Shown here: positions 1 to 64,000 of the stretch, one piece after another
How positions within the stretch are numbered: the stretch's first letter is position 1
How the letters are laid out: every line of letters begins with the position of its first letter
DNA from: Daejeonella sp.
GTDB lineage: Bacteria > Bacteroidota > Bacteroidia > Sphingobacteriales > Sphingobacteriaceae
Assembly (NCBI RefSeq): GCF_030684675.1
Contig: NZ_JAUXXZ010000066.1
Location: 18,728 to 82,727 of the forward strand
DNA length: 64,000 bases
Reading direction: 5' to 3'
The notes under the pieces: generated by a model
Database searches by the model: none
Told to the model about the DNA's origin: nothing
Seen by the model: only the letters and a program-made list of their open reading frames with translations
Position numbers and translations under genes: made by a program

Positions 1-781
1 CGACATACTTCTTTTTACCCATTAAAATTCCAGCACTCTGAGGACCGCGCATAGCCTTGCCACCTGAAATTACAACCAAATCAAAGCCCATATCATTGAA
101 CTTCCAAAGATTTTCAACAGGTGGTACGTCTGCAGCAATATCAATCATTGTTGGAAGATTATACTTTTTACCCAATTCAAGCCATTCTGCATGCTTGATC
201 TGACCTACATGAACTTCGCGGTTCAAAAACCACAGCATAGCCGTATTCTCATTGATTGCAGCCTCAACTTCTGCCCGGGTTTCGACTTTGATCAGCTTTA
301 CTCCAGCCTGGGTAAGGGCATGATCATAACCCATCGAATGACTCTTTTGAAGAATCACTTCCGATTTCATCCCGGTTCCTGCAAGATTTGGTACCTGACT
401 TACCCGCTTGGAATCCATCCCTGTCAAAACACCTGCCATACCCAGCATCAATGCCGACCAGCAACCTGCAGATACCAATGCTGCTTCTGCATGGCACATC
501 TGCGCAATCCGTTCACCCACCTTCTCCTGCACATCATCAACAAGAGCAAATTTCTTTGATGCTCCATTAATTGCTTCCATAACTTCAGGTGGCATCAGGC
601 AACCCGACATAACTGTGTAATTGCCTGCGGCGTTTATAAAAGTTCGGATACCCAGCTCTTTGAACAGATCGCGGCCCGCTGCTGGTGCAGAAAGCATGTT
701 ATTAAGTGGTGCAGCTGTCGCTGTAATCCCACCAGCCAGCGGAAGCAGGGTGAGGGATTTTAAAATTTCTCTGCGTTTCAT
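1..781 (-). CDS. SelA/DgaE-like PLP-dependent enzyme, short form, Tat signal (partial, runs off the left edge)
   Basis: Not in the ORF track. Manual translation from ATG at 781 gives MKRREILKSLTLLPLAGG...DLFKELGIRTFINAAGNYT...DIAADVPP...SGGKAMRGPQSAG, collinear with 907..2118 and retaining the PLP-lysine motif SGGK. Confidence 0.9.
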   Translation of the reverse strand, partial: MKRREILKSLTLLPLAGGITATAAPLNNMLSAPAAGRDLFKELGIRTFINAAGNYTVMSGCLMPPEVMEAINGASKKFALVDDVQEKVGERIAQMCHAEAALVSAGCWSALMLGMAGVLTGMDSKRVSQVPNLAGTGMKSEVILQKSHSMGYDHALTQAGVKLIKVETRAEVEAAINENTAMLWFLNREVHVGQIKHAEWLELGKKYNLPTMIDIAADVPPVENLWKFNDMGFDLVVISGGKAMRGPQSAGILMGKKKYV

Positions 782-906
782 TATTGAGATTATTTACTAT
801 TAATTACTTATTATTCCTGTAACAGGAGAATCATAAAATTCAATATTTATAAAATTTAAGGCTCTCTATGCGATAAAATTTAGAAAACCAACTTCTGGGG
901 TATTGT

Positions 907-2118
907 CTAAACATGTGCTTTGAAAAGCTCCTCTCTTATTCTTGATGCTACAATTTTAACCTCATCCTTTTTCAGCATATGAGAGGTTACGTTAATGCTT
1001 CCTGCGGGACCGCCCATTACTTCAATGGATGGGTTTCCATTCCGTAGGTTGACCGCCAGATTTTCTAATCTGATTTTTGATTTATCCCATGATATATTCA
1101 GGGTAGGAATACGATTAATCAATGGCAAAGGAATCAATTCGGCCTTTACTCCCGGAACGGAGGCAGCTTCTTTTGCAATGACAGCTATTCTGTCTTCGAG
1201 CATTTTCCATTCCTTTTCCTGATCTGTATTAATAAAGTGCTCTAAAGCGATATATAAACCAAATATTTCTTCCTTATTCACCTTCATTCCACGGCCAATG
1301 TTTGATCCCCTCGGAGGGGCACTCATTCTGGCCGCAGCAATAAGTTCTTTCTTTCCGCTCAGGATTCCTGTGCTTTGAGGCCCTCTCATAAATTTACCTC
1401 CTGAAACACAAACCAAATCAAAACCCATATCATGAAACTTCCATAAATTTTCTTTTGGTGGAAGATCAGCAGCCATATCAATCATGGTTGGTATCCGGTG
1501 TTTCCTGGCAAGCTCAAGCCATTCTTTATGCTGTATTTTACCCAGCGAAGACTGATAATTTATAAAATACATCATGGCAGTCCTATCACTGATTGCCTTC
1601 TCCAACTCTTCGACTGTTTCCACAGTGATTAATTTCACACCACAATTGGTCAGCGCATGAGCATAACCATCATTATGAGCCTTCTGCAGGATCACTTCAG
1701 TTTTCATAGCTGAACCCTCAAGTCTGGGGATTTGAGAAACCTTCTTTTGGTCGGTTCCACTAAGTACTCCTGCCATTCCAAGCATCAGGGCAGAAAATGC
1801 ACCGGCAGTGACCATGGCCGACTCAGCATGTAACAGACTGGCAATCCTTTCTCCCACTTTATCCTGCACCTCTTCAAGCCTGCAAAAAGATGTTGCAGTT
1901 TCACGAATTGCATCAGCTGCATCATGCTGCATTAAAGATCCGCTGAGGCTTGTAAAATACCCCGAAGCGTTGATGAAAGTTCTTAATCCAAACTCCTTAA
2001 ACAAATCACGTTTTGATGAAGGAGCCGCCTGAGCGGATTGTACCAACGAACCGGAATTCCCTATCGCGCCTGCAAGCGGCAACATGGTTAAGGTTTTGAG
2101 AATTTCCCTGCGCTTCAT
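907..2118 (-). CDS. SelA/DgaE-like PLP-dependent enzyme (fold type I), short form, Tat signal
   Basis: INASG..T.LSGS, DMAAD and SGGKFMRGPQSTG motifs; N-terminus MKRREILK followed by a hydrophobic stretch and AQA. Confidence 0.88.
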   Translation of the reverse strand: MKRREILKTLTMLPLAGAIGNSGSLVQSAQAAPSSKRDLFKEFGLRTFINASGYFTSLSGSLMQHDAADAIRETATSFCRLEEVQDKVGERIASLLHAESAMVTAGAFSALMLGMAGVLSGTDQKKVSQIPRLEGSAMKTEVILQKAHNDGYAHALTNCGVKLITVETVEELEKAISDRTAMMYFINYQSSLGKIQHKEWLELARKHRIPTMIDMAADLPPKENLWKFHDMGFDLVCVSGGKFMRGPQSTGILSGKKELIAAARMSAPPRGSNIGRGMKVNKEEIFGLYIALEHFINTDQEKEWKMLEDRIAVIAKEAASVPGVKAELIPLPLINRIPTLNISWDKSKIRLENLAVNLRNGNPSIEVMGGPAGSINVTSHMLKKDEVKIVASRIREELFKAHV

Positions 2119-2141
2119 TGATTCAAAAGTATAGATAGCAA

Positions 2142-3395
2142 TTATTTAGTAAGATCCGGAAGCGGGTTTACAATGCCATTAAGGTCATAAACAATTTTAC
2201 CTCCGAATATGGTCATTTCACATTCAAGCTTTTCATCACTGTCCATTTTAAAGCCCTGCATGTCATAAAAACCAAATTTTCCTTTTCTCATGCCAAGAAT
2301 AGCGACATCCGCGATAGCACCTTCAGTAAGATGGCCAAGTTGTGGACGGTTGATTGCCTTGGCCGGAGCCCAGGTACTCGCATTAATCACCTCAGGAAGA
2401 TCCATTCCCAATTTCAGGAATTTAGACATTACTAAAAGCATATCTTTCATTGAACCCTTCATACTGCTGATGTGCAGATCCGTACTGATTGTATTGGGGT
2501 GGAAACCGGCTTTTGCAGCTGGAATCGCCTGGGAATATCTGAAACTTGATCCTCCATAACCCACATCAAAAATGACTCCTCTCTTCTGAGCTGCCATCAC
2601 GAAAGGCTTTAAAGCTTGTTTTGCTGTATCTACAATAGCCTCTTTTGTATCAAGTAATTCACCAAAAGTATGGGTAAAGATATCTCCGGGGCGCAAGCGC
2701 TCCATTAACAAAGAGTATAGGGAAAGACGAGGCTTGGTTCCTCCAAAATCGATCATAACAGGCATATTTGCCAATTTACCTGCAGCCACACCACGATCCA
2801 CATTCGTAAAATCGGGACTTGTAAAATGGGCGACTTTAATACCTACAACATGCTCCTTATAAGCCAAAGCTGCTTTTGCAGCGACCTGAGCATCCATATC
2901 AGTAGTATTTTGCTCAATAACACCACCCCGCATACCATTACCAACGATATTCAAGAATGCCAGTACGCGCGTTTGAGAATTGTCAATAATATTCGTTTTA
3001 AAAGTCTGGAAATCTCTCCAGCCCGACCCTCCGGCATCCACAACAGTAGTTACTCCGACGCGCTGATAAAAGCCGTCAGGCATTATACTGTTAAATCCAT
3101 TACTGTACATATGGTTAGGCTCAGTTCCTGCAAAAACATGACCGTGAATATCAATCAGCCCCGGAGTTACATACATCCCTGAAGCATTCACCACACTACT
3201 TGCCTCAGAAACATCAATGCTTAAGGCTACTTTTGCGATCTTACCATCTTTAATGGCCACATCCATAACACGGTTTATATTATTTTTTGGATCAATAACA
3301 TGCCCGCCTTTAATAATAATGTTGTAAGGTTTTGTTTGTGCGAAAAGCGCAATTGGTAACAGGATACTTACAAAGAAAATACAGAACTTCCTCAT
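2142..3395 (-). CDS. Amidohydrolase/deacetylase-family metallohydrolase (COG3964/EF_0837-like), Sec signal
   Basis: IKGGHVIDP, PGLIDIHGH, GVTTVVDAG, KVAH, RPGDIFTH and ISTDLH motifs; signal peptide ending ALFA-Q. Confidence 0.88.
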   Translation of the reverse strand: MRKFCIFFVSILLPIALFAQTKPYNIIIKGGHVIDPKNNINRVMDVAIKDGKIAKVALSIDVSEASSVVNASGMYVTPGLIDIHGHVFAGTEPNHMYSNGFNSIMPDGFYQRVGVTTVVDAGGSGWRDFQTFKTNIIDNSQTRVLAFLNIVGNGMRGGVIEQNTTDMDAQVAAKAALAYKEHVVGIKVAHFTSPDFTNVDRGVAAGKLANMPVMIDFGGTKPRLSLYSLLMERLRPGDIFTHTFGELLDTKEAIVDTAKQALKPFVMAAQKRGVIFDVGYGGSSFRYSQAIPAAKAGFHPNTISTDLHISSMKGSMKDMLLVMSKFLKLGMDLPEVINASTWAPAKAINRPQLGHLTEGAIADVAILGMRKGKFGFYDMQGFKMDSDEKLECEMTIFGGKIVYDLNGIVNPLPDLTK

Positions 3396-3480
3396 TTTAA
3401 TTGTTGATTCTAAATGTTTACGAATTTGATAATTGAAATAAATTTAATAATACCAGTTTAACAGAAAGTCTGAACTGTTA

Positions 3481-4779
3481 TCAGTCCAATCTTTTTCCGT
3501 TTTTATCCCATCCTTTGCTAAAAAAATGCGATTCTGGAGAGCTGAGGTAACGTACCCGTGACAATTCAGGTGTCTCCAATATTTTATATCCCAAGATACG
3601 GGATTCAAGTGCAAAATCCAAGATGCCACTGCTTAGCATGGTTCGCTCAACCGGGTAAGGAGCCTTACCTGTCTTGAACATGATCTCCATGTTTTTAACA
3701 AGACATCCGAAATGATAATGCGGTTTTCCGGCCTGTAATTTCATGAGTGTAGAAAATGGCTTTTGCTGACCTTCGATATCTATCGCATAAGTAAAGTCCT
3801 GAAGCAGGCCGGTAAGCAGAAATGCAGCAGCCTTCAACCCATCATTATAATCGATAATAAACACTGCAGGCTTTTTCACTAAGTCTCTCATGCTACCTGC
3901 CACCCGCGTTTCACTGTGTGAAATTGCCAGATCAAAAAGCCGTTTTACCCATTCATTCTGGTCAATGAAGTTCCAGCAATCCTGTCCTTCGAGACATTGG
4001 ACTGCACGAACACCTGTTTCACCCCCCTTCCTTCTTTCAACCACTGCCTGCAGCCCGTCGAGTAGATGAAAGCCATAGATATCAAGTCCGCTGAATGAAA
4101 TTCCAACTGCATATTTTTGCTTTGCCCCATAAGGAGTATCCACCGCAGGAATACGCCAGGAAACAGGAATAGTAGATCCAGCTAACATCGGAAATTTCAA
4201 TTCTTTGGAAATTTCAACCATACGTTTAGCCTGTCTCCAGCTCCATGAAAGGTGCTTATCGTTGAATACCGGGACCGACTTCTTATACTGACGGAATACA
4301 TCAGTAATCTTCAGAAACATTTCAAATCTTGGATACAGTTTTTGCTCCTTATCATTTGTGGGATATACTCCATGTTCGCCGATAAGTATAACTCCATCAA
4401 CAGCAAGCTGATTACCGCCCAAAGTCAGGGCATCTGCCACTGTTCTAAAGATTGGAACATTGTATTTCTTTGCTAATGGGCGACTCATATCATTATCAGG
4501 AACCTGTTCTGTAAAAATCGAAACGATCTTTGAATCAGGGTAAGGAGCCATCTGATCCTGATTAAAACCTTCAAGATATTTTCCGATAATTACATCGGCA
4601 TGTGAACCAGGACGATATTCAGTAATAATTGCTGCAAGCCGTTTTGGTCCTGATTGAAATTCCGGCTTATAATCCGGCATTTCTTCAGCCTGAACCGACT
4701 GGAAAGGCAATACAGCACCTGTTACAGCTCCGGAAACCGGTAAAACTGAGAGGTATTTAATAAGTTCTCTGCGCTTCAT
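3481..4779 (-). CDS. Uncharacterised Tat-exported protein, distant Gfo/Idh/MocA-like oxidoreductase
   Basis: MKRRELIK Tat motif; VDGVILIGEHG and PVFNDKHLS segments resemble Gfo/Idh/MocA Rossmann regions, but there is no clear GxGxxG. Confidence 0.5.
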   Translation of the reverse strand: MKRRELIKYLSVLPVSGAVTGAVLPFQSVQAEEMPDYKPEFQSGPKRLAAIITEYRPGSHADVIIGKYLEGFNQDQMAPYPDSKIVSIFTEQVPDNDMSRPLAKKYNVPIFRTVADALTLGGNQLAVDGVILIGEHGVYPTNDKEQKLYPRFEMFLKITDVFRQYKKSVPVFNDKHLSWSWRQAKRMVEISKELKFPMLAGSTIPVSWRIPAVDTPYGAKQKYAVGISFSGLDIYGFHLLDGLQAVVERRKGGETGVRAVQCLEGQDCWNFIDQNEWVKRLFDLAISHSETRVAGSMRDLVKKPAVFIIDYNDGLKAAAFLLTGLLQDFTYAIDIEGQQKPFSTLMKLQAGKPHYHFGCLVKNMEIMFKTGKAPYPVERTMLSSGILDFALESRILGYKILETPELSRVRYLSSPESHFFSKGWDKNGKRLD

Positions 4780-4826
4780 TTCTTTTAAAAAAGGAATATT
4801 TGACTGTGAATTAAATTAAAAAACAA

Positions 4827-4866
4827 AGAGGAAAAATTTATATCCTAAGATATAAATTTCCCCTCT
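4827..4866 (-). terminator. Intrinsic terminator downstream of susD1
   Basis: 18-bp stem, fully paired with two G-U pairs on the minus-strand RNA, 4-nt loop, followed by UUGUUUUUU. Confidence 0.75.
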
Positions 4867-4880
4867 CTGATCATAAAAAA

Positions 4881-6434
4881 TTACTCTTTATCCCACCAAA
4901 CACGACTTAGAAGTGTATTATCACCACTTTGTCTTGCTTTGGCTGCCAGGAAGTTCTCTCTGTTCAAAGTTTCTTCTGATTCAGGTACAATATAACGACG
5001 CGGAATTCTCCCACCTGTGATATTTCCAGGATAATTAGTTGGAATTAACACAGGATATCCTGTACGTCTCCAGTTAGAGAAGTTTTCTATCTGGTCAAGA
5101 TAACCCAATACCCAGCGCTGAGTAGAGATCTGCTCAAGCTTCTGCTCAAAGGTACCTGCAGCAAGGAACGGATTATATTTCAGATAGGTTGTTACCTTAT
5201 CGGTAGAAATTGCACCTCCCGCTCCATAAAGCGACCATTGTTTCATGGCAGAACTTACACCATTATTATAAGAAGTTGTGGCATTTCCGGCATACCAGCC
5301 TCTGATTGAGGCTTCAGTAAGCAAAAAATGAACCTCTGCAGCACCCATCACTATTACCGGAGCATCATATCTCATCACCGTATTTGGATTTGGCTCAGAA
5401 TAAGTTTCAAAATCCGCAGGATATCCGTTAAACTGCGCATTTTTCATACCTTTTTGCAGGGCAGTTGCTGTATCAGCCACATATCCTCCACCAGATTGTT
5501 TGACCCATAAAACTGAGATCACATTCAAACGCGGATCTTTCGTAGTTGTTGAATTCCCTTTCAGGTGATCAATAAAACGCTGAGAAATTTTTGAACCCTG
5601 AACGTTTAATGGGTTCTGTCCGTCAACATAATCCAACACCCGCATTTGTTCTGAGAATGGATTTCTGTTACTTAACAGTCCACCATCAGCATAAGGTGCT
5701 CTTGTAAGGTCTGCATCATCAATAATCGGACCACCGGCAATTGCCTTTTCTACCCAGGTTTTAGCAAGTGCTGCATCAATTTTTGTCAAACGCATTCCGA
5801 GTCTCAGCATCATTGAATAAGCGAACTTTTTCCATTTTACAGTATTTCCATCATAAAACAAGTCTGAATTTCCATAGGTTGCTTTAGATGCATCAAAAGC
5901 TAAAGCTGCCTCTTCAAGTTCTTTGAACATATCCTTGTAGATATCAGATTGCAGATCATATTTAGGCTGGTATTTAGCTTCCAGACCTTTCAAAGCCTCA
6001 GTATAAGGTATGTCTCCGTAAAGATCTGTTAATTGATGAACGATATAAACACGCCAGATTCTGGCAGCTGAGAGCTTATTGATGTTTGCAGGATCCTTCC
6101 TGGTTTCATTAATCACCAGTTGTATCTGATTCAAACAACCGGAATAAGCAGACCAGTTATTTCTCACATAACCTTCAGCGAAATACTTATCACCCGGTGC
6201 TGTTACCTCACTGTAGGTAGCTTCCTGCTGCAGCATTTGCATATTGTTGAAACGATTACCATTCGGGTTTAATCCGATAGCACTCAATTGAGCCTTTGTA
6301 AACAGAAAATTAGCATTTACACTTTCGTAAGCATTCGGATTCTTATTAAGCTCTGCTAAATCCTTTGTACATGATGACAAAGAAATCGCTAATATAAGAG
6401 CCGTATATATTGGTTTAAAACTTAGATTTTTCAT
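4881..6434 (-). CDS. susD: SusD/RagB-family lipoprotein
   Basis: Lipobox ISLSS-C, DLYGDIPY and W..WRRTGYP motifs, C-terminal RVWWD; adjacent to SusC. Start placed at MKNLSF (the ORF track starts at 6455). Confidence 0.93.
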   Translation of the reverse strand: MKNLSFKPIYTALILAISLSSCTKDLAELNKNPNAYESVNANFLFTKAQLSAIGLNPNGNRFNNMQMLQQEATYSEVTAPGDKYFAEGYVRNNWSAYSGCLNQIQLVINETRKDPANINKLSAARIWRVYIVHQLTDLYGDIPYTEALKGLEAKYQPKYDLQSDIYKDMFKELEEAALAFDASKATYGNSDLFYDGNTVKWKKFAYSMMLRLGMRLTKIDAALAKTWVEKAIAGGPIIDDADLTRAPYADGGLLSNRNPFSEQMRVLDYVDGQNPLNVQGSKISQRFIDHLKGNSTTTKDPRLNVISVLWVKQSGGGYVADTATALQKGMKNAQFNGYPADFETYSEPNPNTVMRYDAPVIVMGAAEVHFLLTEASIRGWYAGNATTSYNNGVSSAMKQWSLYGAGGAISTDKVTTYLKYNPFLAAGTFEQKLEQISTQRWVLGYLDQIENFSNWRRTGYPVLIPTNYPGNITGGRIPRRYIVPESEETLNRENFLAAKARQSGDNTLLSRVWWDKE

Positions 6435-6458
6435 CTTGAAAATTTTAGATAACATTAA

Positions 6459-9400
6459 TTAAAACCTTACAATTAAATTAACCCCAAACTCACGGGTTCT
6501 TGGAATTGTATTTGAGGACTGTCCCTGATTGTTACCGATAGTATAAGCAGATTCCGGATCAAAGTCAGTGATATGCTTGAAAAGAATAAATGGATTTCTG
6601 GCAACAAGTGAGATATCTGCTGACTGAATCTTCAAAGATTGCAGCTTACTAACAGGCAACCTGTAGCTAAGTACTGCGCTACGAAGTTTAATAAAATCAC
6701 CATCAAATACAGAAGTAGTGAGTGGGCTTAAACTAGCCTGGTTATTATAATAGGTATCTAACTGATCAACCGGCCATGTTTTAGTGAAAGGCAAACCTGC
6801 CTGATCAACTCCCGACACAGTTAAACCACTTTCTCTGCCCGGAAGTGTATTTTTCAATAATCCAAAGCGGTACATATAACGGCTTAGTCCTGACTGAACA
6901 ATATTTCCGAATTTAGCATCAAGAAGAACATTCAGGGAGAAGTTTTTGTACCTGAAATTATTGGTCAATCCCATCGTATATGGAGGAACGCCCTGACCAT
7001 ATTCTATCTCTGGACCTTGAACCTCATAACCACTAAGTTTGTTGTAAACACGAACACCGCTTGCATTGGTTAAATAAGTTCTTCCTCTGATAGTATTGTA
7101 GGGTCTTCCAACACCTGCTCCTCCAACGGTACTAAGTCCGGGTGCAAGTTTCAAAATCTCACTCTTGTTGTAGGCAGCATTATAGCTTACATCCCAGGTG
7201 AATTTATCTGACTTGATTGGAGTACCGGTTAATAAGATCTCTACACCTCTGTTACTTAATTCACCAACATTTAGTAATGCTGAAGTATAACCTGAAGATG
7301 CTGCAATTGAAGTACTCAGAATATCATCAGTTGTTTTACGGTTATAGTAAGTGAAGTCTAAACCTAAACGGTTATTCAGGAATTGCATATCGATACCCCC
7401 TTCATAGGTAGTTGAAGTAAGTGGTCTCAGATTCGGATTTGACAAAGCGGAAGAAGTACCCTGAACCGGACGACCTATATGACCTCCCTGCTCAAAAGTA
7501 TACAACTGATTGATCTGATAAGGATTTACAGTTGCACCTCCCACCTGTGCCCAGGAAGCCCTGATCTTTGCAAAACTAATTATTGATGGCAGCTTAATCG
7601 CATCAGAAAGAATGAAACTGGTTCCGAATGATGGATAAAAAATTGAGTTATTACCCGGATTTAGGGTTGAAAACCAATCCTGTCTTCCGGTAAAGGTAAA
7701 ATAAAGCAAACTCTTGTAACCAATATCTGCAGAACCGAATACTGAATTCTGTCCGAAACGGCTTAAACCTACAGTAGCAGATTGGATCGCAAGGTTGGAG
7801 AAACTGATAAAATCAGGAACAATGAATTCTGAACCGTAATTCGAAGTTGATTCAGCAACGTTCCGCTCAATATTTCCTCCTGCCATTGCAGTAAACTGGA
7901 AATCCTCGAAGAAGGTTTTATTGTAATTCAGCAAAGCCTGAGCAGTAGTTTTAGTTACAAATGAGGTTCCTGAATTAAACAATCCTCTAGGTCTTTTTGC
8001 AGTACCAATCGGCATATAATCCATAGACTGGAACCTGTCTATATCCCTCATTCCACTCACCTTTACAGATAAATCATCCAGAATATTGTACTGGATACTT
8101 GCCTGACCCATAAAACGGTTTTTGGCATCTGTATTCCCCATACGATTGATTACGAAATAAGGGTTCTGAGCCTCAGGAACCTGCTGCCATTGAACTTCAT
8201 TGAAATTGGCGTCATAACCAGGAGCCAGACTGCGGATATCCACTGTATTTGCCAACAGGTTTGTAGCCCATGAAGTGGTATTATCAGCATATCCATTTCC
8301 AGGGCGATTTTTTCCCTTCTCTACATTATATTGTAAGGTTGATTCAACAATAATCCTTTTACCTAGCACAGATCTCAAACTTACATTACCAGTCTGTCTG
8401 GCATAACTTGAACCTGGTTCCATTGCCTGAGCTTCGAGATCAGATAATGATACCCTGTAAGTAAGTGATGGTGAAGTACCTCCAGAAAATGCTATCGTAT
8501 TTGTTAAATTCGTGCTTGGCCTGTAGAAATTTTTCCAGTTATCTTTTACGTTAACCGGAGAATAAGGCCTCATAACTCCATCAAACTGGACATAAGGCTG
8601 TCCATCCATTTTAGCTCCAAAAGATAAACGACCGGAACTGATTGCCTGAGCTTTAGTGGTAGGCTTTACACCATCCAGACCCTGACCGTAGGTATATTGT
8701 AAATCAGGATACATTGAAGGACTACCAACTGTGAAATTGCTATTGAATTCTACTCCAATTCCTTTTTGGGCTTTTCCACTCTTGGTTGTAATCAAAATTA
8801 CACCATTCGATGCCTGGCTACCATATAATGCCGCAGCTGGCCCACCCTTCAAGACGTTAATTGTCTCAATATCATCCGGATTGATGGCAGCGATACCATC
8901 TCCACGGTCTAAGATTGTCGCTCCTTCACCTTGTGCCTGTGAACGAGCTGTATTGTTCATTGGCATACCATTAATTACATATAATGGCTGGTTGTTACCA
9001 CTTAATGAACCGTTACCTCTGATGATGACACGACTTGAACCACCAGGACCTGAAGACATACCTGTTACGTTTACACCGGCAATCTTACCGCTGAACGCGT
9101 TTGCCACGTTGTTCTCTCTTGCCTGGGTAAACTCTTCACCTTTCACCTCCGTTACTGAATAGGCCAGCGCCTTTTTCTCTCTGGAAATACCCAATGCCGT
9201 AACTACTACTTCTGTTAACGCTGTGTTGGCAGCCTCAAGTTTTACATTTAGTGTAGTTCTGTTGCCTACTGTAAGCTCCTGAGTTTGATAACCGATATAT
9301 GTAAAAACAAGTACGCTATTATTATCAGGAACATTAATTGTAAATCGTCCATCTAAATCTGTAGTTGCACCAATAGCTGTACCCTTCAGTTTTATACTTA

Positions 9401-9947
9401 CTCCCGGTAAAGTCTCGCCCTGTGCATCAGTAATCTGACCTTTAACTACAATATCTTTCTCTTCCAATAAGTCTGAAATGTTAATCAGATTGCTTTCAGG
9501 AACCATGACCGAAACAGTCCTTTTTAATACCAGTATTGTCTTATTCTTAATACTGAATTCTAAAGGCTGATCCTTAAATAATGAGATCAATACCTCAGAA
9601 AGATCCTCATTAACCGCATTTATGGTTACTGGCTTCGCTAAACTGATCAGTTCTTTCTGAAAGAAAAATCCATAACCCGTTTGTTTCTTAATTGAGGAAA
9701 AAACCTTCTCAATCGAAACATTTTCGCCGCTGTAGGTTACTTTTTGAGAGTATCCTTCTGCCCGAACATTTAAGATTATGGCTAAAAGTAAAATAAATGT
9801 CAGCTTCATGACAAGGAGAATTGGATTAAATGAAATCAACTGGCTTTTACTATACGTAAAGAATCGAATTCCGCCAGTAATTGTCGGCTTTAAGTCGAGA
9901 GTTGTAACACGACTTAGAGAGCCCTCTGTTTTAGTAAATAAATTCAT
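6459..9947 (-). CDS. susC: SusC/RagA TonB-dependent transporter with N-terminal STN signalling domain
   Basis: STN-like segment (VFSSIKKQTGYGFF), CarboxypepD-like domain, plug motif PLYVING..DIETINVLKGGPAAALYGSQASNGVILITTK, terminal F. Start uncertain (9971, 9947 or 9809). Confidence 0.93.
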   Translation of the reverse strand: MNLFTKTEGSLSRVTTLDLKPTITGGIRFFTYSKSQLISFNPILLVMKLTFILLLAIILNVRAEGYSQKVTYSGENVSIEKVFSSIKKQTGYGFFFQKELISLAKPVTINAVNEDLSEVLISLFKDQPLEFSIKNKTILVLKRTVSVMVPESNLINISDLLEEKDIVVKGQITDAQGETLPGVSIKLKGTAIGATTDLDGRFTINVPDNNSVLVFTYIGYQTQELTVGNRTTLNVKLEAANTALTEVVVTALGISREKKALAYSVTEVKGEEFTQARENNVANAFSGKIAGVNVTGMSSGPGGSSRVIIRGNGSLSGNNQPLYVINGMPMNNTARSQAQGEGATILDRGDGIAAINPDDIETINVLKGGPAAALYGSQASNGVILITTKSGKAQKGIGVEFNSNFTVGSPSMYPDLQYTYGQGLDGVKPTTKAQAISSGRLSFGAKMDGQPYVQFDGVMRPYSPVNVKDNWKNFYRPSTNLTNTIAFSGGTSPSLTYRVSLSDLEAQAMEPGSSYARQTGNVSLRSVLGKRIIVESTLQYNVEKGKNRPGNGYADNTTSWATNLLANTVDIRSLAPGYDANFNEVQWQQVPEAQNPYFVINRMGNTDAKNRFMGQASIQYNILDDLSVKVSGMRDIDRFQSMDYMPIGTAKRPRGLFNSGTSFVTKTTAQALLNYNKTFFEDFQFTAMAGGNIERNVAESTSNYGSEFIVPDFISFSNLAIQSATVGLSRFGQNSVFGSADIGYKSLLYFTFTGRQDWFSTLNPGNNSIFYPSFGTSFILSDAIKLPSIISFAKIRASWAQVGGATVNPYQINQLYTFEQGGHIGRPVQGTSSALSNPNLRPLTSTTYEGGIDMQFLNNRLGLDFTYYNRKTTDDILSTSIAASSGYTSALLNVGELSNRGVEILLTGTPIKSDKFTWDVSYNAAYNKSEILKLAPGLSTVGGAGVGRPYNTIRGRTYLTNASGVRVYNKLSGYEVQGPEIEYGQGVPPYTMGLTNNFRYKNFSLNVLLDAKFGNIVQSGLSRYMYRFGLLKNTLPGRESGLTVSGVDQAGLPFTKTWPVDQLDTYYNNQASLSPLTTSVFDGDFIKLRSAVLSYRLPVSKLQSLKIQSADISLVARNPFILFKHITDFDPESAYTIGNNQGQSSNTIPRTREFGVNLIVRF

Positions 9948-9954
9948 AAATTTG
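9947..9954 (+). promoter_or_regulatory. Candidate Bacteroidota sigmaA -7 element antisense to susC1
   Basis: TAAATTTG matches TAnnTTTG and overlaps the susC1 ATG at 9947. No clean -33 TTTG was seen. Confidence 0.5.
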
Positions 9955-9959
9955 CTTTG

Positions 9960-10043
9960 TTTGGTGGTCAATAATCTATCTCAATATTTTTTATTAGAAG
10001 ACCAGACTTTAGCCAGGAGCGCGTCAACGCTTCTGGTTTTTTT
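9960..10043 (+). ncRNA. Candidate cis-antisense sRNA in the susC1 leader
   Basis: Bounded by the + strand -7 element and a + strand hairpin with U-tract; the 5' end is estimated. Confidence 0.45.
10013..10043 (+). terminator. Intrinsic terminator on the antisense strand between fecR1 and susC1
   Basis: CCAGGAGCG-cgtcaa-CGCTTCTGG followed by T7; a G-U pair forms on + that would be a C-A mismatch on -. Confidence 0.65.
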
Positions 10044-10063
10044 CTGCCTTCTACTATTTCAGT

Positions 10064-11242
10064 TTAAGGCATAACGACAACCTCCTTCCCATCTAGTCTA
10101 AAGTGAATATTACTTTTCTGAAGTATTTCCAACACCTCCAAAAGGGTCAGATTTGTTGCTATGGCACCTTCAAAATGTTGTTCCGGTAACACCCCTTCAT
10201 ATCTGGCAGTTATCCCGTACCACCTGCCCAACTGACGCATAACTGTTTCGATACGGGCATTTTCAAAATAGAAATAACCATCTTTCCAGGCCACTTCAGC
10301 CTGAGTGTCCTTTCTTTGTATTCTGATATCCCTGTCAACCTTTGATTGCTCACCTGGTTTAAGTATTTGAGATTTTTTTGTATTTAATTCTATCACCCGA
10401 ACAGCTCCTTCAATCAGCGTAGTAGTAATAGAGGGCTCATCAGAATAGGCATTGATATTAAAATGAGTACCAAGCACTTCAACTGTCTGATTTCCAGACC
10501 GAACTGAAAATTTTTTATCATCATTCTTGGAGACTTCAAAATAAGCTTCTCCTTTTAGCTCAACCTCGCGTGTATCTCCGGCAAAAAACACCGGAAAACG
10601 CAAAGAAGAGGCAGAGTTCAGCCATACCTTACTGCCATCTGCCAGATTTAACTGAAATTTTCCGCCAACTGGTGTTTGAATGGTATTATACACTGTTTGA
10701 ATTTCTCTTTTCTCAGTTAATGACTGTTCATTAGCTGATTTACTGAGTGTATACTCAATGATACCTTTTGAATTCTTATGGATCTTGATTCCACCCTGAT
10801 TAATCAAAACCCCGTTTTGTGAATCATCCAATACAATCTTCTTTCCATCAGAAAGTGTGAGAATTGCTTTAATCCCTCCTGGCTGAATATCTTCTACTTT
10901 TTGCTTTGCAGCTACTTTTACAGGAACCGGAGCAGTTTGAATCTGATCATTCTTAAAATAGAAATACAATCCACTTGCCAGAAAAATGAGGATAGTGGCC
11001 GCTGCGGCCAGGGAAGAATATCTACGGTAAACAGGTACTTGCCTTTCTGCCAACTCAGGCAAATCAATTTTTGAAAAAATAAATGATTTCAGATTTTCCT
11101 CATCCTCCTGTGGGTCAAAATCCCATTCCGAATCCGTGTTCATTTCAGAGCGATACCACTGAAACAATTTTTCAGTTTCTTCAGCTGAAGCAGAGTTATG
11201 AAGATACTTTTCAACTAATTTTTGAATTTCTTCTCGTTGCAT
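10064..11242 (-). CDS. fecR: FecR-family anti-sigma factor
   Basis: One TM segment, LADGSKVWLNSASSL, LKGEAYFEV and VEVLGTHFN motifs; lies between an ECF sigma and susC. Confidence 0.92.
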   Translation of the reverse strand: MQREEIQKLVEKYLHNSASAEETEKLFQWYRSEMNTDSEWDFDPQEDEENLKSFIFSKIDLPELAERQVPVYRRYSSLAAAATILIFLASGLYFYFKNDQIQTAPVPVKVAAKQKVEDIQPGGIKAILTLSDGKKIVLDDSQNGVLINQGGIKIHKNSKGIIEYTLSKSANEQSLTEKREIQTVYNTIQTPVGGKFQLNLADGSKVWLNSASSLRFPVFFAGDTREVELKGEAYFEVSKNDDKKFSVRSGNQTVEVLGTHFNINAYSDEPSITTTLIEGAVRVIELNTKKSQILKPGEQSKVDRDIRIQRKDTQAEVAWKDGYFYFENARIETVMRQLGRWYGITARYEGVLPEQHFEGAIATNLTLLEVLEILQKSNIHFRLDGKEVVVMP

Positions 11243-11339
11243 AGATCACCGTTTTAGGCTTATATACTATATAGTGCCATAAGTCGACAAGCACCCTTGC
11301 AAAAAATGAAAAAAGATTTAACAGAAAATTTACATGAAC

Positions 11340-11897
11340 TTAAAAGAGGAACAAATTCATTGCATTCTTGAGATTCAGACGAATGATCTTCAAGCCTTTT
11401 GTGAGATAGCCTTCTACAGTTTTCTTGGAAATACCAAGCTCCATTGAGATTTCAGTTGTAGATAGGCCATAATTACGACTGTAGTTAAATACCATTCTGC
11501 AGTTCTCAGGCAGGTCTTCAACCACTTTATTAATATACTCCTGAATAAACCGGGTATCAATTTGCTCCTCAGTGAGAGTAGACAATTCATCCGCAACGTT
11601 ATGAGATTCTATCTCCAGTCTTCTTTTCTGTTTATAAATTAGTTTGAATACAGAAAATCTGACGGCGGAACCAAGATAGGTATTAAGGTATTCAATATTC
11701 AGTTCGGCTTGTCTGGCCCATAATTTGGCAAATATTTCCTGAACAATATCCTGTGATACAGATTTATCCTTACTAAAAGTGTAGGCTATTGCCAGCATCT
11801 GTTTCCAGTATCTATTATAGATTTCTGTAAACGCTCCCTGGCTGCCTTCTTTTAAATACTCAAGTAATTCTTTATCAGATGAGGACTTATAGTTCAA
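11340..11897 (-). CDS. ECF sigma-70 factor (Bacteroides expansion type)
   Basis: Region 2 (AFTEIYNRYW..DIVQEIFAKLW) and region 4 (LPENCRMVF..EISMELGISKKTVE). Confidence 0.92.
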   Translation of the reverse strand: MNYKSSSDKELLEYLKEGSQGAFTEIYNRYWKQMLAIAYTFSKDKSVSQDIVQEIFAKLWARQAELNIEYLNTYLGSAVRFSVFKLIYKQKRRLEIESHNVADELSTLTEEQIDTRFIQEYINKVVEDLPENCRMVFNYSRNYGLSTTEISMELGISKKTVEGYLTKGLKIIRLNLKNAMNLFLF

Positions 11898-11951
11898 GAT
11901 ACCTTCAATTATACAAGTCCAATATAGGAATATTCAATTACAAAATACTCC

Positions 11952-11990
11952 AAAAAAAAATCATGATTTTATTTGAAATCATGGTTTTTT
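11952..11990. terminator. Probable bidirectional terminator between the SelA-like gene 12037 and ECF1
   Basis: AAAAAATCATGATTT / AAATCATGGTTTTTT inverted repeat with A/T tracts on both sides. Confidence 0.6.
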
Positions 11991-12036
11991 ATCGATAAAC
12001 CTCAAAAAACCGGGCAATTATGCCTCAAAAAACAAG

Positions 12037-13701
12037 CTAAATCAAAAAATTACCTCCCTGTGGTCTTCCTTTTGGATAAATTACAGGCTTTTTGACAATT
12101 TCAGATTTAGTTCTTTTGGCGCTAAACTTTGCCGAAAGAAATTCATGCATATCTATTTCTCCGAAAACCGATTCAGCACTGACTATACCTTTAAATGTGG
12201 TTTGAATCCTATCACCCGGTATCACCCAGGTACTTTGCATTTTAATCTCATTCCCTTCAATTGTCCCATTTATTTCACGCTCCGAAAAATCAGATATGTG
12301 AACTCCTGAAAAATAATTTCCGTCCTGCCGGTCAATAAACAGATGTTGCTTATCAAGACTATTATAAAACTGCACTTCCAGATTCCAGCGTCCCAGCATA
12401 TTTACGGATGGAGCCTTCATTGCCACAATGGGTTTCGGACTTCTTTTCCTTGCAATAACCTCCCTAATACGGGATGCGGCGATCTTATCATCTCCGGGAA
12501 CCATCATATATCCTACCAAACTGATTCCGGTCAGACCAGGTTCATCTCTATAGATGGCAACCCCAACTCGTGGAAAGGTATTTCCCAATTCTTCAGAAAC
12601 CTCCTGACCAGTTACATGAAGTTCATCCGGATTCCAGGTTATAAATAAATAAGGTGTTACATGATGTATCAATTTCGGGTCGGGCATTCTGATACGATAA
12701 CTAACCCCCTTCACTGTTGCAGCCTGCTTTCCAATATTTTCGAGCCAGTTTACCCAGTTTTGCATCTCCTTTTTATGATCCATCCCTACCCAGGTTTCTA
12801 CTGCTGCAAGCATGCCGATATGTTCTTCGCGGGCCACTTTGTTATCACGACCAGGACCATGATGTGGGGCTGCAGCCTGCCATGTAGACATCAACAGATC
12901 CTTTCTTCCTAATAAAAGTCCGCAACTGCCGGGAGCCTTAAGGCCCTTTCCACCACTAAAAGCAACCACGTCAGCTCCTCTCGATAAATGATCATTCGGA
13001 AATGTAAGAATGTGCGCAGCAGCATCAACAAAAACCGGAACATTTAAAGGTTTAGCGATTTTTGAAATAATCTCAAGTGGCAAAAAAGATTCCTTTTCAG
13101 CATCTATATAAATCATGGCTGTTTTCGGACCAATTTTCTTCCTTAGATCTTCTTCATTCTCAACAGTAATAATTGTAGCTCCTGTACTTCTTATAGCCTG
13201 ATCATAAACTGTGCGTGAAGCTTTTGGAATGATAACCTCTGTTTTTTCGAATCCCCTCAAATCAGGCATTCGGACTAGTTTTTCGGGATTACCGCCTGAT
13301 AAACATGCGAAAGTACAAAGCTTAATTCCGGCCGCTGCACCAGAAGTTACCAGCCCCCACTCTGCTCCCGTCAACTCTGCAAGGCGCTTACCTACTCCCT
13401 CTACCAATTCATCCATCTGCACATTCAGGGTAGAAACAGCCTCCATAGCCAATCTCACTTCTGGTCTTGCCACCGAACCACCCATGATTGTATTTGTACC
13501 TTTGCAATTGATAAAAGGTTCAACCCCAATAGACTTTAAAATTTTGTGTCCTCTTTCGGCAAGTTCAGCATCCGGAGTTTTCGAAACTCCGGATAAAAAA
13601 GCAAATCCATTTTTACTCTGAGATGCTTCACTCTCCAACACTGATGCGTTTGAAGCAAAAGGGAGCAGGGTCAGGCCCTTAATTATATCTCTGCGTTTCA
13701 T
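12037..13701 (-). CDS. SelA/DgaE-like PLP enzyme, long form with extra C-terminal beta-rich domain, Tat signal
   Basis: MKRRDIIK; INCKGTNT.MGGS, VDAAA and SGGKGLKAP motifs; about 130-aa C-terminal extension. Confidence 0.85.
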   Translation of the reverse strand: MKRRDIIKGLTLLPFASNASVLESEASQSKNGFAFLSGVSKTPDAELAERGHKILKSIGVEPFINCKGTNTIMGGSVARPEVRLAMEAVSTLNVQMDELVEGVGKRLAELTGAEWGLVTSGAAAGIKLCTFACLSGGNPEKLVRMPDLRGFEKTEVIIPKASRTVYDQAIRSTGATIITVENEEDLRKKIGPKTAMIYIDAEKESFLPLEIISKIAKPLNVPVFVDAAAHILTFPNDHLSRGADVVAFSGGKGLKAPGSCGLLLGRKDLLMSTWQAAAPHHGPGRDNKVAREEHIGMLAAVETWVGMDHKKEMQNWVNWLENIGKQAATVKGVSYRIRMPDPKLIHHVTPYLFITWNPDELHVTGQEVSEELGNTFPRVGVAIYRDEPGLTGISLVGYMMVPGDDKIAASRIREVIARKRSPKPIVAMKAPSVNMLGRWNLEVQFYNSLDKQHLFIDRQDGNYFSGVHISDFSEREINGTIEGNEIKMQSTWVIPGDRIQTTFKGIVSAESVFGEIDMHEFLSAKFSAKRTKSEIVKKPVIYPKGRPQGGNFLI

Positions 13702-13756
13702 AAATTAAGAATTTTGTCTAAATATTTTTTAGGCTAATGAGCATTTAATTATAAAT

Positions 13757-15031
13757 CTATTTTGATTCTATTTTTGTGGCACCGCGTCCATTTAAATCCC
13801 ATACAATTTTTCCTGCCCGGATGGTAAGCTCTGTTTCCAGTTTTTGACTGCCTTTCAAAACGAAACCATGTGAATCAATAAATCCAAAATCCCCATTTTT
13901 AACATTTAAAACAGCAATATCTGCCTCTGCACCAGGGCTTAAATGCCCAAGTTCAGGCCTTTGAATATATTGTGCAGGATTCCAGGTGGACTTTAAAATA
14001 ACATCGTTTAGAGACATCCCCATATTCAGGAATTTTGACATGATGTTATTCATATCTTTCATTCCTGCATTCATATTTCCAATATGAAGATCGGAACTGA
14101 TTGAATTAGGATACAGTCCCTGTTTAAGTGAGGGCATTGCCTGAGAGAATACGAAACCGTTACCACCGTGACCAACATCAAATATAATTCCTCTGTTTTG
14201 TGCATTGAAAATGTATTGTTTAACCCTTCCATTTTGATCAACCAGAGCTTCCTTATAAAATGGTGCTGTTGGCGACCGCGTACCTGCATGGTACATATGG
14301 GTTAAAATATCCCCCGGCCTCAGGTGTTTCATCAAAAGTCGCTCAAAGGAGTTTGATGGAGGCATTCCTCTCCAATCGATCATTACAGGTCTTTTTGAAA
14401 GCTTGCCGGCCATCACCGCACTATCGACCGGAATTGACTGCAGTCCATTGTAATGAGCTACCTTGAAACCCACAATATCATCCTTATAATATTCGGCAAA
14501 ACGGGCAGCCATTACCGGGCTCATGTCTGTTGAATCCTGTTCATTGGCACCCATCCCATCACCCACTATATTTAAAAAGGCTAGAACCCGGGTTTTAGAC
14601 TGATCTATAATATTCTTTTTGAACAGGGGGAATGACCTCCATCCTGAACTTCCTGCATCTACAACCGTAGTAACACCTGCCCTTAAAGTAAAGCCATCCG
14701 GAGGAAGCGAGTTCGGCCCATCCATATAATGCTGCTCCTTATTGGTTCCGGCAAATACATGAACATGAATATCAATAAGTCCCGGAGTAACGTATAAACC
14801 TTTAACATCTATTACTTTTTTGGCAGACGAGGCAGGAATATCCGCTGCAACACGAACTACTTTGCCCTGATTAATGGCAAGATCCATTTTCTCATTGATC
14901 TTGTTCTTCGGATCAATCAGATGACCACCTTTAAGTAAAATATCATAAGTCTGGGCATGTAATATTGCACTCATGCTCAGTAAAATTCCTGTCAGGAAAG
15001 GAAGGAAAATGCGAAAAATTTTGAGATTCAT
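13757..15031 (-). CDS. Amidohydrolase/deacetylase-family metallohydrolase (COG3964-like), Sec signal
   Basis: PGLIDIHVH, KVAH, RPGDILTH, FDVGHG and ISSDLH motifs; signal peptide ending LHA-Q. Confidence 0.88.
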   Translation of the reverse strand: MNLKIFRIFLPFLTGILLSMSAILHAQTYDILLKGGHLIDPKNKINEKMDLAINQGKVVRVAADIPASSAKKVIDVKGLYVTPGLIDIHVHVFAGTNKEQHYMDGPNSLPPDGFTLRAGVTTVVDAGSSGWRSFPLFKKNIIDQSKTRVLAFLNIVGDGMGANEQDSTDMSPVMAARFAEYYKDDIVGFKVAHYNGLQSIPVDSAVMAGKLSKRPVMIDWRGMPPSNSFERLLMKHLRPGDILTHMYHAGTRSPTAPFYKEALVDQNGRVKQYIFNAQNRGIIFDVGHGGNGFVFSQAMPSLKQGLYPNSISSDLHIGNMNAGMKDMNNIMSKFLNMGMSLNDVILKSTWNPAQYIQRPELGHLSPGAEADIAVLNVKNGDFGFIDSHGFVLKGSQKLETELTIRAGKIVWDLNGRGATKIESK

Positions 15032-15176
15032 AGATTGATTTTGAGATTAATAAGGTAATTATTTTACATTTTAATATTTAGCAAGATTTGTAACGAATCA
15101 GGTACTGTTAAAATTAGCTTCAATTTTTAATTAATAGAGTGGACTCCTGATCGAATCACAAATTCGAAAAATCAAT

Positions 15177-15226
15177 ATATAGATAAAATTGATAACAAAA
15201 TAATATAATATAGATATGATTGATAA
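15177..15226. repeat. Imperfect 19-bp direct repeat with 31-bp periodicity in an intergenic region
   Basis: ATATAGATAAAATTGATAA (15177-15195) versus ATATAGATATGATTGATAA (15208-15226), two mismatches. Confidence 0.55.
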
Positions 15227-15330
15227 TAAGATTCCTATCCGAAAAAGATACTCAATGCCGATTATAAATAACTAAAAGAAGGGCATGATTATCAGGCCCC
15301 GGCTCACAAAACCATACCCTGATACATCTT

Positions 15331-15804
15331 TTAGATATAGGCAATTGCATCTATTTCAACTATCGTATCTCCAGGAATACCGCCTTTTGCAACAGCAACT
15401 GTAGTACGGGCAGGCGGCTTACTTCCGAAACGGCCTTTATATACTTCATTCATACCCTGGTAATCTGCAAAATCATTCAGATAAACATTTACTTTTAAAA
15501 CCTTTTCCATAGAAGAACCTGCTTTAATAAGCTCATCCTCAATTCGTTTTAATACAATCTCCGTATGATTTTTGATCTCAAATGGCGCAGTGTGTGCTCC
15601 CTTTCCGGAAACATAAACCATGTTACCATGTTTGGTATAACTCGAAAATAATGGCACGTCCTGAAACTCTGTAATCTTTCCAACTTCCTTTTCAGGAGAA
15701 GAGATTGGTGCATTCGCATTTGCAGCCATACCAAATCCAGCAACACCTACAATAGAGGCAAATAATTTCTTTAATACTGATCTTCTTTCTGTTTTCATTT
15801 TCAT
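15331..15804 (-). CDS. ridA: RidA/YjgF-family enamine/imine deaminase with Tat-like signal
   Basis: VYVSG, KVLKVNVYL, PARTTV (catalytic Arg) and VEIDAIA motifs; N-terminus TERRSVLKK plus hydrophobic stretch and ANA. Confidence 0.85.
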   Translation of the reverse strand: MKMKTERRSVLKKLFASIVGVAGFGMAANANAPISSPEKEVGKITEFQDVPLFSSYTKHGNMVYVSGKGAHTAPFEIKNHTEIVLKRIEDELIKAGSSMEKVLKVNVYLNDFADYQGMNEVYKGRFGSKPPARTTVAVAKGGIPGDTIVEIDAIAYI

Positions 15805-16031
15805 TTTTATTTTGAATAGTTAATAATTATTTCCAGAATTTTTCCTTTACATAATCAAACTCTCTAGAAATGTTGAATAAACTAATATAAAGTTTTCTTC
15901 AGGTTATCAATCACTGAGAAATCAGAACCAACTGATTATCAAAAATTTACTCAATAAAAATGCCCTGATCTTTTAGCCTAAGCCCTTGTATTATTGGCCA
16001 AATAATTCTCCTTAAAATGCACTGTCAAATA

Positions 16032-17687
16032 TTAACTTGACTGTGGCCGGTGTTTTGGATAATTAATGGGCTTTTTATTCTGAGAGTATTTGTGCTTTTT
16101 AGCTGTGAATTTGGCAGTATTAAACTCATCAAAATCCATCTCGCCTGCTAAAACACCAGAATTAATACTTCCCTGCATTGTGGTCAGAATTCTGTCTCCC
16201 GGCACATTATAATTACACAAGATTTTTACCTCATTTCCATCAATGCTCCCGGAGAAAGGGCGACTTGAAAAATCTGATTTAAAAATACCGGTAATCCAGT
16301 TTCCATCCTGATTATCTATGAATAAATGCTGGGTTACTTTGCTACTGTAGTATTCAACTTCCATATCCCATTGCCCAACCATATTCATCACCGGATTTTT
16401 CATTGCGGGTATAACTTTAGGCTGCCTTTTCCTCGATAAAACTTCATGGATACGATTTGCTGCCACTTTATCATTTCCCTCAATCATCATATACCCCACC
16501 AGGGTAATACCCGTAAGTCCGGCTTCATCTTTGCCAACCTGAACTGCAATTCGAGGAGCAATTGTTCCAAGTTCTTCAGCAACATCCTCACCGGTGACAT
16601 GCAGTTGTTCAGGATTCCACCTGATGTGGAGGTATGGAGTAACATGGTGAATCAATTCCGGATCAGGCCTGGTAATCGTTGTTTTAATCCCATTGATAGT
16701 TGACACCTTTTTGTTGATTGTTTCAAGCCAGGATACCCAGGTGTTCATTTCTTTCAAGTGGTCAAGCTTAACCCATGCTTCAACTGCTGCCAGCATTCCT
16801 ATATGCTCTTCCCGTCCAACCTTATTGTCTCTCCCAAAACCATGGTGCGGTGAATTTACCTGATGGGCAGACATCAGGAGATCTTTCCTGCCTAAAATCA
16901 ATCCCGAACAACTTGGTGCTTTTATTCCTTTTCCACCACTGTAACCTACTACATCAGCTCCCTGAGCTAAATGAACATCCGGAATGGTAAGAATATGAGC
17001 AGCAGCATCAACAAAGACAGGAATATTTAAAGGCTTTGCAATTTTTGAAACACTTGAGATTGTAAATTCATCTTCCGAAGGCGTCATATAAATCATTGCC
17101 GTCCGGGAATTAATACTTCTTTTTAATTCATCAAGACTTTCAACGGTGATTACTTTTACACCGGCATTTCTGACCGCATGATCATAAACATTTCGGCAAG
17201 ATAGCGGAATGATTACCTCAGATTTTGCAAATCCGGTCAGATCCGGAATTCTCAACAATTTCTCCGGATCCCCACCTGTCAGACAGGCCGCAGTAACCAT
17301 CTTGATACCGGCTGCGCAACCTGCTGTAACAATACCCCATTCAGCTCCTGTCAGTTCTGCTAACCTTTTCCCAATCCCAAAAGCCAGTTCATCCATCTGA
17401 ACATTCAGGGTAGAAACAGACTCCATCGCTAATCTGACTTCTTTCCTCTCGATAGAACCACCCATAATTGTATTAGTACCCTTACAATTCACAAAAGGCT
17501 CAACACCGATAGATTTTAGTAAACTTTCACCCTTTTTTACAAGTTCTTCATCAATTACTCTTGAAACTTCCTCTAAATGATCCTGGATTCCATTAATATT
17601 GAAAGAACTCTCGTTCATTGGTGCAGCAACAGCACTCCCGGCAAAAGGCAATAAGGTCAAGCCCTTAATTATTTCTCTTCGTTTCAT
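16032..17687 (-). CDS. SelA/DgaE-like PLP enzyme, long form, Tat signal
   Basis: MKRREIIK; SGGKGIKAP; closely similar to 12037..13701. Confidence 0.85.
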   Translation of the reverse strand: MKRREIIKGLTLLPFAGSAVAAPMNESSFNINGIQDHLEEVSRVIDEELVKKGESLLKSIGVEPFVNCKGTNTIMGGSIERKEVRLAMESVSTLNVQMDELAFGIGKRLAELTGAEWGIVTAGCAAGIKMVTAACLTGGDPEKLLRIPDLTGFAKSEVIIPLSCRNVYDHAVRNAGVKVITVESLDELKRSINSRTAMIYMTPSEDEFTISSVSKIAKPLNIPVFVDAAAHILTIPDVHLAQGADVVGYSGGKGIKAPSCSGLILGRKDLLMSAHQVNSPHHGFGRDNKVGREEHIGMLAAVEAWVKLDHLKEMNTWVSWLETINKKVSTINGIKTTITRPDPELIHHVTPYLHIRWNPEQLHVTGEDVAEELGTIAPRIAVQVGKDEAGLTGITLVGYMMIEGNDKVAANRIHEVLSRKRQPKVIPAMKNPVMNMVGQWDMEVEYYSSKVTQHLFIDNQDGNWITGIFKSDFSSRPFSGSIDGNEVKILCNYNVPGDRILTTMQGSINSGVLAGEMDFDEFNTAKFTAKKHKYSQNKKPINYPKHRPQSS

Positions 17688-17868
17688 CAGTTTATTTTTA
17701 TGGTTTTTATACTGTGCGGGATGGAAATTTTTATGATTAAAATTAACAGTCGCTAAGAATTTTTATGTTTATTTTAATTATACCAGATTAATTTAAGAAT
17801 CAATAATATATGTACTAAAAAAATCCTTCCAATTTTAGGTCATCTTATTTAATGTTTTTTATATTGTA

Positions 17869-19110
17869 TTACCACCTGAATTGATTTCCTTCACGAAAGA
17901 AATTATTCAGTGGCGTTGCAATCCCATTCAAATCATAGACGATCCTGCCTCCCTTGATGGTCATTTCGCATTCAAACTTTTTATTGCCTGTCATTTTAAA
18001 ACCTGCAGTCTCATAAAAACCAAACTTCCCTTCCCGCAGACTGAATACCACCAGATCAGCAATTGCTCCGGGTGAAAGATGCCCAAGTTCTTCCCGTTTA
18101 ATTGCTTTTGCCGGACTCCAGGTGCTTGCTTTTATTATCTCCTTCAAACTCATTCCCATGGCCAGAAATTTAGACATTACATTCATCATATCCTTCATGA
18201 ATGCATTAGTACTTCCGGCAGATAGATCAGTACTGATTGTGTTTGGCAAAAAACCGGCTTTCATTGCAGGGATGGCATTTGAATACCTGAATGCAGAACC
18301 ATGACCAACATCGAAAATTACACCCCGTTTCTGGGCTTCCGGGAAGGCTGGTTTGATTAAAGAGCTTTGCTGGTCAACAATCATATCCCGGGCATTGATA
18401 TCTTCAATGATGGTATAGGTATGCGTGTAGATATCACCTGGCCTCATGTGTTTGGTAAATAAGTCTCTAAGTGATGGATATGGATGATTACGACCACCAT
18501 CCAGCATGATTGGCATATTGGCAATATTGCCAGCCTCAACTCCACGGTCTACCGCTGTCCAGTCGGGTCCAACGAAATCAACTTTAAAACCGACGATGTC
18601 TTTATTAGCTAAAGCAAGTTTAGCCGACTCGGAAGCAATTTTATCCCCTGTACTCTTTTCGTTTGCACCACCTTTATAATCTCCTCCCCTAATATTCAAA
18701 AAAGCCAGAACCCGGGTAGTTGATTTATCAATAATCTGCTTTTTGAAATTAGCAAAGGATTCATAATCAGAATCTCCGGCATCGACAATGGTTGTAACCC
18801 CAACCCTGAAAGTATAACCATCAGGAAGGGTAGAGCCCAGACGTGAATGAATATCAATTAAGCCTGGTGCAACGTACATTCCTGCAGCATCTACCACCTG
18901 AGTGGCCTGATCAGCATTAATATTTTTTGCAATTAATGCTATTCTGCCATCATTGAGGGCAACATCCAGTACTTCATCAATATTATTTTTGGGATCAATT
19001 ACATGCCCGCCCTTGATAATTATCCCATAGACCTTACTGATTTGCTGTGCGGATAATGAAAGACTGCATAGCCAAAGGGCCAGAACAAATAAGTGCTTTA
19101 GTTTAAACAT
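17869..19110 (-). CDS. Amidohydrolase-family protein (COG3964-like) with degenerate HxH motif, Sec signal
   Basis: Same scaffold as its paralogues but PGLIDIHSR replaces HxH and KVDF replaces KVAH. Confidence 0.8.
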   Translation of the reverse strand: MFKLKHLFVLALWLCSLSLSAQQISKVYGIIIKGGHVIDPKNNIDEVLDVALNDGRIALIAKNINADQATQVVDAAGMYVAPGLIDIHSRLGSTLPDGYTFRVGVTTIVDAGDSDYESFANFKKQIIDKSTTRVLAFLNIRGGDYKGGANEKSTGDKIASESAKLALANKDIVGFKVDFVGPDWTAVDRGVEAGNIANMPIMLDGGRNHPYPSLRDLFTKHMRPGDIYTHTYTIIEDINARDMIVDQQSSLIKPAFPEAQKRGVIFDVGHGSAFRYSNAIPAMKAGFLPNTISTDLSAGSTNAFMKDMMNVMSKFLAMGMSLKEIIKASTWSPAKAIKREELGHLSPGAIADLVVFSLREGKFGFYETAGFKMTGNKKFECEMTIKGGRIVYDLNGIATPLNNFFREGNQFRW

Positions 19111-19119
19111 TGCGCAAAA

Positions 19120-20145
19120 TTATCTTTTAAGTGGGACTGCATTTTTTGTGATATAATCATCCTGATTTGAATGGAGCGGGCCAATGTAATGGAATCGTTC
19201 TGCCCATTCCAGACCATATTTTTCACCAATTTTCTTGTCAGAGGGGGCAAATCTCAATCTGGGGGATTCAATATCCAGAACGAAATGCTTGATATAATTA
19301 AAATCAGCAGTCCTGTCATCATCCCCAAGAATAGGAAGGCTTTTACCCTCAGCGGCCAGTTTCTTCCTGAGTATTGATCCGTTATTACCTGCAGGGCCCT
19401 GAGTGACATTAACCATGTTAGATTCGACTTTTTTATCTATGTACTTTGAGATATCTACAATTCTATTGACATATTGCGGACCTCTTCTGGTAAAGAAATA
19501 TCTTTCAGCAACGCTATGTGGCTTAACAAGATCCAAGTGTTCAGGATAATCGAGATGACTGGCTGCCGGAGTAATGGCTGCTTCAACTGCACGACCAGTG
19601 ATATAATGATCAGGATTATTTTCATAAGGCGCCCAGGGGTCATAACATATAACCGTATCAATCTTCAGCATTCGGATTAAAAAGATCATTCTGGCTTTGA
19701 TTTCCTGAATGTTATTCTCATCCATATTATGATTCCTGTAATTCAGGTGATAGGTTTTTTTTAAGCCCAGAACCCTTGCAACCGCCTCAGTATCAGCTTC
19801 ATTATTGGCTACTACTTCACCATAATTTTTTCCGCTTCCGGCGGCATCGTCATTAGTGGTTCTGATCAGGTAACCGGTATAACCTTCATCAATTAATTTG
19901 GCTACAGTTCCCCCTGCAAAAATTGGAATGTCATCGCAGTGCGGCTGAATTACTGCTAAAACTTTCCCCTGATGGGGCTTGCCACTGACCGGCCGCTCAA
20001 TGATCACCTCATCAAAAACCGTTTCATTATCATTTTTATCAATTGGCACTGCTTCTTTGTTGTTAATAGCTGCAACAGTAGCTCCCGGAACCAATAAGGC
20101 ACCGCTGGTAGCCAGTGTTTTCTCTAAGAAATTTCTTCTCTTCAT
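19120..20145 (-). CDS. PIG-L/LmbE-family deacetylase, Tat signal
   Basis: QPHCDD (HxDD) and NPDH motifs; the likely start MKRRNFLEK is a strong Tat motif (the ORF track starts at 20175). Confidence 0.85.
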   Translation of the reverse strand: MKRRNFLEKTLATSGALLVPGATVAAINNKEAVPIDKNDNETVFDEVIIERPVSGKPHQGKVLAVIQPHCDDIPIFAGGTVAKLIDEGYTGYLIRTTNDDAAGSGKNYGEVVANNEADTEAVARVLGLKKTYHLNYRNHNMDENNIQEIKARMIFLIRMLKIDTVICYDPWAPYENNPDHYITGRAVEAAITPAASHLDYPEHLDLVKPHSVAERYFFTRRGPQYVNRIVDISKYIDKKVESNMVNVTQGPAGNNGSILRKKLAAEGKSLPILGDDDRTADFNYIKHFVLDIESPRLRFAPSDKKIGEKYGLEWAERFHYIGPLHSNQDDYITKNAVPLKR

Positions 20146-20776
20146 AATAAAATGTTTTAACCAAGGACAATTCAATGCCTGACATTTATCATTCTAATTA
20201 AATGGTATTTACGTTAAACAATTTCGACAAAAAAATATTGATTTCTAATTTATTTTAGATTTTACCTTAATAAGGTCCCGTCATACTATGAACAGTGGAA
20301 AGGATCACATTCAACCTGAGTATAGAATTATGGATTATGTATTCCCAATCCAATAAAAATGCTTGTATTGCATAATCCCAACTTATCAAAAAGAGATGAT
20401 GGTTGAAAACACCTAATGTAATATTTGATCTAAAATTGCCTAAAGGCCTGTGATCTTTTATCAGTAATCAAAAGTATAATTGAGAATTTTGATTGCCTGA
20501 AGATTATAAATATAAAACTGCATCAAACAGTTGAAAGAAAAAATAGATTACCCAATACTTATAAAAAAAGATTTTAATACTTATACCTATTTGAGCATTA
20601 ATAAATCAATATTGAAACTCAAATAAATTTAATTTACAATCTTTTAGTTAAAATGTTTTGACTTTTAACTTGGAAAAATGATTCTATAGATTCTGTTTCC
20701 GGATATTAATCATCCTTTTAAAGCTTTGGAAATTTATTAAGCAAAAGTTCAAAAAAGCCATAGGAAGGGTTATTGC

Positions 20777-21910
20777 CTAAAATTGTATCAAGCAGGTGAC
20801 TGCTGGTACAGTTATTTGTTCTCCTGTAGGCCTAAGTTTACCAGTTTTATTATTTCTTTCGAAAACTACTACATTATCTGTATTTTGATTTGCGGTTAAA
20901 GCATATTCTCCTTTTTTATCAATCATAAAATTTCGTGGATGTTTACCACCTGTGTTTTCATGACCCACTAAAGTAAGCATGCCATTCTTTGGATTCACCT
21001 CATAGATAACAAGACTTTCGTGCCCACGATTTGAAGCATATAAAAATTTTGCATCGGGGGAAAAATGAATATCTGCTGCAGAATTCCTTTCAACAAAGCC
21101 TTCGGGGCGCATATTTAGACGTTCTAAAGCTTTTAGTTCCCCAGTCCTTTTATTAACAAGGAAAGAAGCGACGGTTGATGATATTTCTTCAGCAGAGTAA
21201 GCAAATTTACCATTGGGATGTATTTTGAAATGTCTTGGCCCTGAGCCGGGAGTATTCTTTACAAATGGAACCACTGCAGAGCTAAGTTTGCCATTTTCAT
21301 TTACCTTGTATATCATAATTTTGTCTATGCCAAGATCCGATACATAAAGGAACCTACCATTATGTGATGGAATTGCTGAATGTATATAGGATCGCTCCTG
21401 CCGTCCTACAACAATACTGCTACCCGTATGCTTGATAAAATCAGAGGCTTTAGCTAAGGACCCATCCTTGTTTATTGGGAAAACAGATAATGAGCCATCT
21501 CCATAGTTTGAAACATAAGCAAATCTGCCTTTGGGATCTACGCTTATGTGTGCTGGGCCCCTCCCACCGCAAGATTGCTCATTAAGCTTGGTTAATAACC
21601 CGCTTTGAGCATCAATATTAAATGACATGACACTCCCATTGCCATCAGACAATGTACCCTTACTGTAAATGGAATACAAGATTTTATTATCAGGGCTTAG
21701 AGCTAAAAAACCTGGGCCGGTACCCTCAGTAACTGTTTGCAACTCCTTAAATTTCCCCTGAAGTCGGTCAAATTCGAACACATATATACCTTTACTGCCT
21801 CTAACCGAGGAAGTACCAGCATATATAATATCTCTTAAAGGTAATTGAGCTGAAATATCTTTAACAATCAAAACTATGAGAAGGGCAAGAAAAATAATTT
21901 TTGTTTTCAT
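20777..21910 (-). CDS. Lactonase, 7-bladed beta-propeller (Pgl/YbhE-like), Sec signal
   Basis: GPAHISVD, VSNYG, DLGID, GSGPRH, SNRGH and GKHPRNF motifs; signal peptide ending ISA-Q. Confidence 0.88.
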   Translation of the reverse strand: MKTKIIFLALLIVLIVKDISAQLPLRDIIYAGTSSVRGSKGIYVFEFDRLQGKFKELQTVTEGTGPGFLALSPDNKILYSIYSKGTLSDGNGSVMSFNIDAQSGLLTKLNEQSCGGRGPAHISVDPKGRFAYVSNYGDGSLSVFPINKDGSLAKASDFIKHTGSSIVVGRQERSYIHSAIPSHNGRFLYVSDLGIDKIMIYKVNENGKLSSAVVPFVKNTPGSGPRHFKIHPNGKFAYSAEEISSTVASFLVNKRTGELKALERLNMRPEGFVERNSAADIHFSPDAKFLYASNRGHESLVIYEVNPKNGMLTLVGHENTGGKHPRNFMIDKKGEYALTANQNTDNVVVFERNNKTGKLRPTGEQITVPAVTCLIQF

Positions 21911-22106
21911 TGTGCATATGATTGAATTCCTTTAATGTATTCCTATTATTAGCTTTTAATGTTATTTAATCGATTTCTCCAACTGCTCAAATACCTCCGG
22001 CTCGGTGAATTTATCTTAAAAAATATTGCTAATTCGACTCATAAAATAGTCCGCTTCAATAATCAAAGCACAAGACCTTAATAGTCAAGACCAAATGAGC
22101 AAAAAA

Positions 22107-23357
22107 TCAATCCGGGATACTAATACCATTAAGATCCCAAACTATATTACCAGCACGAATAGTAAGTTCAGCTTCAAGTTTTTGAGTTCCTTTCACTTTA
22201 GTTCTCCTGACATCAGTAAAACCGAAATCGCCATTCCTTACGCTGAATATCGCTACATCTGCCTCCGCTCCAACAGATAAATTACCCAAATCTTCCCTTT
22301 GTATTTGCTTTGCAGGAGTCATTGTAGTTAGTTTAAAAACAGTTTGCAGATCCATCCCCATAGCCATGAATTTTGACATTACATTCAAAAGATCTTTCAT
22401 GGCAGCATTCTTACTTCCATTATTAAAATCAGTACTAATGGAATTTGGAACAAAACCCTGTTTTAATGCAGGTACAGCCTGAGAAAATGCAAAAGCACCT
22501 GCTCCATGACCCACATCGAAAATTATTCCGTTCTTTTGAGCTTCAATTACAAATGGCTTAAGTTTACCATTTTCGTCAACAATTGTTTCTCTGCTAGAAG
22601 CCCCTCCGGCAAAAGTATGAGTGAATATATCACCAGGACGGAGATGCCTTGTAAATAGCTCTTCAATAGATTGTGGAGGACTATGCTCTCCAAAATCAAC
22701 CATGACCGGCATATTTACAATCTTACCTGCTTCAACAGCCCGGTCAACAGAAATCCAGTCGCCACGTTTATAGTGAGATACCTTTATACCAATTATATAT
22801 TCCTTGTTTTTCTTTACCGACATTGCCGTCAGAGTTGCATCCATATCACCAGTATTCTGCTCCCAGGGTTCCCTGCCAAGGTACCCTTCACCAACAATAT
22901 TCAGCCAGGCAAGTACCCTTGTCCTGGACCTGTCGATTGTGTGAGCTTTAAAAGCATTAAAAGATTTCCATCCAGAGCTTCCGGCATCAATTGATGTAGT
23001 GACACCTGTTCTAAATGTAAAGTCGTCGGGCATTGGATCGCCTTTTCTTTCTTCAGATATGCCGGCAAAATGATGGGCATGCATATCAATTAATCCCGGG
23101 GTTACGTATAAGCCCTTCGCATTAATAATCCTTTTGGCAGAATTTACGGGAATATTGGCGACAACCTGAGAAATCTTCTTACCAGTAATTGCTACATCCA
23201 TTATAGAATTGATATTATTTTTAGCGTCAATGACATGACCACCCTTTATTAAAATATCTATCTGCTGAGCCTTAGTTACTGTTAATCCCACTGCAAAAAA
23301 TATCATAATTGTCATTAAGCAGGAATTACTATATTTCTTTAATCCATTCATTTTCAT
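22107..23357 (-). CDS. Amidohydrolase/deacetylase-family metallohydrolase (COG3964-like), Sec signal
   Basis: PGLIDMHAH, KVSH, RPGDIFTH, FDVGHG and ISTD motifs; signal peptide ending TKA-Q. Confidence 0.88.
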   Translation of the reverse strand: MKMNGLKKYSNSCLMTIMIFFAVGLTVTKAQQIDILIKGGHVIDAKNNINSIMDVAITGKKISQVVANIPVNSAKRIINAKGLYVTPGLIDMHAHHFAGISEERKGDPMPDDFTFRTGVTTSIDAGSSGWKSFNAFKAHTIDRSRTRVLAWLNIVGEGYLGREPWEQNTGDMDATLTAMSVKKNKEYIIGIKVSHYKRGDWISVDRAVEAGKIVNMPVMVDFGEHSPPQSIEELFTRHLRPGDIFTHTFAGGASSRETIVDENGKLKPFVIEAQKNGIIFDVGHGAGAFAFSQAVPALKQGFVPNSISTDFNNGSKNAAMKDLLNVMSKFMAMGMDLQTVFKLTTMTPAKQIQREDLGNLSVGAEADVAIFSVRNGDFGFTDVRRTKVKGTQKLEAELTIRAGNIVWDLNGISIPD

Positions 23358-23386
23358 TTTGATTAATATTGATTTTAATTGAGTAA

Positions 23387-24958
23387 TTATTTCTTTTTTA
23401 ATGGTACAAGCCGAACAATGTGTCCCGTATCTTCGATCATTAGGTAAATAAACCCATCTGATGGAACCTTTACATCCCTTATTCTACCAATATTTTCGAG
23501 GAGTATTTCATCATGTACTGGCTTCCCATTGTTAAAAACTGTCCTATTCAATCTTTTATGTACCATCGCTCCAACAAACAAATTACCTTTCCACTCTGGA
23601 TAAATATTGCTAAACACGAAGTCAAAGTCAGAAGGTGCAATAGAAGGTGTCCAATGATGGGCAGGTGCCTCAATTCCCACTCGAACTGTATCCCCGGAAA
23701 TAAGAGTACCATCATAGTTTCTGCTAAAAGTTACATCTGGCCAGCCATAGTTCCCTCCTGATTTTAGCAGATTTAGTTCTGAGCCACCCATTTCACCGTG
23801 TTCAGTTTCCCAAATTTCTCCCGTTAACGGATGTCTGATCAAACCTTGTGGTTGACGATGACCATAGGTATAAATTTCAGGTAGTACCTTTAAACTATCA
23901 ACAAATGGATTATCATTTGGTATCGTTCCATCATCTTTAAAACGCATTACCTTACCCGATGGATTTGTTTTATCCTGAACTGTTTTCCACCTGTGCCGAT
24001 CATCTATTGTGCGCTGTCCTACGGTGAAATAAAGAAACCCATACTTATCAAAAGCAATTCTGCTTCCGAATGTTTCACCTCCTTCTTTAAAGGGACCAGC
24101 TTTATAGATTATTTTTTCATCGAAAAAATGATTTCCAGTAAGCTTAGCCCTCATTAGTACAGTATAGCCCCCCTCAGGTTTTTTAGGTTCTATGTAATAG
24201 GACAAATAAATCAATCCATTCCTGGAAAATTGAGGATGTAACTTCAGATCGCGTAAACCCTTTGGTACATTACCGGAAACAGAATTAGCCACCAACTTGC
24301 CATCTTTAACTATTCTGAGATTTCCTGAGCGCTCAGTGATCAACACTCTATTATCGTGCAAAAACGCCATACTCCAGGGTCTTTGCAGACCCGAAACAAC
24401 TGTATCAACCATGAAAACTAATTCCTCAGAAGATATAGCATTGATAACTTTTTCGGGAATTGGAAAGTATTTACTCTTAAATCTGCTCTCAATGTTAAAA
24501 TCAGATACTGGAAGTAAATTTTTTGGTTTCGAAACAACTCGTGCATTTTTTTCAGAGACTAACTGCCTGATATAAGACACTAGTTGCCATCTTTTCTCAG
24601 CAGATAATGATTCCTTATAAGATGGCATACTTCCTCTGCCTTCGGATAGCTTCCAAAAGAGCGCTCCATCCTTTTGATCAGAAACAAGTGGAAGATGAAA
24701 ATTTGCTGGTTTAACCGATAATTCGCCACCAAGTACCCCATTTCCATAGCCTGTATCTCCATGGCATGATTGACAATACTGTAAATAAAGTTCCTTTCCT
24801 TGTACCAGGGTATTTGGGTTCTGACGAAATGTCGATTTTAAGCCATCTGTCCATGCAGGAGCTTTCCAGGGTTCTTGCAGCGGTTTCAAACTGAGAAGTA
24901 AAACCAAAACAATAGCAGATGAGAAAAGTACGCTGATGAAAATATTGTTTTTATTCAT
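23387..24958 (-). CDS. Cytochrome c fused to a PQQ-dependent sugar dehydrogenase (GSDH/Asd-like) propeller
   Basis: N-terminal hydrophobic segment, CQSCH haem motif with distal GSMP; LQRPWSMAF, GHRQPQG, GGNYGWP and GRIRDV motifs. Confidence 0.82.
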   Translation of the reverse strand: MNKNNIFISVLFSSAIVLVLLLSLKPLQEPWKAPAWTDGLKSTFRQNPNTLVQGKELYLQYCQSCHGDTGYGNGVLGGELSVKPANFHLPLVSDQKDGALFWKLSEGRGSMPSYKESLSAEKRWQLVSYIRQLVSEKNARVVSKPKNLLPVSDFNIESRFKSKYFPIPEKVINAISSEELVFMVDTVVSGLQRPWSMAFLHDNRVLITERSGNLRIVKDGKLVANSVSGNVPKGLRDLKLHPQFSRNGLIYLSYYIEPKKPEGGYTVLMRAKLTGNHFFDEKIIYKAGPFKEGGETFGSRIAFDKYGFLYFTVGQRTIDDRHRWKTVQDKTNPSGKVMRFKDDGTIPNDNPFVDSLKVLPEIYTYGHRQPQGLIRHPLTGEIWETEHGEMGGSELNLLKSGGNYGWPDVTFSRNYDGTLISGDTVRVGIEAPAHHWTPSIAPSDFDFVFSNIYPEWKGNLFVGAMVHKRLNRTVFNNGKPVHDEILLENIGRIRDVKVPSDGFIYLMIEDTGHIVRLVPLKKK

Positions 24959-25707
24959 TATTGAAATTTAAGCAAACCAAAAAATTGAGGGAGATGGAAT
25001 GTAGGCTTAGGTGCATCTATCACCGACCAGGTTGCATGGTGAGGATTTGAATTTATTTCTGCGATTTTGTAAAAATTAGCTCTCCAAATTACTCCCTTTT
25101 CAGGGCGAGCTACCTTCGAATAATTTTCGAGCATATTAATTGGAATTTTATACTCTACTGTCCAGGTTATGGGTTCTGATATTTCAGGATCTACCTGACT
25201 AGGAAGTGAATGTCCTATGGTGATTTTCTTAATATCTTCAATTACAGGCCGTTTACGTGGTATAGAATTATATCCCAATAAAGGTGTCCCACCACAATTT
25301 ACCTCAAGATTAAAATAACTCTTAGGCATAGCTGGATCCGGTGAAAAAAAGAATTCAACGGCTGAATCTTTCCAAACAGGTCCGTTAATCTCAGTAGTTA
25401 TACTTCTTACATAACGATCCTCCACCCTAAAAATAACATATATATTTTCATTATCATACATCAGCTTTGCATTTACGCGGGGACGAAATTTCGGATTTTC
25501 ACGGATGAAATTATTGACCTCGATAGGCTTTACTTTTCGCCATTGAGGTTTATTCCAATTCCCATCTATCTTTAGCTCATGCTTTAACCTAATAACCTTA
25601 TATGTTTTCGCTTCATTTTTTAAGTTTAAAGAACTTTCCTGAGCGCTGGCCATTTGCGGAATCCACAAACTCAGAATAAGGATCAATGTCAATTTATAAG
25701 TATTCAT
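24958..25707 (-). CDS. Carbohydrate-binding family 9-like (DOMON/CBM9-like) secreted protein
   Basis: KIDGNWN..W, YDNENIYV, VWKDSAVEFF, YFNLEVN and WRANFYK motifs; stop overlaps the next start (TAATG). Confidence 0.75.
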   Translation of the reverse strand: MNTYKLTLILILSLWIPQMASAQESSLNLKNEAKTYKVIRLKHELKIDGNWNKPQWRKVKPIEVNNFIRENPKFRPRVNAKLMYDNENIYVIFRVEDRYVRSITTEINGPVWKDSAVEFFFSPDPAMPKSYFNLEVNCGGTPLLGYNSIPRKRPVIEDIKKITIGHSLPSQVDPEISEPITWTVEYKIPINMLENYSKVARPEKGVIWRANFYKIAEINSNPHHATWSVIDAPKPTFHLPQFFGLLKFQ

Positions 25708-25804
25708 ACAGGTTGAGCTTGTTTGAAATTTATTCCATAGAGAACATTGATCATTCTAAAGCTTTGAAACATTGAATAATAGTAACCGAAGTATGATATC
25801 AGGA

Positions 25805-25844
25805 TGAACAGCATCCTTGACATTATTATCTCGGATGCTGTTCA
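25805..25844. other. Stable hairpin downstream of susD2
   Basis: Perfect 12-bp inverted repeat TGAACAGCATCC / GGATGCTGTTCA with a 16-nt loop; no U-tract on the sense strand, so it may stabilise mRNA rather than terminate it. Confidence 0.55.
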
Positions 25845-25866
25845 GTAATTAAAAAAACCTGTGTAC

Positions 25867-27423
25867 TTAATTTTTATCCCACCAAAGAGGTGTTGAAGCT
25901 AAATCAGGTCCCCCCAAAAGAGCTACTGCATCTTTCACAGCCTGCCCGTTCCTATCCTTGTCATATTCAAGAAATACAATGCGACGTACAAATTTCCCAA
26001 CTGGAACATCGGGATTATCCGAATTAATCACATTATATCTTTTGGGAAAGCCTGATCTCCTGACCTCGGCCCAGGCTTCCTGTCCATCAGGGAATAAAGC
26101 CAGCCATTTTTGTGTTCCAATCTGTTCTCGCTGCTTAGTTGGATCACTAGAAAATTTTACAGGAATATCACTTATAGCAGGAGTATTAAAATATCCTCCG
26201 GGAGCAGAGGGAAGATTAGTACTATTTATATAACTATTAATAACTGTTACATCGGTAATGCCATTCGTTCGCATAGACATTTCAATACCTTTGGCATATA
26301 ATTCAGCCGCAGTCCCGCCCATGTTCCAGCCATTTACGGCACCTTCTGACCGGAGTAAATACGCTTCGCCAGAACGAATAACCGTCATTGGCTCGGTAGT
26401 CATTTTAACTGGTGTAAAACGGTCGTTTAGATTAGAAGCGTTATTATATCCATTTTGAGGTAAAACAATTTGAGCTGGAATCATCCCATTTCTTAACCCA
26501 CGGTATTGCTTATCATTAACAGCTGGTTGAAAATAGCTACTAAGGCGTGGGTCATCATAGCCTTTCAAGAAGCTCTCCATAGTTTGGCTCATCCTGAATT
26601 CATTCCAAGCTGAGATAAATCCAAGGGCATTCGGACGGGCGGGATCAACTTTCAAATAGGCATCATCAGCAACAACTGTCATAACACCGTTAGCAACGGC
26701 TGCCTCAGCCTCAGTCTTTGCTTTAGCAGCATCTACTTTGGAAATTCTCAACGCAAGACGTAGACGTAACGTATTTGCAAACTTAAGCCATTTGGCATTA
26801 TCCCCGTTGTAAATCAAATCCTGAGATCCATAACCAGGTAGTGCAATATTATTTTTAAGATCAGCACTTGCTTCGGTTAATTCCTTGAAAAAATCGTAAT
26901 AGATATCCTTCTGTGAGTCATAAGCAACTGCTTTTTCCGTAGAGCCAATTTTTGAGTAAGGTACAGGTCCATAATAATCTGTAATACGCATTAAACTAAA
27001 TACTTTCCAAATTCGCGCAATTGCATTCAAAGGTTTAGTTTCGGGTGTCTGTGTTTGCTTAATAATTGTTAATAATGACGGCATGGTAAATACATATGAC
27101 CGTATCCAATGATTTTGTAAGCGAGCCTGAGTTAAATCAAAACGATCCGATGCGAAGGATGTTTGAGTTACAGCAAAATACTGAGCATATAAATCAGCAA
27201 ATGCGTTCACTCCTCTTTGATATTGTGTTCCGCCGCCCAGAGCAACTCCCTGCCATTGTGCATTTGGGAACAGACCCTTCAAATCAGTTGGACTTAATGT
27301 CGTAACGGCTGTAGGGTCGGTATTTCTTTCGTCAAACTCCTTTGTACAGCTACTCAGAATAGCTGCAGCAAGCACTAAAAATAGCATATTAAGCTTTAAC
27401 GGAATATTTATATAATTTTTCAT
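25867..27423 (-). CDS. susD: SusD/RagB-family lipoprotein
   Basis: Lipobox AILSS-C, DYYGPVPYS and EAWAEVRRSGFP motifs, C-terminal PLWWD. Confidence 0.93.
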   Translation of the reverse strand: MKNYINIPLKLNMLFLVLAAAILSSCTKEFDERNTDPTAVTTLSPTDLKGLFPNAQWQGVALGGGTQYQRGVNAFADLYAQYFAVTQTSFASDRFDLTQARLQNHWIRSYVFTMPSLLTIIKQTQTPETKPLNAIARIWKVFSLMRITDYYGPVPYSKIGSTEKAVAYDSQKDIYYDFFKELTEASADLKNNIALPGYGSQDLIYNGDNAKWLKFANTLRLRLALRISKVDAAKAKTEAEAAVANGVMTVVADDAYLKVDPARPNALGFISAWNEFRMSQTMESFLKGYDDPRLSSYFQPAVNDKQYRGLRNGMIPAQIVLPQNGYNNASNLNDRFTPVKMTTEPMTVIRSGEAYLLRSEGAVNGWNMGGTAAELYAKGIEMSMRTNGITDVTVINSYINSTNLPSAPGGYFNTPAISDIPVKFSSDPTKQREQIGTQKWLALFPDGQEAWAEVRRSGFPKRYNVINSDNPDVPVGKFVRRIVFLEYDKDRNGQAVKDAVALLGGPDLASTPLWWDKN

Positions 27424-27472
27424 TTCCTAAAATTTAATAATGTAATGACATTAATCTAACTCTTTATTAAGA

Positions 27473-30400
27473 TTAAAATGATGCTTTCAAATTAAGACCA
27501 AATGTTTTTGAAAATGGAAGTGCGATATACTCATTTCCTCCCCTGCCACGTGCAATATCAGGATCGAATGGAGTTGACTTGCTAAAAAAGAATAAATTTC
27601 TTCCAATCAAGGAAATCCTTGCACCCTTAATATATTTCGTCTTGGTCAGCAACTTTGTTGGAATTTTGTAATCCAATGTCATTTCTCTTAATCTCATATT
27701 CGTTGCAGAATAATTGTATTCTTCACCAGTAGGTTTCCTGTCACCTATGGTACTGAAATAGGCTTGAGATGTTATTGAAGTCGTATTCTTAGTACCATCT
27801 GCGCGGTAAGCATCTAATACAATACCTCCTTCACGACCCTCTAAAGAACGTTTCGAGTGTCCATCCGCATCTAACAATGGTTGAGTACCCGCAATTATAT
27901 TCCCCCCATTTCTGTAATCGATTTGAAAACCAAATGACAAATTTTTATAGTTAAAACTATTTGTTAAACCTGCCATGAGATCAGGGTTAAAATTACCGGC
28001 ATACGTGGTTAAACCCGGGGTAAGTAATGGACGCCCCAGATTGTCGACCAATTTGCCTCCTTGTGCATTCCTTTGCCAGCCTTTCACATACAATTCACCA
28101 AAAGGCCTGCCTACTTCCACCCTTGTGGTAACGATATCGTCGCTTTGTATTATTACCGACTTTTGTTCATCAGTAATTCGTACAACATTGTTGTTATTCT
28201 TGGAATAATTAAATGTTGCATCCCATGAAAAACTTCCAAGTTTGATAGGGGTAACATTCATGATAAGTTCGATACCGTTGTTCTCAATCAATCCGGCATT
28301 AATATATCTTTGATCGTAAGTTGAAGCTGACGGCGCCCCTATGAGAAGCAACTGATTGGTCGTTTTGGTTTTATAATATGTTAAATCAAAACCTAAGCGA
28401 TTGTTGAAAAATCTCCAATCCAAGCCTGCTTCAAAGGAAGTGGTTAATTCAGGTTTATAATTATCAAAAGTCTGAATTGTTGGAGTTGAAATAAGACCTC
28501 CAATACCAACCCTGTAATACTCTTTTCCAAAATAGGCATTACCTCCGTTTCCGGCATTAGCTGACGAAATTCTAGCTTTACCGTAAGAAACCCAGGAAGG
28601 CAATTTAACCATATCAGATACAATTGCTGTTAAACCAATTGAAGGATAAAAAACCGATTCTTCTCCTCCTGGAAGCGCTGAAGACCAGTCATTTCTTCCT
28701 GTAACATCCAAATACAAATAATTCTTGTAGGCAAAAGTAAGTGAGGAATAAACAGACTGAATAAGAGGGCTTTGAGAATATGTATTAACAGCCTGAATAG
28801 CCCTTGCATTACCCAAATAGAAAAAATCCTGCTTATTTAAACCATTGGTATTACTGGTAGTCCCGCGATTTGTACTCCCCTGGGTATATCCTCCAATATG
28901 ACCGGATAAATTTATGGTTTTTGTCAGATCCCTTTTAAATGTTAATAATCCATCAATGTTTGAGTTGATATTATTATTAAAACCCATAGAATATGTTGAC
29001 CCTACAGTACTCCAATATGAATCAGAATAGGTCTTATTTTCATTTTCAGAAAAAGTCCTGTTTATATTACCTCTAATTTGAAAAGATAACCAATTATTAA
29101 AATCGTATTTTGCTGAAAGGAGTCCTACTACACGACTCACATTTTCGTTATTTAGATTTCGGTACATGTAGAAATAAGGATTCCCGATAATTGAGGACCC
29201 CGGTTTCCAATAATTCTGCCGGAGATTACCGTTTACATCTGTATACATATAATTCCTCATCTCACTTGTTGGAATTGAAACAGGTGTTCTATAAATAGAA
29301 GTAATAGCATAGCTTACCGGGCTATTATCAACATTTTCTGCATTATAAGTTAACTTGGTATCAATAGAAAGTTTTTTAGATATTGTATTGTTTACTCTTA
29401 ATGTCAGGTTATGTCTTGTAAGATCATTATTCATCATCACTCCCTGAGCCATTATATTCCCGTATGAAAAGAATGTTTGCATTTTTTCAGTTCCGGTGTT
29501 GATACTAAAAGAGTTATTATAAGTTGCCCCTGTTCGAAAGAAATCCTTTAAGTTATCTGGTTGCCCAGCGAGTGATATGGTCTTTCCATTCCATAATGCA
29601 ACGCTTTGACCTGTCATTTTAGGGCCATAGCTATGCTCTGAAGATGGAACATAAATTCCAGCATCGCCCTGCGCATATTCACTTTGAAGCTCAGTATGAA
29701 TATCAGCCTGATCAAAGAGAACCCCTCCATTAAAATCAACAGATGTTGTTCCAGCCTTTCCCCGTTTAGTTGTAATAAGAATTACTCCGTTCTGACCAGC
29801 GCTACCATACAGTGCAGCTGCCGCTGCACCCTTAAGTACAGTAATACTCTCAATATTATCTCCATCTTCAATACCTATACTTCCAGGAACACCATCTGTA
29901 ACATATAAAGGTGCATTATTACCTGTTATTGAGCGGTTTCCACGGAGTAAAACCGTTGATCCTCCTCCAACACCACCTGACCCTCTGGTTATAGTCATAC
30001 CTGCAACTTTTCCCTGCAAAGCATTTACCACATTAGTTCCTGTAGCCTTTGTTAGTTCTTCTCCTTTAACATTCTGTGCAGAGTAAGTTAAAGATTTCGA
30101 TTCCCTTGAAATACCCAAAGCAGTTACAACTACCTCGTTCAACACTGTATTTGCAGTTTCCAATTGAATGTTAATTGTGGTTCTGTCACCTACAACAAGC
30201 TCCTGGGTATTATAACCTATGTATGTAAATACCAAAACACTGCCATTATCAGGAACATTTATAGAGTATTTTCCATCAAGATCAGTTGTGGCACCGGTAT
30301 TAGTACCTTTAATTTTAATACTTACCCCAGGGAGAGTTTCTCCTTTGGAATCAGTAACCTGTCCGCGGATAAGAATATCAGCAACGAAGTTTATATTTTC

Positions 30401-30841
30401 CTGCGTTTTAATTTGTTTTACAGGCTTGTTGTTGTTTGATTGAATCAGTACATTATTATCAACTTGCTTATAAGAAAGATGCGTGTTCTCCAAAAGCATG
30501 TTAAGCACCTGCTCCACTGTATAAGTTGATTGACTAATATTTTTTGAAGGTAAGGTCATCAATTCCCCTTTGCGATACACAAAGCGAAAGGGAGTTTGTT
30601 GTTCGATTTTTTTAAACGCAGACAATAAAGTCTCGTTTCTGAGCTCTAACCTAACTTCTACTGAACCAATCTTCTGGCTATTAGCTGGTAAAGCCAGTAG
30701 CATCTGTAAAGAAACGAGTAGAAAGGCAATGGATATAAAGCCAATTCGCATAATATGTATTATATAGTTTTTGAGGTTAGAGCTACCTGTGATAGTATTC
30801 ACTATGGCAACACCTGAGGTATTGTTTGTAAAATATTTCAT
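27473..30841 (-). CDS. susC: SusC/RagA TonB-dependent transporter with STN domain
   Basis: STN-like segment (AFKKIEQQTPFRFVY), plug motif LYVTDG..IESITVLKGAAAAALYGS..NGVILITTK, terminal F. Confidence 0.93.
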   Translation of the reverse strand: MKYFTNNTSGVAIVNTITGSSNLKNYIIHIMRIGFISIAFLLVSLQMLLALPANSQKIGSVEVRLELRNETLLSAFKKIEQQTPFRFVYRKGELMTLPSKNISQSTYTVEQVLNMLLENTHLSYKQVDNNVLIQSNNNKPVKQIKTQENINFVADILIRGQVTDSKGETLPGVSIKIKGTNTGATTDLDGKYSINVPDNGSVLVFTYIGYNTQELVVGDRTTINIQLETANTVLNEVVVTALGISRESKSLTYSAQNVKGEELTKATGTNVVNALQGKVAGMTITRGSGGVGGGSTVLLRGNRSITGNNAPLYVTDGVPGSIGIEDGDNIESITVLKGAAAAALYGSAGQNGVILITTKRGKAGTTSVDFNGGVLFDQADIHTELQSEYAQGDAGIYVPSSEHSYGPKMTGQSVALWNGKTISLAGQPDNLKDFFRTGATYNNSFSINTGTEKMQTFFSYGNIMAQGVMMNNDLTRHNLTLRVNNTISKKLSIDTKLTYNAENVDNSPVSYAITSIYRTPVSIPTSEMRNYMYTDVNGNLRQNYWKPGSSIIGNPYFYMYRNLNNENVSRVVGLLSAKYDFNNWLSFQIRGNINRTFSENENKTYSDSYWSTVGSTYSMGFNNNINSNIDGLLTFKRDLTKTINLSGHIGGYTQGSTNRGTTSNTNGLNKQDFFYLGNARAIQAVNTYSQSPLIQSVYSSLTFAYKNYLYLDVTGRNDWSSALPGGEESVFYPSIGLTAIVSDMVKLPSWVSYGKARISSANAGNGGNAYFGKEYYRVGIGGLISTPTIQTFDNYKPELTTSFEAGLDWRFFNNRLGFDLTYYKTKTTNQLLLIGAPSASTYDQRYINAGLIENNGIELIMNVTPIKLGSFSWDATFNYSKNNNNVVRITDEQKSVIIQSDDIVTTRVEVGRPFGELYVKGWQRNAQGGKLVDNLGRPLLTPGLTTYAGNFNPDLMAGLTNSFNYKNLSFGFQIDYRNGGNIIAGTQPLLDADGHSKRSLEGREGGIVLDAYRADGTKNTTSITSQAYFSTIGDRKPTGEEYNYSATNMRLREMTLDYKIPTKLLTKTKYIKGARISLIGRNLFFFSKSTPFDPDIARGRGGNEYIALPFSKTFGLNLKASF

Positions 30842-30853
30842 ACTTTTACATGT

Positions 30854-30967
30854 TTTATTTGATTAAAATCCTCTCTATGGATGAATTAGATTAAAACTGC
30901 TATAGGTCTAACCAATAGCGCGAAACCTTCTGAATGCTTCATTGCCGTGAAGTATTCAGGGGGTTTT
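30854..30967 (+). ncRNA. Candidate cis-antisense sRNA in the susC2 leader
   Basis: Near-consensus TACTTTTA at 30841-30848 overlapping the susC2 start codon; ends in a 19-bp hairpin (30923-30966) fully paired only on the + strand. Confidence 0.4.
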
Positions 30968-31035
30968 GATGTTTTAGGGCGGTAATTTCTTATACATGGT
31001 ATATTTTTTTATTTTAAACAACTTCTATTCAATTA

Positions 31036-32052
31036 TTATTCACAACCTGAACCATCCAGAACTACGACTTTATTGTCCCTGAACTGGTACTTAATCTGAT
31101 TAAACTCAGCAATAATATTTAATATCTGTGGAAGGCTTTGAGATTTCAAAAATGTAGCACTGAATTTGCAAGTTTTAATCTGCTCGTTTGAAAATACAAT
31201 AGAAACTCCGAACCTTTCCTGAAGCTGCTTAGCCACATCCTTAATACTTACATCATCAAAATAAATATCTTCGTTTGTCCACTTGATATATGACTCTGCC
31301 TTAACCGGAGTCTTAACTACATTATTATGTTCCTCATTAAAAACAATTTGCTCATTCGGTGTAATCACATTAAAAGTCTGGTTTTCATCCCCGACTTCAA
31401 CCTTTCCCCTGGTAACCGTAACTGTAACTGTCTTTGCACCGGCACTTGACTTAATGTTGAAAGCGGTTCCAAGAACTGTAGTTTTCAACTTCCCTGTATG
31501 CACAATAAAAGGCCTCTCTGAATCATGGTTAATATCAAAATAGGCCTCCCCCATAAGGTAAACTTCACGTTTCGCATCAGAATTGAAATTTTCAGCAATT
31601 TCAATCTGACTGTTTTCATTAAGGATAACTGAGCTACCATCGGGAAGGTTAATAAACCGACGGGTAGGCTTTTCCACTATTTTTGGCTTTTCTAAAATCA
31701 CCTTAACCTGTTGAGATTCTGAAATTCCAGATCTGCTTAAATAAAACATTGCAGAAAGTCCGATTATAAATATGGCAGCTGCCGATCTATACCAAAAACT
31801 TTTACTTTTGAGTTTTAGAAATGACTCTTTTTCTCTTGAAGAAGCCATTATTGAATTAAAGATGCGCTCAGCTTTTTCTTCAGGAATTGGAGCGTCTGAA
31901 GCAACCTGATTCCAGAATTCATCCAAAAGAATCTTTACCTCATCATCAAAGTCTTCCCGCTTCATCATTGCAAGAAATTCCTCAATTTCATCAGAGGAAG
32001 CCGTCTTTTTGATAAACTGTTGAAAAAGGTACCTGAACCTATGAATTGACAT
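31036..32052 (-). CDS. fecR: FecR-family anti-sigma factor
   Basis: TM segment, LPDGSSVILN, GEAYFDI and TTVLGTAFN motifs. Confidence 0.92.
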   Translation of the reverse strand: MSIHRFRYLFQQFIKKTASSDEIEEFLAMMKREDFDDEVKILLDEFWNQVASDAPIPEEKAERIFNSIMASSREKESFLKLKSKSFWYRSAAAIFIIGLSAMFYLSRSGISESQQVKVILEKPKIVEKPTRRFINLPDGSSVILNENSQIEIAENFNSDAKREVYLMGEAYFDINHDSERPFIVHTGKLKTTVLGTAFNIKSSAGAKTVTVTVTRGKVEVGDENQTFNVITPNEQIVFNEEHNNVVKTPVKAESYIKWTNEDIYFDDVSIKDVAKQLQERFGVSIVFSNEQIKTCKFSATFLKSQSLPQILNIIAEFNQIKYQFRDNKVVVLDGSGCE

Positions 32053-32172
32053 AATCTAAAATTTTAAATAAAGGTGATTTCCTCCTCTATCCATATCTAT
32101 ATAATAAAGACAGGCGAGAAACAAAAAAGGGTTAGTCAAAAAAAAATATTCTCAATCAGATAGAAATTCTGA

Positions 32173-32754
32173 TCAAATATTAGAAAATAAGATATAAATA
32201 TTCAGCACCAAATAGTTTGAAACAACTAGCCGAAGGGTACTTAATGCCTTTTTTAAATGAGCTTTAACCGTATTTTTAGAAAGATTAAGGTGGTTCGCTA
32301 TTTCCTCGTACTTCATACCTTCATCCCGACTCATGCTAAATACAATTCGCTGCTGAGGTGGTAACTGATTAACAGCCTGACCTAGAATATGCTGATATTC
32401 CTTATAAATCACTGTTTCTTCTGTGGTATCCTGATATTCGGAATTATTTAAGCTGAGTTTACCAATTATCACAGCTTCCAGAGCTCTGCGTTTGATCGCA
32501 TTAAATGCTCTGTTTCTAACTAATGTATACAGGTACGAACCAAAATGAACTATTTCGCCAAGACCCTGACGATTACACCAAACCTTCAGGAATGCATCCA
32601 TCACGATCTCCTCTGAAAGCTCTTCATCATCAGTTATCCTGAAAGTATAGTTGTAAAGCCTGCTACTATAATGGTTAAAAATTTCACGGAATGCCAGCTC
32701 ATTACCCTCTGAAACAAGGCGTAAAATTTCTGACTCATTCTGTAAAATTTTCAT
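32173..32754 (-). CDS. ECF sigma-70 factor (Bacteroides expansion type)
   Basis: AFREIFNHY..EIVMDAFLKVW and LPPQQRIVF..YEEIA..LSKNTVK motifs. Confidence 0.92.
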   Translation of the reverse strand: MKILQNESEILRLVSEGNELAFREIFNHYSSRLYNYTFRITDDEELSEEIVMDAFLKVWCNRQGLGEIVHFGSYLYTLVRNRAFNAIKRRALEAVIIGKLSLNNSEYQDTTEETVIYKEYQHILGQAVNQLPPQQRIVFSMSRDEGMKYEEIANHLNLSKNTVKAHLKKALSTLRLVVSNYLVLNIYILFSNI

Positions 32755-32889
32755 TTATTAGCCTGATTTTTGAAAAGTTGATTCCAATATAAAATTTTAC
32801 ATTTTAAATACAAAGAATTGATACTTGTTCGTTACAATTCTAAATGCAGCCACCGGACGATAGATATATTTTTTGAGAACATCCTATTT

Positions 32890-33357
32890 TTATACATATC
32901 CAATACAATCAATCTCAATAATCGATCGACCCGGAATTCCTCCTTTAGCAACTGCAACAGTTGAGCGAACTGGTGTTTTTTTACCAAACCTTCCTCTGTA
33001 TACCTCATTCATCCCATCAAAATCAGCCATATCACTTAAAAATACGGTGACTTTCAATACCTTTTCCATCGAGGAGCCTGCAGCAAGCAATCTCTTCTCC
33101 ATCTTTTTTAGTACAAAATCAGTATCAGCCTTGATTTCAAAAACGGATTCCGCATCTGCACCGGTCCCTGAGACAAAAACCAGATTTCCATATCTTATAG
33201 ATCCGGGATACAAGGTAACATCCGGGGATGTACCTGTACTCAAAAACGGGGCATCATTGTTTTGGGGAGTCTGGGACTGAGCCACCAGACTATATCCTGC
33301 AAGTCCGGCAATGGTTGAAAAAAGGCTGGTTATAACTGATCTTCGTGTTGATTTCAT
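32890..33357 (-). CDS. ridA: RidA/YjgF-family protein with Tat-like signal
   Basis: LVFVSG, KVLKVTVFL, PVRSTV (catalytic Arg) and IEID motifs; N-terminus STRRSVITSLF. Confidence 0.85.
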   Translation of the reverse strand: MKSTRRSVITSLFSTIAGLAGYSLVAQSQTPQNNDAPFLSTGTSPDVTLYPGSIRYGNLVFVSGTGADAESVFEIKADTDFVLKKMEKRLLAAGSSMEKVLKVTVFLSDMADFDGMNEVYRGRFGKKTPVRSTVAVAKGGIPGRSIIEIDCIGYV

Positions 33358-33403
33358 AGCCTGTTGTATTATTTATTGAATTCTTTAAAATTTAGCGGCC
33401 TGA

Positions 33404-35065
33404 TCAGGTTGCCAATGGCGGACCTGCAGGAATATTCACTTTTCTTCTTGGCGCTTTCTGCACATTTCGTTTAGCTGTGAATTTAGCTGTGCGGTACTCA
33501 CCGAGATGAATATCACCAGACATGCTGTCTCCATTTACAATCCCTGAAAACTGATAGGACAGATCATCACCCACAATTCGCATAGCACTTTGCATCATGA
33601 CCCGATTTCCCTCAATTGTCCCACTCATACTTCCTGATTGAAATTCAGTCTTATGTGTTCCGCTCAACCAATTGCCATCCTGCACGATATTTAATGAGTG
33701 CTGACTGACACTACTGAAAAACTGAACGCTTAAGTCCCAGCGCCCGCTAAGGTTAGCTACAGGTGCCATCATGCTTTCAGGTTTAGGATTACGCTTTTTC
33801 GAGAAAATTGAAAACACTCTTTCTGCTACAATTTTTTCCTCTCCGGCCTGCATTTGCCCGGTGGTGATATTAAAAAAACTCTCCCCGCTACTATCATCCT
33901 CTGCCCAAACCGCAATTCTGGGTTTATTTCTTCCCAGTTCTTCAGCAAGTTCAAACCCGCTGATATGCAGTTTTTGGGGATCCCAGCTAATTTTTAATAC
34001 TGGCGTTTTATTATCAAGTAAGATGCGTTCAATCACTTCTAATTTCAAACCCGAAATCGGGCTTAATCTTTTTGAAATAGTATCCAGCCATCCCAACCAT
34101 TTCTTCCAATCGGCATCATGGTCACGCTTTACCCAGTCTTCTACTGCTGCCATCATCCCAACCATCTCTTCTCTGCCTACTTTATTGTCGCGGCCCGGAC
34201 CATGATGCGGAGAACTTGCCTGCCATGCAGACATTAAAATAGATTTATCACCCAGCATTAAACCAGCGCATTGGGGTCCGCAAATTGCCTTTCCACCACT
34301 GTACGCAACAATTGTGGCTCCTCTCTTTAGATGGACCGGTGGTAAAGTCAAATTCTCTGCAGCGGCATCAATTAATACCGGTACCTGGTGTGGTTTAGCT
34401 ATCTGCGAAATCACTTCAAGTGATAATGGCTGTCCGGTAAATGTATCTGTATCGGTCGAGCGGATATAGATCATTGCAGTACGTGGATTAATTGCCTTCC
34501 GAAGCTCATCCGGTGTTTTCACACTCACAATTTTAACTCCAATGTTTCGTATGGCATGATCATAGGCATTCCTTGAAAAATCTGGTATAATCACTTCATT
34601 CTTATCAAAACCACTCAAATCAGGAATACGGATTAATTTCTCGGGATTTCCTCCTGTAACGCAGGCAGCTGTGATATGTTTAAGTCCGGCAGCACATCCC
34701 GCCGATACCATACCCCACTCAGCACCCGTAAGATCAGCCAGCCTCTGACCAATTCCATCGGCCAGTTCATCATACTGCACGAAATTATGTGCAGCTGCCT
34801 CCATAGCTGCACGAACGGAAGGACGCTCTAAAGAACCTCCAATAATCGTAAAAGTCCCCATACAATTGATGACAGGTTCGACACCAATGGAACGAAAAAT
34901 ATTTGCTTCATCCATGAAAGCTGAATTTGCTGACTTGGATGTTGATGTTTCAATTATGTTATTACTACCGGCAACTTGAGTATTTGCCTGTACAGATTGA
35001 TTTCTAAGCACAGTTCCTGCGAACGGAAGCAGTGTTAATCCTTTAATTACGTTTCTTCGTTTCAT
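33404..35065 (-). CDS. SelA/DgaE-like PLP enzyme, long form, Tat signal
   Basis: MKRRNVIK; INCMGTFT.IGGS, IDAAAE and SGGKAICGPQCAG motifs; C-terminal beta-rich domain. Confidence 0.85.
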   Translation of the reverse strand: MKRRNVIKGLTLLPFAGTVLRNQSVQANTQVAGSNNIIETSTSKSANSAFMDEANIFRSIGVEPVINCMGTFTIIGGSLERPSVRAAMEAAAHNFVQYDELADGIGQRLADLTGAEWGMVSAGCAAGLKHITAACVTGGNPEKLIRIPDLSGFDKNEVIIPDFSRNAYDHAIRNIGVKIVSVKTPDELRKAINPRTAMIYIRSTDTDTFTGQPLSLEVISQIAKPHQVPVLIDAAAENLTLPPVHLKRGATIVAYSGGKAICGPQCAGLMLGDKSILMSAWQASSPHHGPGRDNKVGREEMVGMMAAVEDWVKRDHDADWKKWLGWLDTISKRLSPISGLKLEVIERILLDNKTPVLKISWDPQKLHISGFELAEELGRNKPRIAVWAEDDSSGESFFNITTGQMQAGEEKIVAERVFSIFSKKRNPKPESMMAPVANLSGRWDLSVQFFSSVSQHSLNIVQDGNWLSGTHKTEFQSGSMSGTIEGNRVMMQSAMRIVGDDLSYQFSGIVNGDSMSGDIHLGEYRTAKFTAKRNVQKAPRRKVNIPAGPPLAT

Positions 35066-35374
35066 TTTATGATTAATAATTATTTTTTATCTTTTTCTAA
35101 GTGATGAGAGTATGTTCAATACAGATAATTTCGTTTAAATTAATTTATTTTCACACAGATTTATTGATTGGCAAAATCAGGACCAAGACCGAAATGCCGG
35201 AATTCAAGAACATTTGAAAATACAAAATAAACATTGATGCAAATGAAATTATGAATTTATTAATTCATAGGGCTAAGAACTGATGATTTCCAAATTCCAA
35301 CACCCGGCATATCCCTAAACTCTAGTCATAAAGCTCCATCTTCAGCTTAATAAGAAAATACCAAATTAAAACCT

Positions 35375-35382
35375 TACCTTTG
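35375..35382 (+). promoter_or_regulatory. Bacteroidota sigmaA -7 element for deaD
   Basis: TACCTTTG about 40 nt upstream of the ATG. Confidence 0.65.
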
Positions 35383-35423
35383 CGGCGCTTTCAGCAATAT
35401 AGCTGAGGGCTATAAAAATTATC

Positions 35424-37301
35424 ATGAACCCATTTATTACCTTGGGTATCCGTCATGATATTGTTAATGCCATTACTGAACTGGGATTCGAAAATCCCAC
35501 ACCAATCCAGGAGCAATCTATCCCGGTATTACTTTCAGGCAGCAACGATTTTGTCGGATTAGCTCAAACAGGAACCGGTAAAACGGCAGCCTTCGGCCTC
35601 CCCCTATTAGAATTACTGGATTTTGAAGAAAATTATCCACAAGCGCTAATTTTATGTCCTACACGTGAACTCTGCCTTCAGATCACTAATGATATAAAAA
35701 ACTACGCCAAAAACATGAAAAACGTTCAAGTCGTTGCTGTTTATGGCGGAGCAAACATTTCAGATCAGTTACGCCAGATCAAACGCGGCGTTCAGATCGT
35801 AGTGGCCACTCCTGGCCGTATGCTTGATATCATCAATCGTAAAGCAATTGATTTTACTCAGGTACAATTCGTTGTACTCGACGAAGCAGATGAGATGCTT
35901 AACATGGGTTTCCAGGAAGATATTGACAGTATTTTGTCAACTACTCCTGAGGACAAAAAAACCTGGTTATTCTCTGCAACCATGCCAAACGAAGTTCGTC
36001 GTATTGCAAAAAAATACATGACTGATCCTTTCGAACTGACTATGGGTACCAAAAATACCGGAAATGTCAATATCGAACACGAGTATTATATTGTAAAAGC
36101 AAGAGATAAATATGCAGCATTTAAGCGTATCGTTGATTTCAATCCTGAGATCTTCGGGATCGTATTCTGCCGTACTAAAATTGAAACTCAGGAAATTGCT
36201 GAGTCATTAATGAAGGATGGTTATAATGCAGATGCCTTACATGGTGACCTGTCACAACAGCAACGCGATAAAGTAATGAAGCGTTATCGCGAACGCAGCC
36301 TTCAGTTACTGATTGCTACAGACGTTGCAGCAAGAGGAATTGATGTGAATGATGTTACTCACGTAATCAATTATTCATTGCCTGATGAAATCGAAAATTA
36401 TACCCACCGTAGTGGCCGTACCGGTCGTGCAGGTAAAACAGGTATTTCTATCGCAATCATCAACTCCAAAGAACTTGGTAAAATCCGTCATATAGAAAGA
36501 ACCATAGGTAAGCAGTTTACAAAAGCTGAGATTCCAACCGGATTTGACGTTTGCGAAAAGCAATTGTTTGCCCTTGTTCATAAAGTACATAATGTAGAGG
36601 TTAACCAGGAGCAGATCGAACAATACATCCCGCGTATTATGGATGAATTTAAAGATCTGGATAAAGAAGAAATCATTAAAAGATTTGCTTCCCTTGAGTT
36701 TAACCGTTTCCTTGAATATTATTCCAAAGCCCCTGATCTCAATATTTCTTCTGATGACAGAGGATTTGAGCGTTCTGAAAGAGGTGACCGTTCTGAGCGT
36801 CCAATGAGATCAGGCACTAGTGCCGGATATACCCGATTGTTTATGAACCTGGGTTCAGTGGATGATTTCACGCGTGGAGATATGCTTGGATTCATTTGCA
36901 ACAATACCAAGATCAGCGGAAAAAGTGTAGGAAAGATTGACCTGAAAGGTGTGTTTACATTCTTTGAAGTTGAAGATTCTGCAGTCAATCAGGTTGTTGA
37001 AGGTTTCAAAACTGTTGATTTCCAGGGAAGAAGTGTCCGTATTGAATTAGCAGGCGACCGGGATGCCGGAGGCGGTGATCGTGGTGGTTCTTCTTACCGT
37101 GGCGCAGGCGGCGGTGCTGGACGCAGAGAAGGTGGAAGTGGTGGCGGATACCGTGGCGGAAACGGCGGTGCCGGCAGACGCGAAGGTGGTAGCGGCGGTG
37201 GTGGTTTCCGTGATTTTTCTGGCAAACGCCGTGAAGATCGTAGCGGAAGCAATGCCGGTGGAGCACGCCGTGAAGGCGGCGACAGACGCAGACGCATCTA
37301 G
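35424..37301 (+). CDS. deaD: DEAD-box RNA helicase with DbpA RNA-binding domain and Gly/Arg-rich tail
   Basis: Q motif, AQTGTGKT, PTREL, DEAD, SAT and HRSGRTGRAG motifs. Confidence 0.93.
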   Translation: MNPFITLGIRHDIVNAITELGFENPTPIQEQSIPVLLSGSNDFVGLAQTGTGKTAAFGLPLLELLDFEENYPQALILCPTRELCLQITNDIKNYAKNMKNVQVVAVYGGANISDQLRQIKRGVQIVVATPGRMLDIINRKAIDFTQVQFVVLDEADEMLNMGFQEDIDSILSTTPEDKKTWLFSATMPNEVRRIAKKYMTDPFELTMGTKNTGNVNIEHEYYIVKARDKYAAFKRIVDFNPEIFGIVFCRTKIETQEIAESLMKDGYNADALHGDLSQQQRDKVMKRYRERSLQLLIATDVAARGIDVNDVTHVINYSLPDEIENYTHRSGRTGRAGKTGISIAIINSKELGKIRHIERTIGKQFTKAEIPTGFDVCEKQLFALVHKVHNVEVNQEQIEQYIPRIMDEFKDLDKEEIIKRFASLEFNRFLEYYSKAPDLNISSDDRGFERSERGDRSERPMRSGTSAGYTRLFMNLGSVDDFTRGDMLGFICNNTKISGKSVGKIDLKGVFTFFEVEDSAVNQVVEGFKTVDFQGRSVRIELAGDRDAGGGDRGGSSYRGAGGGAGRREGGSGGGYRGGNGGAGRREGGSGGGGFRDFSGKRREDRSGSNAGGARREGGDRRRRI

Positions 37302-37321
37302 AAGAATAAAGAGCAAAGTAT

Positions 37322-37367
37322 AAGGAGCAAAGACGAAGGTTAAACCTGAGTTTTTGCTCCTTTTTTT
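37322..37367 (+). terminator. Intrinsic terminator of deaD
   Basis: AAGGAGCAAA...TTTGCTCCTT stem followed by a T-run. Confidence 0.75.
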
Positions 37368-37373
37368 GTTTAG

Positions 37374-37429
37374 AACCAGGAGCCAAGAACCAGGAATCAA
37401 GACAGACTATTTAGTTGTTGGTTGTTAGT
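37374..37429. repeat. Short heptamer arrays (AACCAGG/AGCCAAG/AATCAAG, then TAGTTGT/TGGTTGT)
   Basis: Four 7-mers at 37374-37401; TAGTTGTTGGTTGTTAGT at 37412-37429 is identical to 63930-63947. Confidence 0.7.
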
Positions 37430-37508
37430 AATTATCAAATGAATTACCTTTTTTTAATATCCTTGAGCACAAATTTTAATTGAAGCCAGAATAAGTCTTG
37501 GTTCTTGA

Positions 37509-37585
37509 TACTCACTACTCAATACTCAATACTCACTACTCACTACTCAATACTCACTACTCAATACTCACTACTCAATACTCAA
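37509..37585. repeat. Tandem heptamer array (TACTCAC/TACTCAA) x11
   Basis: Counted directly; the last unit overlaps the gpsA stop codon. Confidence 0.95.
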
Positions 37586-38589
37586 GTCAGTTGCTCCGAC
37601 AATAATTTCATCTCAATCTGTGGAGAATGTCTTTCATAAAGAATTGCATACACCGCACGGCAGATTGGCATATTTACTTTATAGGCTTTATTGATCTGAT
37701 GAAGGCAGTTAACGGCATAATAACCCTCTGCAATCATATTCATCTCCAGTTGGGCAGATGTTACCGTATAACCCTTACCGACCATAAAACCAAAAGTACG
37801 GTTACGGCTAAATTGTGAATAAGCTGTCACCAAAAGATCTCCCAGATAAGCCGATTCTTTAATATCCCTTTGTATTGGATGTATTGCCTCAACAAAACGG
37901 GAAGTCTCGCGAATTGCATTCGAAATAAGCACTGCCTGGAAATTATCTCCGTAACCTATACCACGACAAATACCGCTTGCAATAGCATAAATATTTTTCA
38001 GAACTGCAGAATATTCAGTGCCATAAATATCATCGGAAACATTTGTTTTAATGTAACGGGTATTAAGCATCGATGCAAAATCTGCTGCCAGGCCTGCATC
38101 CTGCGAAGCAATGGTCAGATAGGACAATTTCTCAAGTGCCACCTCTTCCGCATGGCAGGGTCCGCTGATTACAATGATATCACTGAAAGGTATCTGATAA
38201 TGCTTATTCAGAAACTCTCCGATGATCATATTCTCGTCGGGAACTATACCTTTGATTGCAGAAATTATCTTTTTGCCTTTCAGATCCTCCGGACTAATAC
38301 CATTCAATGCGTCTTTTAAAAAGGCTGCGGGCACATTCAGAACAATCAATTCGCAAGGTGCTATTAATTCCTTCAGGTTAGTACTGAGGTTCCTGTCAGG
38401 GATTCTTATTTCCACTGAACTCAGGTAATGCGGATTGTGATTATAATGACGGATATGGTCAATTGCCTCCGGGTTTCGCATCCACCAATAAATCTCCTTA
38501 CCGATCAGATTATCGGACAAGATCTTTACAATCGCGGTTGCCCAGCTACCTCCACCAACTACAGCTATCTTTTTCTGAATTTGTACCAT
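37582..38589 (-). CDS. gpsA: NAD(P)H-dependent glycerol-3-phosphate dehydrogenase
   Basis: GGGSWATA, SGPCHAEEV, LKNIYAI and GDLLVTAYSQFSRNR motifs. Confidence 0.95.
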   Translation of the reverse strand: MVQIQKKIAVVGGGSWATAIVKILSDNLIGKEIYWWMRNPEAIDHIRHYNHNPHYLSSVEIRIPDRNLSTNLKELIAPCELIVLNVPAAFLKDALNGISPEDLKGKKIISAIKGIVPDENMIIGEFLNKHYQIPFSDIIVISGPCHAEEVALEKLSYLTIASQDAGLAADFASMLNTRYIKTNVSDDIYGTEYSAVLKNIYAIASGICRGIGYGDNFQAVLISNAIRETSRFVEAIHPIQRDIKESAYLGDLLVTAYSQFSRNRTFGFMVGKGYTVTSAQLEMNMIAEGYYAVNCLHQINKAYKVNMPICRAVYAILYERHSPQIEMKLLSEQLT

Positions 38590-38659
38590 AAAAATAATCC
38601 CGCTTAATGAGCTATAAATATCAGCACATTAAGCGGGAAATTTAGGTATTTCTGTTAAA

Positions 38660-40030
38660 TTACTCTTTACCTTCAGCTTTGAAAAGCTGTTCTTTATCAA
38701 CCTTCTCAACGATCGAGCCGTCTTTCAGTGTTTTTGAAATTGCAGTAAATGGAAGTGATACAACCTCTTCATTACCCTTCAAACCAGTTTTTACATAAAT
38801 ATAGGTATCATCCTGAATTCCAGTTGTAACCTGTACCTGTTTTACCTTTCCGGCACTATAAACAAATACATATTCTTTGACAGGTTCTGCATTCTTATCT
38901 TTTTCCTTCTTGTCGGTAGTTGGTGCAGATGATGGTTTTGCAGCTTTTTCACCTTCCTTTACATCTTTCTTCTCATCTCGAATAGTTACCGACTGGATCG
39001 GAACAGCAATTCCATTGAACTGTTCGGTCTGGATATCTACGGTAGCCGATAGTCCCGGACGGAATGGAGATGGATTTGCACTATCAGAACGAAGAAGCTT
39101 AGCATAAGAATCAGGTAAAATCCGAACCTTTACGGTAAAATTGGTAACCTGATCGGTTGAAGTTCCAACCACACTCGAGGAACTGGCTATCTCAGTAACT
39201 TCTCCTTTAAATTTCTGATTTTGGAAAGCATCTACCTCAATATCAGCAAGATCACCTACAGTAACACGGTTAATATCACTCTCATTAACATCCACACTAA
39301 CTTCCATCGAGCTCAGATTAGATATCCTCATAATCTCTGTTCCAGCCATTTGTGAAGTACCAAGGATACGATCTCCCAATTCAACAGAAAGCTTTGAAAT
39401 TACGCCATCAACCGGAGCATAAATAGTAGTTTTAGCAAGATTTGCACCTGCTTCTTTTACCACAGCACTCGATTGATCGACACCGAAACGAGATCCTACA
39501 ACATTCTGACGAACTGATTCAAGACTCGCTTTTGCACCCATATACTCGGCTTTTACTGCATCAAACTCTGCGGCAGAGATTACCTTTTTAGAAAAAAGTT
39601 CCTGATTACGTTTGTACTTTGCCTCGGTATTGGCAAAATTCGCCTCAGATTGCTTTAATTGTTGCTGCGTACTTGCAAGTGAAGCCCGCTGACTATTCAG
39701 GGATGCTACTGCGCGGTCATAACCCGACTGAAGTACGTCAGGACGAACCTTACACAATAATTGTCCCTTTTTAACCACATCACCTTCCTTAACATGCAAT
39801 TCTACAACTTCCCCGGATACTTCAGCACTTAACTTTACCTCAACCTCGGGCTGCACCTTACCACTGGCAGAAACTGTTTCGATGATGGTTCGCTTCTCAA
39901 CCTTATCAACTGCCACTTTAATAACGTCGCTTTTGCCAAACCAGCCGAGTTTATTACCCGCAACTGCCACAACTACGAGGACTCCTGCTCCAATGAGCAC
40001 ATATTTTAACGTATTACTTTTCTTTGCCAT
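38660..40030 (-). CDS. Efflux periplasmic adaptor subunit (MacA/HlyD-like)
   Basis: N-terminal TM anchor, lipoyl-like VKEGDVVKKGQLL, coiled coil, IYAPVDGVIS. Confidence 0.88.
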   Translation of the reverse strand: MAKKSNTLKYVLIGAGVLVVVAVAGNKLGWFGKSDVIKVAVDKVEKRTIIETVSASGKVQPEVEVKLSAEVSGEVVELHVKEGDVVKKGQLLCKVRPDVLQSGYDRAVASLNSQRASLASTQQQLKQSEANFANTEAKYKRNQELFSKKVISAAEFDAVKAEYMGAKASLESVRQNVVGSRFGVDQSSAVVKEAGANLAKTTIYAPVDGVISKLSVELGDRILGTSQMAGTEIMRISNLSSMEVSVDVNESDINRVTVGDLADIEVDAFQNQKFKGEVTEIASSSSVVGTSTDQVTNFTVKVRILPDSYAKLLRSDSANPSPFRPGLSATVDIQTEQFNGIAVPIQSVTIRDEKKDVKEGEKAAKPSSAPTTDKKEKDKNAEPVKEYVFVYSAGKVKQVQVTTGIQDDTYIYVKTGLKGNEEVVSLPFTAISKTLKDGSIVEKVDKEQLFKAEGKE

Positions 40031-40059
40031 TTTTTTGATATAAGGGGAAATTTTTCTGA

Positions 40060-41409
40060 TTAAAAGGTGATTGGATTGCCCAGATAATAATCAATTACTT
40101 TACTTCTGAAAATAAGATCATAACGTGCCTGAATCTGATCAAACTGTGCTCTATTTAAATTTGTCTGTGCCTGATTAAAATCAAGAGAGTTAACCAAACC
40201 AACTGCATAACGTTGCTGTATTACATTGAATGCTTCCTTTGATGACTCATAAGCAGTCAGTGCAGAATAATAACGTTTCTCGGCAGCTCTGAGATCGTAA
40301 ACAGCCTGGTTAATAACTTTATTCAGGTTGTTTTTTGCAAGCTGCTCAGACAACATTGCATTTTGAAAATTAATATTTGCCCTACGCACATTAGACTTGG
40401 CTGCAAGTCCGTTGAAAATTGGAATACTCAAGCCAAAACCGATAAACTGGTTGAAGTTATCTTTTACCTGTGCAGCAAAAGAAGTATTGGCAAATGTTCC
40501 GTTAGAATACCTGGTACCAAAACCACTCTGAAGGTTGAGGGATGGGAAATAGCCTCCTCTTGCAATATCTATTTCTTTCTCAAGTACCTGTTTTCTGTAT
40601 TCAGCAAGCTTTATATCCGGGAAATTCAATGAAGCGGTTTTGAAAACATCTACAGCAGAATAGGCCGCATTAACACTACTAACATTATCAATTTGAGGTT
40701 TTTCAACTTCAAATGATACTGATGGATCACGCTCCAATAACTGCGCGAGATTTAAGAATGATAGATCAACCTGATTCTTCGCGTTGGTGACATTTAGTTC
40801 TGCAGTAGCAACCTGCGATTTCGCCTGCGAAAGATCGGCTAGCGTCTTATTACCTACATCAAAGAATTTTTGTTCTATATCCAGTTGCTGATTCGCGATA
40901 TCCAGTTGCTGCTGTGATGCTATTAAAAGGTCCTGAGCATTGAGTACAGATAAATAATTGGTTACGACAGCCAACACCAGATCATTCTTAACCTTTTGGG
41001 TATTGCTTTTATCAGCTTCAAGCTGGAGTTTGTTCTGGGATATTTCGTTCATCCTTCTAAATCCCTGAAACAAATTGGTGTTGGAAGTAACGTTTCCACT
41101 GGTTGATGAGATTGCCTGATTGATAAACTGATTGGTCAATGGGTCAATACTACGCCCAAAGTTAAAATTAAGACCTGTATTCGCATTCAGTGTCGGATAA
41201 AGGGCAAGCTTAGACTGGCTTAGGTTCTCCTCGGATATGGCTTCAGAAAATTGCGCCTGCTTGATCTGAAGGTTATTCTCAATGACCAGTTCAGTAGCCC
41301 TTTTCAAGGTGATACGCTCCTGCGCAAAAATCGGATTCATTATTGAGCCGGCCAGTAATAAGGCAAAAACACTATATCTGTAAAAGACCTTAGGGTTTGG
41401 ATGTTTCAT
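40060..41409 (-). CDS. TolC-family outer-membrane efflux protein
   Basis: Signal peptide, two OEP-like repeats (ALYPTL, GGYFPSL, LSIPIFNG). Confidence 0.88.
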   Translation of the reverse strand: MKHPNPKVFYRYSVFALLLAGSIMNPIFAQERITLKRATELVIENNLQIKQAQFSEAISEENLSQSKLALYPTLNANTGLNFNFGRSIDPLTNQFINQAISSTSGNVTSNTNLFQGFRRMNEISQNKLQLEADKSNTQKVKNDLVLAVVTNYLSVLNAQDLLIASQQQLDIANQQLDIEQKFFDVGNKTLADLSQAKSQVATAELNVTNAKNQVDLSFLNLAQLLERDPSVSFEVEKPQIDNVSSVNAAYSAVDVFKTASLNFPDIKLAEYRKQVLEKEIDIARGGYFPSLNLQSGFGTRYSNGTFANTSFAAQVKDNFNQFIGFGLSIPIFNGLAAKSNVRRANINFQNAMLSEQLAKNNLNKVINQAVYDLRAAEKRYYSALTAYESSKEAFNVIQQRYAVGLVNSLDFNQAQTNLNRAQFDQIQARYDLIFRSKVIDYYLGNPITF

Positions 41410-41509
41410 ATATTATTCAACAAGATTGGTTAGGATGTAAATCCACTCTAAAAATACTATCATTTAATTCATAACATATTTATCTTCGTGGTAAATTATT
41501 AAAAGGCAA

Positions 41510-42127
41510 TTGTATTTAGCTTATTCCCCCTTTTGGCTTAGATGGTTATACCCTACCCTAACCTGGCATAAAAGCCGCGAAGAAAAATATGCATATATCA
41601 CTTTTGACGACGGACCTATAGCAGTTGTTACACCCTTTGTATTAAATACTCTTAAAAAATTTAATTGCAAAGCCACCTTCTTTTGTATTGGCGATAATAT
41701 AGATAAGCATCCATCAATTTTATCTGATATAATCGCCGAAGGACATACGGTGGGAAATCACACTTATAATCACCTCAAGGGCTGGAAATCATCAGCCAGC
41801 GATTATTTGGACAATGTAAGAAAAGGTTCCTTACTTACAGGCACACGTCTGTTCAGACCACCTTATGGAAGGATAAAAAAATCACAGATAACTGAAATCA
41901 GAAAACATTTTCCTGAGACTGAAATCGTGATGTGGGATGTACTTAGTGGTGATTTTGATGAAAGCATCACGAAAGAACAATGCGTCGAAAATGTCTTAAA
42001 GCATTGCAAAAATGGTTCAATTATCGTTTTTCACGACAGTCTGAAAGCATTCGAACGTCTGGAATATGCACTGCCTGCCGTTCTTGAAAGTTTAACTCAA
42101 CAAGGTTTCCTGTTTAAAACGCTTTAA
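41510..42127 (+). CDS. Polysaccharide deacetylase (NodB/CE4)
   Basis: TFDDGP, ATFF, HTVGNHTYNH, FRPPYG and IIVFHD motifs. Confidence 0.92.
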   Translation: MYLAYSPFWLRWLYPTLTWHKSREEKYAYITFDDGPIAVVTPFVLNTLKKFNCKATFFCIGDNIDKHPSILSDIIAEGHTVGNHTYNHLKGWKSSASDYLDNVRKGSLLTGTRLFRPPYGRIKKSQITEIRKHFPETEIVMWDVLSGDFDESITKEQCVENVLKHCKNGSIIVFHDSLKAFERLEYALPAVLESLTQQGFLFKTL

Positions 42128-42207
42128 AAAAACAAAACTCTCCCAATCTATTGCTGATTTATAATGTTGATATTCTCAAATCCTCATTTTCAACCTTACC
42201 TTCGATA

Positions 42208-43377
42208 ATGAAAAACCTAAAAATAGCGATAAGTGGTTACGGAAGTATTTCGGCTTTGGGTATAAACAGTGAATCTGTCTGGAACAAATATTTGGATAAT
42301 CAGCATTGTTTTCAGAGGGAGCAGATAATTAACAAAACGGAATGGGTAGCAAGACTTTCCCTTGAGTCGAAAGAACTAATTACCGGACTGATTAAGGATA
42401 AGAAATATCAGCAGCTTGATTCCAGTGTACTTTATGCCATTGCAGCATCAAGAACCGCTGTAAAGCAAGCGGGGTGGAATACCGGTGAGGGATTTGGTAT
42501 TAATATGGGTTCATCCAGAGGAGCAACTGCAAGCTTTGAAAAATATCACAGTGAATTTATCGAGAGTGGTAGCCAAAAAGTAAATCCACTGACCTCTCCC
42601 GGCACCACATTGGGGAATATTGCCAGTTGGGTTGCCTGCGACCAGAATATAAGCGGGCCAGCCATTTCGCATTCTGCCACCTGCTCAACGGCTTTACAGT
42701 CGATTGCCAATGCCGCTGCATGGCTCCGGGCAGGCTTTTGCAAACGCTTTTTAGCCGGAGGCAGCGAGGCTCCCCTAACGCCCTTTACAATTGCCCAGAT
42801 GAAAGCTCTCAAAATATATTCTACACTTGATCAGGATTATCCCTGCAGGAGTATGGATCTTAAAAAAGAGCAAAATACCCTGATTCTGGGAGAAGGTGCG
42901 GCCTGTTTTTGCCTGGAGCTTAATTCTGAGAACGCGATTGGATTTATTACAGGTATAGGTTTTGGAACAGAGATCATTAGTCATGGAGCCTCCTTATCTG
43001 CAGATGCGGACTGCCTGCAAAAATCAATGCAAATAGCTCTGGAGGGTCATGATCCTGGAACTGTTGACGCGGTGATCATGCATTCGCCGGGCACTATATT
43101 GGGCGACAGCTCTGAAATGATAGCCATTGAAACCATCTTTGGTAAAAACAAGCCCCTTTTAACCGGAAATAAATGGAAAATCGGACATACTTTCGGGGCT
43201 TCCGGTGCGCTAAGTCTGGAAATGGCTCTTTTAATGCTGAAACATAATCAATTTATTCAGGTGCCATATCTTCCTCAGCAAAAGCAGCCTAAATCCCTGC
43301 AAAAAATCCTCATCAATGCAGCAGGTTTTGGCGGAACTGCACTCAGTATTCTGGTTGAAAATAATCCGCAAAACTGA
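42208..43377 (+). CDS. Beta-ketoacyl synthase (FabF/KAS II-like), stand-alone
   Basis: SATCSTAL (Cys), MHSPGT (His), KIGHTFGASG (His) and GFGG motifs. Start at ATG 42208, directly after TACCTTCG (the ORF track uses TTG 42151). Confidence 0.8.
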   Translation: MKNLKIAISGYGSISALGINSESVWNKYLDNQHCFQREQIINKTEWVARLSLESKELITGLIKDKKYQQLDSSVLYAIAASRTAVKQAGWNTGEGFGINMGSSRGATASFEKYHSEFIESGSQKVNPLTSPGTTLGNIASWVACDQNISGPAISHSATCSTALQSIANAAAWLRAGFCKRFLAGGSEAPLTPFTIAQMKALKIYSTLDQDYPCRSMDLKKEQNTLILGEGAACFCLELNSENAIGFITGIGFGTEIISHGASLSADADCLQKSMQIALEGHDPGTVDAVIMHSPGTILGDSSEMIAIETIFGKNKPLLTGNKWKIGHTFGASGALSLEMALLMLKHNQFIQVPYLPQQKQPKSLQKILINAAGFGGTALSILVENNPQN

Positions 43378-43408
43378 TCAGGATCATTTTTATCTTTAAT
43401 TTAGAATC

Positions 43409-43416
43409 TAATTTTG
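43409..43416 (+). promoter_or_regulatory. -7 promoter element 4 nt before the queD ATG (leaderless or near-leaderless)
   Basis: TAATTTTG-CCGC-ATG. Confidence 0.55.
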
Positions 43417-43420
43417 CCGC

Positions 43421-43774
43421 ATGTTAATTTACAAGCAATTTACTTTCGATTCAGCACATTTTCTTCCCAATGTTCCAGAGGGACATAAATGTGCCAATAT
43501 GCATGGTCATACCTATGCCCTCAGTGTTTTTGTGGAAGGGCATCCCGATGAAAAAACTGGATGGATCATTGATTATGGAGATCTTAAAAAGCATATCAAA
43601 CCCGTTATTGATATTCTGGACCACCATTTATTGAACGAAATACCGGGACTCGAAAACCCGACCAGCGAAATCCTGACTATCTGGTTATGGAACAAATTAA
43701 AGCCCATGATTCCTGAATTAAAAAGGATCGAACTAAAAGAAACCCCTAGTTCAGGAGTGATTTACGAGGGTTAA
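43421..43774 (+). CDS. queD: 6-carboxy-5,6,7,8-tetrahydropterin synthase
   Basis: FDSAH, CANMHGHTY, LDHHLLNE, NPTSE and ETP motifs. Confidence 0.92.
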   Translation: MLIYKQFTFDSAHFLPNVPEGHKCANMHGHTYALSVFVEGHPDEKTGWIIDYGDLKKHIKPVIDILDHHLLNEIPGLENPTSEILTIWLWNKLKPMIPELKRIELKETPSSGVIYEG

Positions 43775-43885
43775 TCAGCTGTTCCAAAAATTCTGACATC
43801 AATTTTTCTATGTAACAATAGTAACACTCTCCGGCTAGAAAAAAGGTGAGATTTGAGTATCATTCAAATCCTAAAAGACAAAACC

Positions 43886-44272
43886 ATGAGCTACTATTTC
43901 TCTAAAATCCTAAACACAGATTTTGATTCAGCCATCTCCAGAGTTACTGATGAACTTAAAAAAGAGGGCTTCGGTGTACTTACTGAAATTGATGTTAAAG
44001 AAACCTTTAAAAAGAAACTGGACGTGGATTTCCGCAAATACCGTATCCTGGGGGCCTGCAATCCAAACTTCGCATTTGAGGCAATTAAGTCTGAGGACAA
44101 GGTCGGTACTATGCTGCCCTGCAATGTAATTGTTCAGGAACACGAAGATGGCAGAATTGAAGTTTCTGCAGTTGATCCGATTGCATCAATGATGGCAATA
44201 AAAAATGATTCACTTGGAGAAGTCGCCTCTGCTGTAAGCGGTAAATTACGCAGAGTAATCGAAAATCTCTAG
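43886..44272 (+). CDS. DUF302 domain protein
   Basis: EGFGVLTEID..ILGACNP..GTMLPCNV pattern; start at ATG 43886. Confidence 0.85.
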   Translation: MSYYFSKILNTDFDSAISRVTDELKKEGFGVLTEIDVKETFKKKLDVDFRKYRILGACNPNFAFEAIKSEDKVGTMLPCNVIVQEHEDGRIEVSAVDPIASMMAIKNDSLGEVASAVSGKLRRVIENL

Positions 44273-44284
44273 AAATCAGCGATC

Positions 44285-44746
44285 ATGACACATGAAATTG
44301 AGACCCAGTGGATGGGTAAAATGCAGTTCAATGCCTTAGTGAACGGTCATACCGTAATTATGGATGCACCTGAAAAAGTTGGCGGTGAAGATAATGGCCC
44401 TGTTCCTAAGCCATTTGTACTGACAGCCCTTTCCGGTTGTACAGGTATGGATGTTGTATCACTGCTCAGAAAATTTGGACAGCCGGTTGATGATTTTGAT
44501 ATCAAAGCAATCGGTGAAATAAGCAAACAAGCACCAATTGAATATATTGCTATTCACCTGATCTATAATTTTAAAGGTTCTGAAGCTGCAAAAGATGCAG
44601 CAATAAAAGCCGTTACCGATTCTCAGGAAAAATACTGCGGGGTAAGCAGCATGCTCAAAAAGGCGCTTCCTGTTACATGGGAAGTAAACTATAATGACTT
44701 ACAAATTTTCACAAATAAAAATGAGGAACTAAGCGAAAGCTTATAA
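44285..44746 (+). CDS. OsmC-family protein
   Basis: GPVPK..LSGCTGMDV and EKYCGV (two Cys) motifs. Confidence 0.88.
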   Translation: MTHEIETQWMGKMQFNALVNGHTVIMDAPEKVGGEDNGPVPKPFVLTALSGCTGMDVVSLLRKFGQPVDDFDIKAIGEISKQAPIEYIAIHLIYNFKGSEAAKDAAIKAVTDSQEKYCGVSSMLKKALPVTWEVNYNDLQIFTNKNEELSESL

Positions 44747-44791
44747 TTTCTCATTTTTTCTGGTCTAACCTGAGTTCGAGATAAAATCCCA

Positions 44792-44861
44792 TGCTGGCGC
44801 ACGCGTGTAGCGTGTGCTTGTTAATTTAATTCCTGGAATGCGCGATACGCGCGCACCAGCA
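44792..44861. repeat. Inverted pair of GC-rich REP-like palindromes
   Basis: TGCTGGCGCACGCGTGTAGCGTGTGC (44792-44817) and ATGCGCGATACGCGCGCACCAGCA (44838-44861); 18/24 identical when one is reverse-complemented. Confidence 0.55.
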
Positions 44862-44899
44862 GCGATTCAATACAAAATCTTGCAGGGCTATCCGTCCCA

Positions 44900-45079
44900 A
44901 TGAAAAACAGCACCGGGTAAAATAAACCTTGCCGCAGGAGGTATCTTCCGGCTATTCGTAATTTGACATAGAACGCAATTTCTTGCCGGAAATACTCCGT
45001 AGGAAAGGGCGGAATCAGCCTATAACACACAGGTATTGGTTTCAAAAAACAAATTATTATTGCTCCAGAGCCTTATCTG
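44900..45079. repeat. 180-bp dispersed repeat, copy 1
   Basis: Ungapped match to 48781-48960 with 27 mismatches (85% identity) by manual alignment. Confidence 0.9.
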
Positions 45080-45294
45080 ATGTATTCTAACCGTACTATT
45101 TTACCCTTCCTATTATCGAAATCAGGTTATTCTAAACTTCTCCCCACCTTCATTTTCGGGAAATTGTGTATTATTTTTCAGATAATACATATTTTTTTGC
45201 GTTTTCAATGGCCTTTTCTATTCATTTTTAAGGTCGTTTTATGTAACTTCGCTCGCAATTAGAATTGGGAATAAATTAAAATCAAGCAAATAAG

Positions 45295-47562
45295 ATGGCA
45301 TTTGATTTAGACATGATCAAAAAGGTTTATGACAACTACGGTCCGCGTCTTGCGGCAGCGCGTAAAGTTGTTGGTAAGCCACTTACATTAACAGAGAAAA
45401 TTTTATATGCCCACTTATGGGATGGTAACGCAAGCGAAGCACATGAGCGTGGAGTCACTTATGTTGACTTTGCCCCTGACCGTGTTGCGATGCAGGATGC
45501 AACAGCTCAAATGGCATTATTGCAGTTTATGCAAGCCGGCAGACCAACAGTAGCTGTACCTTCGACTGTACACTGCGATCACCTGATTCAGGCGAAAATT
45601 GGTGCTGACGAGGATCTGGCAACTGCCAATACTCAGAATAAAGAAGTTTATGATTTCCTCGCTTCTGTATCAAACAAATATGGAATTGGTTTCTGGAAAC
45701 CGGGGGCAGGTATTATCCACCAGGTAGTTTTAGAAAACTATGCATTCCCTGGTGGTATGATGATCGGAACCGACTCTCATACACCAAATGCAGGTGGTTT
45801 AGGAATGATAGCCATTGGTGTTGGTGGTGCTGATGCCTGTGATGTAATGGCAGGTTTGGCATGGGAGTTAAAGTTCCCTAAGCTGATTGGTGTAAAACTA
45901 ACAGGAAAACTTTCAGGATGGGCTTCGGCTAAAGACGTAATCCTTAAAGTTGCCGGTATCCTGACTGTAAAAGGCGGTACCGGATATATTGTTGAATATT
46001 TCGGAGAAGGAGCAAGATCACTTTCAGCAACCGGAAAAGGAACAATCTGTAACATGGGTGCTGAAATTGGTGCAACCACTTCAGTGTTTGGATACGATGA
46101 TAAAATTGCTACATACTTAAAAGGTACTGAAAGAGAAGAAATTGCAAAACTTGCTGATCAGGTTAAAGAACACTTAACAGGTGATGATGAAGTTTACGCT
46201 AATCCTCAGAATTATTTTGATCAGGTGATTGAGATCGATCTTTCAACGCTCGAGCCTCATATAAACGGTCCTTTTACACCGGATATGGCATGGCCTATAT
46301 CAAAATTTGCAGAAGCTGTACGTGAAAACGGTTGGCCGCAAACTTTAGAGGTTGGTTTGATTGGTTCATGTACCAATTCTTCTTACGAAGATATTTCGAG
46401 AGCAGCATCTCTTGCTCAGCAGGCTGTTGATAAGAAACTGGTTGCAAAAGCTGAATTCACAATTACTCCTGGTTCAGAGCTTGTACGTTACACCGTCGAG
46501 CGCGATGGCTATCTTAATACTTTTGAGAAAATGGGTGGTGTTGTTCTGGCAAATGCCTGCGGACCATGTATCGGACAATGGGCACGTCACAGTGAGGACC
46601 CTACCCGTAAAAACTCTATCATTACTTCATTCAACAGAAACTTTAAGTCGCGTAACGACGGGAACCCGAATACCCATGCATTCGTAGCATCTCCTGAGAT
46701 TGTTACTGCAATGACCATTGCCGGCGATTTAGCTTTCAATCCATTGACCGACACGCTAACTAACTCAGAAGGCATACAGGTTAAACTTGATGAGCCACAG
46801 GGTTTGGAAATGCCGACCAAAGGATTTGCTGTTGAAGATGCAGGATATCAGGCACCGGCAGAAGACGGAAGCGCAGTAAGCGTACTCGTAGATCCAAATT
46901 CTGCACGTCTCCAATTGCTTGACCCATTCAAAGCATGGGAAGGTGCGGATATTACCGGATTAAAACTTCTAATTAAGGCAAAAGGAAAATGTACCACTGA
47001 CCATATTTCTATGGCAGGTCCATGGTTGAAATTCCGGGGTCACCTTGATAATATCTCTAATAATATGCTCATCGGAGCTACGAATTTCTTTAACGAAAAA
47101 GCGGATAACGTAAAAAACCAACTTAATGGTGCATACGGATCAGTACCTGCTACTGCTCGTGCTTATAAGGCAGTTGGTGTTGGAAGTATTGTTGTCGGAG
47201 ATGAAAATTATGGAGAGGGATCATCACGTGAACATGCTGCAATGGAGCCAAGACACTTAGGTGTACGTGCCATTCTGGTAAAATCATTTGCCCGTATTCA
47301 CGAAACCAACCTGAAGAAACAGGGAATGCTTGCATTGACATTTGAAGATGTAAATGATTATGACCGTATACTTGAAGATGATACCATTGATATCTGTGGA
47401 TTAAATGACTTCACTCCCGGTAAACCGCTGAGTATTGTTCTTCATCATGCAGATGGAAATACTGAATCATTCAGTGTAAACCATACTTATAATGAACAAC
47501 AAATTGAGTGGTTTAAAGCTGGTGGTGCATTAAACATTATCAGAATGAATCAAAAGGGTTAA
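45295..47562 (+). CDS. acnA: Aconitate hydratase (mitochondrial-type)
   Basis: [43 protein letters not shown] and GSSREHA motifs. Confidence 0.95.
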
Positions 47563-47584
47563 TAAATTAACCTGTTAAATATTT

Positions 47585-47616
47585 AAAAGCCAAAAGTTCA
47601 ATACTTTTGGCTTTTT
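47585..47616 (+). terminator. Intrinsic terminator after aconitase
   Basis: AAAAGCCAAAAG / CTTTTGGCTTTT 12-bp stem ending in a T-run. Confidence 0.75.
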
Positions 47617-47652
47617 GCTTTTAATCCAATTCTGTTTTATTAAAATTTCATC

Positions 47653-48519
47653 ATGTCAAAAGTAATTCTCATTACCGGGGCTTCAACCGGCATCGGACTC
47701 GAAACTGCGGTTCAGCTTGCTGAACAGGGCCATCAGGTTTATGCAAGCATGCGCAACCTGAATAAAAGAGCTTTGCTGGATCAGGAAATTGATAGAAGAA
47801 AAGTTAAACTCCGGGTTTTACAATTGGACGTTCAGGATGAAAAAAGCATAGCAGTATGCATTGCTGAGATCATTTCGGCCGAACAAAGGATTGATGTGCT
47901 GATCAATAATGCAGGCGCCGGATTTATCAAACCGATGGAGCAGGCAAGCATGGAAGAAATTCAGCAGGTGATGGATGTCAACTTCTATGGACCTATCCGC
48001 TGCAGCAAAGCCGTAATGCCATATATGCGCAAGCAAAAAAGCGGCCATATCATCAATGTTTCTTCAGTCGGGGGAATTGTAGGTTCTCCGGTAAATGAGA
48101 TTTATTGTGCCGCAAAGTTTGCACTTGAAGGTTTAACAGAAAGCCTTGCAAGCTACCTGGAGCCCTATTTCGGGATCAATGTATCACTAATTGAGCCCGG
48201 AGGCACGATTACAGAGTTCGGCAATAGCCTGACCGAATATTTCGAGTCGACCGGTGGTATTTTGAATGATGACTACAAACCTCTGATGGAAGACTATATG
48301 GCTTACCGCTCTACTTTTACGGAAGAGTTTAAGGAAAAGGCCTTTCAAAAACCTGCAGATATCGCTGAGGTAATCATCAGATGTATGAATGATCCGAATC
48401 CTAAAGTTCGCTACCTCACTTCTGAGGGCACTCTGGCCTTCACGAAATTAAAAACAAGCCTGGATCCGGATGGTGAGATTATGAAAGCTCAGGTGAGAAA
48501 GGGGATATTGAATAAGTAA
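47653..48519 (+). CDS. Short-chain dehydrogenase/reductase (SDR)
   Basis: TGASTGIG, NNAG and YCAAK motifs. Confidence 0.92.
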   Translation: MSKVILITGASTGIGLETAVQLAEQGHQVYASMRNLNKRALLDQEIDRRKVKLRVLQLDVQDEKSIAVCIAEIISAEQRIDVLINNAGAGFIKPMEQASMEEIQQVMDVNFYGPIRCSKAVMPYMRKQKSGHIINVSSVGGIVGSPVNEIYCAAKFALEGLTESLASYLEPYFGINVSLIEPGGTITEFGNSLTEYFESTGGILNDDYKPLMEDYMAYRSTFTEEFKEKAFQKPADIAEVIIRCMNDPNPKVRYLTSEGTLAFTKLKTSLDPDGEIMKAQVRKGILNK

Positions 48520-48780
48520 TTTTGAAAGGTTAATATCACTTTGTCCTTTCGATGTATTAATACTAGCGTAAGTTCGATATAAAATCTTGTTGGATACTGT
48601 TATTTTCTCTTGTTTTGGAAAGCAAGGTCTGTGCTTCTTCGGTCTTGCCAGTCCCGTGTTCTGCCGTAGTTTTTGCCAATAAATTCCTTTGTAATATAAA
48701 AATCTGCCAGGCAAAAATCTACAGCTGCCACGGGTTTATTTCCAATGGCAAATGGTCCTTTGGTCGGGGTGCCCTTTCCG

Positions 48781-48960
48781 ATGAAATACAGTTCCGGGTA
48801 AAATAAACCTTGCCGGAGGAGGTAGCTTCCGGCTATTGATAATTTGAAATAGAACGCGATTTTTTGCCGGAACTACTCCGGAGGAAAGGGCTGAACCAAC
48901 CTATACCACGCAGGAATTGCTTTCCAAAATTAAACTATTTTGGCTTCTGAGCCTTATCTG
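48781..48960. repeat. 180-bp dispersed repeat, copy 2
   Basis: Direct repeat of 44900-45079. Confidence 0.9.
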
Positions 48961-49156
48961 GCCAATTATAAAGTATTTTTTAACCTTCTTTATATTCGAA
49001 CTCAGCCCTTTGTCTGAACCATGATTCCAGCTGATTGATCTGATTATTATGATTATCAAAATCACAACAATCCCACTAATCAAAAAAATCAAAGTTCAGA
49101 CATTGGACGAACCGGGACGGTTTTTTCGTATTTTCGTAACAGCCTACACCAGAAAA

Positions 49157-51697
49157 TTGAAATACATTTCACTTTTTTTCCTTCTTTTCATTTCAGTGTT
49201 TACTGCATTTGCACAACCTGCAAATGATGAGTGCGCTAATGCATTTGAAATTACTGATGCCCGTGAATATTGTTCAGGCAATGGACAATACAGCAATATA
49301 AATGCAAGCCCTTCTTTCATTGGTACTGGGAATGATGTATGGTTTAAGTTTACTGCAAGAAATTTTGAGGTTAAGGTGACTATTAGTGGTTCTCCTGGTA
49401 CTGGTACTTTACAATCACCTGAAATTCGTTTGTACAATGGTTGCGATGGTACACAAAGGACTGTACAAACAGTAAAAGATGGCAATACGACTATTATAAC
49501 CGGTGCAGGATTAGTTCCGGGCATTACCTATTTCATTGGAATCAGCGGGACAAACAACAGTACCGGTACTTTCAAACTTTGTATCGATAATTATCAATCT
49601 GAAATTAAACCAGGGCAGGATTTCTCAGGAGCATCGTTAATCTGCTCAATTGAGAGCATTATAAGAGAAGTTAACATATCTGGGGCGGGTTTAAATCCCA
49701 ATGAAGCAGTAGGGACTTGCCTGGATGTTCAACCCGGTATTGCCTTTTCAGAAACAAATTCTGCATGGTATAAATGGACAGCTGCCAATGATGGAACTCT
49801 TGTCTTTACGATTACACCAAGCAAAAGGGACGATATTGACTGGGTATTATATGAATTAGGACCTGAAGGTAATACACAGAATCCTTTAGCCTCTAATGCA
49901 ATCAGATGTGCCGCTGGGGAAGGCATCAACCAACGTTGCGCGAATGAAGCAACGTATGTACAAACAGGATTAGACTTTAACGCAACTGATTTAAGGGAGG
50001 CAAGCGGCTGTGGGACAGGACAAGATGGGGTTGTTCAGTTCATCACCATGAAAAAGGGTTATGTTTACGCCCTCCTTGTAAATAACGCTTCAGCTAATAA
50101 TAATGGATTTGAAATTGCCTTCACCGACAAAGCCGGCAAAGCCGGAACCGGTTTATTTAAAGGCCCTTCCGCAAAAATCAAGAAAGTAGATAATAATCTG
50201 TGCACTTCCAGCCCTTCCTATACCTTTAGCAGTGATGCATCTGATTTCACCATTTTACAATGGTATTTTGGAGAAGGTGCAAGTATAGCCGGAAGCACTA
50301 AGCAAAATCCTGGAACCGTAACCTACAACACAAGCGGGTTGAAAACAGTTGTTTTACAGGTTAAGAATAACGATGGGTGCTCGATTGTTCAAACTGAAAC
50401 TTTCATGCATGTCATTAAACCCGATGCACCAAAAATTAGTGGACTCCAAACAAGATACTGTGTTGGCGAAACGATAAGTCTGAAGGTTGATTTAGTGGAA
50501 GGAGCGACTTATTCCTGGACAGGTCCTGGAGGATTTACATCCACCACTGCAGAAATCAAAGTCCCGGTTGACGGTGCAGGAAAGGCGGGCACATACTCTG
50601 TCACTGTCACCCTGAATGGCTGTATAAGTGACCCTGCCTCAGTTAACATAGCTTCTATCGGTCAAACACCAACAGCCTCATTTGTTATAACCAATAATAA
50701 TCCCTGCACTGTCGGGCAAAGCTTCACATTTACGAACAGTTCTAAGGACTTCCAGAAAATCAGATGGGATTTTGGAGCTGGTTCAAATATTCCTCCCGGC
50801 GGCAGTAATCCGGCAAATACGATTACTTATTCTAGCGGAGGAACTAAAACCATTCGTCTGGAAGCAGAAGGAAGTTCAGGCTGTATCAGCGTTTTCACGC
50901 AAGAGGTAATCGTAGCATTGAGTCCGGTGAAACCTGTAATCATTGTCAATAAACCTGATTTCTGCCTGACTGACGTAATCAGGCTCAGTACTGCAGCGCA
51001 AAGTGATGTTACTTATAACTGGACTGGCCCTAATAATTTCAGTTCCAATTTGCAATCACCTGAAATAGCTGTCACAAGTGTAGCAGTAGCAGGTACTTAT
51101 ACCCTGACATTGAGCAGGGGGAATTGCAGCACCGAAACGGTAAGCATTGTAGTACCACCGATTTATAAGAACCCCGTGGCGGCATTCCGTTCAGAGCCAA
51201 AGCCACCCGCAAAACTTTCATTCCCTATCCGGGTCGGCTTTTTCAATGAATCTAAAGATGCAGACGCATTTCTATGGGATTTCGGGGATGGGAATACTTC
51301 TACCGATAAGGACCCCGAACATACCTACCTCAGTGCGGGTGACTTTGATGTAACGCTGACTGTCTTTAAAAGCTCGGTTTGCAGTGCATCCACTTCACAA
51401 GGCCAGTTCATGATCAGTGCAAACAATATCCTGTTCATCCCTAATACATTTACTCCGAATAATGATGCTTTGAATGATGAGTTTGTGATCAGTATGACCA
51501 ATATAAAAACCTACAGAATACAGATCTTTAATAGATTCGGGGTTTCTATGTTTGTGTCGGATAATCTTTTCAATCATTGGAAAGGAACTTTCAATAATGA
51601 ACCCTTACCGGTTGGGACCTATTATTATCTGATTGATGCCGTCGATTTTAATGGAAATATGATCAAAAAAACAGGGCCGGTAACTATATTACGTTAA
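49157..51697 (+). CDS. T9SS cargo with PKD domains and gliding-motility-associated (type B) C-terminal domain
   Basis: Signal peptide ending AFA-Q, WYFGEG/WDFGAG/WDFGDG PKD repeats, IPNTFTPNNDALND..IFNRFG..GTYYY. Start placed at TTG 49157 (the ORF track starts at 49049). Confidence 0.88.
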   Translation: MKYISLFFLLFISVFTAFAQPANDECANAFEITDAREYCSGNGQYSNINASPSFIGTGNDVWFKFTARNFEVKVTISGSPGTGTLQSPEIRLYNGCDGTQRTVQTVKDGNTTIITGAGLVPGITYFIGISGTNNSTGTFKLCIDNYQSEIKPGQDFSGASLICSIESIIREVNISGAGLNPNEAVGTCLDVQPGIAFSETNSAWYKWTAANDGTLVFTITPSKRDDIDWVLYELGPEGNTQNPLASNAIRCAAGEGINQRCANEATYVQTGLDFNATDLREASGCGTGQDGVVQFITMKKGYVYALLVNNASANNNGFEIAFTDKAGKAGTGLFKGPSAKIKKVDNNLCTSSPSYTFSSDASDFTILQWYFGEGASIAGSTKQNPGTVTYNTSGLKTVVLQVKNNDGCSIVQTETFMHVIKPDAPKISGLQTRYCVGETISLKVDLVEGATYSWTGPGGFTSTTAEIKVPVDGAGKAGTYSVTVTLNGCISDPASVNIASIGQTPTASFVITNNNPCTVGQSFTFTNSSKDFQKIRWDFGAGSNIPPGGSNPANTITYSSGGTKTIRLEAEGSSGCISVFTQEVIVALSPVKPVIIVNKPDFCLTDVIRLSTAAQSDVTYNWTGPNNFSSNLQSPEIAVTSVAVAGTYTLTLSRGNCSTETVSIVVPPIYKNPVAAFRSEPKPPAKLSFPIRVGFFNESKDADAFLWDFGDGNTSTDKDPEHTYLSAGDFDVTLTVFKSSVCSASTSQGQFMISANNILFIPNTFTPNNDALNDEFVISMTNIKTYRIQIFNRFGVSMFVSDNLFNHWKGTFNNEPLPVGTYYYLIDAVDFNGNMIKKTGPVTILR

Positions 51698-51737
51698 CAA
51701 TTACCGCCTGCACAGATAATAAAACAATTGCTATCAG

Positions 51738-52211
51738 ATGAAAATCACTCTTTTAACCATCGGCAAAACAGAAGATAAATATCTGATTGAAGGGATTGAC
51801 ATCTATTTGAAACGCCTGAAACATTATATCTCATTCCGGATACTCGAAATTCCGGAATTAAAGAATACGAAAAGCCTGTCGCAGGAACAACAAAAAAGCC
51901 GGGAGGCAGAACTGATCTTTAAAAATATTCTGAGTACCGACCATGTTATTCTGCTCGATGAGAATGGCAAAGAGTTCAGTTCAAGAGGCTTTTCAGTATA
52001 TTTAAATAAAAAAATGGTAAGCGGGCTGCAGCACCTTGTGTTTATCATTGGAGGCCCCTATGGATTTAGTAATGAGGTCTATGAACGAAGCAATGAAAAA
52101 ATATCCCTTTCTAAAATGACTCTTTCACATCAGATGATCCGCCTATTTTTTGCTGAGCAGCTTTATCGGGCATGCACCATTTTGAAAGGAGAACCTTATC
52201 ATCATGATTAA
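51738..52211 (+). CDS. rlmH: 23S rRNA pseudouridine-1915 N3-methyltransferase
   Basis: LLDENGK, FIIGGPYG and SHQMIRL..EQLYRA..GEPYHH motifs. Confidence 0.95.
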   Translation: MKITLLTIGKTEDKYLIEGIDIYLKRLKHYISFRILEIPELKNTKSLSQEQQKSREAELIFKNILSTDHVILLDENGKEFSSRGFSVYLNKKMVSGLQHLVFIIGGPYGFSNEVYERSNEKISLSKMTLSHQMIRLFFAEQLYRACTILKGEPYHHD

Positions 52212-52394
52212 GCGCTGAATTATGACAGACTATAAAAGAAATTACAGATTCCGCTCAGGGAACCGATCAAAAGAAAGCAGGCTTTTTTGGATAATGACCC
52301 TGATCGCTATTGCTATTGGATATCTGATTATACGCTACTTGTGATTCAGAATTTATGGAAATAGGAAATGGATTAACTATCGTCCATTCCTACT

Positions 52395-52450
52395 TCAGAC
52401 ATCAGATTTCAGACCTCAGACCTCAGACATCAGATTTCAGACTTCAGATC
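52395..52450. repeat. Tandem heptamer array TCAGA(C/T)N x8
   Basis: Counted directly; abuts the stop of the DUF5606 gene; flanked by the 9-bp direct repeat TCCTACTTC (52388-52396, 52451-52459). Confidence 0.9.
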
Positions 52451-52452
52451 TC

Positions 52453-52980
52453 CTACTTCGATTTCTGAGACAATCTCGTAGCGCTCTTTCCTGCAGCTTT
52501 GGTAGCCTTAGGTTTCTCTTTCACAGGCTCTGGCTTTTTAACGACTGGAGTATCTGCAGGAGCAACCGGAGAGCCATCTGCTATCGGCTCAGGAGCTTCT
52601 TCGTTGAACAAAGGTAAGTCCTTAATGATACTGAACCAGTTTATGATCTTCTTCATGTCAGAAGCATAAACACGTTCCTGATCGTGATCAGGAGCTACTT
52701 CTGTAAAGAAAGCACATAAAGAATTCCCATCTGCGGTTTTTGCATCAGGTAAATTTTTGCTGTCTTTCATTTTGAGGAAGATATCGCTCAGTTTCAAATC
52801 AGCCGTATTACCAAAAACGGTAATATCTTCTAAAGAGGCCATCTTTGCAGTACTGATATTCACTACGATCTTATTCTTCTGCTCATCCAATGTTTCCAGG
52901 ATAAAGCCCGATTTATTCTGGCCAATCAGTTTAAACAATCCCGGTTTACCGGATACGGATACTAATCCTCTTAAATTCAT
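52453..52980 (-). CDS. DUF5606-family conserved Bacteroidota protein
   Basis: VSVSGKPGLFKL..SLEDI..ERVYASDMKK pattern. Confidence 0.75.
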   Translation of the reverse strand: MNLRGLVSVSGKPGLFKLIGQNKSGFILETLDEQKNKIVVNISTAKMASLEDITVFGNTADLKLSDIFLKMKDSKNLPDAKTADGNSLCAFFTEVAPDHDQERVYASDMKKIINWFSIIKDLPLFNEEAPEPIADGSPVAPADTPVVKKPEPVKEKPKATKAAGKSATRLSQKSK

Positions 52981-52983
52981 TTT

Positions 52984-53017
52984 TTAGTAGTTAGTAGTTA
53001 GTATTTAGTATTTAGAC
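52984..53017. repeat. Heptamer array TTAGTA(G/T) x4 plus partial
   Basis: Seen directly just upstream of the DUF5606 start; near-complementary to the 53138 array. Confidence 0.8.
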
Positions 53018-53137
53018 AAAAAGTACTATGGATTTAAAGCATATACCGTCTATTACTATCACTAATCTAAATCATTTCAATTTGATCTCTATTGTTAAAC
53101 GATCCTGTCCCTTAGATATATTCGTCCAGGTTCTAAG

Positions 53138-53161
53138 TACTCAATACTCAATACTCAATAC
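53138..53161. repeat. Heptamer array TACTCAA x3 plus partial
   Basis: Same unit as the 37509 array; abuts the cyclophilin stop codon. Confidence 0.85.
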
Positions 53162-53598
53162 TAGTCTTCAATAACCTCTATTCCTAATATTTTATCGCCC
53201 TGACGGATGTCGTCAACAACATCTACGTTCTCAATAACCTTACCAAAACAGGTATGATTACGGTCAAGATGGGAGGTATTGGTACGGCTATGGCAAATAA
53301 AAAACTGTGAACCACCTGTATTACGGCCAGCATGAGCCATAGAAAGTACGCCTCTATCGTGGAATTGGTTTTCCCCATCAAGTTCACAATCAATGCTATA
53401 TCCCGGACCACCGGCACCCGTACCTGTCGGATCTCCGCCCTGAATCACAAAATCATTGATCACTCTGTGAAAAGTTACCCCATCATAATAACCTGATTTC
53501 GCCAATTTTAAGAAATTTGCAACTGTATTGGGTGCATCTTTATCGTAAAATTGAACAGTCATATCACCTTTCTCGGTTTTAATAATTGCTTTGCTCAT
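53161..53598 (-). CDS. Cyclophilin-type peptidyl-prolyl isomerase
   Basis: [31 protein letters not shown] and HTCFGKV motifs; start at MSKAII. Confidence 0.93.
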
Positions 53599-53713
53599 AT
53601 TTCTTTGACTATCATTGGAAGACAAAGGTAATTATTTCGGTCAATTGATGAAATTCTTAAAATATCTTCTTCCTTTTTATACCTTTAAATACTGTAGAAC
53701 GTTATAAAACCTG

Positions 53714-54976
53714 ATGTTAAAAGCCAGATTAACCCTTCTTTTCCTAATTTTAACTGCAGTTTGCAGAGCTGCTTCCATCCTTGTACCTATGGATGAGGAT
53801 CAGAAAAATCATCTAAAAGCCTATGGTATCACCTACTGGGCTCTAAAAAATGGACTTGAAACCGACTGGCTGCTGAATTACAGAGGTGGTAGTTTTCTGA
53901 TGAAATATACCCAATCCATGGAATCGGAATGTAAGATCAGGGGAGTGTCTTATGAAGTGCTGGCTGACGGAAAGGTAAATGCGATTTTAAATGAAGTGAC
54001 CGACCCATCAGTAAACATGGAGATGGTCAAACTTGAGAAAGCCCCGAAAATTGCCGTTTATTCCCCCAAAAATAAGTTACCATGGGATGATGCAGTAACC
54101 ATGGTACTTAGCTATGCTGAAATTCCCTATGATATTTTGTATGACGATGAGGTTTTAAAAGGTGAATTGCCGAAATACGACTGGCTGCACCTTCACCATG
54201 AAGATTTTACAGGACAATACAATCGTTTCTGGAGTGCTTTCAGAAATGCTTCATGGTATATTGATGATGTAAAATTACAGGAAGCCACTGCAAAGAGAAA
54301 TGGCTTCAGTAAAGTGTCTGAAATGAAACTTGAGGTCGCCAGAAACATTCGAAACTTTTGCTCAGGTGGTGGCTTCATGTTTGCCATGTGCTCAGGGCCC
54401 GAAACCATTGATATTGCACTGGCAGCTAACGGAACAGACATTGTGGAGCGTGTTTTTGATGGTGACACTTCAGACCCAAAAGCACAATCGAAACTGGATT
54501 TTAATCAAACCTTTGCTTTCCAGAACTTCAAGCTGGATATGAATCCGGCGAACAATGAATTTTCAAATATTGATGCTACTCCTATCCGTTCGCAAATATT
54601 AAATCGCACGAACGACTTTTTTACTTTGTTTGATTTCTCTGCCAAATGGGATATCGTTCCGGCGATGCTTACCCAAAACCATGATAAAGTGGTGAAGGGA
54701 TTCATGGGCCAGACAACCGCATTCAGAAAGAGCGTCATTAAGCCAAATGTACTTGTGATGGGTGAAACCAAAACAAGCGATGAAGCCCGTTACATCCATG
54801 GAGAGTTTGGAAAAGGGCAGTGGACCTTTTATGGCGGGCATGACCCGGAAGATTATCAGCATATGGTGGGAGACCCACCTACCGACCTGAATCTTCATCC
54901 TAACTCACCCGGCTACAGATTAATCCTGAATAATGTTTTATTCCCTGCTGCGAAGAGGAAGAAACAGAAAACTTGA
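53714..54976 (+). CDS. Conserved Bacteroidota secreted protein with class I glutamine-amidotransferase-like domain
   Basis: Signal peptide; DWLHLHHEDFTG, GGFMFAMCSG and YGGHDPED motifs; function unknown. Confidence 0.65.
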   Translation: MLKARLTLLFLILTAVCRAASILVPMDEDQKNHLKAYGITYWALKNGLETDWLLNYRGGSFLMKYTQSMESECKIRGVSYEVLADGKVNAILNEVTDPSVNMEMVKLEKAPKIAVYSPKNKLPWDDAVTMVLSYAEIPYDILYDDEVLKGELPKYDWLHLHHEDFTGQYNRFWSAFRNASWYIDDVKLQEATAKRNGFSKVSEMKLEVARNIRNFCSGGGFMFAMCSGPETIDIALAANGTDIVERVFDGDTSDPKAQSKLDFNQTFAFQNFKLDMNPANNEFSNIDATPIRSQILNRTNDFFTLFDFSAKWDIVPAMLTQNHDKVVKGFMGQTTAFRKSVIKPNVLVMGETKTSDEARYIHGEFGKGQWTFYGGHDPEDYQHMVGDPPTDLNLHPNSPGYRLILNNVLFPAAKRKKQKT

Positions 54977-54977
54977 T

Positions 54978-55176
54978 TAATTGATAATTGACAGTTGACA
55001 ATTTGAATGGTAGTAGGTATGAAAATCTGCTACCATTTTTTATTTACCGTTAAATAGATCTTCGCTACCAAAGGGTAGATTTTGATTGGAGGTTCAGTAG
55101 ATAATATTGAAGTTAATCTTTTTAATTATCCATTGTCAACCCGATAGGATAGCTACCGGGTGTCAATTATCAATTA
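54978..55176. repeat. Perfect 16-bp inverted repeat built from heptamers upstream of the four-helix-bundle gene
   Basis: TAATTGATAATTGACA (54978-54993) and TGTCAATTATCAATTA (55161-55176). Confidence 0.85.
55006..55041 (+). terminator. Intrinsic terminator after 53714..54976
   Basis: AATGGTAGTAG / CTGCTACCATT stem with one G-U pair, then a T-run. Confidence 0.65.
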
Positions 55177-55181
55177 GAATA

Positions 55182-55546
55182 ATGAGTATTGTCGCGACAA
55201 AATCTTATGCCTTTGCAATCCAAACAATCAGACTTTACAAAGTGCTGTCTGAGGAGCGGAAAGAATTTGTTCTATCAAAACAACTATTAAGAAGCGGCAC
55301 ATCAATATGTGCCCAAATCAAAGAGGCGAAACATGCCCAATCATCTGCTGACTTTCTCCATAAAATGAATATCGCCCTAAAGGAAGCTAATGAAACTGAA
55401 TATTGGATAAGCCTTTTAAAGATACTGGATTTATAAATCAGGATGAATATAGCACGATCAATCATGATTGTTCAGAAGTACTCAGACTCCTGATCAGTAT
55501 CGTCAAAACCACAAAAAGCAATTTGATTAAACCTAAAAATGCCTGA
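55182..55546 (+). pseudogene. Four-helix-bundle (23S IVS-like) protein gene interrupted by a -1 frameshift
   Basis: KSYAFA..SKQLLRSGTSI.A.I.EA..AQS.ADF.HK..IALKEANET.YW.SLLK; the 0 frame stops at 55436, while the -1 frame continues DTGFINQDEY..LLISIVKT to TGA 55546. Confidence 0.85.
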
Positions 55547-55574
55547 TAATTTATTTAAATTTATCAGGCATTTT
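55536..55574. terminator. Hairpin terminator after the four-helix-bundle gene
   Basis: Perfect 14-bp stem AAAATGCCTGATAA / TTATCAGGCATTTT. Confidence 0.75.
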
Positions 55575-55594
55575 CAACTGTCAACTGTCAACTA
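55574..55594. repeat. Heptamer array TCAACT(G/A) x3
   Basis: Inverted relative to ACAGTTGACA at 54991-55000. Confidence 0.75.
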
Positions 55595-55625
55595 ACATAA
55601 ATTTTTAATTCCCATATCCAATCCT

Positions 55626-55633
55626 TATATTTG
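55626..55633 (+). promoter_or_regulatory. -7 element of the his operon promoter
   Basis: TATATTTG about 30 nt upstream of the His-rich leader ORF. Confidence 0.6.
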
Positions 55634-55664
55634 CTCGCCTCCCAAGCTATTTGGGCCAAATATT

Positions 55665-55721
55665 ATGAATATAGTTTTCACACATCACGTACATTTCCAT
55701 CATCGCTTTGCGGCGATGTAA
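55665..55721 (+). CDS. hisL: His operon leader peptide MNIVFTHHVHFHHRFAAM
   Basis: 18-codon uORF with 5 His codons in a 7-codon window, 65 nt upstream of hisG; below the ORF-track cutoff. Confidence 0.85.
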   Translation: MNIVFTHHVHFHHRFAAM

Positions 55722-55786
55722 TATAATATACGTTTCTACGTGAAACTGTTTCTTAATAATTTTTTGGTCTGATTAAAACTTACAAT

Positions 55787-56638
55787 TTGAAAACTCTTAA
55801 AATAGCTATCCAGAAATCTGGTAGATTAAACGAAAAATCGGTCGAACTGCTCAAAAATTGCGGATTAAGCTTCGAAAATTATAAAAGTTCCCTGATATCC
55901 ACTGTATCGAATTTCCCGCTTGAAATATTGTTCCTCCGGGATGATGATATTCCTGAATATGTTCAGGATGGCATTGCCGACCTCGGAATAGTAGGAGAAA
56001 ACGTGATCAGTGAAACAGGGGTCGATGTCAGCTTCCTGCAAATGCTGGGATTCGGCAAGTGTACACTGAAACTGGCAGTACAAACTCATAGCAGCATCCA
56101 AAATGTTAGTGACCTGAATGGAAAATCGATTGCGACTTCCTATCCTGTAATACTGAAGAACTTCCTGGACAAGAATAATATCAGTGCTGATATCCGCACG
56201 ATATCCGGTTCGGTTGAAATTGCCCCGGGTCTCGGTCTGAGTGATGCGATATTTGATATTGTATCAACAGGTGGTACACTTAAAAGCAACGGACTGAAGC
56301 CATTCGCAGAAGTGATGAAATCGGAAGCGGTATTGATCGGAAGAAATGGAATTGAAGCTGAACCTCTTGTTGTTGAACTGATTCAAAGAATTCAATCGGT
56401 ACTCCGGGCGAAAGAAACCAAATATGTGGTTTTGAATGCAGAGTCTAAAAATCTGGATCGCATACTTGAGCTACTTCCGGGTGTTAAAAGTCCGACGGTA
56501 GTACCTCTGGCAGAAAGCGGATGGGTAGCTGTTCATACGGTAATTCCTGAGCGCGATTTCTGGGAGAAGATTAGCCTGTTGAAAAGTGCAGGTGCCCAGG
56601 GCATTGTTGTGATGCCTATCGAAAAGATCATCTTATAA
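55787..56638 (+). CDS. hisG: ATP phosphoribosyltransferase (long form)
   Basis: IAIQKSGRL, RDDDIP, ATSYP, GSVEIAP and DIVSTGGTL motifs; TTG start. Confidence 0.96.
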   Translation: MKTLKIAIQKSGRLNEKSVELLKNCGLSFENYKSSLISTVSNFPLEILFLRDDDIPEYVQDGIADLGIVGENVISETGVDVSFLQMLGFGKCTLKLAVQTHSSIQNVSDLNGKSIATSYPVILKNFLDKNNISADIRTISGSVEIAPGLGLSDAIFDIVSTGGTLKSNGLKPFAEVMKSEAVLIGRNGIEAEPLVVELIQRIQSVLRAKETKYVVLNAESKNLDRILELLPGVKSPTVVPLAESGWVAVHTVIPERDFWEKISLLKSAGAQGIVVMPIEKIIL

Positions 56639-56648
56639 AAGGACAGCC

Positions 56649-57947
56649 ATGTTGAAAGTCTATAATTTAAAGGATCTGAACGCAAAAGCTGTTGAAGATC
56701 TTTGCAAACGCAATATAGATTCCAATAATCATATCCGGGCAGCAGTAACAGAAATCATTGATGAGGTAAAGCTTAATGGGGACAATGCCCTGAAAGTATT
56801 TGCCGAAAAGTTTGATGGCATTACACTCGATAAACTCTTTTTAGATAAGGAAGAGATCAGAACTATTGCTTCAGGTACTTCTGAAGAGGCAAAACAGGCT
56901 TTGAAACTGGCATACGATAATATTTGGAAGTTTCATGCAAGTCAGCTCAAAACAGAAGAAAAGACTGAAACATCAAAAGGTGTGGTCTGTTGGCGGGAAC
57001 TAAGGGCAATTGAGAAAGTTGGGCTCTATATACCGGGAGGAACCGCGGTTCTGCCCAGTACCTTTCTGATGCTTGGCATACCTGCAAGAATTGCCGGATG
57101 TAAAGAAATTATTGTTTGTTCTCCGCCGCAGAAAGACGGAAAGGTAAATGCTTATCTGGCCTATTGTGCCGAACTGCTTGAAATTGACCGGATTTATCTT
57201 GCGGGAGGTGCACAGGCAATAGCTGCAATGGCTTATGGCACAGAGAGTATCCTGAAAGTTGATAAGATTTTTGGTCCCGGAAATCAGTACGTAACCAAGG
57301 CAAAAACGATCATACAATCTGAAAGTCAGACTGCCATAGATATGCCTGCAGGTCCTTCTGAAGTTTTGGTCATAGCTGATGATACGGCAAATGCAGAATA
57401 TGTTGCCGCTGATCTTTTGGCTCAGGCAGAACACGGAATCGACAGTCAGGCTGTGCTTGTTTCAAGTTCTGCAAAGATCATTGAAGAAACTATACTTGAA
57501 CTGAAAAAACAGCTTATAGTACTCCCAAGAGCTGAGATCGCTGCAAAAGCTATTGCCAATTCTTATGCTGTACTTTGTTCAGATCTCAAGGAAGCAATGC
57601 AATTCAGTAATACCTATGCACCTGAGCACCTGATTCTGGCAACAGACCAGTGGGAAAGTATCTCTGATGATATCATTAATGCAGGTTCAGTATTCCTTGG
57701 ACATCTTACTCCTGAAAGTGCAGGAGATTATGCTTCTGGGACAAACCATACCCTGCCTACCAGTTCCTATGCAAAAGCATATTCAGGAGTTTCAGTAGAT
57801 TCATTTGTAAAAAAGATCACTTTTCAGCACATCAATAAAGAAGGTATAAGAAACCTGGGGCCTGCCGTAGAGATACTGGCATCGCTGGAGGGATTACAAG
57901 CACATAAGAATGCTGTGACTGTACGTTTGAAAGACAGCCTGGAATAA
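56649..57947 (+). CDS. hisD: Histidinol dehydrogenase
   Basis: GLYIPGG, GGAQAIAA, GPGN, DMPAGPSE, QAEH, APEHL and GDYASGTNH motifs. Confidence 0.96.
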   Translation: MLKVYNLKDLNAKAVEDLCKRNIDSNNHIRAAVTEIIDEVKLNGDNALKVFAEKFDGITLDKLFLDKEEIRTIASGTSEEAKQALKLAYDNIWKFHASQLKTEEKTETSKGVVCWRELRAIEKVGLYIPGGTAVLPSTFLMLGIPARIAGCKEIIVCSPPQKDGKVNAYLAYCAELLEIDRIYLAGGAQAIAAMAYGTESILKVDKIFGPGNQYVTKAKTIIQSESQTAIDMPAGPSEVLVIADDTANAEYVAADLLAQAEHGIDSQAVLVSSSAKIIEETILELKKQLIVLPRAEIAAKAIANSYAVLCSDLKEAMQFSNTYAPEHLILATDQWESISDDIINAGSVFLGHLTPESAGDYASGTNHTLPTSSYAKAYSGVSVDSFVKKITFQHINKEGIRNLGPAVEILASLEGLQAHKNAVTVRLKDSLE

Positions 57948-57975
57948 TAATCCCGGCATTAAAAAAAGAAATACG

Positions 57976-59037
57976 ATGTTCAACATAGATAATATACTTC
58001 GTAAAAATATAAAGGAGCTGGTGCCTTATTCATCTGCAAGGGATGAATTTAAGGGTGAAGCATCGGTTTTTCTGGATGCCAATGAGAACAGTTATGGCTC
58101 ACCATTAAACCACAATTACAATCGTTATCCTGACCCGCTGCAATGGAAGGTCAAAAATCGCCTTGCTGAAATAAAAGGAGTGCCTGCTAAGAATATTTTC
58201 TTAGGGAATGGAAGTGACGAAGCCATTGACATACTTTTCAGAGCATTTTGCAATCCAGGTGTGGATAATGTAATAACCCTTCCTCCTACTTATGGAATGT
58301 ATGAGGTTTCTGCAAATATCAATAATGTCAGATTACGAAAAGTACCACTCAGGACTGATTATCAGCTGAATATGGAAGCTATTGCAGAAGCTATTGATGA
58401 GCATACCAGAATCATATTTATCTGCTCTCCTAATAACCCAACCGGAAACTCCATTGACAGAAAGGATATTGAAACCATTCTTGCCAACTTTAACGGTCTG
58501 GTGGTTATTGATGAAGCGTATATTAATTACAGCAGGCAAAAAACTTTTATTCAGGAACTGACTGAATATTCGAATCTGGTTATACTTCAGACCTTATCAA
58601 AAGCCTGGGGACTTGCCGGATTGAGAGTTGGAATGGCATTTGCGAGTGAAGAAATTATTGAAATTTTCAATAAAGTAAAGCCTCCGTATAATATTAATGA
58701 AGCATCACAGGAACTGGCTCTTGAAGCATTGCAAAATGTGGATCAGATAAACAGCTGGATCAAAGAAACTGTTGCAGAACGCGAGAAATTAATAGCTGAA
58801 CTCGCCCAAATCTCATCTGTCCTGAAAATATACCCCTCAGATGCGAATTTCATTCTTGTGAAAACAAGCAATCCAAAAGGTATTTACAGCCGCCTCGTCA
58901 ATTTGGGGATCATTGTACGCGACCGTTCAAAAGTTGAACTTTGTGAAGGCTGTCTAAGGATCACAATCGGCACGCCGCAAGAAAATATAGAATTATTAAA
59001 CGCGTTAAAATCCTTTCAGGAATCTGATAAAATATGA
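57976..59037 (+). CDS. hisC: Histidinol-phosphate aminotransferase
   Basis: LDANEN, NRYPDP, GNGSDE, CSPNNPTG, DEAY and TLSKAWGLAGLRVG motifs. Confidence 0.96.
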   Translation: MFNIDNILRKNIKELVPYSSARDEFKGEASVFLDANENSYGSPLNHNYNRYPDPLQWKVKNRLAEIKGVPAKNIFLGNGSDEAIDILFRAFCNPGVDNVITLPPTYGMYEVSANINNVRLRKVPLRTDYQLNMEAIAEAIDEHTRIIFICSPNNPTGNSIDRKDIETILANFNGLVVIDEAYINYSRQKTFIQELTEYSNLVILQTLSKAWGLAGLRVGMAFASEEIIEIFNKVKPPYNINEASQELALEALQNVDQINSWIKETVAEREKLIAELAQISSVLKIYPSDANFILVKTSNPKGIYSRLVNLGIIVRDRSKVELCEGCLRITIGTPQENIELLNALKSFQESDKI

Positions 59038-60128
59038 AAAAGGTATTGTTTATAGACCGCGATGGAACCATGATCGCAGAACCACCTATCGATTTACAGG
59101 TTGATAGCCTGGAAAAACTGGAGTTCCTGCCCTATGCGATCTCATCTCTGAAAAAGCTACAGGATTATGGCTACGAATTAGTGATGGTCAGCAATCAGGA
59201 CGGAAGAGGCACAAGCAGCTTCCCAGAGGAGGATTTCCAGAAACCACATCAGAAAATGCTGAGAATTCTGGCAAATGAAGGTATAGAGTTTACAGAAATT
59301 TTTATCGATGATTCCTTTCCGGACGATAATAGTCCGAATCGCAAGCCAAATACCGGACTATTAACTAATTACCTGATATCCAACCTAATTGACCTGCATA
59401 ATTCCTATACTATAGGCGACAGGGAAACGGATGTTCAGCTTGCGCAAAATCTTGGATGTAAGGCTATCTTTTTTTCAGACAGGAATTTGGGAAATACAGC
59501 CCTGAACAGCAATAGCTGGCCTGAGATCTGCAAATTTCTAACTGGTAAAAAAGACAGGCTGGTTGAACTTGAACGCAATACGAAGGAAACGAAGATCCGG
59601 CTTAGTCTGAATCTGGATGGGAACGGCGAACATAAGATTGATACCGGATTGAAATTCTATGATCATATGCTCGATCAACTCGCAAAGCACTCAGGTGTTG
59701 ACCTGGTTCTGAAGGTTGAGGGTGATCTGGAAATTGATGAACACCATACGATAGAAGACAGTGCGATTGCATTGGGTAAAGCCTTTAAACAGGCACTGGG
59801 AGATAAGCGCGGAATTGAGCGCTATGGATTCCTTTTGCCTATGGATGAAGCTCTTGTTCAATGCGCCATTGATTTTTCTGACCGGGCTTATTTTATTTAT
59901 GAAGGCAAATTCGACCGGGAATATGTAGGTGATTTCCCAACAGAAATGTTTGAACATTGGATGAAATCATTCTCTGAACATGCCGGAATGAATTTAAACT
60001 TAAAAATTATTGACGGGAGCAATACCCACCATATGATAGAAGCCAGCTTTAAAGCCCTGGCTAAAAGCATTAAACAAGCGATTCAAATAACCGGAACAGA
60101 ATTGCCAAGTACTAAAGGAGTATTATGA
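59034..60128 (+). CDS. hisB: Bifunctional histidinol-phosphatase / imidazoleglycerol-phosphate dehydratase
   Basis: DRDGT HAD motif; DEHHTIED, PMDEAL and NTHHMIEA motifs. Confidence 0.95.
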   Translation: MKKVLFIDRDGTMIAEPPIDLQVDSLEKLEFLPYAISSLKKLQDYGYELVMVSNQDGRGTSSFPEEDFQKPHQKMLRILANEGIEFTEIFIDDSFPDDNSPNRKPNTGLLTNYLISNLIDLHNSYTIGDRETDVQLAQNLGCKAIFFSDRNLGNTALNSNSWPEICKFLTGKKDRLVELERNTKETKIRLSLNLDGNGEHKIDTGLKFYDHMLDQLAKHSGVDLVLKVEGDLEIDEHHTIEDSAIALGKAFKQALGDKRGIERYGFLLPMDEALVQCAIDFSDRAYFIYEGKFDREYVGDFPTEMFEHWMKSFSEHAGMNLNLKIIDGSNTHHMIEASFKALAKSIKQAIQITGTELPSTKGVL

Positions 60129-60718
60129 TCGGTATAGTATATTATGGTGCCGGAAATATTTTTTCGTTAACAGCTGCACTTGATCGCCTTGGCTTAAGTT
60201 ATGGGATGATCAAAACAGCTGAAGACTTTGAAAAATATGACCGCTATATTATTCCTGGTGTAGGTCATGCAGGTTCTGCCATGCAAAAGCTGAAAGATAC
60301 CGGTCTGGTGCCTTCCATTATTGCTCTCAGGAAACCTGTGCTTGGAATATGTGTGGGAATGCAATTGTTAACCACTCATTCTGAGGAAGGTGATTCTGCA
60401 CTTACAGGTATTATTCCATTGGAAACAAGGCTTTTCAGCAACAAACTGAACGTTAAGGTACCACATACAGGATGGAATAAAGTCTTTCAGTCATCTGTTA
60501 ATCCTTTATTCAGTGATATCACACCGGGAACTCATTTTTATTTTGTTCATTCCTATTATATAGAATTTAATTCTATTTTTACGATTGCTTTAGCAGAATA
60601 CGGAATAAAATTCTCTGCTGTTATACAGAAAGATAACTTTTATGGCGTTCAGTTTCATCCGGAAAAATCCGGTATTGCCGGCGAACAATTATTGAAAAAT
60701 TTTGCACACTTAGCATAA
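60125..60718 (+). CDS. hisH: Imidazole glycerol phosphate synthase glutaminase subunit
   Basis: PGVG, LGICVGMQ, FYFVHSY and QFHPEKS motifs. Confidence 0.96.
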   Translation: MIGIVYYGAGNIFSLTAALDRLGLSYGMIKTAEDFEKYDRYIIPGVGHAGSAMQKLKDTGLVPSIIALRKPVLGICVGMQLLTTHSEEGDSALTGIIPLETRLFSNKLNVKVPHTGWNKVFQSSVNPLFSDITPGTHFYFVHSYYIEFNSIFTIALAEYGIKFSAVIQKDNFYGVQFHPEKSGIAGEQLLKNFAHLA

Positions 60719-60722
60719 ACTC

Positions 60723-61472
60723 ATGTATATAATTCCAGCTATTGATATTTTAAACGGAAAAGTTGTCCGTTTACGCGAAGGTGATTACGAGCAGGCAACA
60801 TTTTATGATGTTACCCTCGAGGAGATGATTGAAAAATACAAATCTAATGGCACAGAGTTCATTCATATCATTGATCTTAATGGTGCCAAGGGTGATTTTA
60901 GCAATCAGAAATATCTGTTTGATATTATCAATAAGACAAGTATTAAGATCCAGTACGGTGGTGGTATCAGAAGCATAGATAAAGTGAAAGAACTAATTGA
61001 TGCCGGAGTCCACCGGGTTATAGTTGGAACTCAGGCAATCACAAATGTAAATTTCCTTAAGGAATTAAGTGAGGAAGTTTGCGGTAAAGAGAAATGTCAG
61101 GATCAGGTTGTTGTAGCTATCGATGTACTTGATGAAGTAATCAAATATTCGGGATGGATGGAAAGTTCTCCGATTAAACTGATGGATTATGTTGATAAAT
61201 GCTTAAATCTTGGGTTTTTCAGATTTCTCTGTACTGATATTGATAAAGATGGTAAACTGGGTGGTGCAGGAGTAAGTCTTTACAAAAAACTGCTTGAACA
61301 CTCCCCTTTTATAAAACTAATTGCTTCAGGTGGAATAAGTTCAATGAAGGATATTGAAGATCTGCAGAAGATCAAAGTAGAATCATGCGTTGTTGGAAAA
61401 GCAATTTATGAAGGAAGAATTTCGATAGAAGAAATTAAGGACTGGAATCTGAAAGCGTTGATTAGTTTCTAA
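60723..61472 (+). CDS. hisA: ProFAR isomerase
   Basis: IIPAIDI..GKVVRL, HIIDLNGA, GGGIR, TDIDKDG and ASGG motifs. Confidence 0.95.
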   Translation: MYIIPAIDILNGKVVRLREGDYEQATFYDVTLEEMIEKYKSNGTEFIHIIDLNGAKGDFSNQKYLFDIINKTSIKIQYGGGIRSIDKVKELIDAGVHRVIVGTQAITNVNFLKELSEEVCGKEKCQDQVVVAIDVLDEVIKYSGWMESSPIKLMDYVDKCLNLGFFRFLCTDIDKDGKLGGAGVSLYKKLLEHSPFIKLIASGGISSMKDIEDLQKIKVESCVVGKAIYEGRISIEEIKDWNLKALISF

Positions 61473-61587
61473 GATTCTGCATTTTTCTAAGAGCCAGGAA
61501 ATTTGGTTTGTCCTTAGTCAGGCAATTAATTAAATCGTTTTACGATCAAAGACCCGTATGAATATGGGTATTATATTTATCTAAGTT

Positions 61588-62388
61588 TTGGAATCCTCAA
61601 GCCTACAAACTGAAGTTATTAAGTCAGGCAATGATCTGGCAAAACGAATCATTCCTTGTCTGGATGTAAAAGATGGCCGCACAGTTAAGGGCGTCAATTT
61701 TGTTGCATTACGTGATGCCGGTGATCCTGTTGAACTTGCCTATCAGTATTCACGACAGGGTGCAGATGAACTTGTATTTCTGGATATTACTGCTACTCAT
61801 GAGAGACGAAAAACCATAGTTGAACTGGTTAAAGCTGTTGCCCGGCAGGTAAATATTCCATTTACCATTGGCGGTGGAATAAATGAGATCTCTGATGCCG
61901 ACATTCTTCTTAACTCAGGAGCTGATAAAATATCCGTAAATTCTGCGGTTGTAAGAAACCCGGCCTTCATAGATGAACTCGCACTGGCCTTTGGTAAGCA
62001 GTTCGTTGTAGTAGCTATCGACACCAAGCATATAAATGGCAAAAACTATGTTCATTTAAATGGCGGACGTATAGCTACTGAAATTGAAACAGAGGACTGG
62101 ATAAGAGAAGCAGAAAGCAGAGGCGCAGGAGAAATCCTTCTGACTTCTATGGACCATGATGGCACGAAAGCGGGTTTTGACAATGGCCTGTTAAAGAAAA
62201 TAAATGATACACTGAGCATTCCTTTGATTGCCTCCGGCGGTGCCGGAAATATTCAGGACTTTGTGGATGTGTTTAAAATAAGTAATGCTGATGCAGCACT
62301 TGCGGCTTCGGTTTTTCATTACGGTGAAATACTGATCCCTGATCTTAAAAAAGTGCTGCAGCAAAATAATATCGAGGTTAGAATATAA
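61588..62388 (+). CDS. hisF: Imidazole glycerol phosphate synthase cyclase subunit (start uncertain)
   Basis: [28 protein letters not shown] and ALAASVFH motifs; no in-frame ATG near the expected start. Confidence 0.93.
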
Positions 62389-62399
62389 GTCCGGAGAAA

Positions 62400-62993
62400 A
62401 TGACGATTGATTTCAATAAAGGAGAAGGTCTGGTACCTGCAATTATTCAGGATGAGCAAACACTGGAAGTGCTTATGCTTGGTTACATGAATGCAGAAGC
62501 ATATCAGAAAACGGTGTCTGAAAATAAGGTTACTTTCTTTTCAAGGACGAAAAACCGTTTGTGGACAAAAGGTGAAGAAAGCGGAAACTTTCTTCATGTG
62601 GTATCCATCGCTGAGGACTGCGATAATGATACCCTGCTGATCAAGGTAAATCCGGTCGGGCCAACCTGTCACAAAGGCAACAGAAGCTGTTTTGATACGG
62701 CTTTTAACCAGAATTTCATCTTTGAACTGGAGAAAATCATTGGAGATCGTTATGCAAATCCAGTCGAAGGATCTTATGTCAACAAGCTTCGTAATAAAGG
62801 ACTGAACAAGATTGCGCAAAAGGTTGGTGAAGAGGGTGTTGAAACTGTGATCGCTGCGCTGAATGAAACAGAGCATGACTTAATCAATGAGGCGTCCGAT
62901 CTGGTGTTTCACCTGCTGGTATTATTGAAAGAAAAGAATGTCAGTCTCGAAAAAATTGCCCAAAACCTGGAAGGCAGACATTCGGGAAAATAA
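62400..62993 (+). CDS. hisIE: Bifunctional phosphoribosyl-AMP cyclohydrolase / phosphoribosyl-ATP pyrophosphatase
   Basis: LWTKGEESG, DCDNDTL, PTCH..SCF, KVGEE and DLVFH motifs. Confidence 0.96.
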   Translation: MTIDFNKGEGLVPAIIQDEQTLEVLMLGYMNAEAYQKTVSENKVTFFSRTKNRLWTKGEESGNFLHVVSIAEDCDNDTLLIKVNPVGPTCHKGNRSCFDTAFNQNFIFELEKIIGDRYANPVEGSYVNKLRNKGLNKIAQKVGEEGVETVIAALNETEHDLINEASDLVFHLLVLLKEKNVSLEKIAQNLEGRHSGK

Positions 62994-63014
62994 TTTTTTG
63001 AACACCTTCCGAAT

Positions 63015-63932
63015 ATGATCGAGATTCAAAACACAGCCACTTTATCGGGGCATCAGAACCCTATTTTCACTGTCGAGAATTCTCAGAAAGCAGGGATAAT
63101 CTTTACAGGAGGAAATGATAAAGGAGTTGTGGAGTGGAATGTAAAAACTCCGGGCTTTATCAAGGTGCTTTTCCCGGTAAAATCATCTGTATATAGTCTT
63201 CATTGCCCGGTTTCAGCACCACTCCTTCTTGCTGCTGAGCGTAGCGGGCAGGTGGATGTCTTTAATTTTGAGGAACAAAAGATTGTAGCTGTATTAGATC
63301 ACCATAAACTTCCGGTTTTTGATATCAAATCTGTATCCTCTAAAAATGAACTGATTATTTCATCTGAAGATGGTACCGTAAGTATCTGGGATATTAAAAG
63401 CCTGAATCTGTTATTTTCATTCAAGGTCTCCTCAGAAACAGTCAGGGTGATAAGTATCAGTCCGGATGAAAAAACAGTTGCTTTCGGTTGTAAGGATAAT
63501 ACGATCAGGATATACAATCTTGAAGATTATAGCCTGATTCATATTATTGATGAGCATACGATGCCCATCAGTTCAATCCAGTTTTCTCCGGATGGGAAAC
63601 ACCTTTTATCAGGAAGCAGGGATGCTCAGTTGAAGATCTGGAGCAGTTCCGATTATTCCCTGGTTCAAAGTATTCCGGCACATTTATTTTCGATTTATAG
63701 TATCGCCTTTCACCCCGATCTGCCTTTTATGGCCACTGCAAGCAGAGATAAAAGTATCAAGATTTGGGATACAGAAACTTATAGCTTAAAGAAAACCATC
63801 AGTCTTGAAAAAGGATACAATGCCCATCGCCTGTCCATCAATAAAATCATTTGGGAATCAGTTGATAATCAACTCATTTCAGTTAGCGATGATAAATTGT
63901 TGAAGATTTGGAAAGTAGAGTTTGGTGGGTAG
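63015..63932 (+). CDS. WD40-repeat beta-propeller protein
   Basis: Repeated GH/H..SS.DG.V.IWD, GSRDAQLKIW and ASRDKSIKIWD units. Confidence 0.9.
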   Translation: MIEIQNTATLSGHQNPIFTVENSQKAGIIFTGGNDKGVVEWNVKTPGFIKVLFPVKSSVYSLHCPVSAPLLLAAERSGQVDVFNFEEQKIVAVLDHHKLPVFDIKSVSSKNELIISSEDGTVSIWDIKSLNLLFSFKVSSETVRVISISPDEKTVAFGCKDNTIRIYNLEDYSLIHIIDEHTMPISSIQFSPDGKHLLSGSRDAQLKIWSSSDYSLVQSIPAHLFSIYSIAFHPDLPFMATASRDKSIKIWDTETYSLKKTISLEKGYNAHRLSINKIIWESVDNQLISVSDDKLLKIWKVEFGG

Positions 63933-63960
63933 TTGTTGGTTGTTAGTTGTTGGTTGCTGG
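63930..63960. repeat. Heptamer array T(A/G)GTTG(T/C) x4 plus partial
   Basis: Begins at the WD40 stop codon; 18 nt identical to 37412-37429. Confidence 0.8.
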
Positions 63961-64000
63961 TAAATTTTCGGTTCATTGCAAACTTAATTTTCAATGCCAT

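Follow-up and report, generated by a model that had tools for sequence, protein, structure and literature searches.

The minus-strand gene at positions 23387..24958 of the window (the whole stretch of Daejeonella sp. DNA that we analysed, 64,000 nucleotides in length) encodes a 523-aa cytochrome c-GSDH quinohaemoprotein candidate. We propose, with a probability of roughly 55%, that this protein works in the periplasm as a PQQ/haem c dehydrogenase whose substrate, an N-acyl or amino sugar taken up through a SusC/SusD pair, is oxidised at C1. Judged by its sequence, it belongs to an uncharacterised, Bacteroidota-centred clade that is without the usual His-Asp pair and has gained an invariant Arg and an invariant Glu. 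Six-bladed PQQ dehydrogenases serve in biosensors, and their textbook mechanism hinges on a single His. Many homologs are nevertheless without this His, among them more than 25% of the fungal AA12 sequences (PMC6881810). The clade described here provides a clean and testable case, as its His-Asp dyad has been replaced as a package and its metal loop has acquired one Glu that never varies within the clade and is peculiar to it.

A monohaem cytochrome c domain fused to a six-bladed propeller

Re-translation of the coordinates places all of the motifs that an earlier note on this DNA had quoted in one minus-strand ORF: CQSCH (residues 62-66), ETFGSR (295-300), GHRQPQG (366-372), EHGEMGGSE (386-394) and GRIRD (491-495). 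The fusion of a cytochrome c to a GSDH domain claimed in that note is borne out by Pfam, which finds both in this single ORF. The GSDH profile (PF07995) covers residues 191-516 (E 6.5e-102; profile positions 1-332 of 332), the Cytochrome_CBB3 and Cytochrom_C profiles match residues 52-133, and GSDH and both cytochrome profiles exceed their curated cut-offs (44 bits against 27 for PF13442, 27 against 21.3 for PF00034).

The propeller (residues ~181-520; 23399..24418, minus strand) is of the six-bladed GSDH/YliI type, as indicated by PF07995, by PDB sequence matches to 7CDY (3e-58) and 2G8S (2e-54), and by Foldseek with an AF2 model of the 523-aa protein (pLDDT 93, pTM 0.83), which gives a TM of 0.88 to both structures. 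Weaker structural matches include six-bladed lactonases (7RIS). Both the full-length profile match and the fold assign the protein to the PF07995 GSDH family of YliI/sGDH-type six-bladed quinoproteins. It scores 105 bits against NCBIfam TIGR03606, the sGDH-B type 'non_repeat_PQQ' model with a cut-off of 434.55, and it falls outside CAZy AA12, with no TrAA12 Pfam match in the 523-aa protein; 6JT5 and 6H7T compare to the model with 14-15% identity, a TMq of about 0.5 and a TMt of 0.60-0.63. The fungal AA12 enzymes (Coprinopsis cinerea CcPDH and Trichoderma reesei TrAA12) do resemble the arrangement proposed here in joining a six-bladed PQQ domain to a cytochrome with direct electron transfer (PMC6881789, PMC6881810), but they are only 14-15% identical, are extracellular, and carry a b-type, DOMON-like AA8 cytochrome rather than a c-type one. 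A type II/III quinohaemoprotein alcohol dehydrogenase was ruled out, since the propeller is six-bladed and GSDH-type rather than eight-bladed and the cytochrome is N-terminal rather than C-terminal; the likeness to those enzymes is limited to the logic of electron hand-over from PQQ to haem c.

The N-terminus (residues 1-25; 24884..24958, minus strand) is hydrophobic and forms a helix over residues 3-22 in the model; it may be either a cleaved Sec leader or an uncleaved signal anchor. It is followed by a class-I monohaem cytochrome c domain (PF13442 and PF00034; residues ~40-135; 24554..24841, minus strand) with the haem c attachment motif CQSCH (C62, C65, H66; 24761..24775, minus strand) and Met111 of an MP motif (24626..24628, minus strand), the probable sixth haem ligand by analogy with the class-I architecture. 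In a sample of 121 clade relatives, which we compared throughout with 104 His-type representatives of the wider family, the C, C and H of the attachment motif as well as M111 and P112 are invariant. The CxxCH motif, the distal Met and the family profile match together identify a class I c-type cytochrome, whose closest solved relatives are the ActE monohaem subunits of ACIII (6F0K_E, E 1.6e-12; 6LOD_E; 6BTM_E), with cytochromes c552 and cbb3 CcoP also among them. The genome contains a cytochrome c assembly gene and two haem-copper oxidases. A fusion to haem c that exists in nature should give a direct read-out of turnover, and enzymes of this sort are sought for direct-electron-transfer electrodes.

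Active-site positions replaced together across a clade

In ETFGSR (24059..24076, minus strand), Thr296 lies opposite the catalytic His in HMMER alignments to five solved relatives, namely 7CDY, 2G8S (E. coli YliI/Asd), 3A9G, 2ISM and Acinetobacter calcoaceticus sGDH, where its counterpart is His144 within KDHQSGR. The earlier observation that the catalytic His is missing is thus upheld. Across the 121 relatives, position 296 is Trp in 85, Thr in 26, Phe in 9 and Ser in 1, and never His. A His anywhere between positions 289 and 303, within +/-7 residues of this site, is present in 1/121, so a shifted alignment is unable to supply the catalytic residue, and rescue of this kind is ruled out. Since position 296 is either small and polar (T, S) or bulky and aromatic (W, F), substrates may differ between subtypes. 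The motifs that the earlier note gave as usual for the family, and against which it set these residues, do hold among the 104 His-type representatives: xH[FY]GSR; GHRNPQG, where 99/104 have the N; and EHGPxGGDE, where 98/104 have the P and 104/104 the D.

Other parts of the active site have changed as well. The acidic partner of the catalytic His, Asp163 in sGDH, follows a conserved Gly. Here the window protein has Gln315 (24014..24016, minus strand); Asp or Glu occupies this site in 103/104 His-type representatives and 2/121 relatives, the latter having mostly Ile (67) or Gln (45). Within GHRQPQG (23843..23863, minus strand), Arg368, the equivalent of sGDH Arg228, is retained in 121/121 relatives, and the neighbouring Asn229 is replaced by Gln369, a position occupied by Met (61), Gln (44) or Val (16) in the clade. 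The roles of Arg228 and Asn229 are known from sGDH, where hydride transfer to PQQ C5 is assisted by Ca2+ and Arg228 (PMC6881810). The catalytic-metal loop EHGEMGGSE (23777..23803, minus strand) retains Gly388 (sGDH Gly247), has Glu389 in place of Pro248, and has Ser393 in place of Asp, the last substitution being confined to the T-type subgroup. Glu389 is present in all 121 relatives, G388 and E394 are retained in the clade, whose loops are of the EHGE or EFGE type, and the equivalent of sGDH Gln246 is replaced in part of it. In sGDH, Gly247 and Pro248 bind Ca (PMC6881810), and backbone metal ligation at Gly388-Glu389 may persist despite the loss of the Pro. The clade also has a specific invariant residue, Arg236 (24251..24253, minus strand), at the position of sGDH Leu80: it is Arg in 121/121 relatives, whereas 98/104 His-type representatives have Leu, Met or Phe. 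Arg236 is found in 31 of the 32 clade ORFs of loci L020-L050 (the site lies outside the 5'-truncated ORF of L050) and in none of L051-L099.

The residues predicted to hold PQQ persist. In the last-blade motif GRIRD (23474..23488, minus strand), R492 and R494 are both kept in 121/121 relatives and 103/104 canonical representatives, and from their place in the family they would contact the PQQ carboxylate. The earlier statement that a PQQ-binding GRIRD is kept stands, and Arg368, R492 and R494 are all invariant among the 121 relatives, with PQQ binding itself a prediction. Overall, A. calcoaceticus sGDH (1C9U, 1CQ1), which serves as the template for the mechanism, has the same fold at about 20% identity; its Arg228, Gly247 and Glu253 have equivalents in the window protein, while His144, Asp163, Asn229, Gln246 (in part of the clade) and Pro248 are replaced. 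E. coli YliI/Asd, a soluble aldose sugar dehydrogenase (2G8S), and the 7CDY glucose dehydrogenase are closer, with the six-bladed GSDH propeller in common at about 32-40% identity and the GHR, NYGWP and GRxRD motifs shared with YliI/7CDY. YliI itself, however, has the His (HFGGR), the acidic partner (GE), GIRNPQG and EHGPRGGDE, and no cytochrome domain, whereas the corresponding residues of the window protein are Thr, Gln, Gln and Glu, and it has Arg236 and the fused haem c domain in addition.

The changes, which had been treated as peculiar to one protein, are in fact coordinated: throughout the clade, five active-site positions have shifted jointly and stayed fixed since, the loss of Asp163 and the gain of Arg236 among them. 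The His-less clade is monophyletic and confined to Bacteroidota and Balneolota. In the tree it is set apart by a branch that has 100% SH-like support, and its stem measures 0.4; its basal members (Balneolaceae) are without the cytochrome fusion. It is under purifying selection, with a dN/dS of 0.09 measured against the 95%-identical ortholog in L020. A one-off mutation or a pseudogene is ruled out by this value and by the clade-wide fixation of the substitutions. The His is lost in 47 of 151 aligned sequences (the 150 nearest cluster representatives and the query), or about 30%. Our literature search found no characterised member of the clade, nor of the exported SelA-like/amidohydrolase cluster described below.

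An alternative base, as the earlier note had suggested, is plausible, because Glu389 is invariant, specific to the clade and located in the catalytic-metal loop. We regard this residue as the likeliest substitute base, but it may be only a metal ligand. In fungal AA12, where the catalytic His is not universally conserved, an acidic side chain of the same loop (Asp242 in TrAA12) ligates the catalytic Ca (PMC6881789, PMC6881810). Conceivably, the additional carboxylate switches the metal preference, for example to a lanthanide, though we consider this a low-probability speculation. A recent preprint describes six-bladed PQQ propellers of bacteria, Sphingobacteriales and Chitinophagales among them, that have a c-type cytochrome as a partner or within the same protein and lie in carbohydrate-uptake loci (bioRxiv 10.64898/2026.07.10.737718). 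Those proteins were chosen as AA12-like, with all nine CcPDH PQQ-contact residues and metal motifs of the NERD...D type, in contrast to the present clade, which is YliI-like, has an EHGE or EFGE loop and is without the catalytic His. The lanthanide signature motifs of the preprint (NERD...D, HGRD...E) belong to the AA12-like proteins and could not be placed with confidence on the EHGE loop.

Gene context, proposed reaction and alternatives

The dehydrogenase is the last gene of a six-gene module. Upstream (25867..32754, minus strand), Pfam identifies an ECF sigma factor, a FecR anti-sigma factor, SusC (with an STN domain) and SusD, followed by a CBM9_2-like gene; the module also occurs at L011, L012, L015, L020, L023, L024 and L041. 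Downstream (15331..23357, minus strand), Pfam and NCBIfam identify an amidohydrolase, a 7-bladed lactonase, a PIG-L deacetylase, another amidohydrolase, a SelA/DgaE-like PLP enzyme and RidA, and every downstream pathway enzyme carries a Sec or twin-arginine leader. The exported cluster around the gene thus comprises the lactonase, three COG3964 amidohydrolases, the PIG-L deacetylase, DgaE-like PLP lyases and RidA. A SelA/DgaE-like PLP lyase or COG3964 amidohydrolase lies within 7 kb at 27/31 clade loci and at 0/49 His-type loci, counts drawn from related genomes that overstate independence. The same SelA-like/amidohydrolase association is seen around a W-type paralog in this genome (contig C47), in a cluster that also has a lactonase, and in Daejeonella lutea, which adds a GH109-like gene. 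In the culturable strain D. lutea DSM 22385, 3 kb separates a T-type from a W-type gene. No amidohydrolase or lyase gene lies within 10 kb of the sigma-FecR-SusC-SusD-CBM9-dehydrogenase module at L011, L012 and L015, where it stands by itself. A promoter and terminator scan of 20000-26000 gave counts at chance level, with 0 minus-strand terminators inside the operon, and the 600-bp gap at 20176-20776 holds only short ORFs of less than 70 aa and nothing notable. Of the altered specificity proposed in the earlier note, the amino-sugar part gains strong contextual support from the exported cluster and its skewed distribution, while nothing points to the keto-acid part.

A PqqC profile search of the genome returned no match (the same search scored 348 bits in a Vicinamibacterales control genome), and the sole PqqE-like match is a generic radical-SAM protein under the cut-off. 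With no pqqC, PQQ must be scavenged or imported. YliI is likewise periplasmic in a host that does not make PQQ, and E. coli, without pqq genes, still uses it with imported PQQ (PMC13088180).

Around what was observed directly (domain architecture, residue substitutions, clade monophyly, conserved gene context, export signals and absence of pqqC), we infer PQQ use, the identity of the substrate, the role of Glu389 and the electron acceptor. Most likely, a leader-bearing or anchored, periplasm-facing protein would combine a monohaem cytochrome c with a propeller that binds scavenged PQQ and a divalent metal. The canonical proton-abstraction machinery (His144, its Asp163 partner and Asn229, in sGDH numbering) has been dismantled in the clade, and PQQ would be held and polarised by the retained Arg368 and the Arg492/Arg494 pair. 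The SusC/SusD pair next door would deliver an N-acyl or amino sugar of the HexNAc or HexN type, and oxidation at its C1 would yield a lactone, with Glu389, or a metal-bound water positioned by Glu389, acting as the general base. Two electrons would then pass from PQQH2 through the fused haem c to a terminal oxidase. The product itself would be processed further in the periplasm, where the lactonase, the deacetylases, the DgaE-like PLP ammonia-lyase and RidA encoded nearby, all exported, would turn it into a 2-keto-3-deoxy sugar acid. More tentatively, the Arg236/Glu389 clade could constitute a new catalytic class of six-bladed quinoproteins, a PQQ/haem c N-acyl-hexosamine/amino-sugar 1-dehydrogenase in which a Glu-metal centre stands in for the His-Asp base and which starts, in Bacteroidota, an oxidative amino-sugar catabolic route that is entirely periplasmic, kinase-free and linked directly to the respiratory chain.

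Three other readings bear on this proposal. The substrate could be, instead of an aldose hemiacetal, another N-acyl-amino-acid/amino-aldonate intermediate (an amine, aldehyde hydrate or secondary alcohol), and the hemiacetal-specific His-Asp base would then have been discarded because the substrate is not a hemiacetal. The SelA-like lyases and multiple amidohydrolases to which the gene is tightly linked (up to four in tandem, at L029, L046 and L048) fit such a substrate, as do the presence of a lactonase in only 4/31 clade loci and the alteration of the Asn229 and Gln246 equivalents. Lactonases are, however, present in both the window and the C47 paralog cluster, the GH109-like and PIG-L genes point to HexNAc glycosides, and we know of no PQQ six-bladed enzyme with this chemistry; we consider the reading unlikely. 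Less probable again is a propeller that performs no PQQ-dependent oxidation and serves as a binding module or a non-redox (lactonase- or lyase-like) catalyst, its cytochrome c working for another partner. This reading suits a propeller that has lost its catalytic dyad in an organism unable to make PQQ, and it suits the absence of a cytochrome from the basal Balneolaceae members and the 7RIS-type lactonases among the weaker structural matches. Against it, Arg368 and Arg492/Arg494, conserved in the wider GSDH family, are still invariant, a covalently fused electron-transfer domain with invariant haem ligands points to redox turnover, the clusters already have lactonase genes of their own, and the E. 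coli precedent shows that imported PQQ can suffice. Least probable is an ordinary broad-specificity, glucose-type aldose dehydrogenase like YliI, with substitutions that drifted neutrally round a robust PQQ/Ca site in a coincidental context: the similarity to 7CDY and 2G8S and the frequency of His loss, here and in AA12, agree with this, but the joint, clade-wide fixation of five active-site changes, the near-invariance of the His (104/104 by definition) and of the Asp163-site acid in His-type representatives, the skewed gene context and the at least 4 canonical His-type GSDH paralogs that the genome retains for ordinary aldoses all speak against it.

The preferred amino-sugar route has a partial parallel in the ong oxidative-chitin pathway of Pseudoalteromonas prydzensis, in which the OngB deacetylase, OngC PLP deaminase and OngD RidA act on GlcNAc1A (PMC9537276). 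Both would take up their substrate by TonB-dependent import, N-deacetylate an amino-aldonate, deaminate it with a PLP enzyme together with RidA, and end in a 2-keto-3-deoxy acid (PMC9537276). In the ong pathway, however, the aldonate is made extracellularly by an LPMO and the enzymes are cytoplasmic, whereas here a PQQ-type dehydrogenase and a lactonase are proposed, all enzymes have an export signal, and a SelA/DgaE-like PLP enzyme is found where ong has OngC. Judged by the context, soil and freshwater Bacteroidota would use scavenged PQQ to respire amino sugars in their periplasm; if so, an oxidative route without glycosidases or kinases would be added to amino-sugar and chitin/peptidoglycan turnover.

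The overlapping CBM9_2-like gene

The exported CBM9_2-like protein (P0271; 24958..25707, minus strand; PF16011, E 5e-36) is encoded immediately upstream, its stop codon sharing one base with the dehydrogenase start (TAATG). This pair of genes recurs in L011, L012, L015, L017 and 9/31 clade loci. The only solved relative of the CBM9_2-like protein is 4JPQ, an uncharacterised protein (E 6e-24). A haem-b, DOMON-type cytochrome seems less likely, as there is no invariant Met and Trp, Asp, Glu and Asn make up most of the conserved residues; we lean towards a binding protein. CBM9_2 genes also adjoin other cytochrome c-propeller genes on contigs C63 and C62.

Cytochrome c–GSDH fusion and its missing histidine

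The dehydrogenase is read from one intact ORF of 523 codons (minus strand, 23387-24958). It carries a class-I cytochrome c domain (PF13442 and PF00034, residues 52-133) and a GSDH domain covering the full length of its profile (PF07995, residues 191-516, E 6.5e-102), all above the curated Pfam cut-offs, while residues 3-22 form a hydrophobic N-terminal helix that would serve as a Sec signal or as a signal anchor. An AlphaFold2 model built from a 107-sequence alignment is confident (pLDDT 93, pTM 0.83), and its propeller superposes with a TM of 0.88 on both 7CDY glucose dehydrogenase and E. coli YliI/Asd (2G8S); 3A9G, 2ISM, 3DAS, sGDH, HHIP and fungal AA12 rank lower. The cytochrome domain resembles ACIII ActE, c552 and CcoP-type domains, which feed terminal oxidases. 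The protein belongs to Pfam GSDH by profile and fold, yet it lacks both the catalytic His of YliI/sGDH and its acidic partner and scores far under the cut-off of the NCBIfam sGDH model.

An earlier note had quoted five motifs from this protein, all of which are present in the translation: CQSCH (residues 62-66), ETFGSR (295-300), GHRQPQG (366-372), EHGEMGGSE (386-394) and GRIRD (491-495). Its claim that the catalytic His is missing proved correct, as HMMER alignments place Thr296 opposite a conserved His in all five solved relatives. The Acinetobacter sGDH residue at this position is His144 (in KDHQSGR), which is named in the literature as the catalytic base, with Ca2+ and Arg228 assisting (PMC6881789; PMC6881810). 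A shifted alignment, the escape that the note had allowed for, does not rescue the residue, since any His within residues 289-303 occurs in only 1 of 121 close relatives. The typical motifs that the note gave were also accurate: the consensus among 104 His-type representatives, drawn from the nearest 50%-identity clusters, is H[FY]GSR, GHRNPQG (N in 99) and EHGPxGGDE (P in 98, D in all 104). His loss alone is not rare: the residue is missing from about 31% of the nearest cluster representatives and from more than 25% of fungal AA12 sequences, in which Leu often takes its place (PMC6881810).

Active-site remodelling across the clade

A protein search over 5.8 billion sequences returned more than 2,800 matches, and each of the best 120, at 48-95% identity, combines an N-terminal cytochrome c with GSDH. 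At position 296 the clade has Trp (85), Thr (26), Phe (9) or Ser (1) and never His. The residue after the conserved Gly (sGDH Asp163) is Ile or Gln, with Asp/Glu in 2/121 as against 103/104 of the His-type set, and position 369 (sGDH Asn229) is Met, Gln or Val where the His-type set has Asn (99/104). Two further positions hold an invariant charge: Glu389 (121/121) replaces sGDH Pro248 (Pro in 98/104 His-type sequences) and Arg236 (121/121) replaces sGDH Leu80 (Leu, Met or Phe in 98/104). Arg368 (sGDH Arg228), Gly388 (Gly247), Glu394, Tyr404, Trp406, Arg492 and Arg494 are kept, and no sequence departs from the haem ligands Cys62, Cys65, His66 and Met111. The changes are a coordinated remodelling that is a property of the whole clade, whose distinguishing marks are this package and its two new invariant charges rather than the loss of His alone.

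In a FastTree phylogeny of 114 propeller domains, the Arg236/Glu389 sequences fall on one side of a branch with a long stem (0.4) and 100% SH-like support, a value that is local only. This side takes in fused forms, unfused forms (from Balneolaceae, Sphingobacteriaceae and one unclassified Bacteroidota MAG) and a 50%-identity cluster representative, P0122. The remaining His-less sequences are dispersed over the tree, so His was lost many times elsewhere. The window gene belongs to a T-type subtype (ETFGSR / EHGEMGGSE), alongside a W/Cys subtype (EHGExGGCE) and a W/F subtype (WYGSK / EFGELGGDE). Its own genome encodes a W/F-type paralog on contig C47 and at least four canonical His-type GSDH genes. 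Strong purifying selection acts on the window gene, as judged from a dN/dS of 0.09 against its 95%-identical ortholog.

The kept Arg cradle, the invariant haem site and the fusion of the two domains argue for a propeller in which a quinone cofactor is still active and hands electrons to the protein's haem. Because the His-Asp dyad has been lost and the residues at position 296 (T, S, W or F) differ in chemistry, the base has to be sought at another site. Glu389 is the leading candidate, because it is the sole invariant clade-specific acidic residue and lies in the catalytic-metal-binding loop; it would serve as the base or, as a ligand, would order a metal-bound water. In sGDH the catalytic Ca2+ is bound by the backbone carbonyls of Gly247 and Pro248, and in TrAA12 an Asp of the equivalent loop ligates it (PMC6881810). 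Electrons from the fused haem would pass to a terminal oxidase route; the genome encodes one cytochrome c assembly gene and two haem-copper oxidases. PqqC was not found in this genome (99% complete) or in D. lutea by a search that gave 348 bits in a positive control genome, and thus PQQ would be scavenged, as in E. coli. The window's genome has about 8 strong and 10 weak GSDH-family matches without PqqC, which suggests heavy reliance on scavenged PQQ.

Neighbouring genes for predicted exported enzymes and a possible substrate

The dehydrogenase is gene 6 of a co-oriented minus-strand run that begins with an ECF sigma factor (32173-32754), FecR (31036-32052), SusC with an STN domain (27473-30841), SusD (25867-27423) and a CBM9_2-like protein (24958-25707), whose gene ends in a TAA that shares its last base with the dehydrogenase ATG (TAATG). 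After a gap of 29 nt the dehydrogenase is followed by a COG3964-type amidohydrolase/deacetylase (22107-23357; NF006689, 426 bits against a cut-off of 371), and further downstream are a seven-bladed lactonase, a PIG-L deacetylase (19120-20175), a second amidohydrolase, a 551-aa SelA/DgaE-like PLP enzyme and RidA. Twin-arginine leaders resembling MKRR.IIKGLTLLPFA are found on the PIG-L deacetylase, on three long SelA/DgaE-like enzymes (12037-13701, 16032-17687 and 33404-35065) and on two RidA proteins (15331-15804 and 32890-33357), all minus-strand, which would imply Tat export of folded, cofactor-loaded enzymes to the periplasm. Sec leaders mark the amidohydrolases, the lactonase and the CBM9-like protein, so that the whole set is predicted to be exported.

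Judged by these neighbours, the likely substrate is an N-acyl or amino sugar. C1 oxidation of the sugar followed by lactone hydrolysis would yield an N-acyl-amino-aldonate, the class (GlcNAc1A) on which a deacetylase, a PLP deaminase and RidA act in the ong pathway, which has been defined by experiment (PMC9537276). Among named proteins the SelA-like enzymes are closest to DgaE, which deaminates glucosaminate-6-phosphate, and the PIG-L and GH109-like neighbours also suggest a HexNAc. Of the altered specificities suggested earlier, the amino sugar is thus favoured by the deacetylase, PLP enzyme and RidA genes, whereas we found no evidence for a keto-acid.

Genes for an exported CBM9_2-like protein repeatedly adjoin genes for cytochrome c-fused six-bladed propellers. 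Besides the translationally coupled copy in the window, they lie beside weak-GSDH/AA12-like cytochrome c genes on two other contigs of this genome (C63:28342-28914 and C62:6485-7096) and in Daejeonella lutea (L018:5458-6225). The protein, for which the uncharacterised 4JPQ is the sole solved relative, may bind substrate for these dehydrogenases or dock with them.

Conservation of gene context

A scan of one genome per prokaryotic species gave 80 loci. All 31 from Bacteroidota and Balneolota (L020-L050: Daejeonella, a Pedobacter-labelled MAG, Parapedobacter, Sphingobacterium MAGs, Chitinophagaceae, Flavitalea and Balneolaceae) have the Arg/Glu signature, and 30 lack the His, the outlier being L049. 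Most of the other 49 (cyanobacteria, Chromatiaceae, Competibacter, Phycisphaerales, Vicinamibacterales) retain His, Asp and Leu/Met as in the canonical enzymes and have Pro, Ala or Ser at 389; the His-Asp pair is independently absent from six (Vicinamibacterales, an Acidobacteria MAG and a Pseudomonadales MAG), which have Met236 and no Glu389. A SelA-like (22) and/or amidohydrolase (15) gene lies within 7 kb in 27 of the 31 clade loci, and in 2 of the 4 exceptions the contig ends within about 2 kb of the gene. Other clade neighbours are SusC/D (12-13), CBM9_2 (9), RidA (6) and lactonase (4), while none of these kinds occurs at the 49 non-clade loci (Fisher p 2e-17, inflated by kinship because the counts are not phylogenetically independent). 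Gene context thus tracks the clade, not the fold.

The same association recurs at the in-genome W-type paralog (FG-GAP/ASPIC, SelA-like, cytochrome c, SGL lactonase, RidA and RraA-like genes) and in Daejeonella lutea DSM 22385 (SelA-like, amidohydrolase, T-type gene, GH109-like oxidoreductase, W-type gene, two more propeller-cytochrome c genes and CBM9_2). Some metagenomic relatives have the sigma-FecR-SusC-SusD-CBM9-dehydrogenase module by itself. Literature searches found no characterised clade member and no characterised exported SelA-like/amidohydrolase cluster. The general theme is already known, since six-bladed AA12-like PQQ proteins that have cytochrome partners are described from Bacteroidetes in a 2026 preprint (bioRxiv 10.64898/2026.07.10.737718). 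The target is neither an AA12 enzyme nor an eight-bladed quinohaemoprotein ADH, which it resembles only in its PQQ-to-cytochrome electron logic. The Arg236/Glu389 clade is a well-delimited, uncharacterised subfamily whose active site has been rewired and whose predicted role is coherent.

A second cluster of the window's genome (C47:39894-53673, L013), outside the window, centres on the W-type cytochrome c-GSDH paralog (GDWFGSK, EFGELAGDE); its SelA-like enzyme is long, and it further encodes a PAP2/VCPO-like protein, a weak GSDH-like protein, an SBF transporter and two free cytochromes c. The D. lutea locus (L018, NZ_FUYR01000001, ~1,924,000-1,944,000) is a "redox island" of four consecutive propeller-cytochrome c genes (T-type, W-type and two AA12-like forms with a C-terminal cytochrome), with a GH109-like NAD oxidoreductase, CBM9_2, a large FAD/Fe-S/CCG oxidase and a 415-aa protein without a Pfam match. 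At L017:13196-21635, a very large ABC-toxin/TcA-TcB-like gene (>3,200 aa) adjoins a relative's CBM9-dehydrogenase-amidohydrolase operon, to which it is probably unrelated. Finally, L038 (CAVSLZ010000007), from a MAG labelled uncultured Actinomycetota, holds a full member of the clade next to CBM9, amidohydrolase and SelA-like genes, and is more likely a mis-binned Bacteroidota contig than a case of horizontal transfer.
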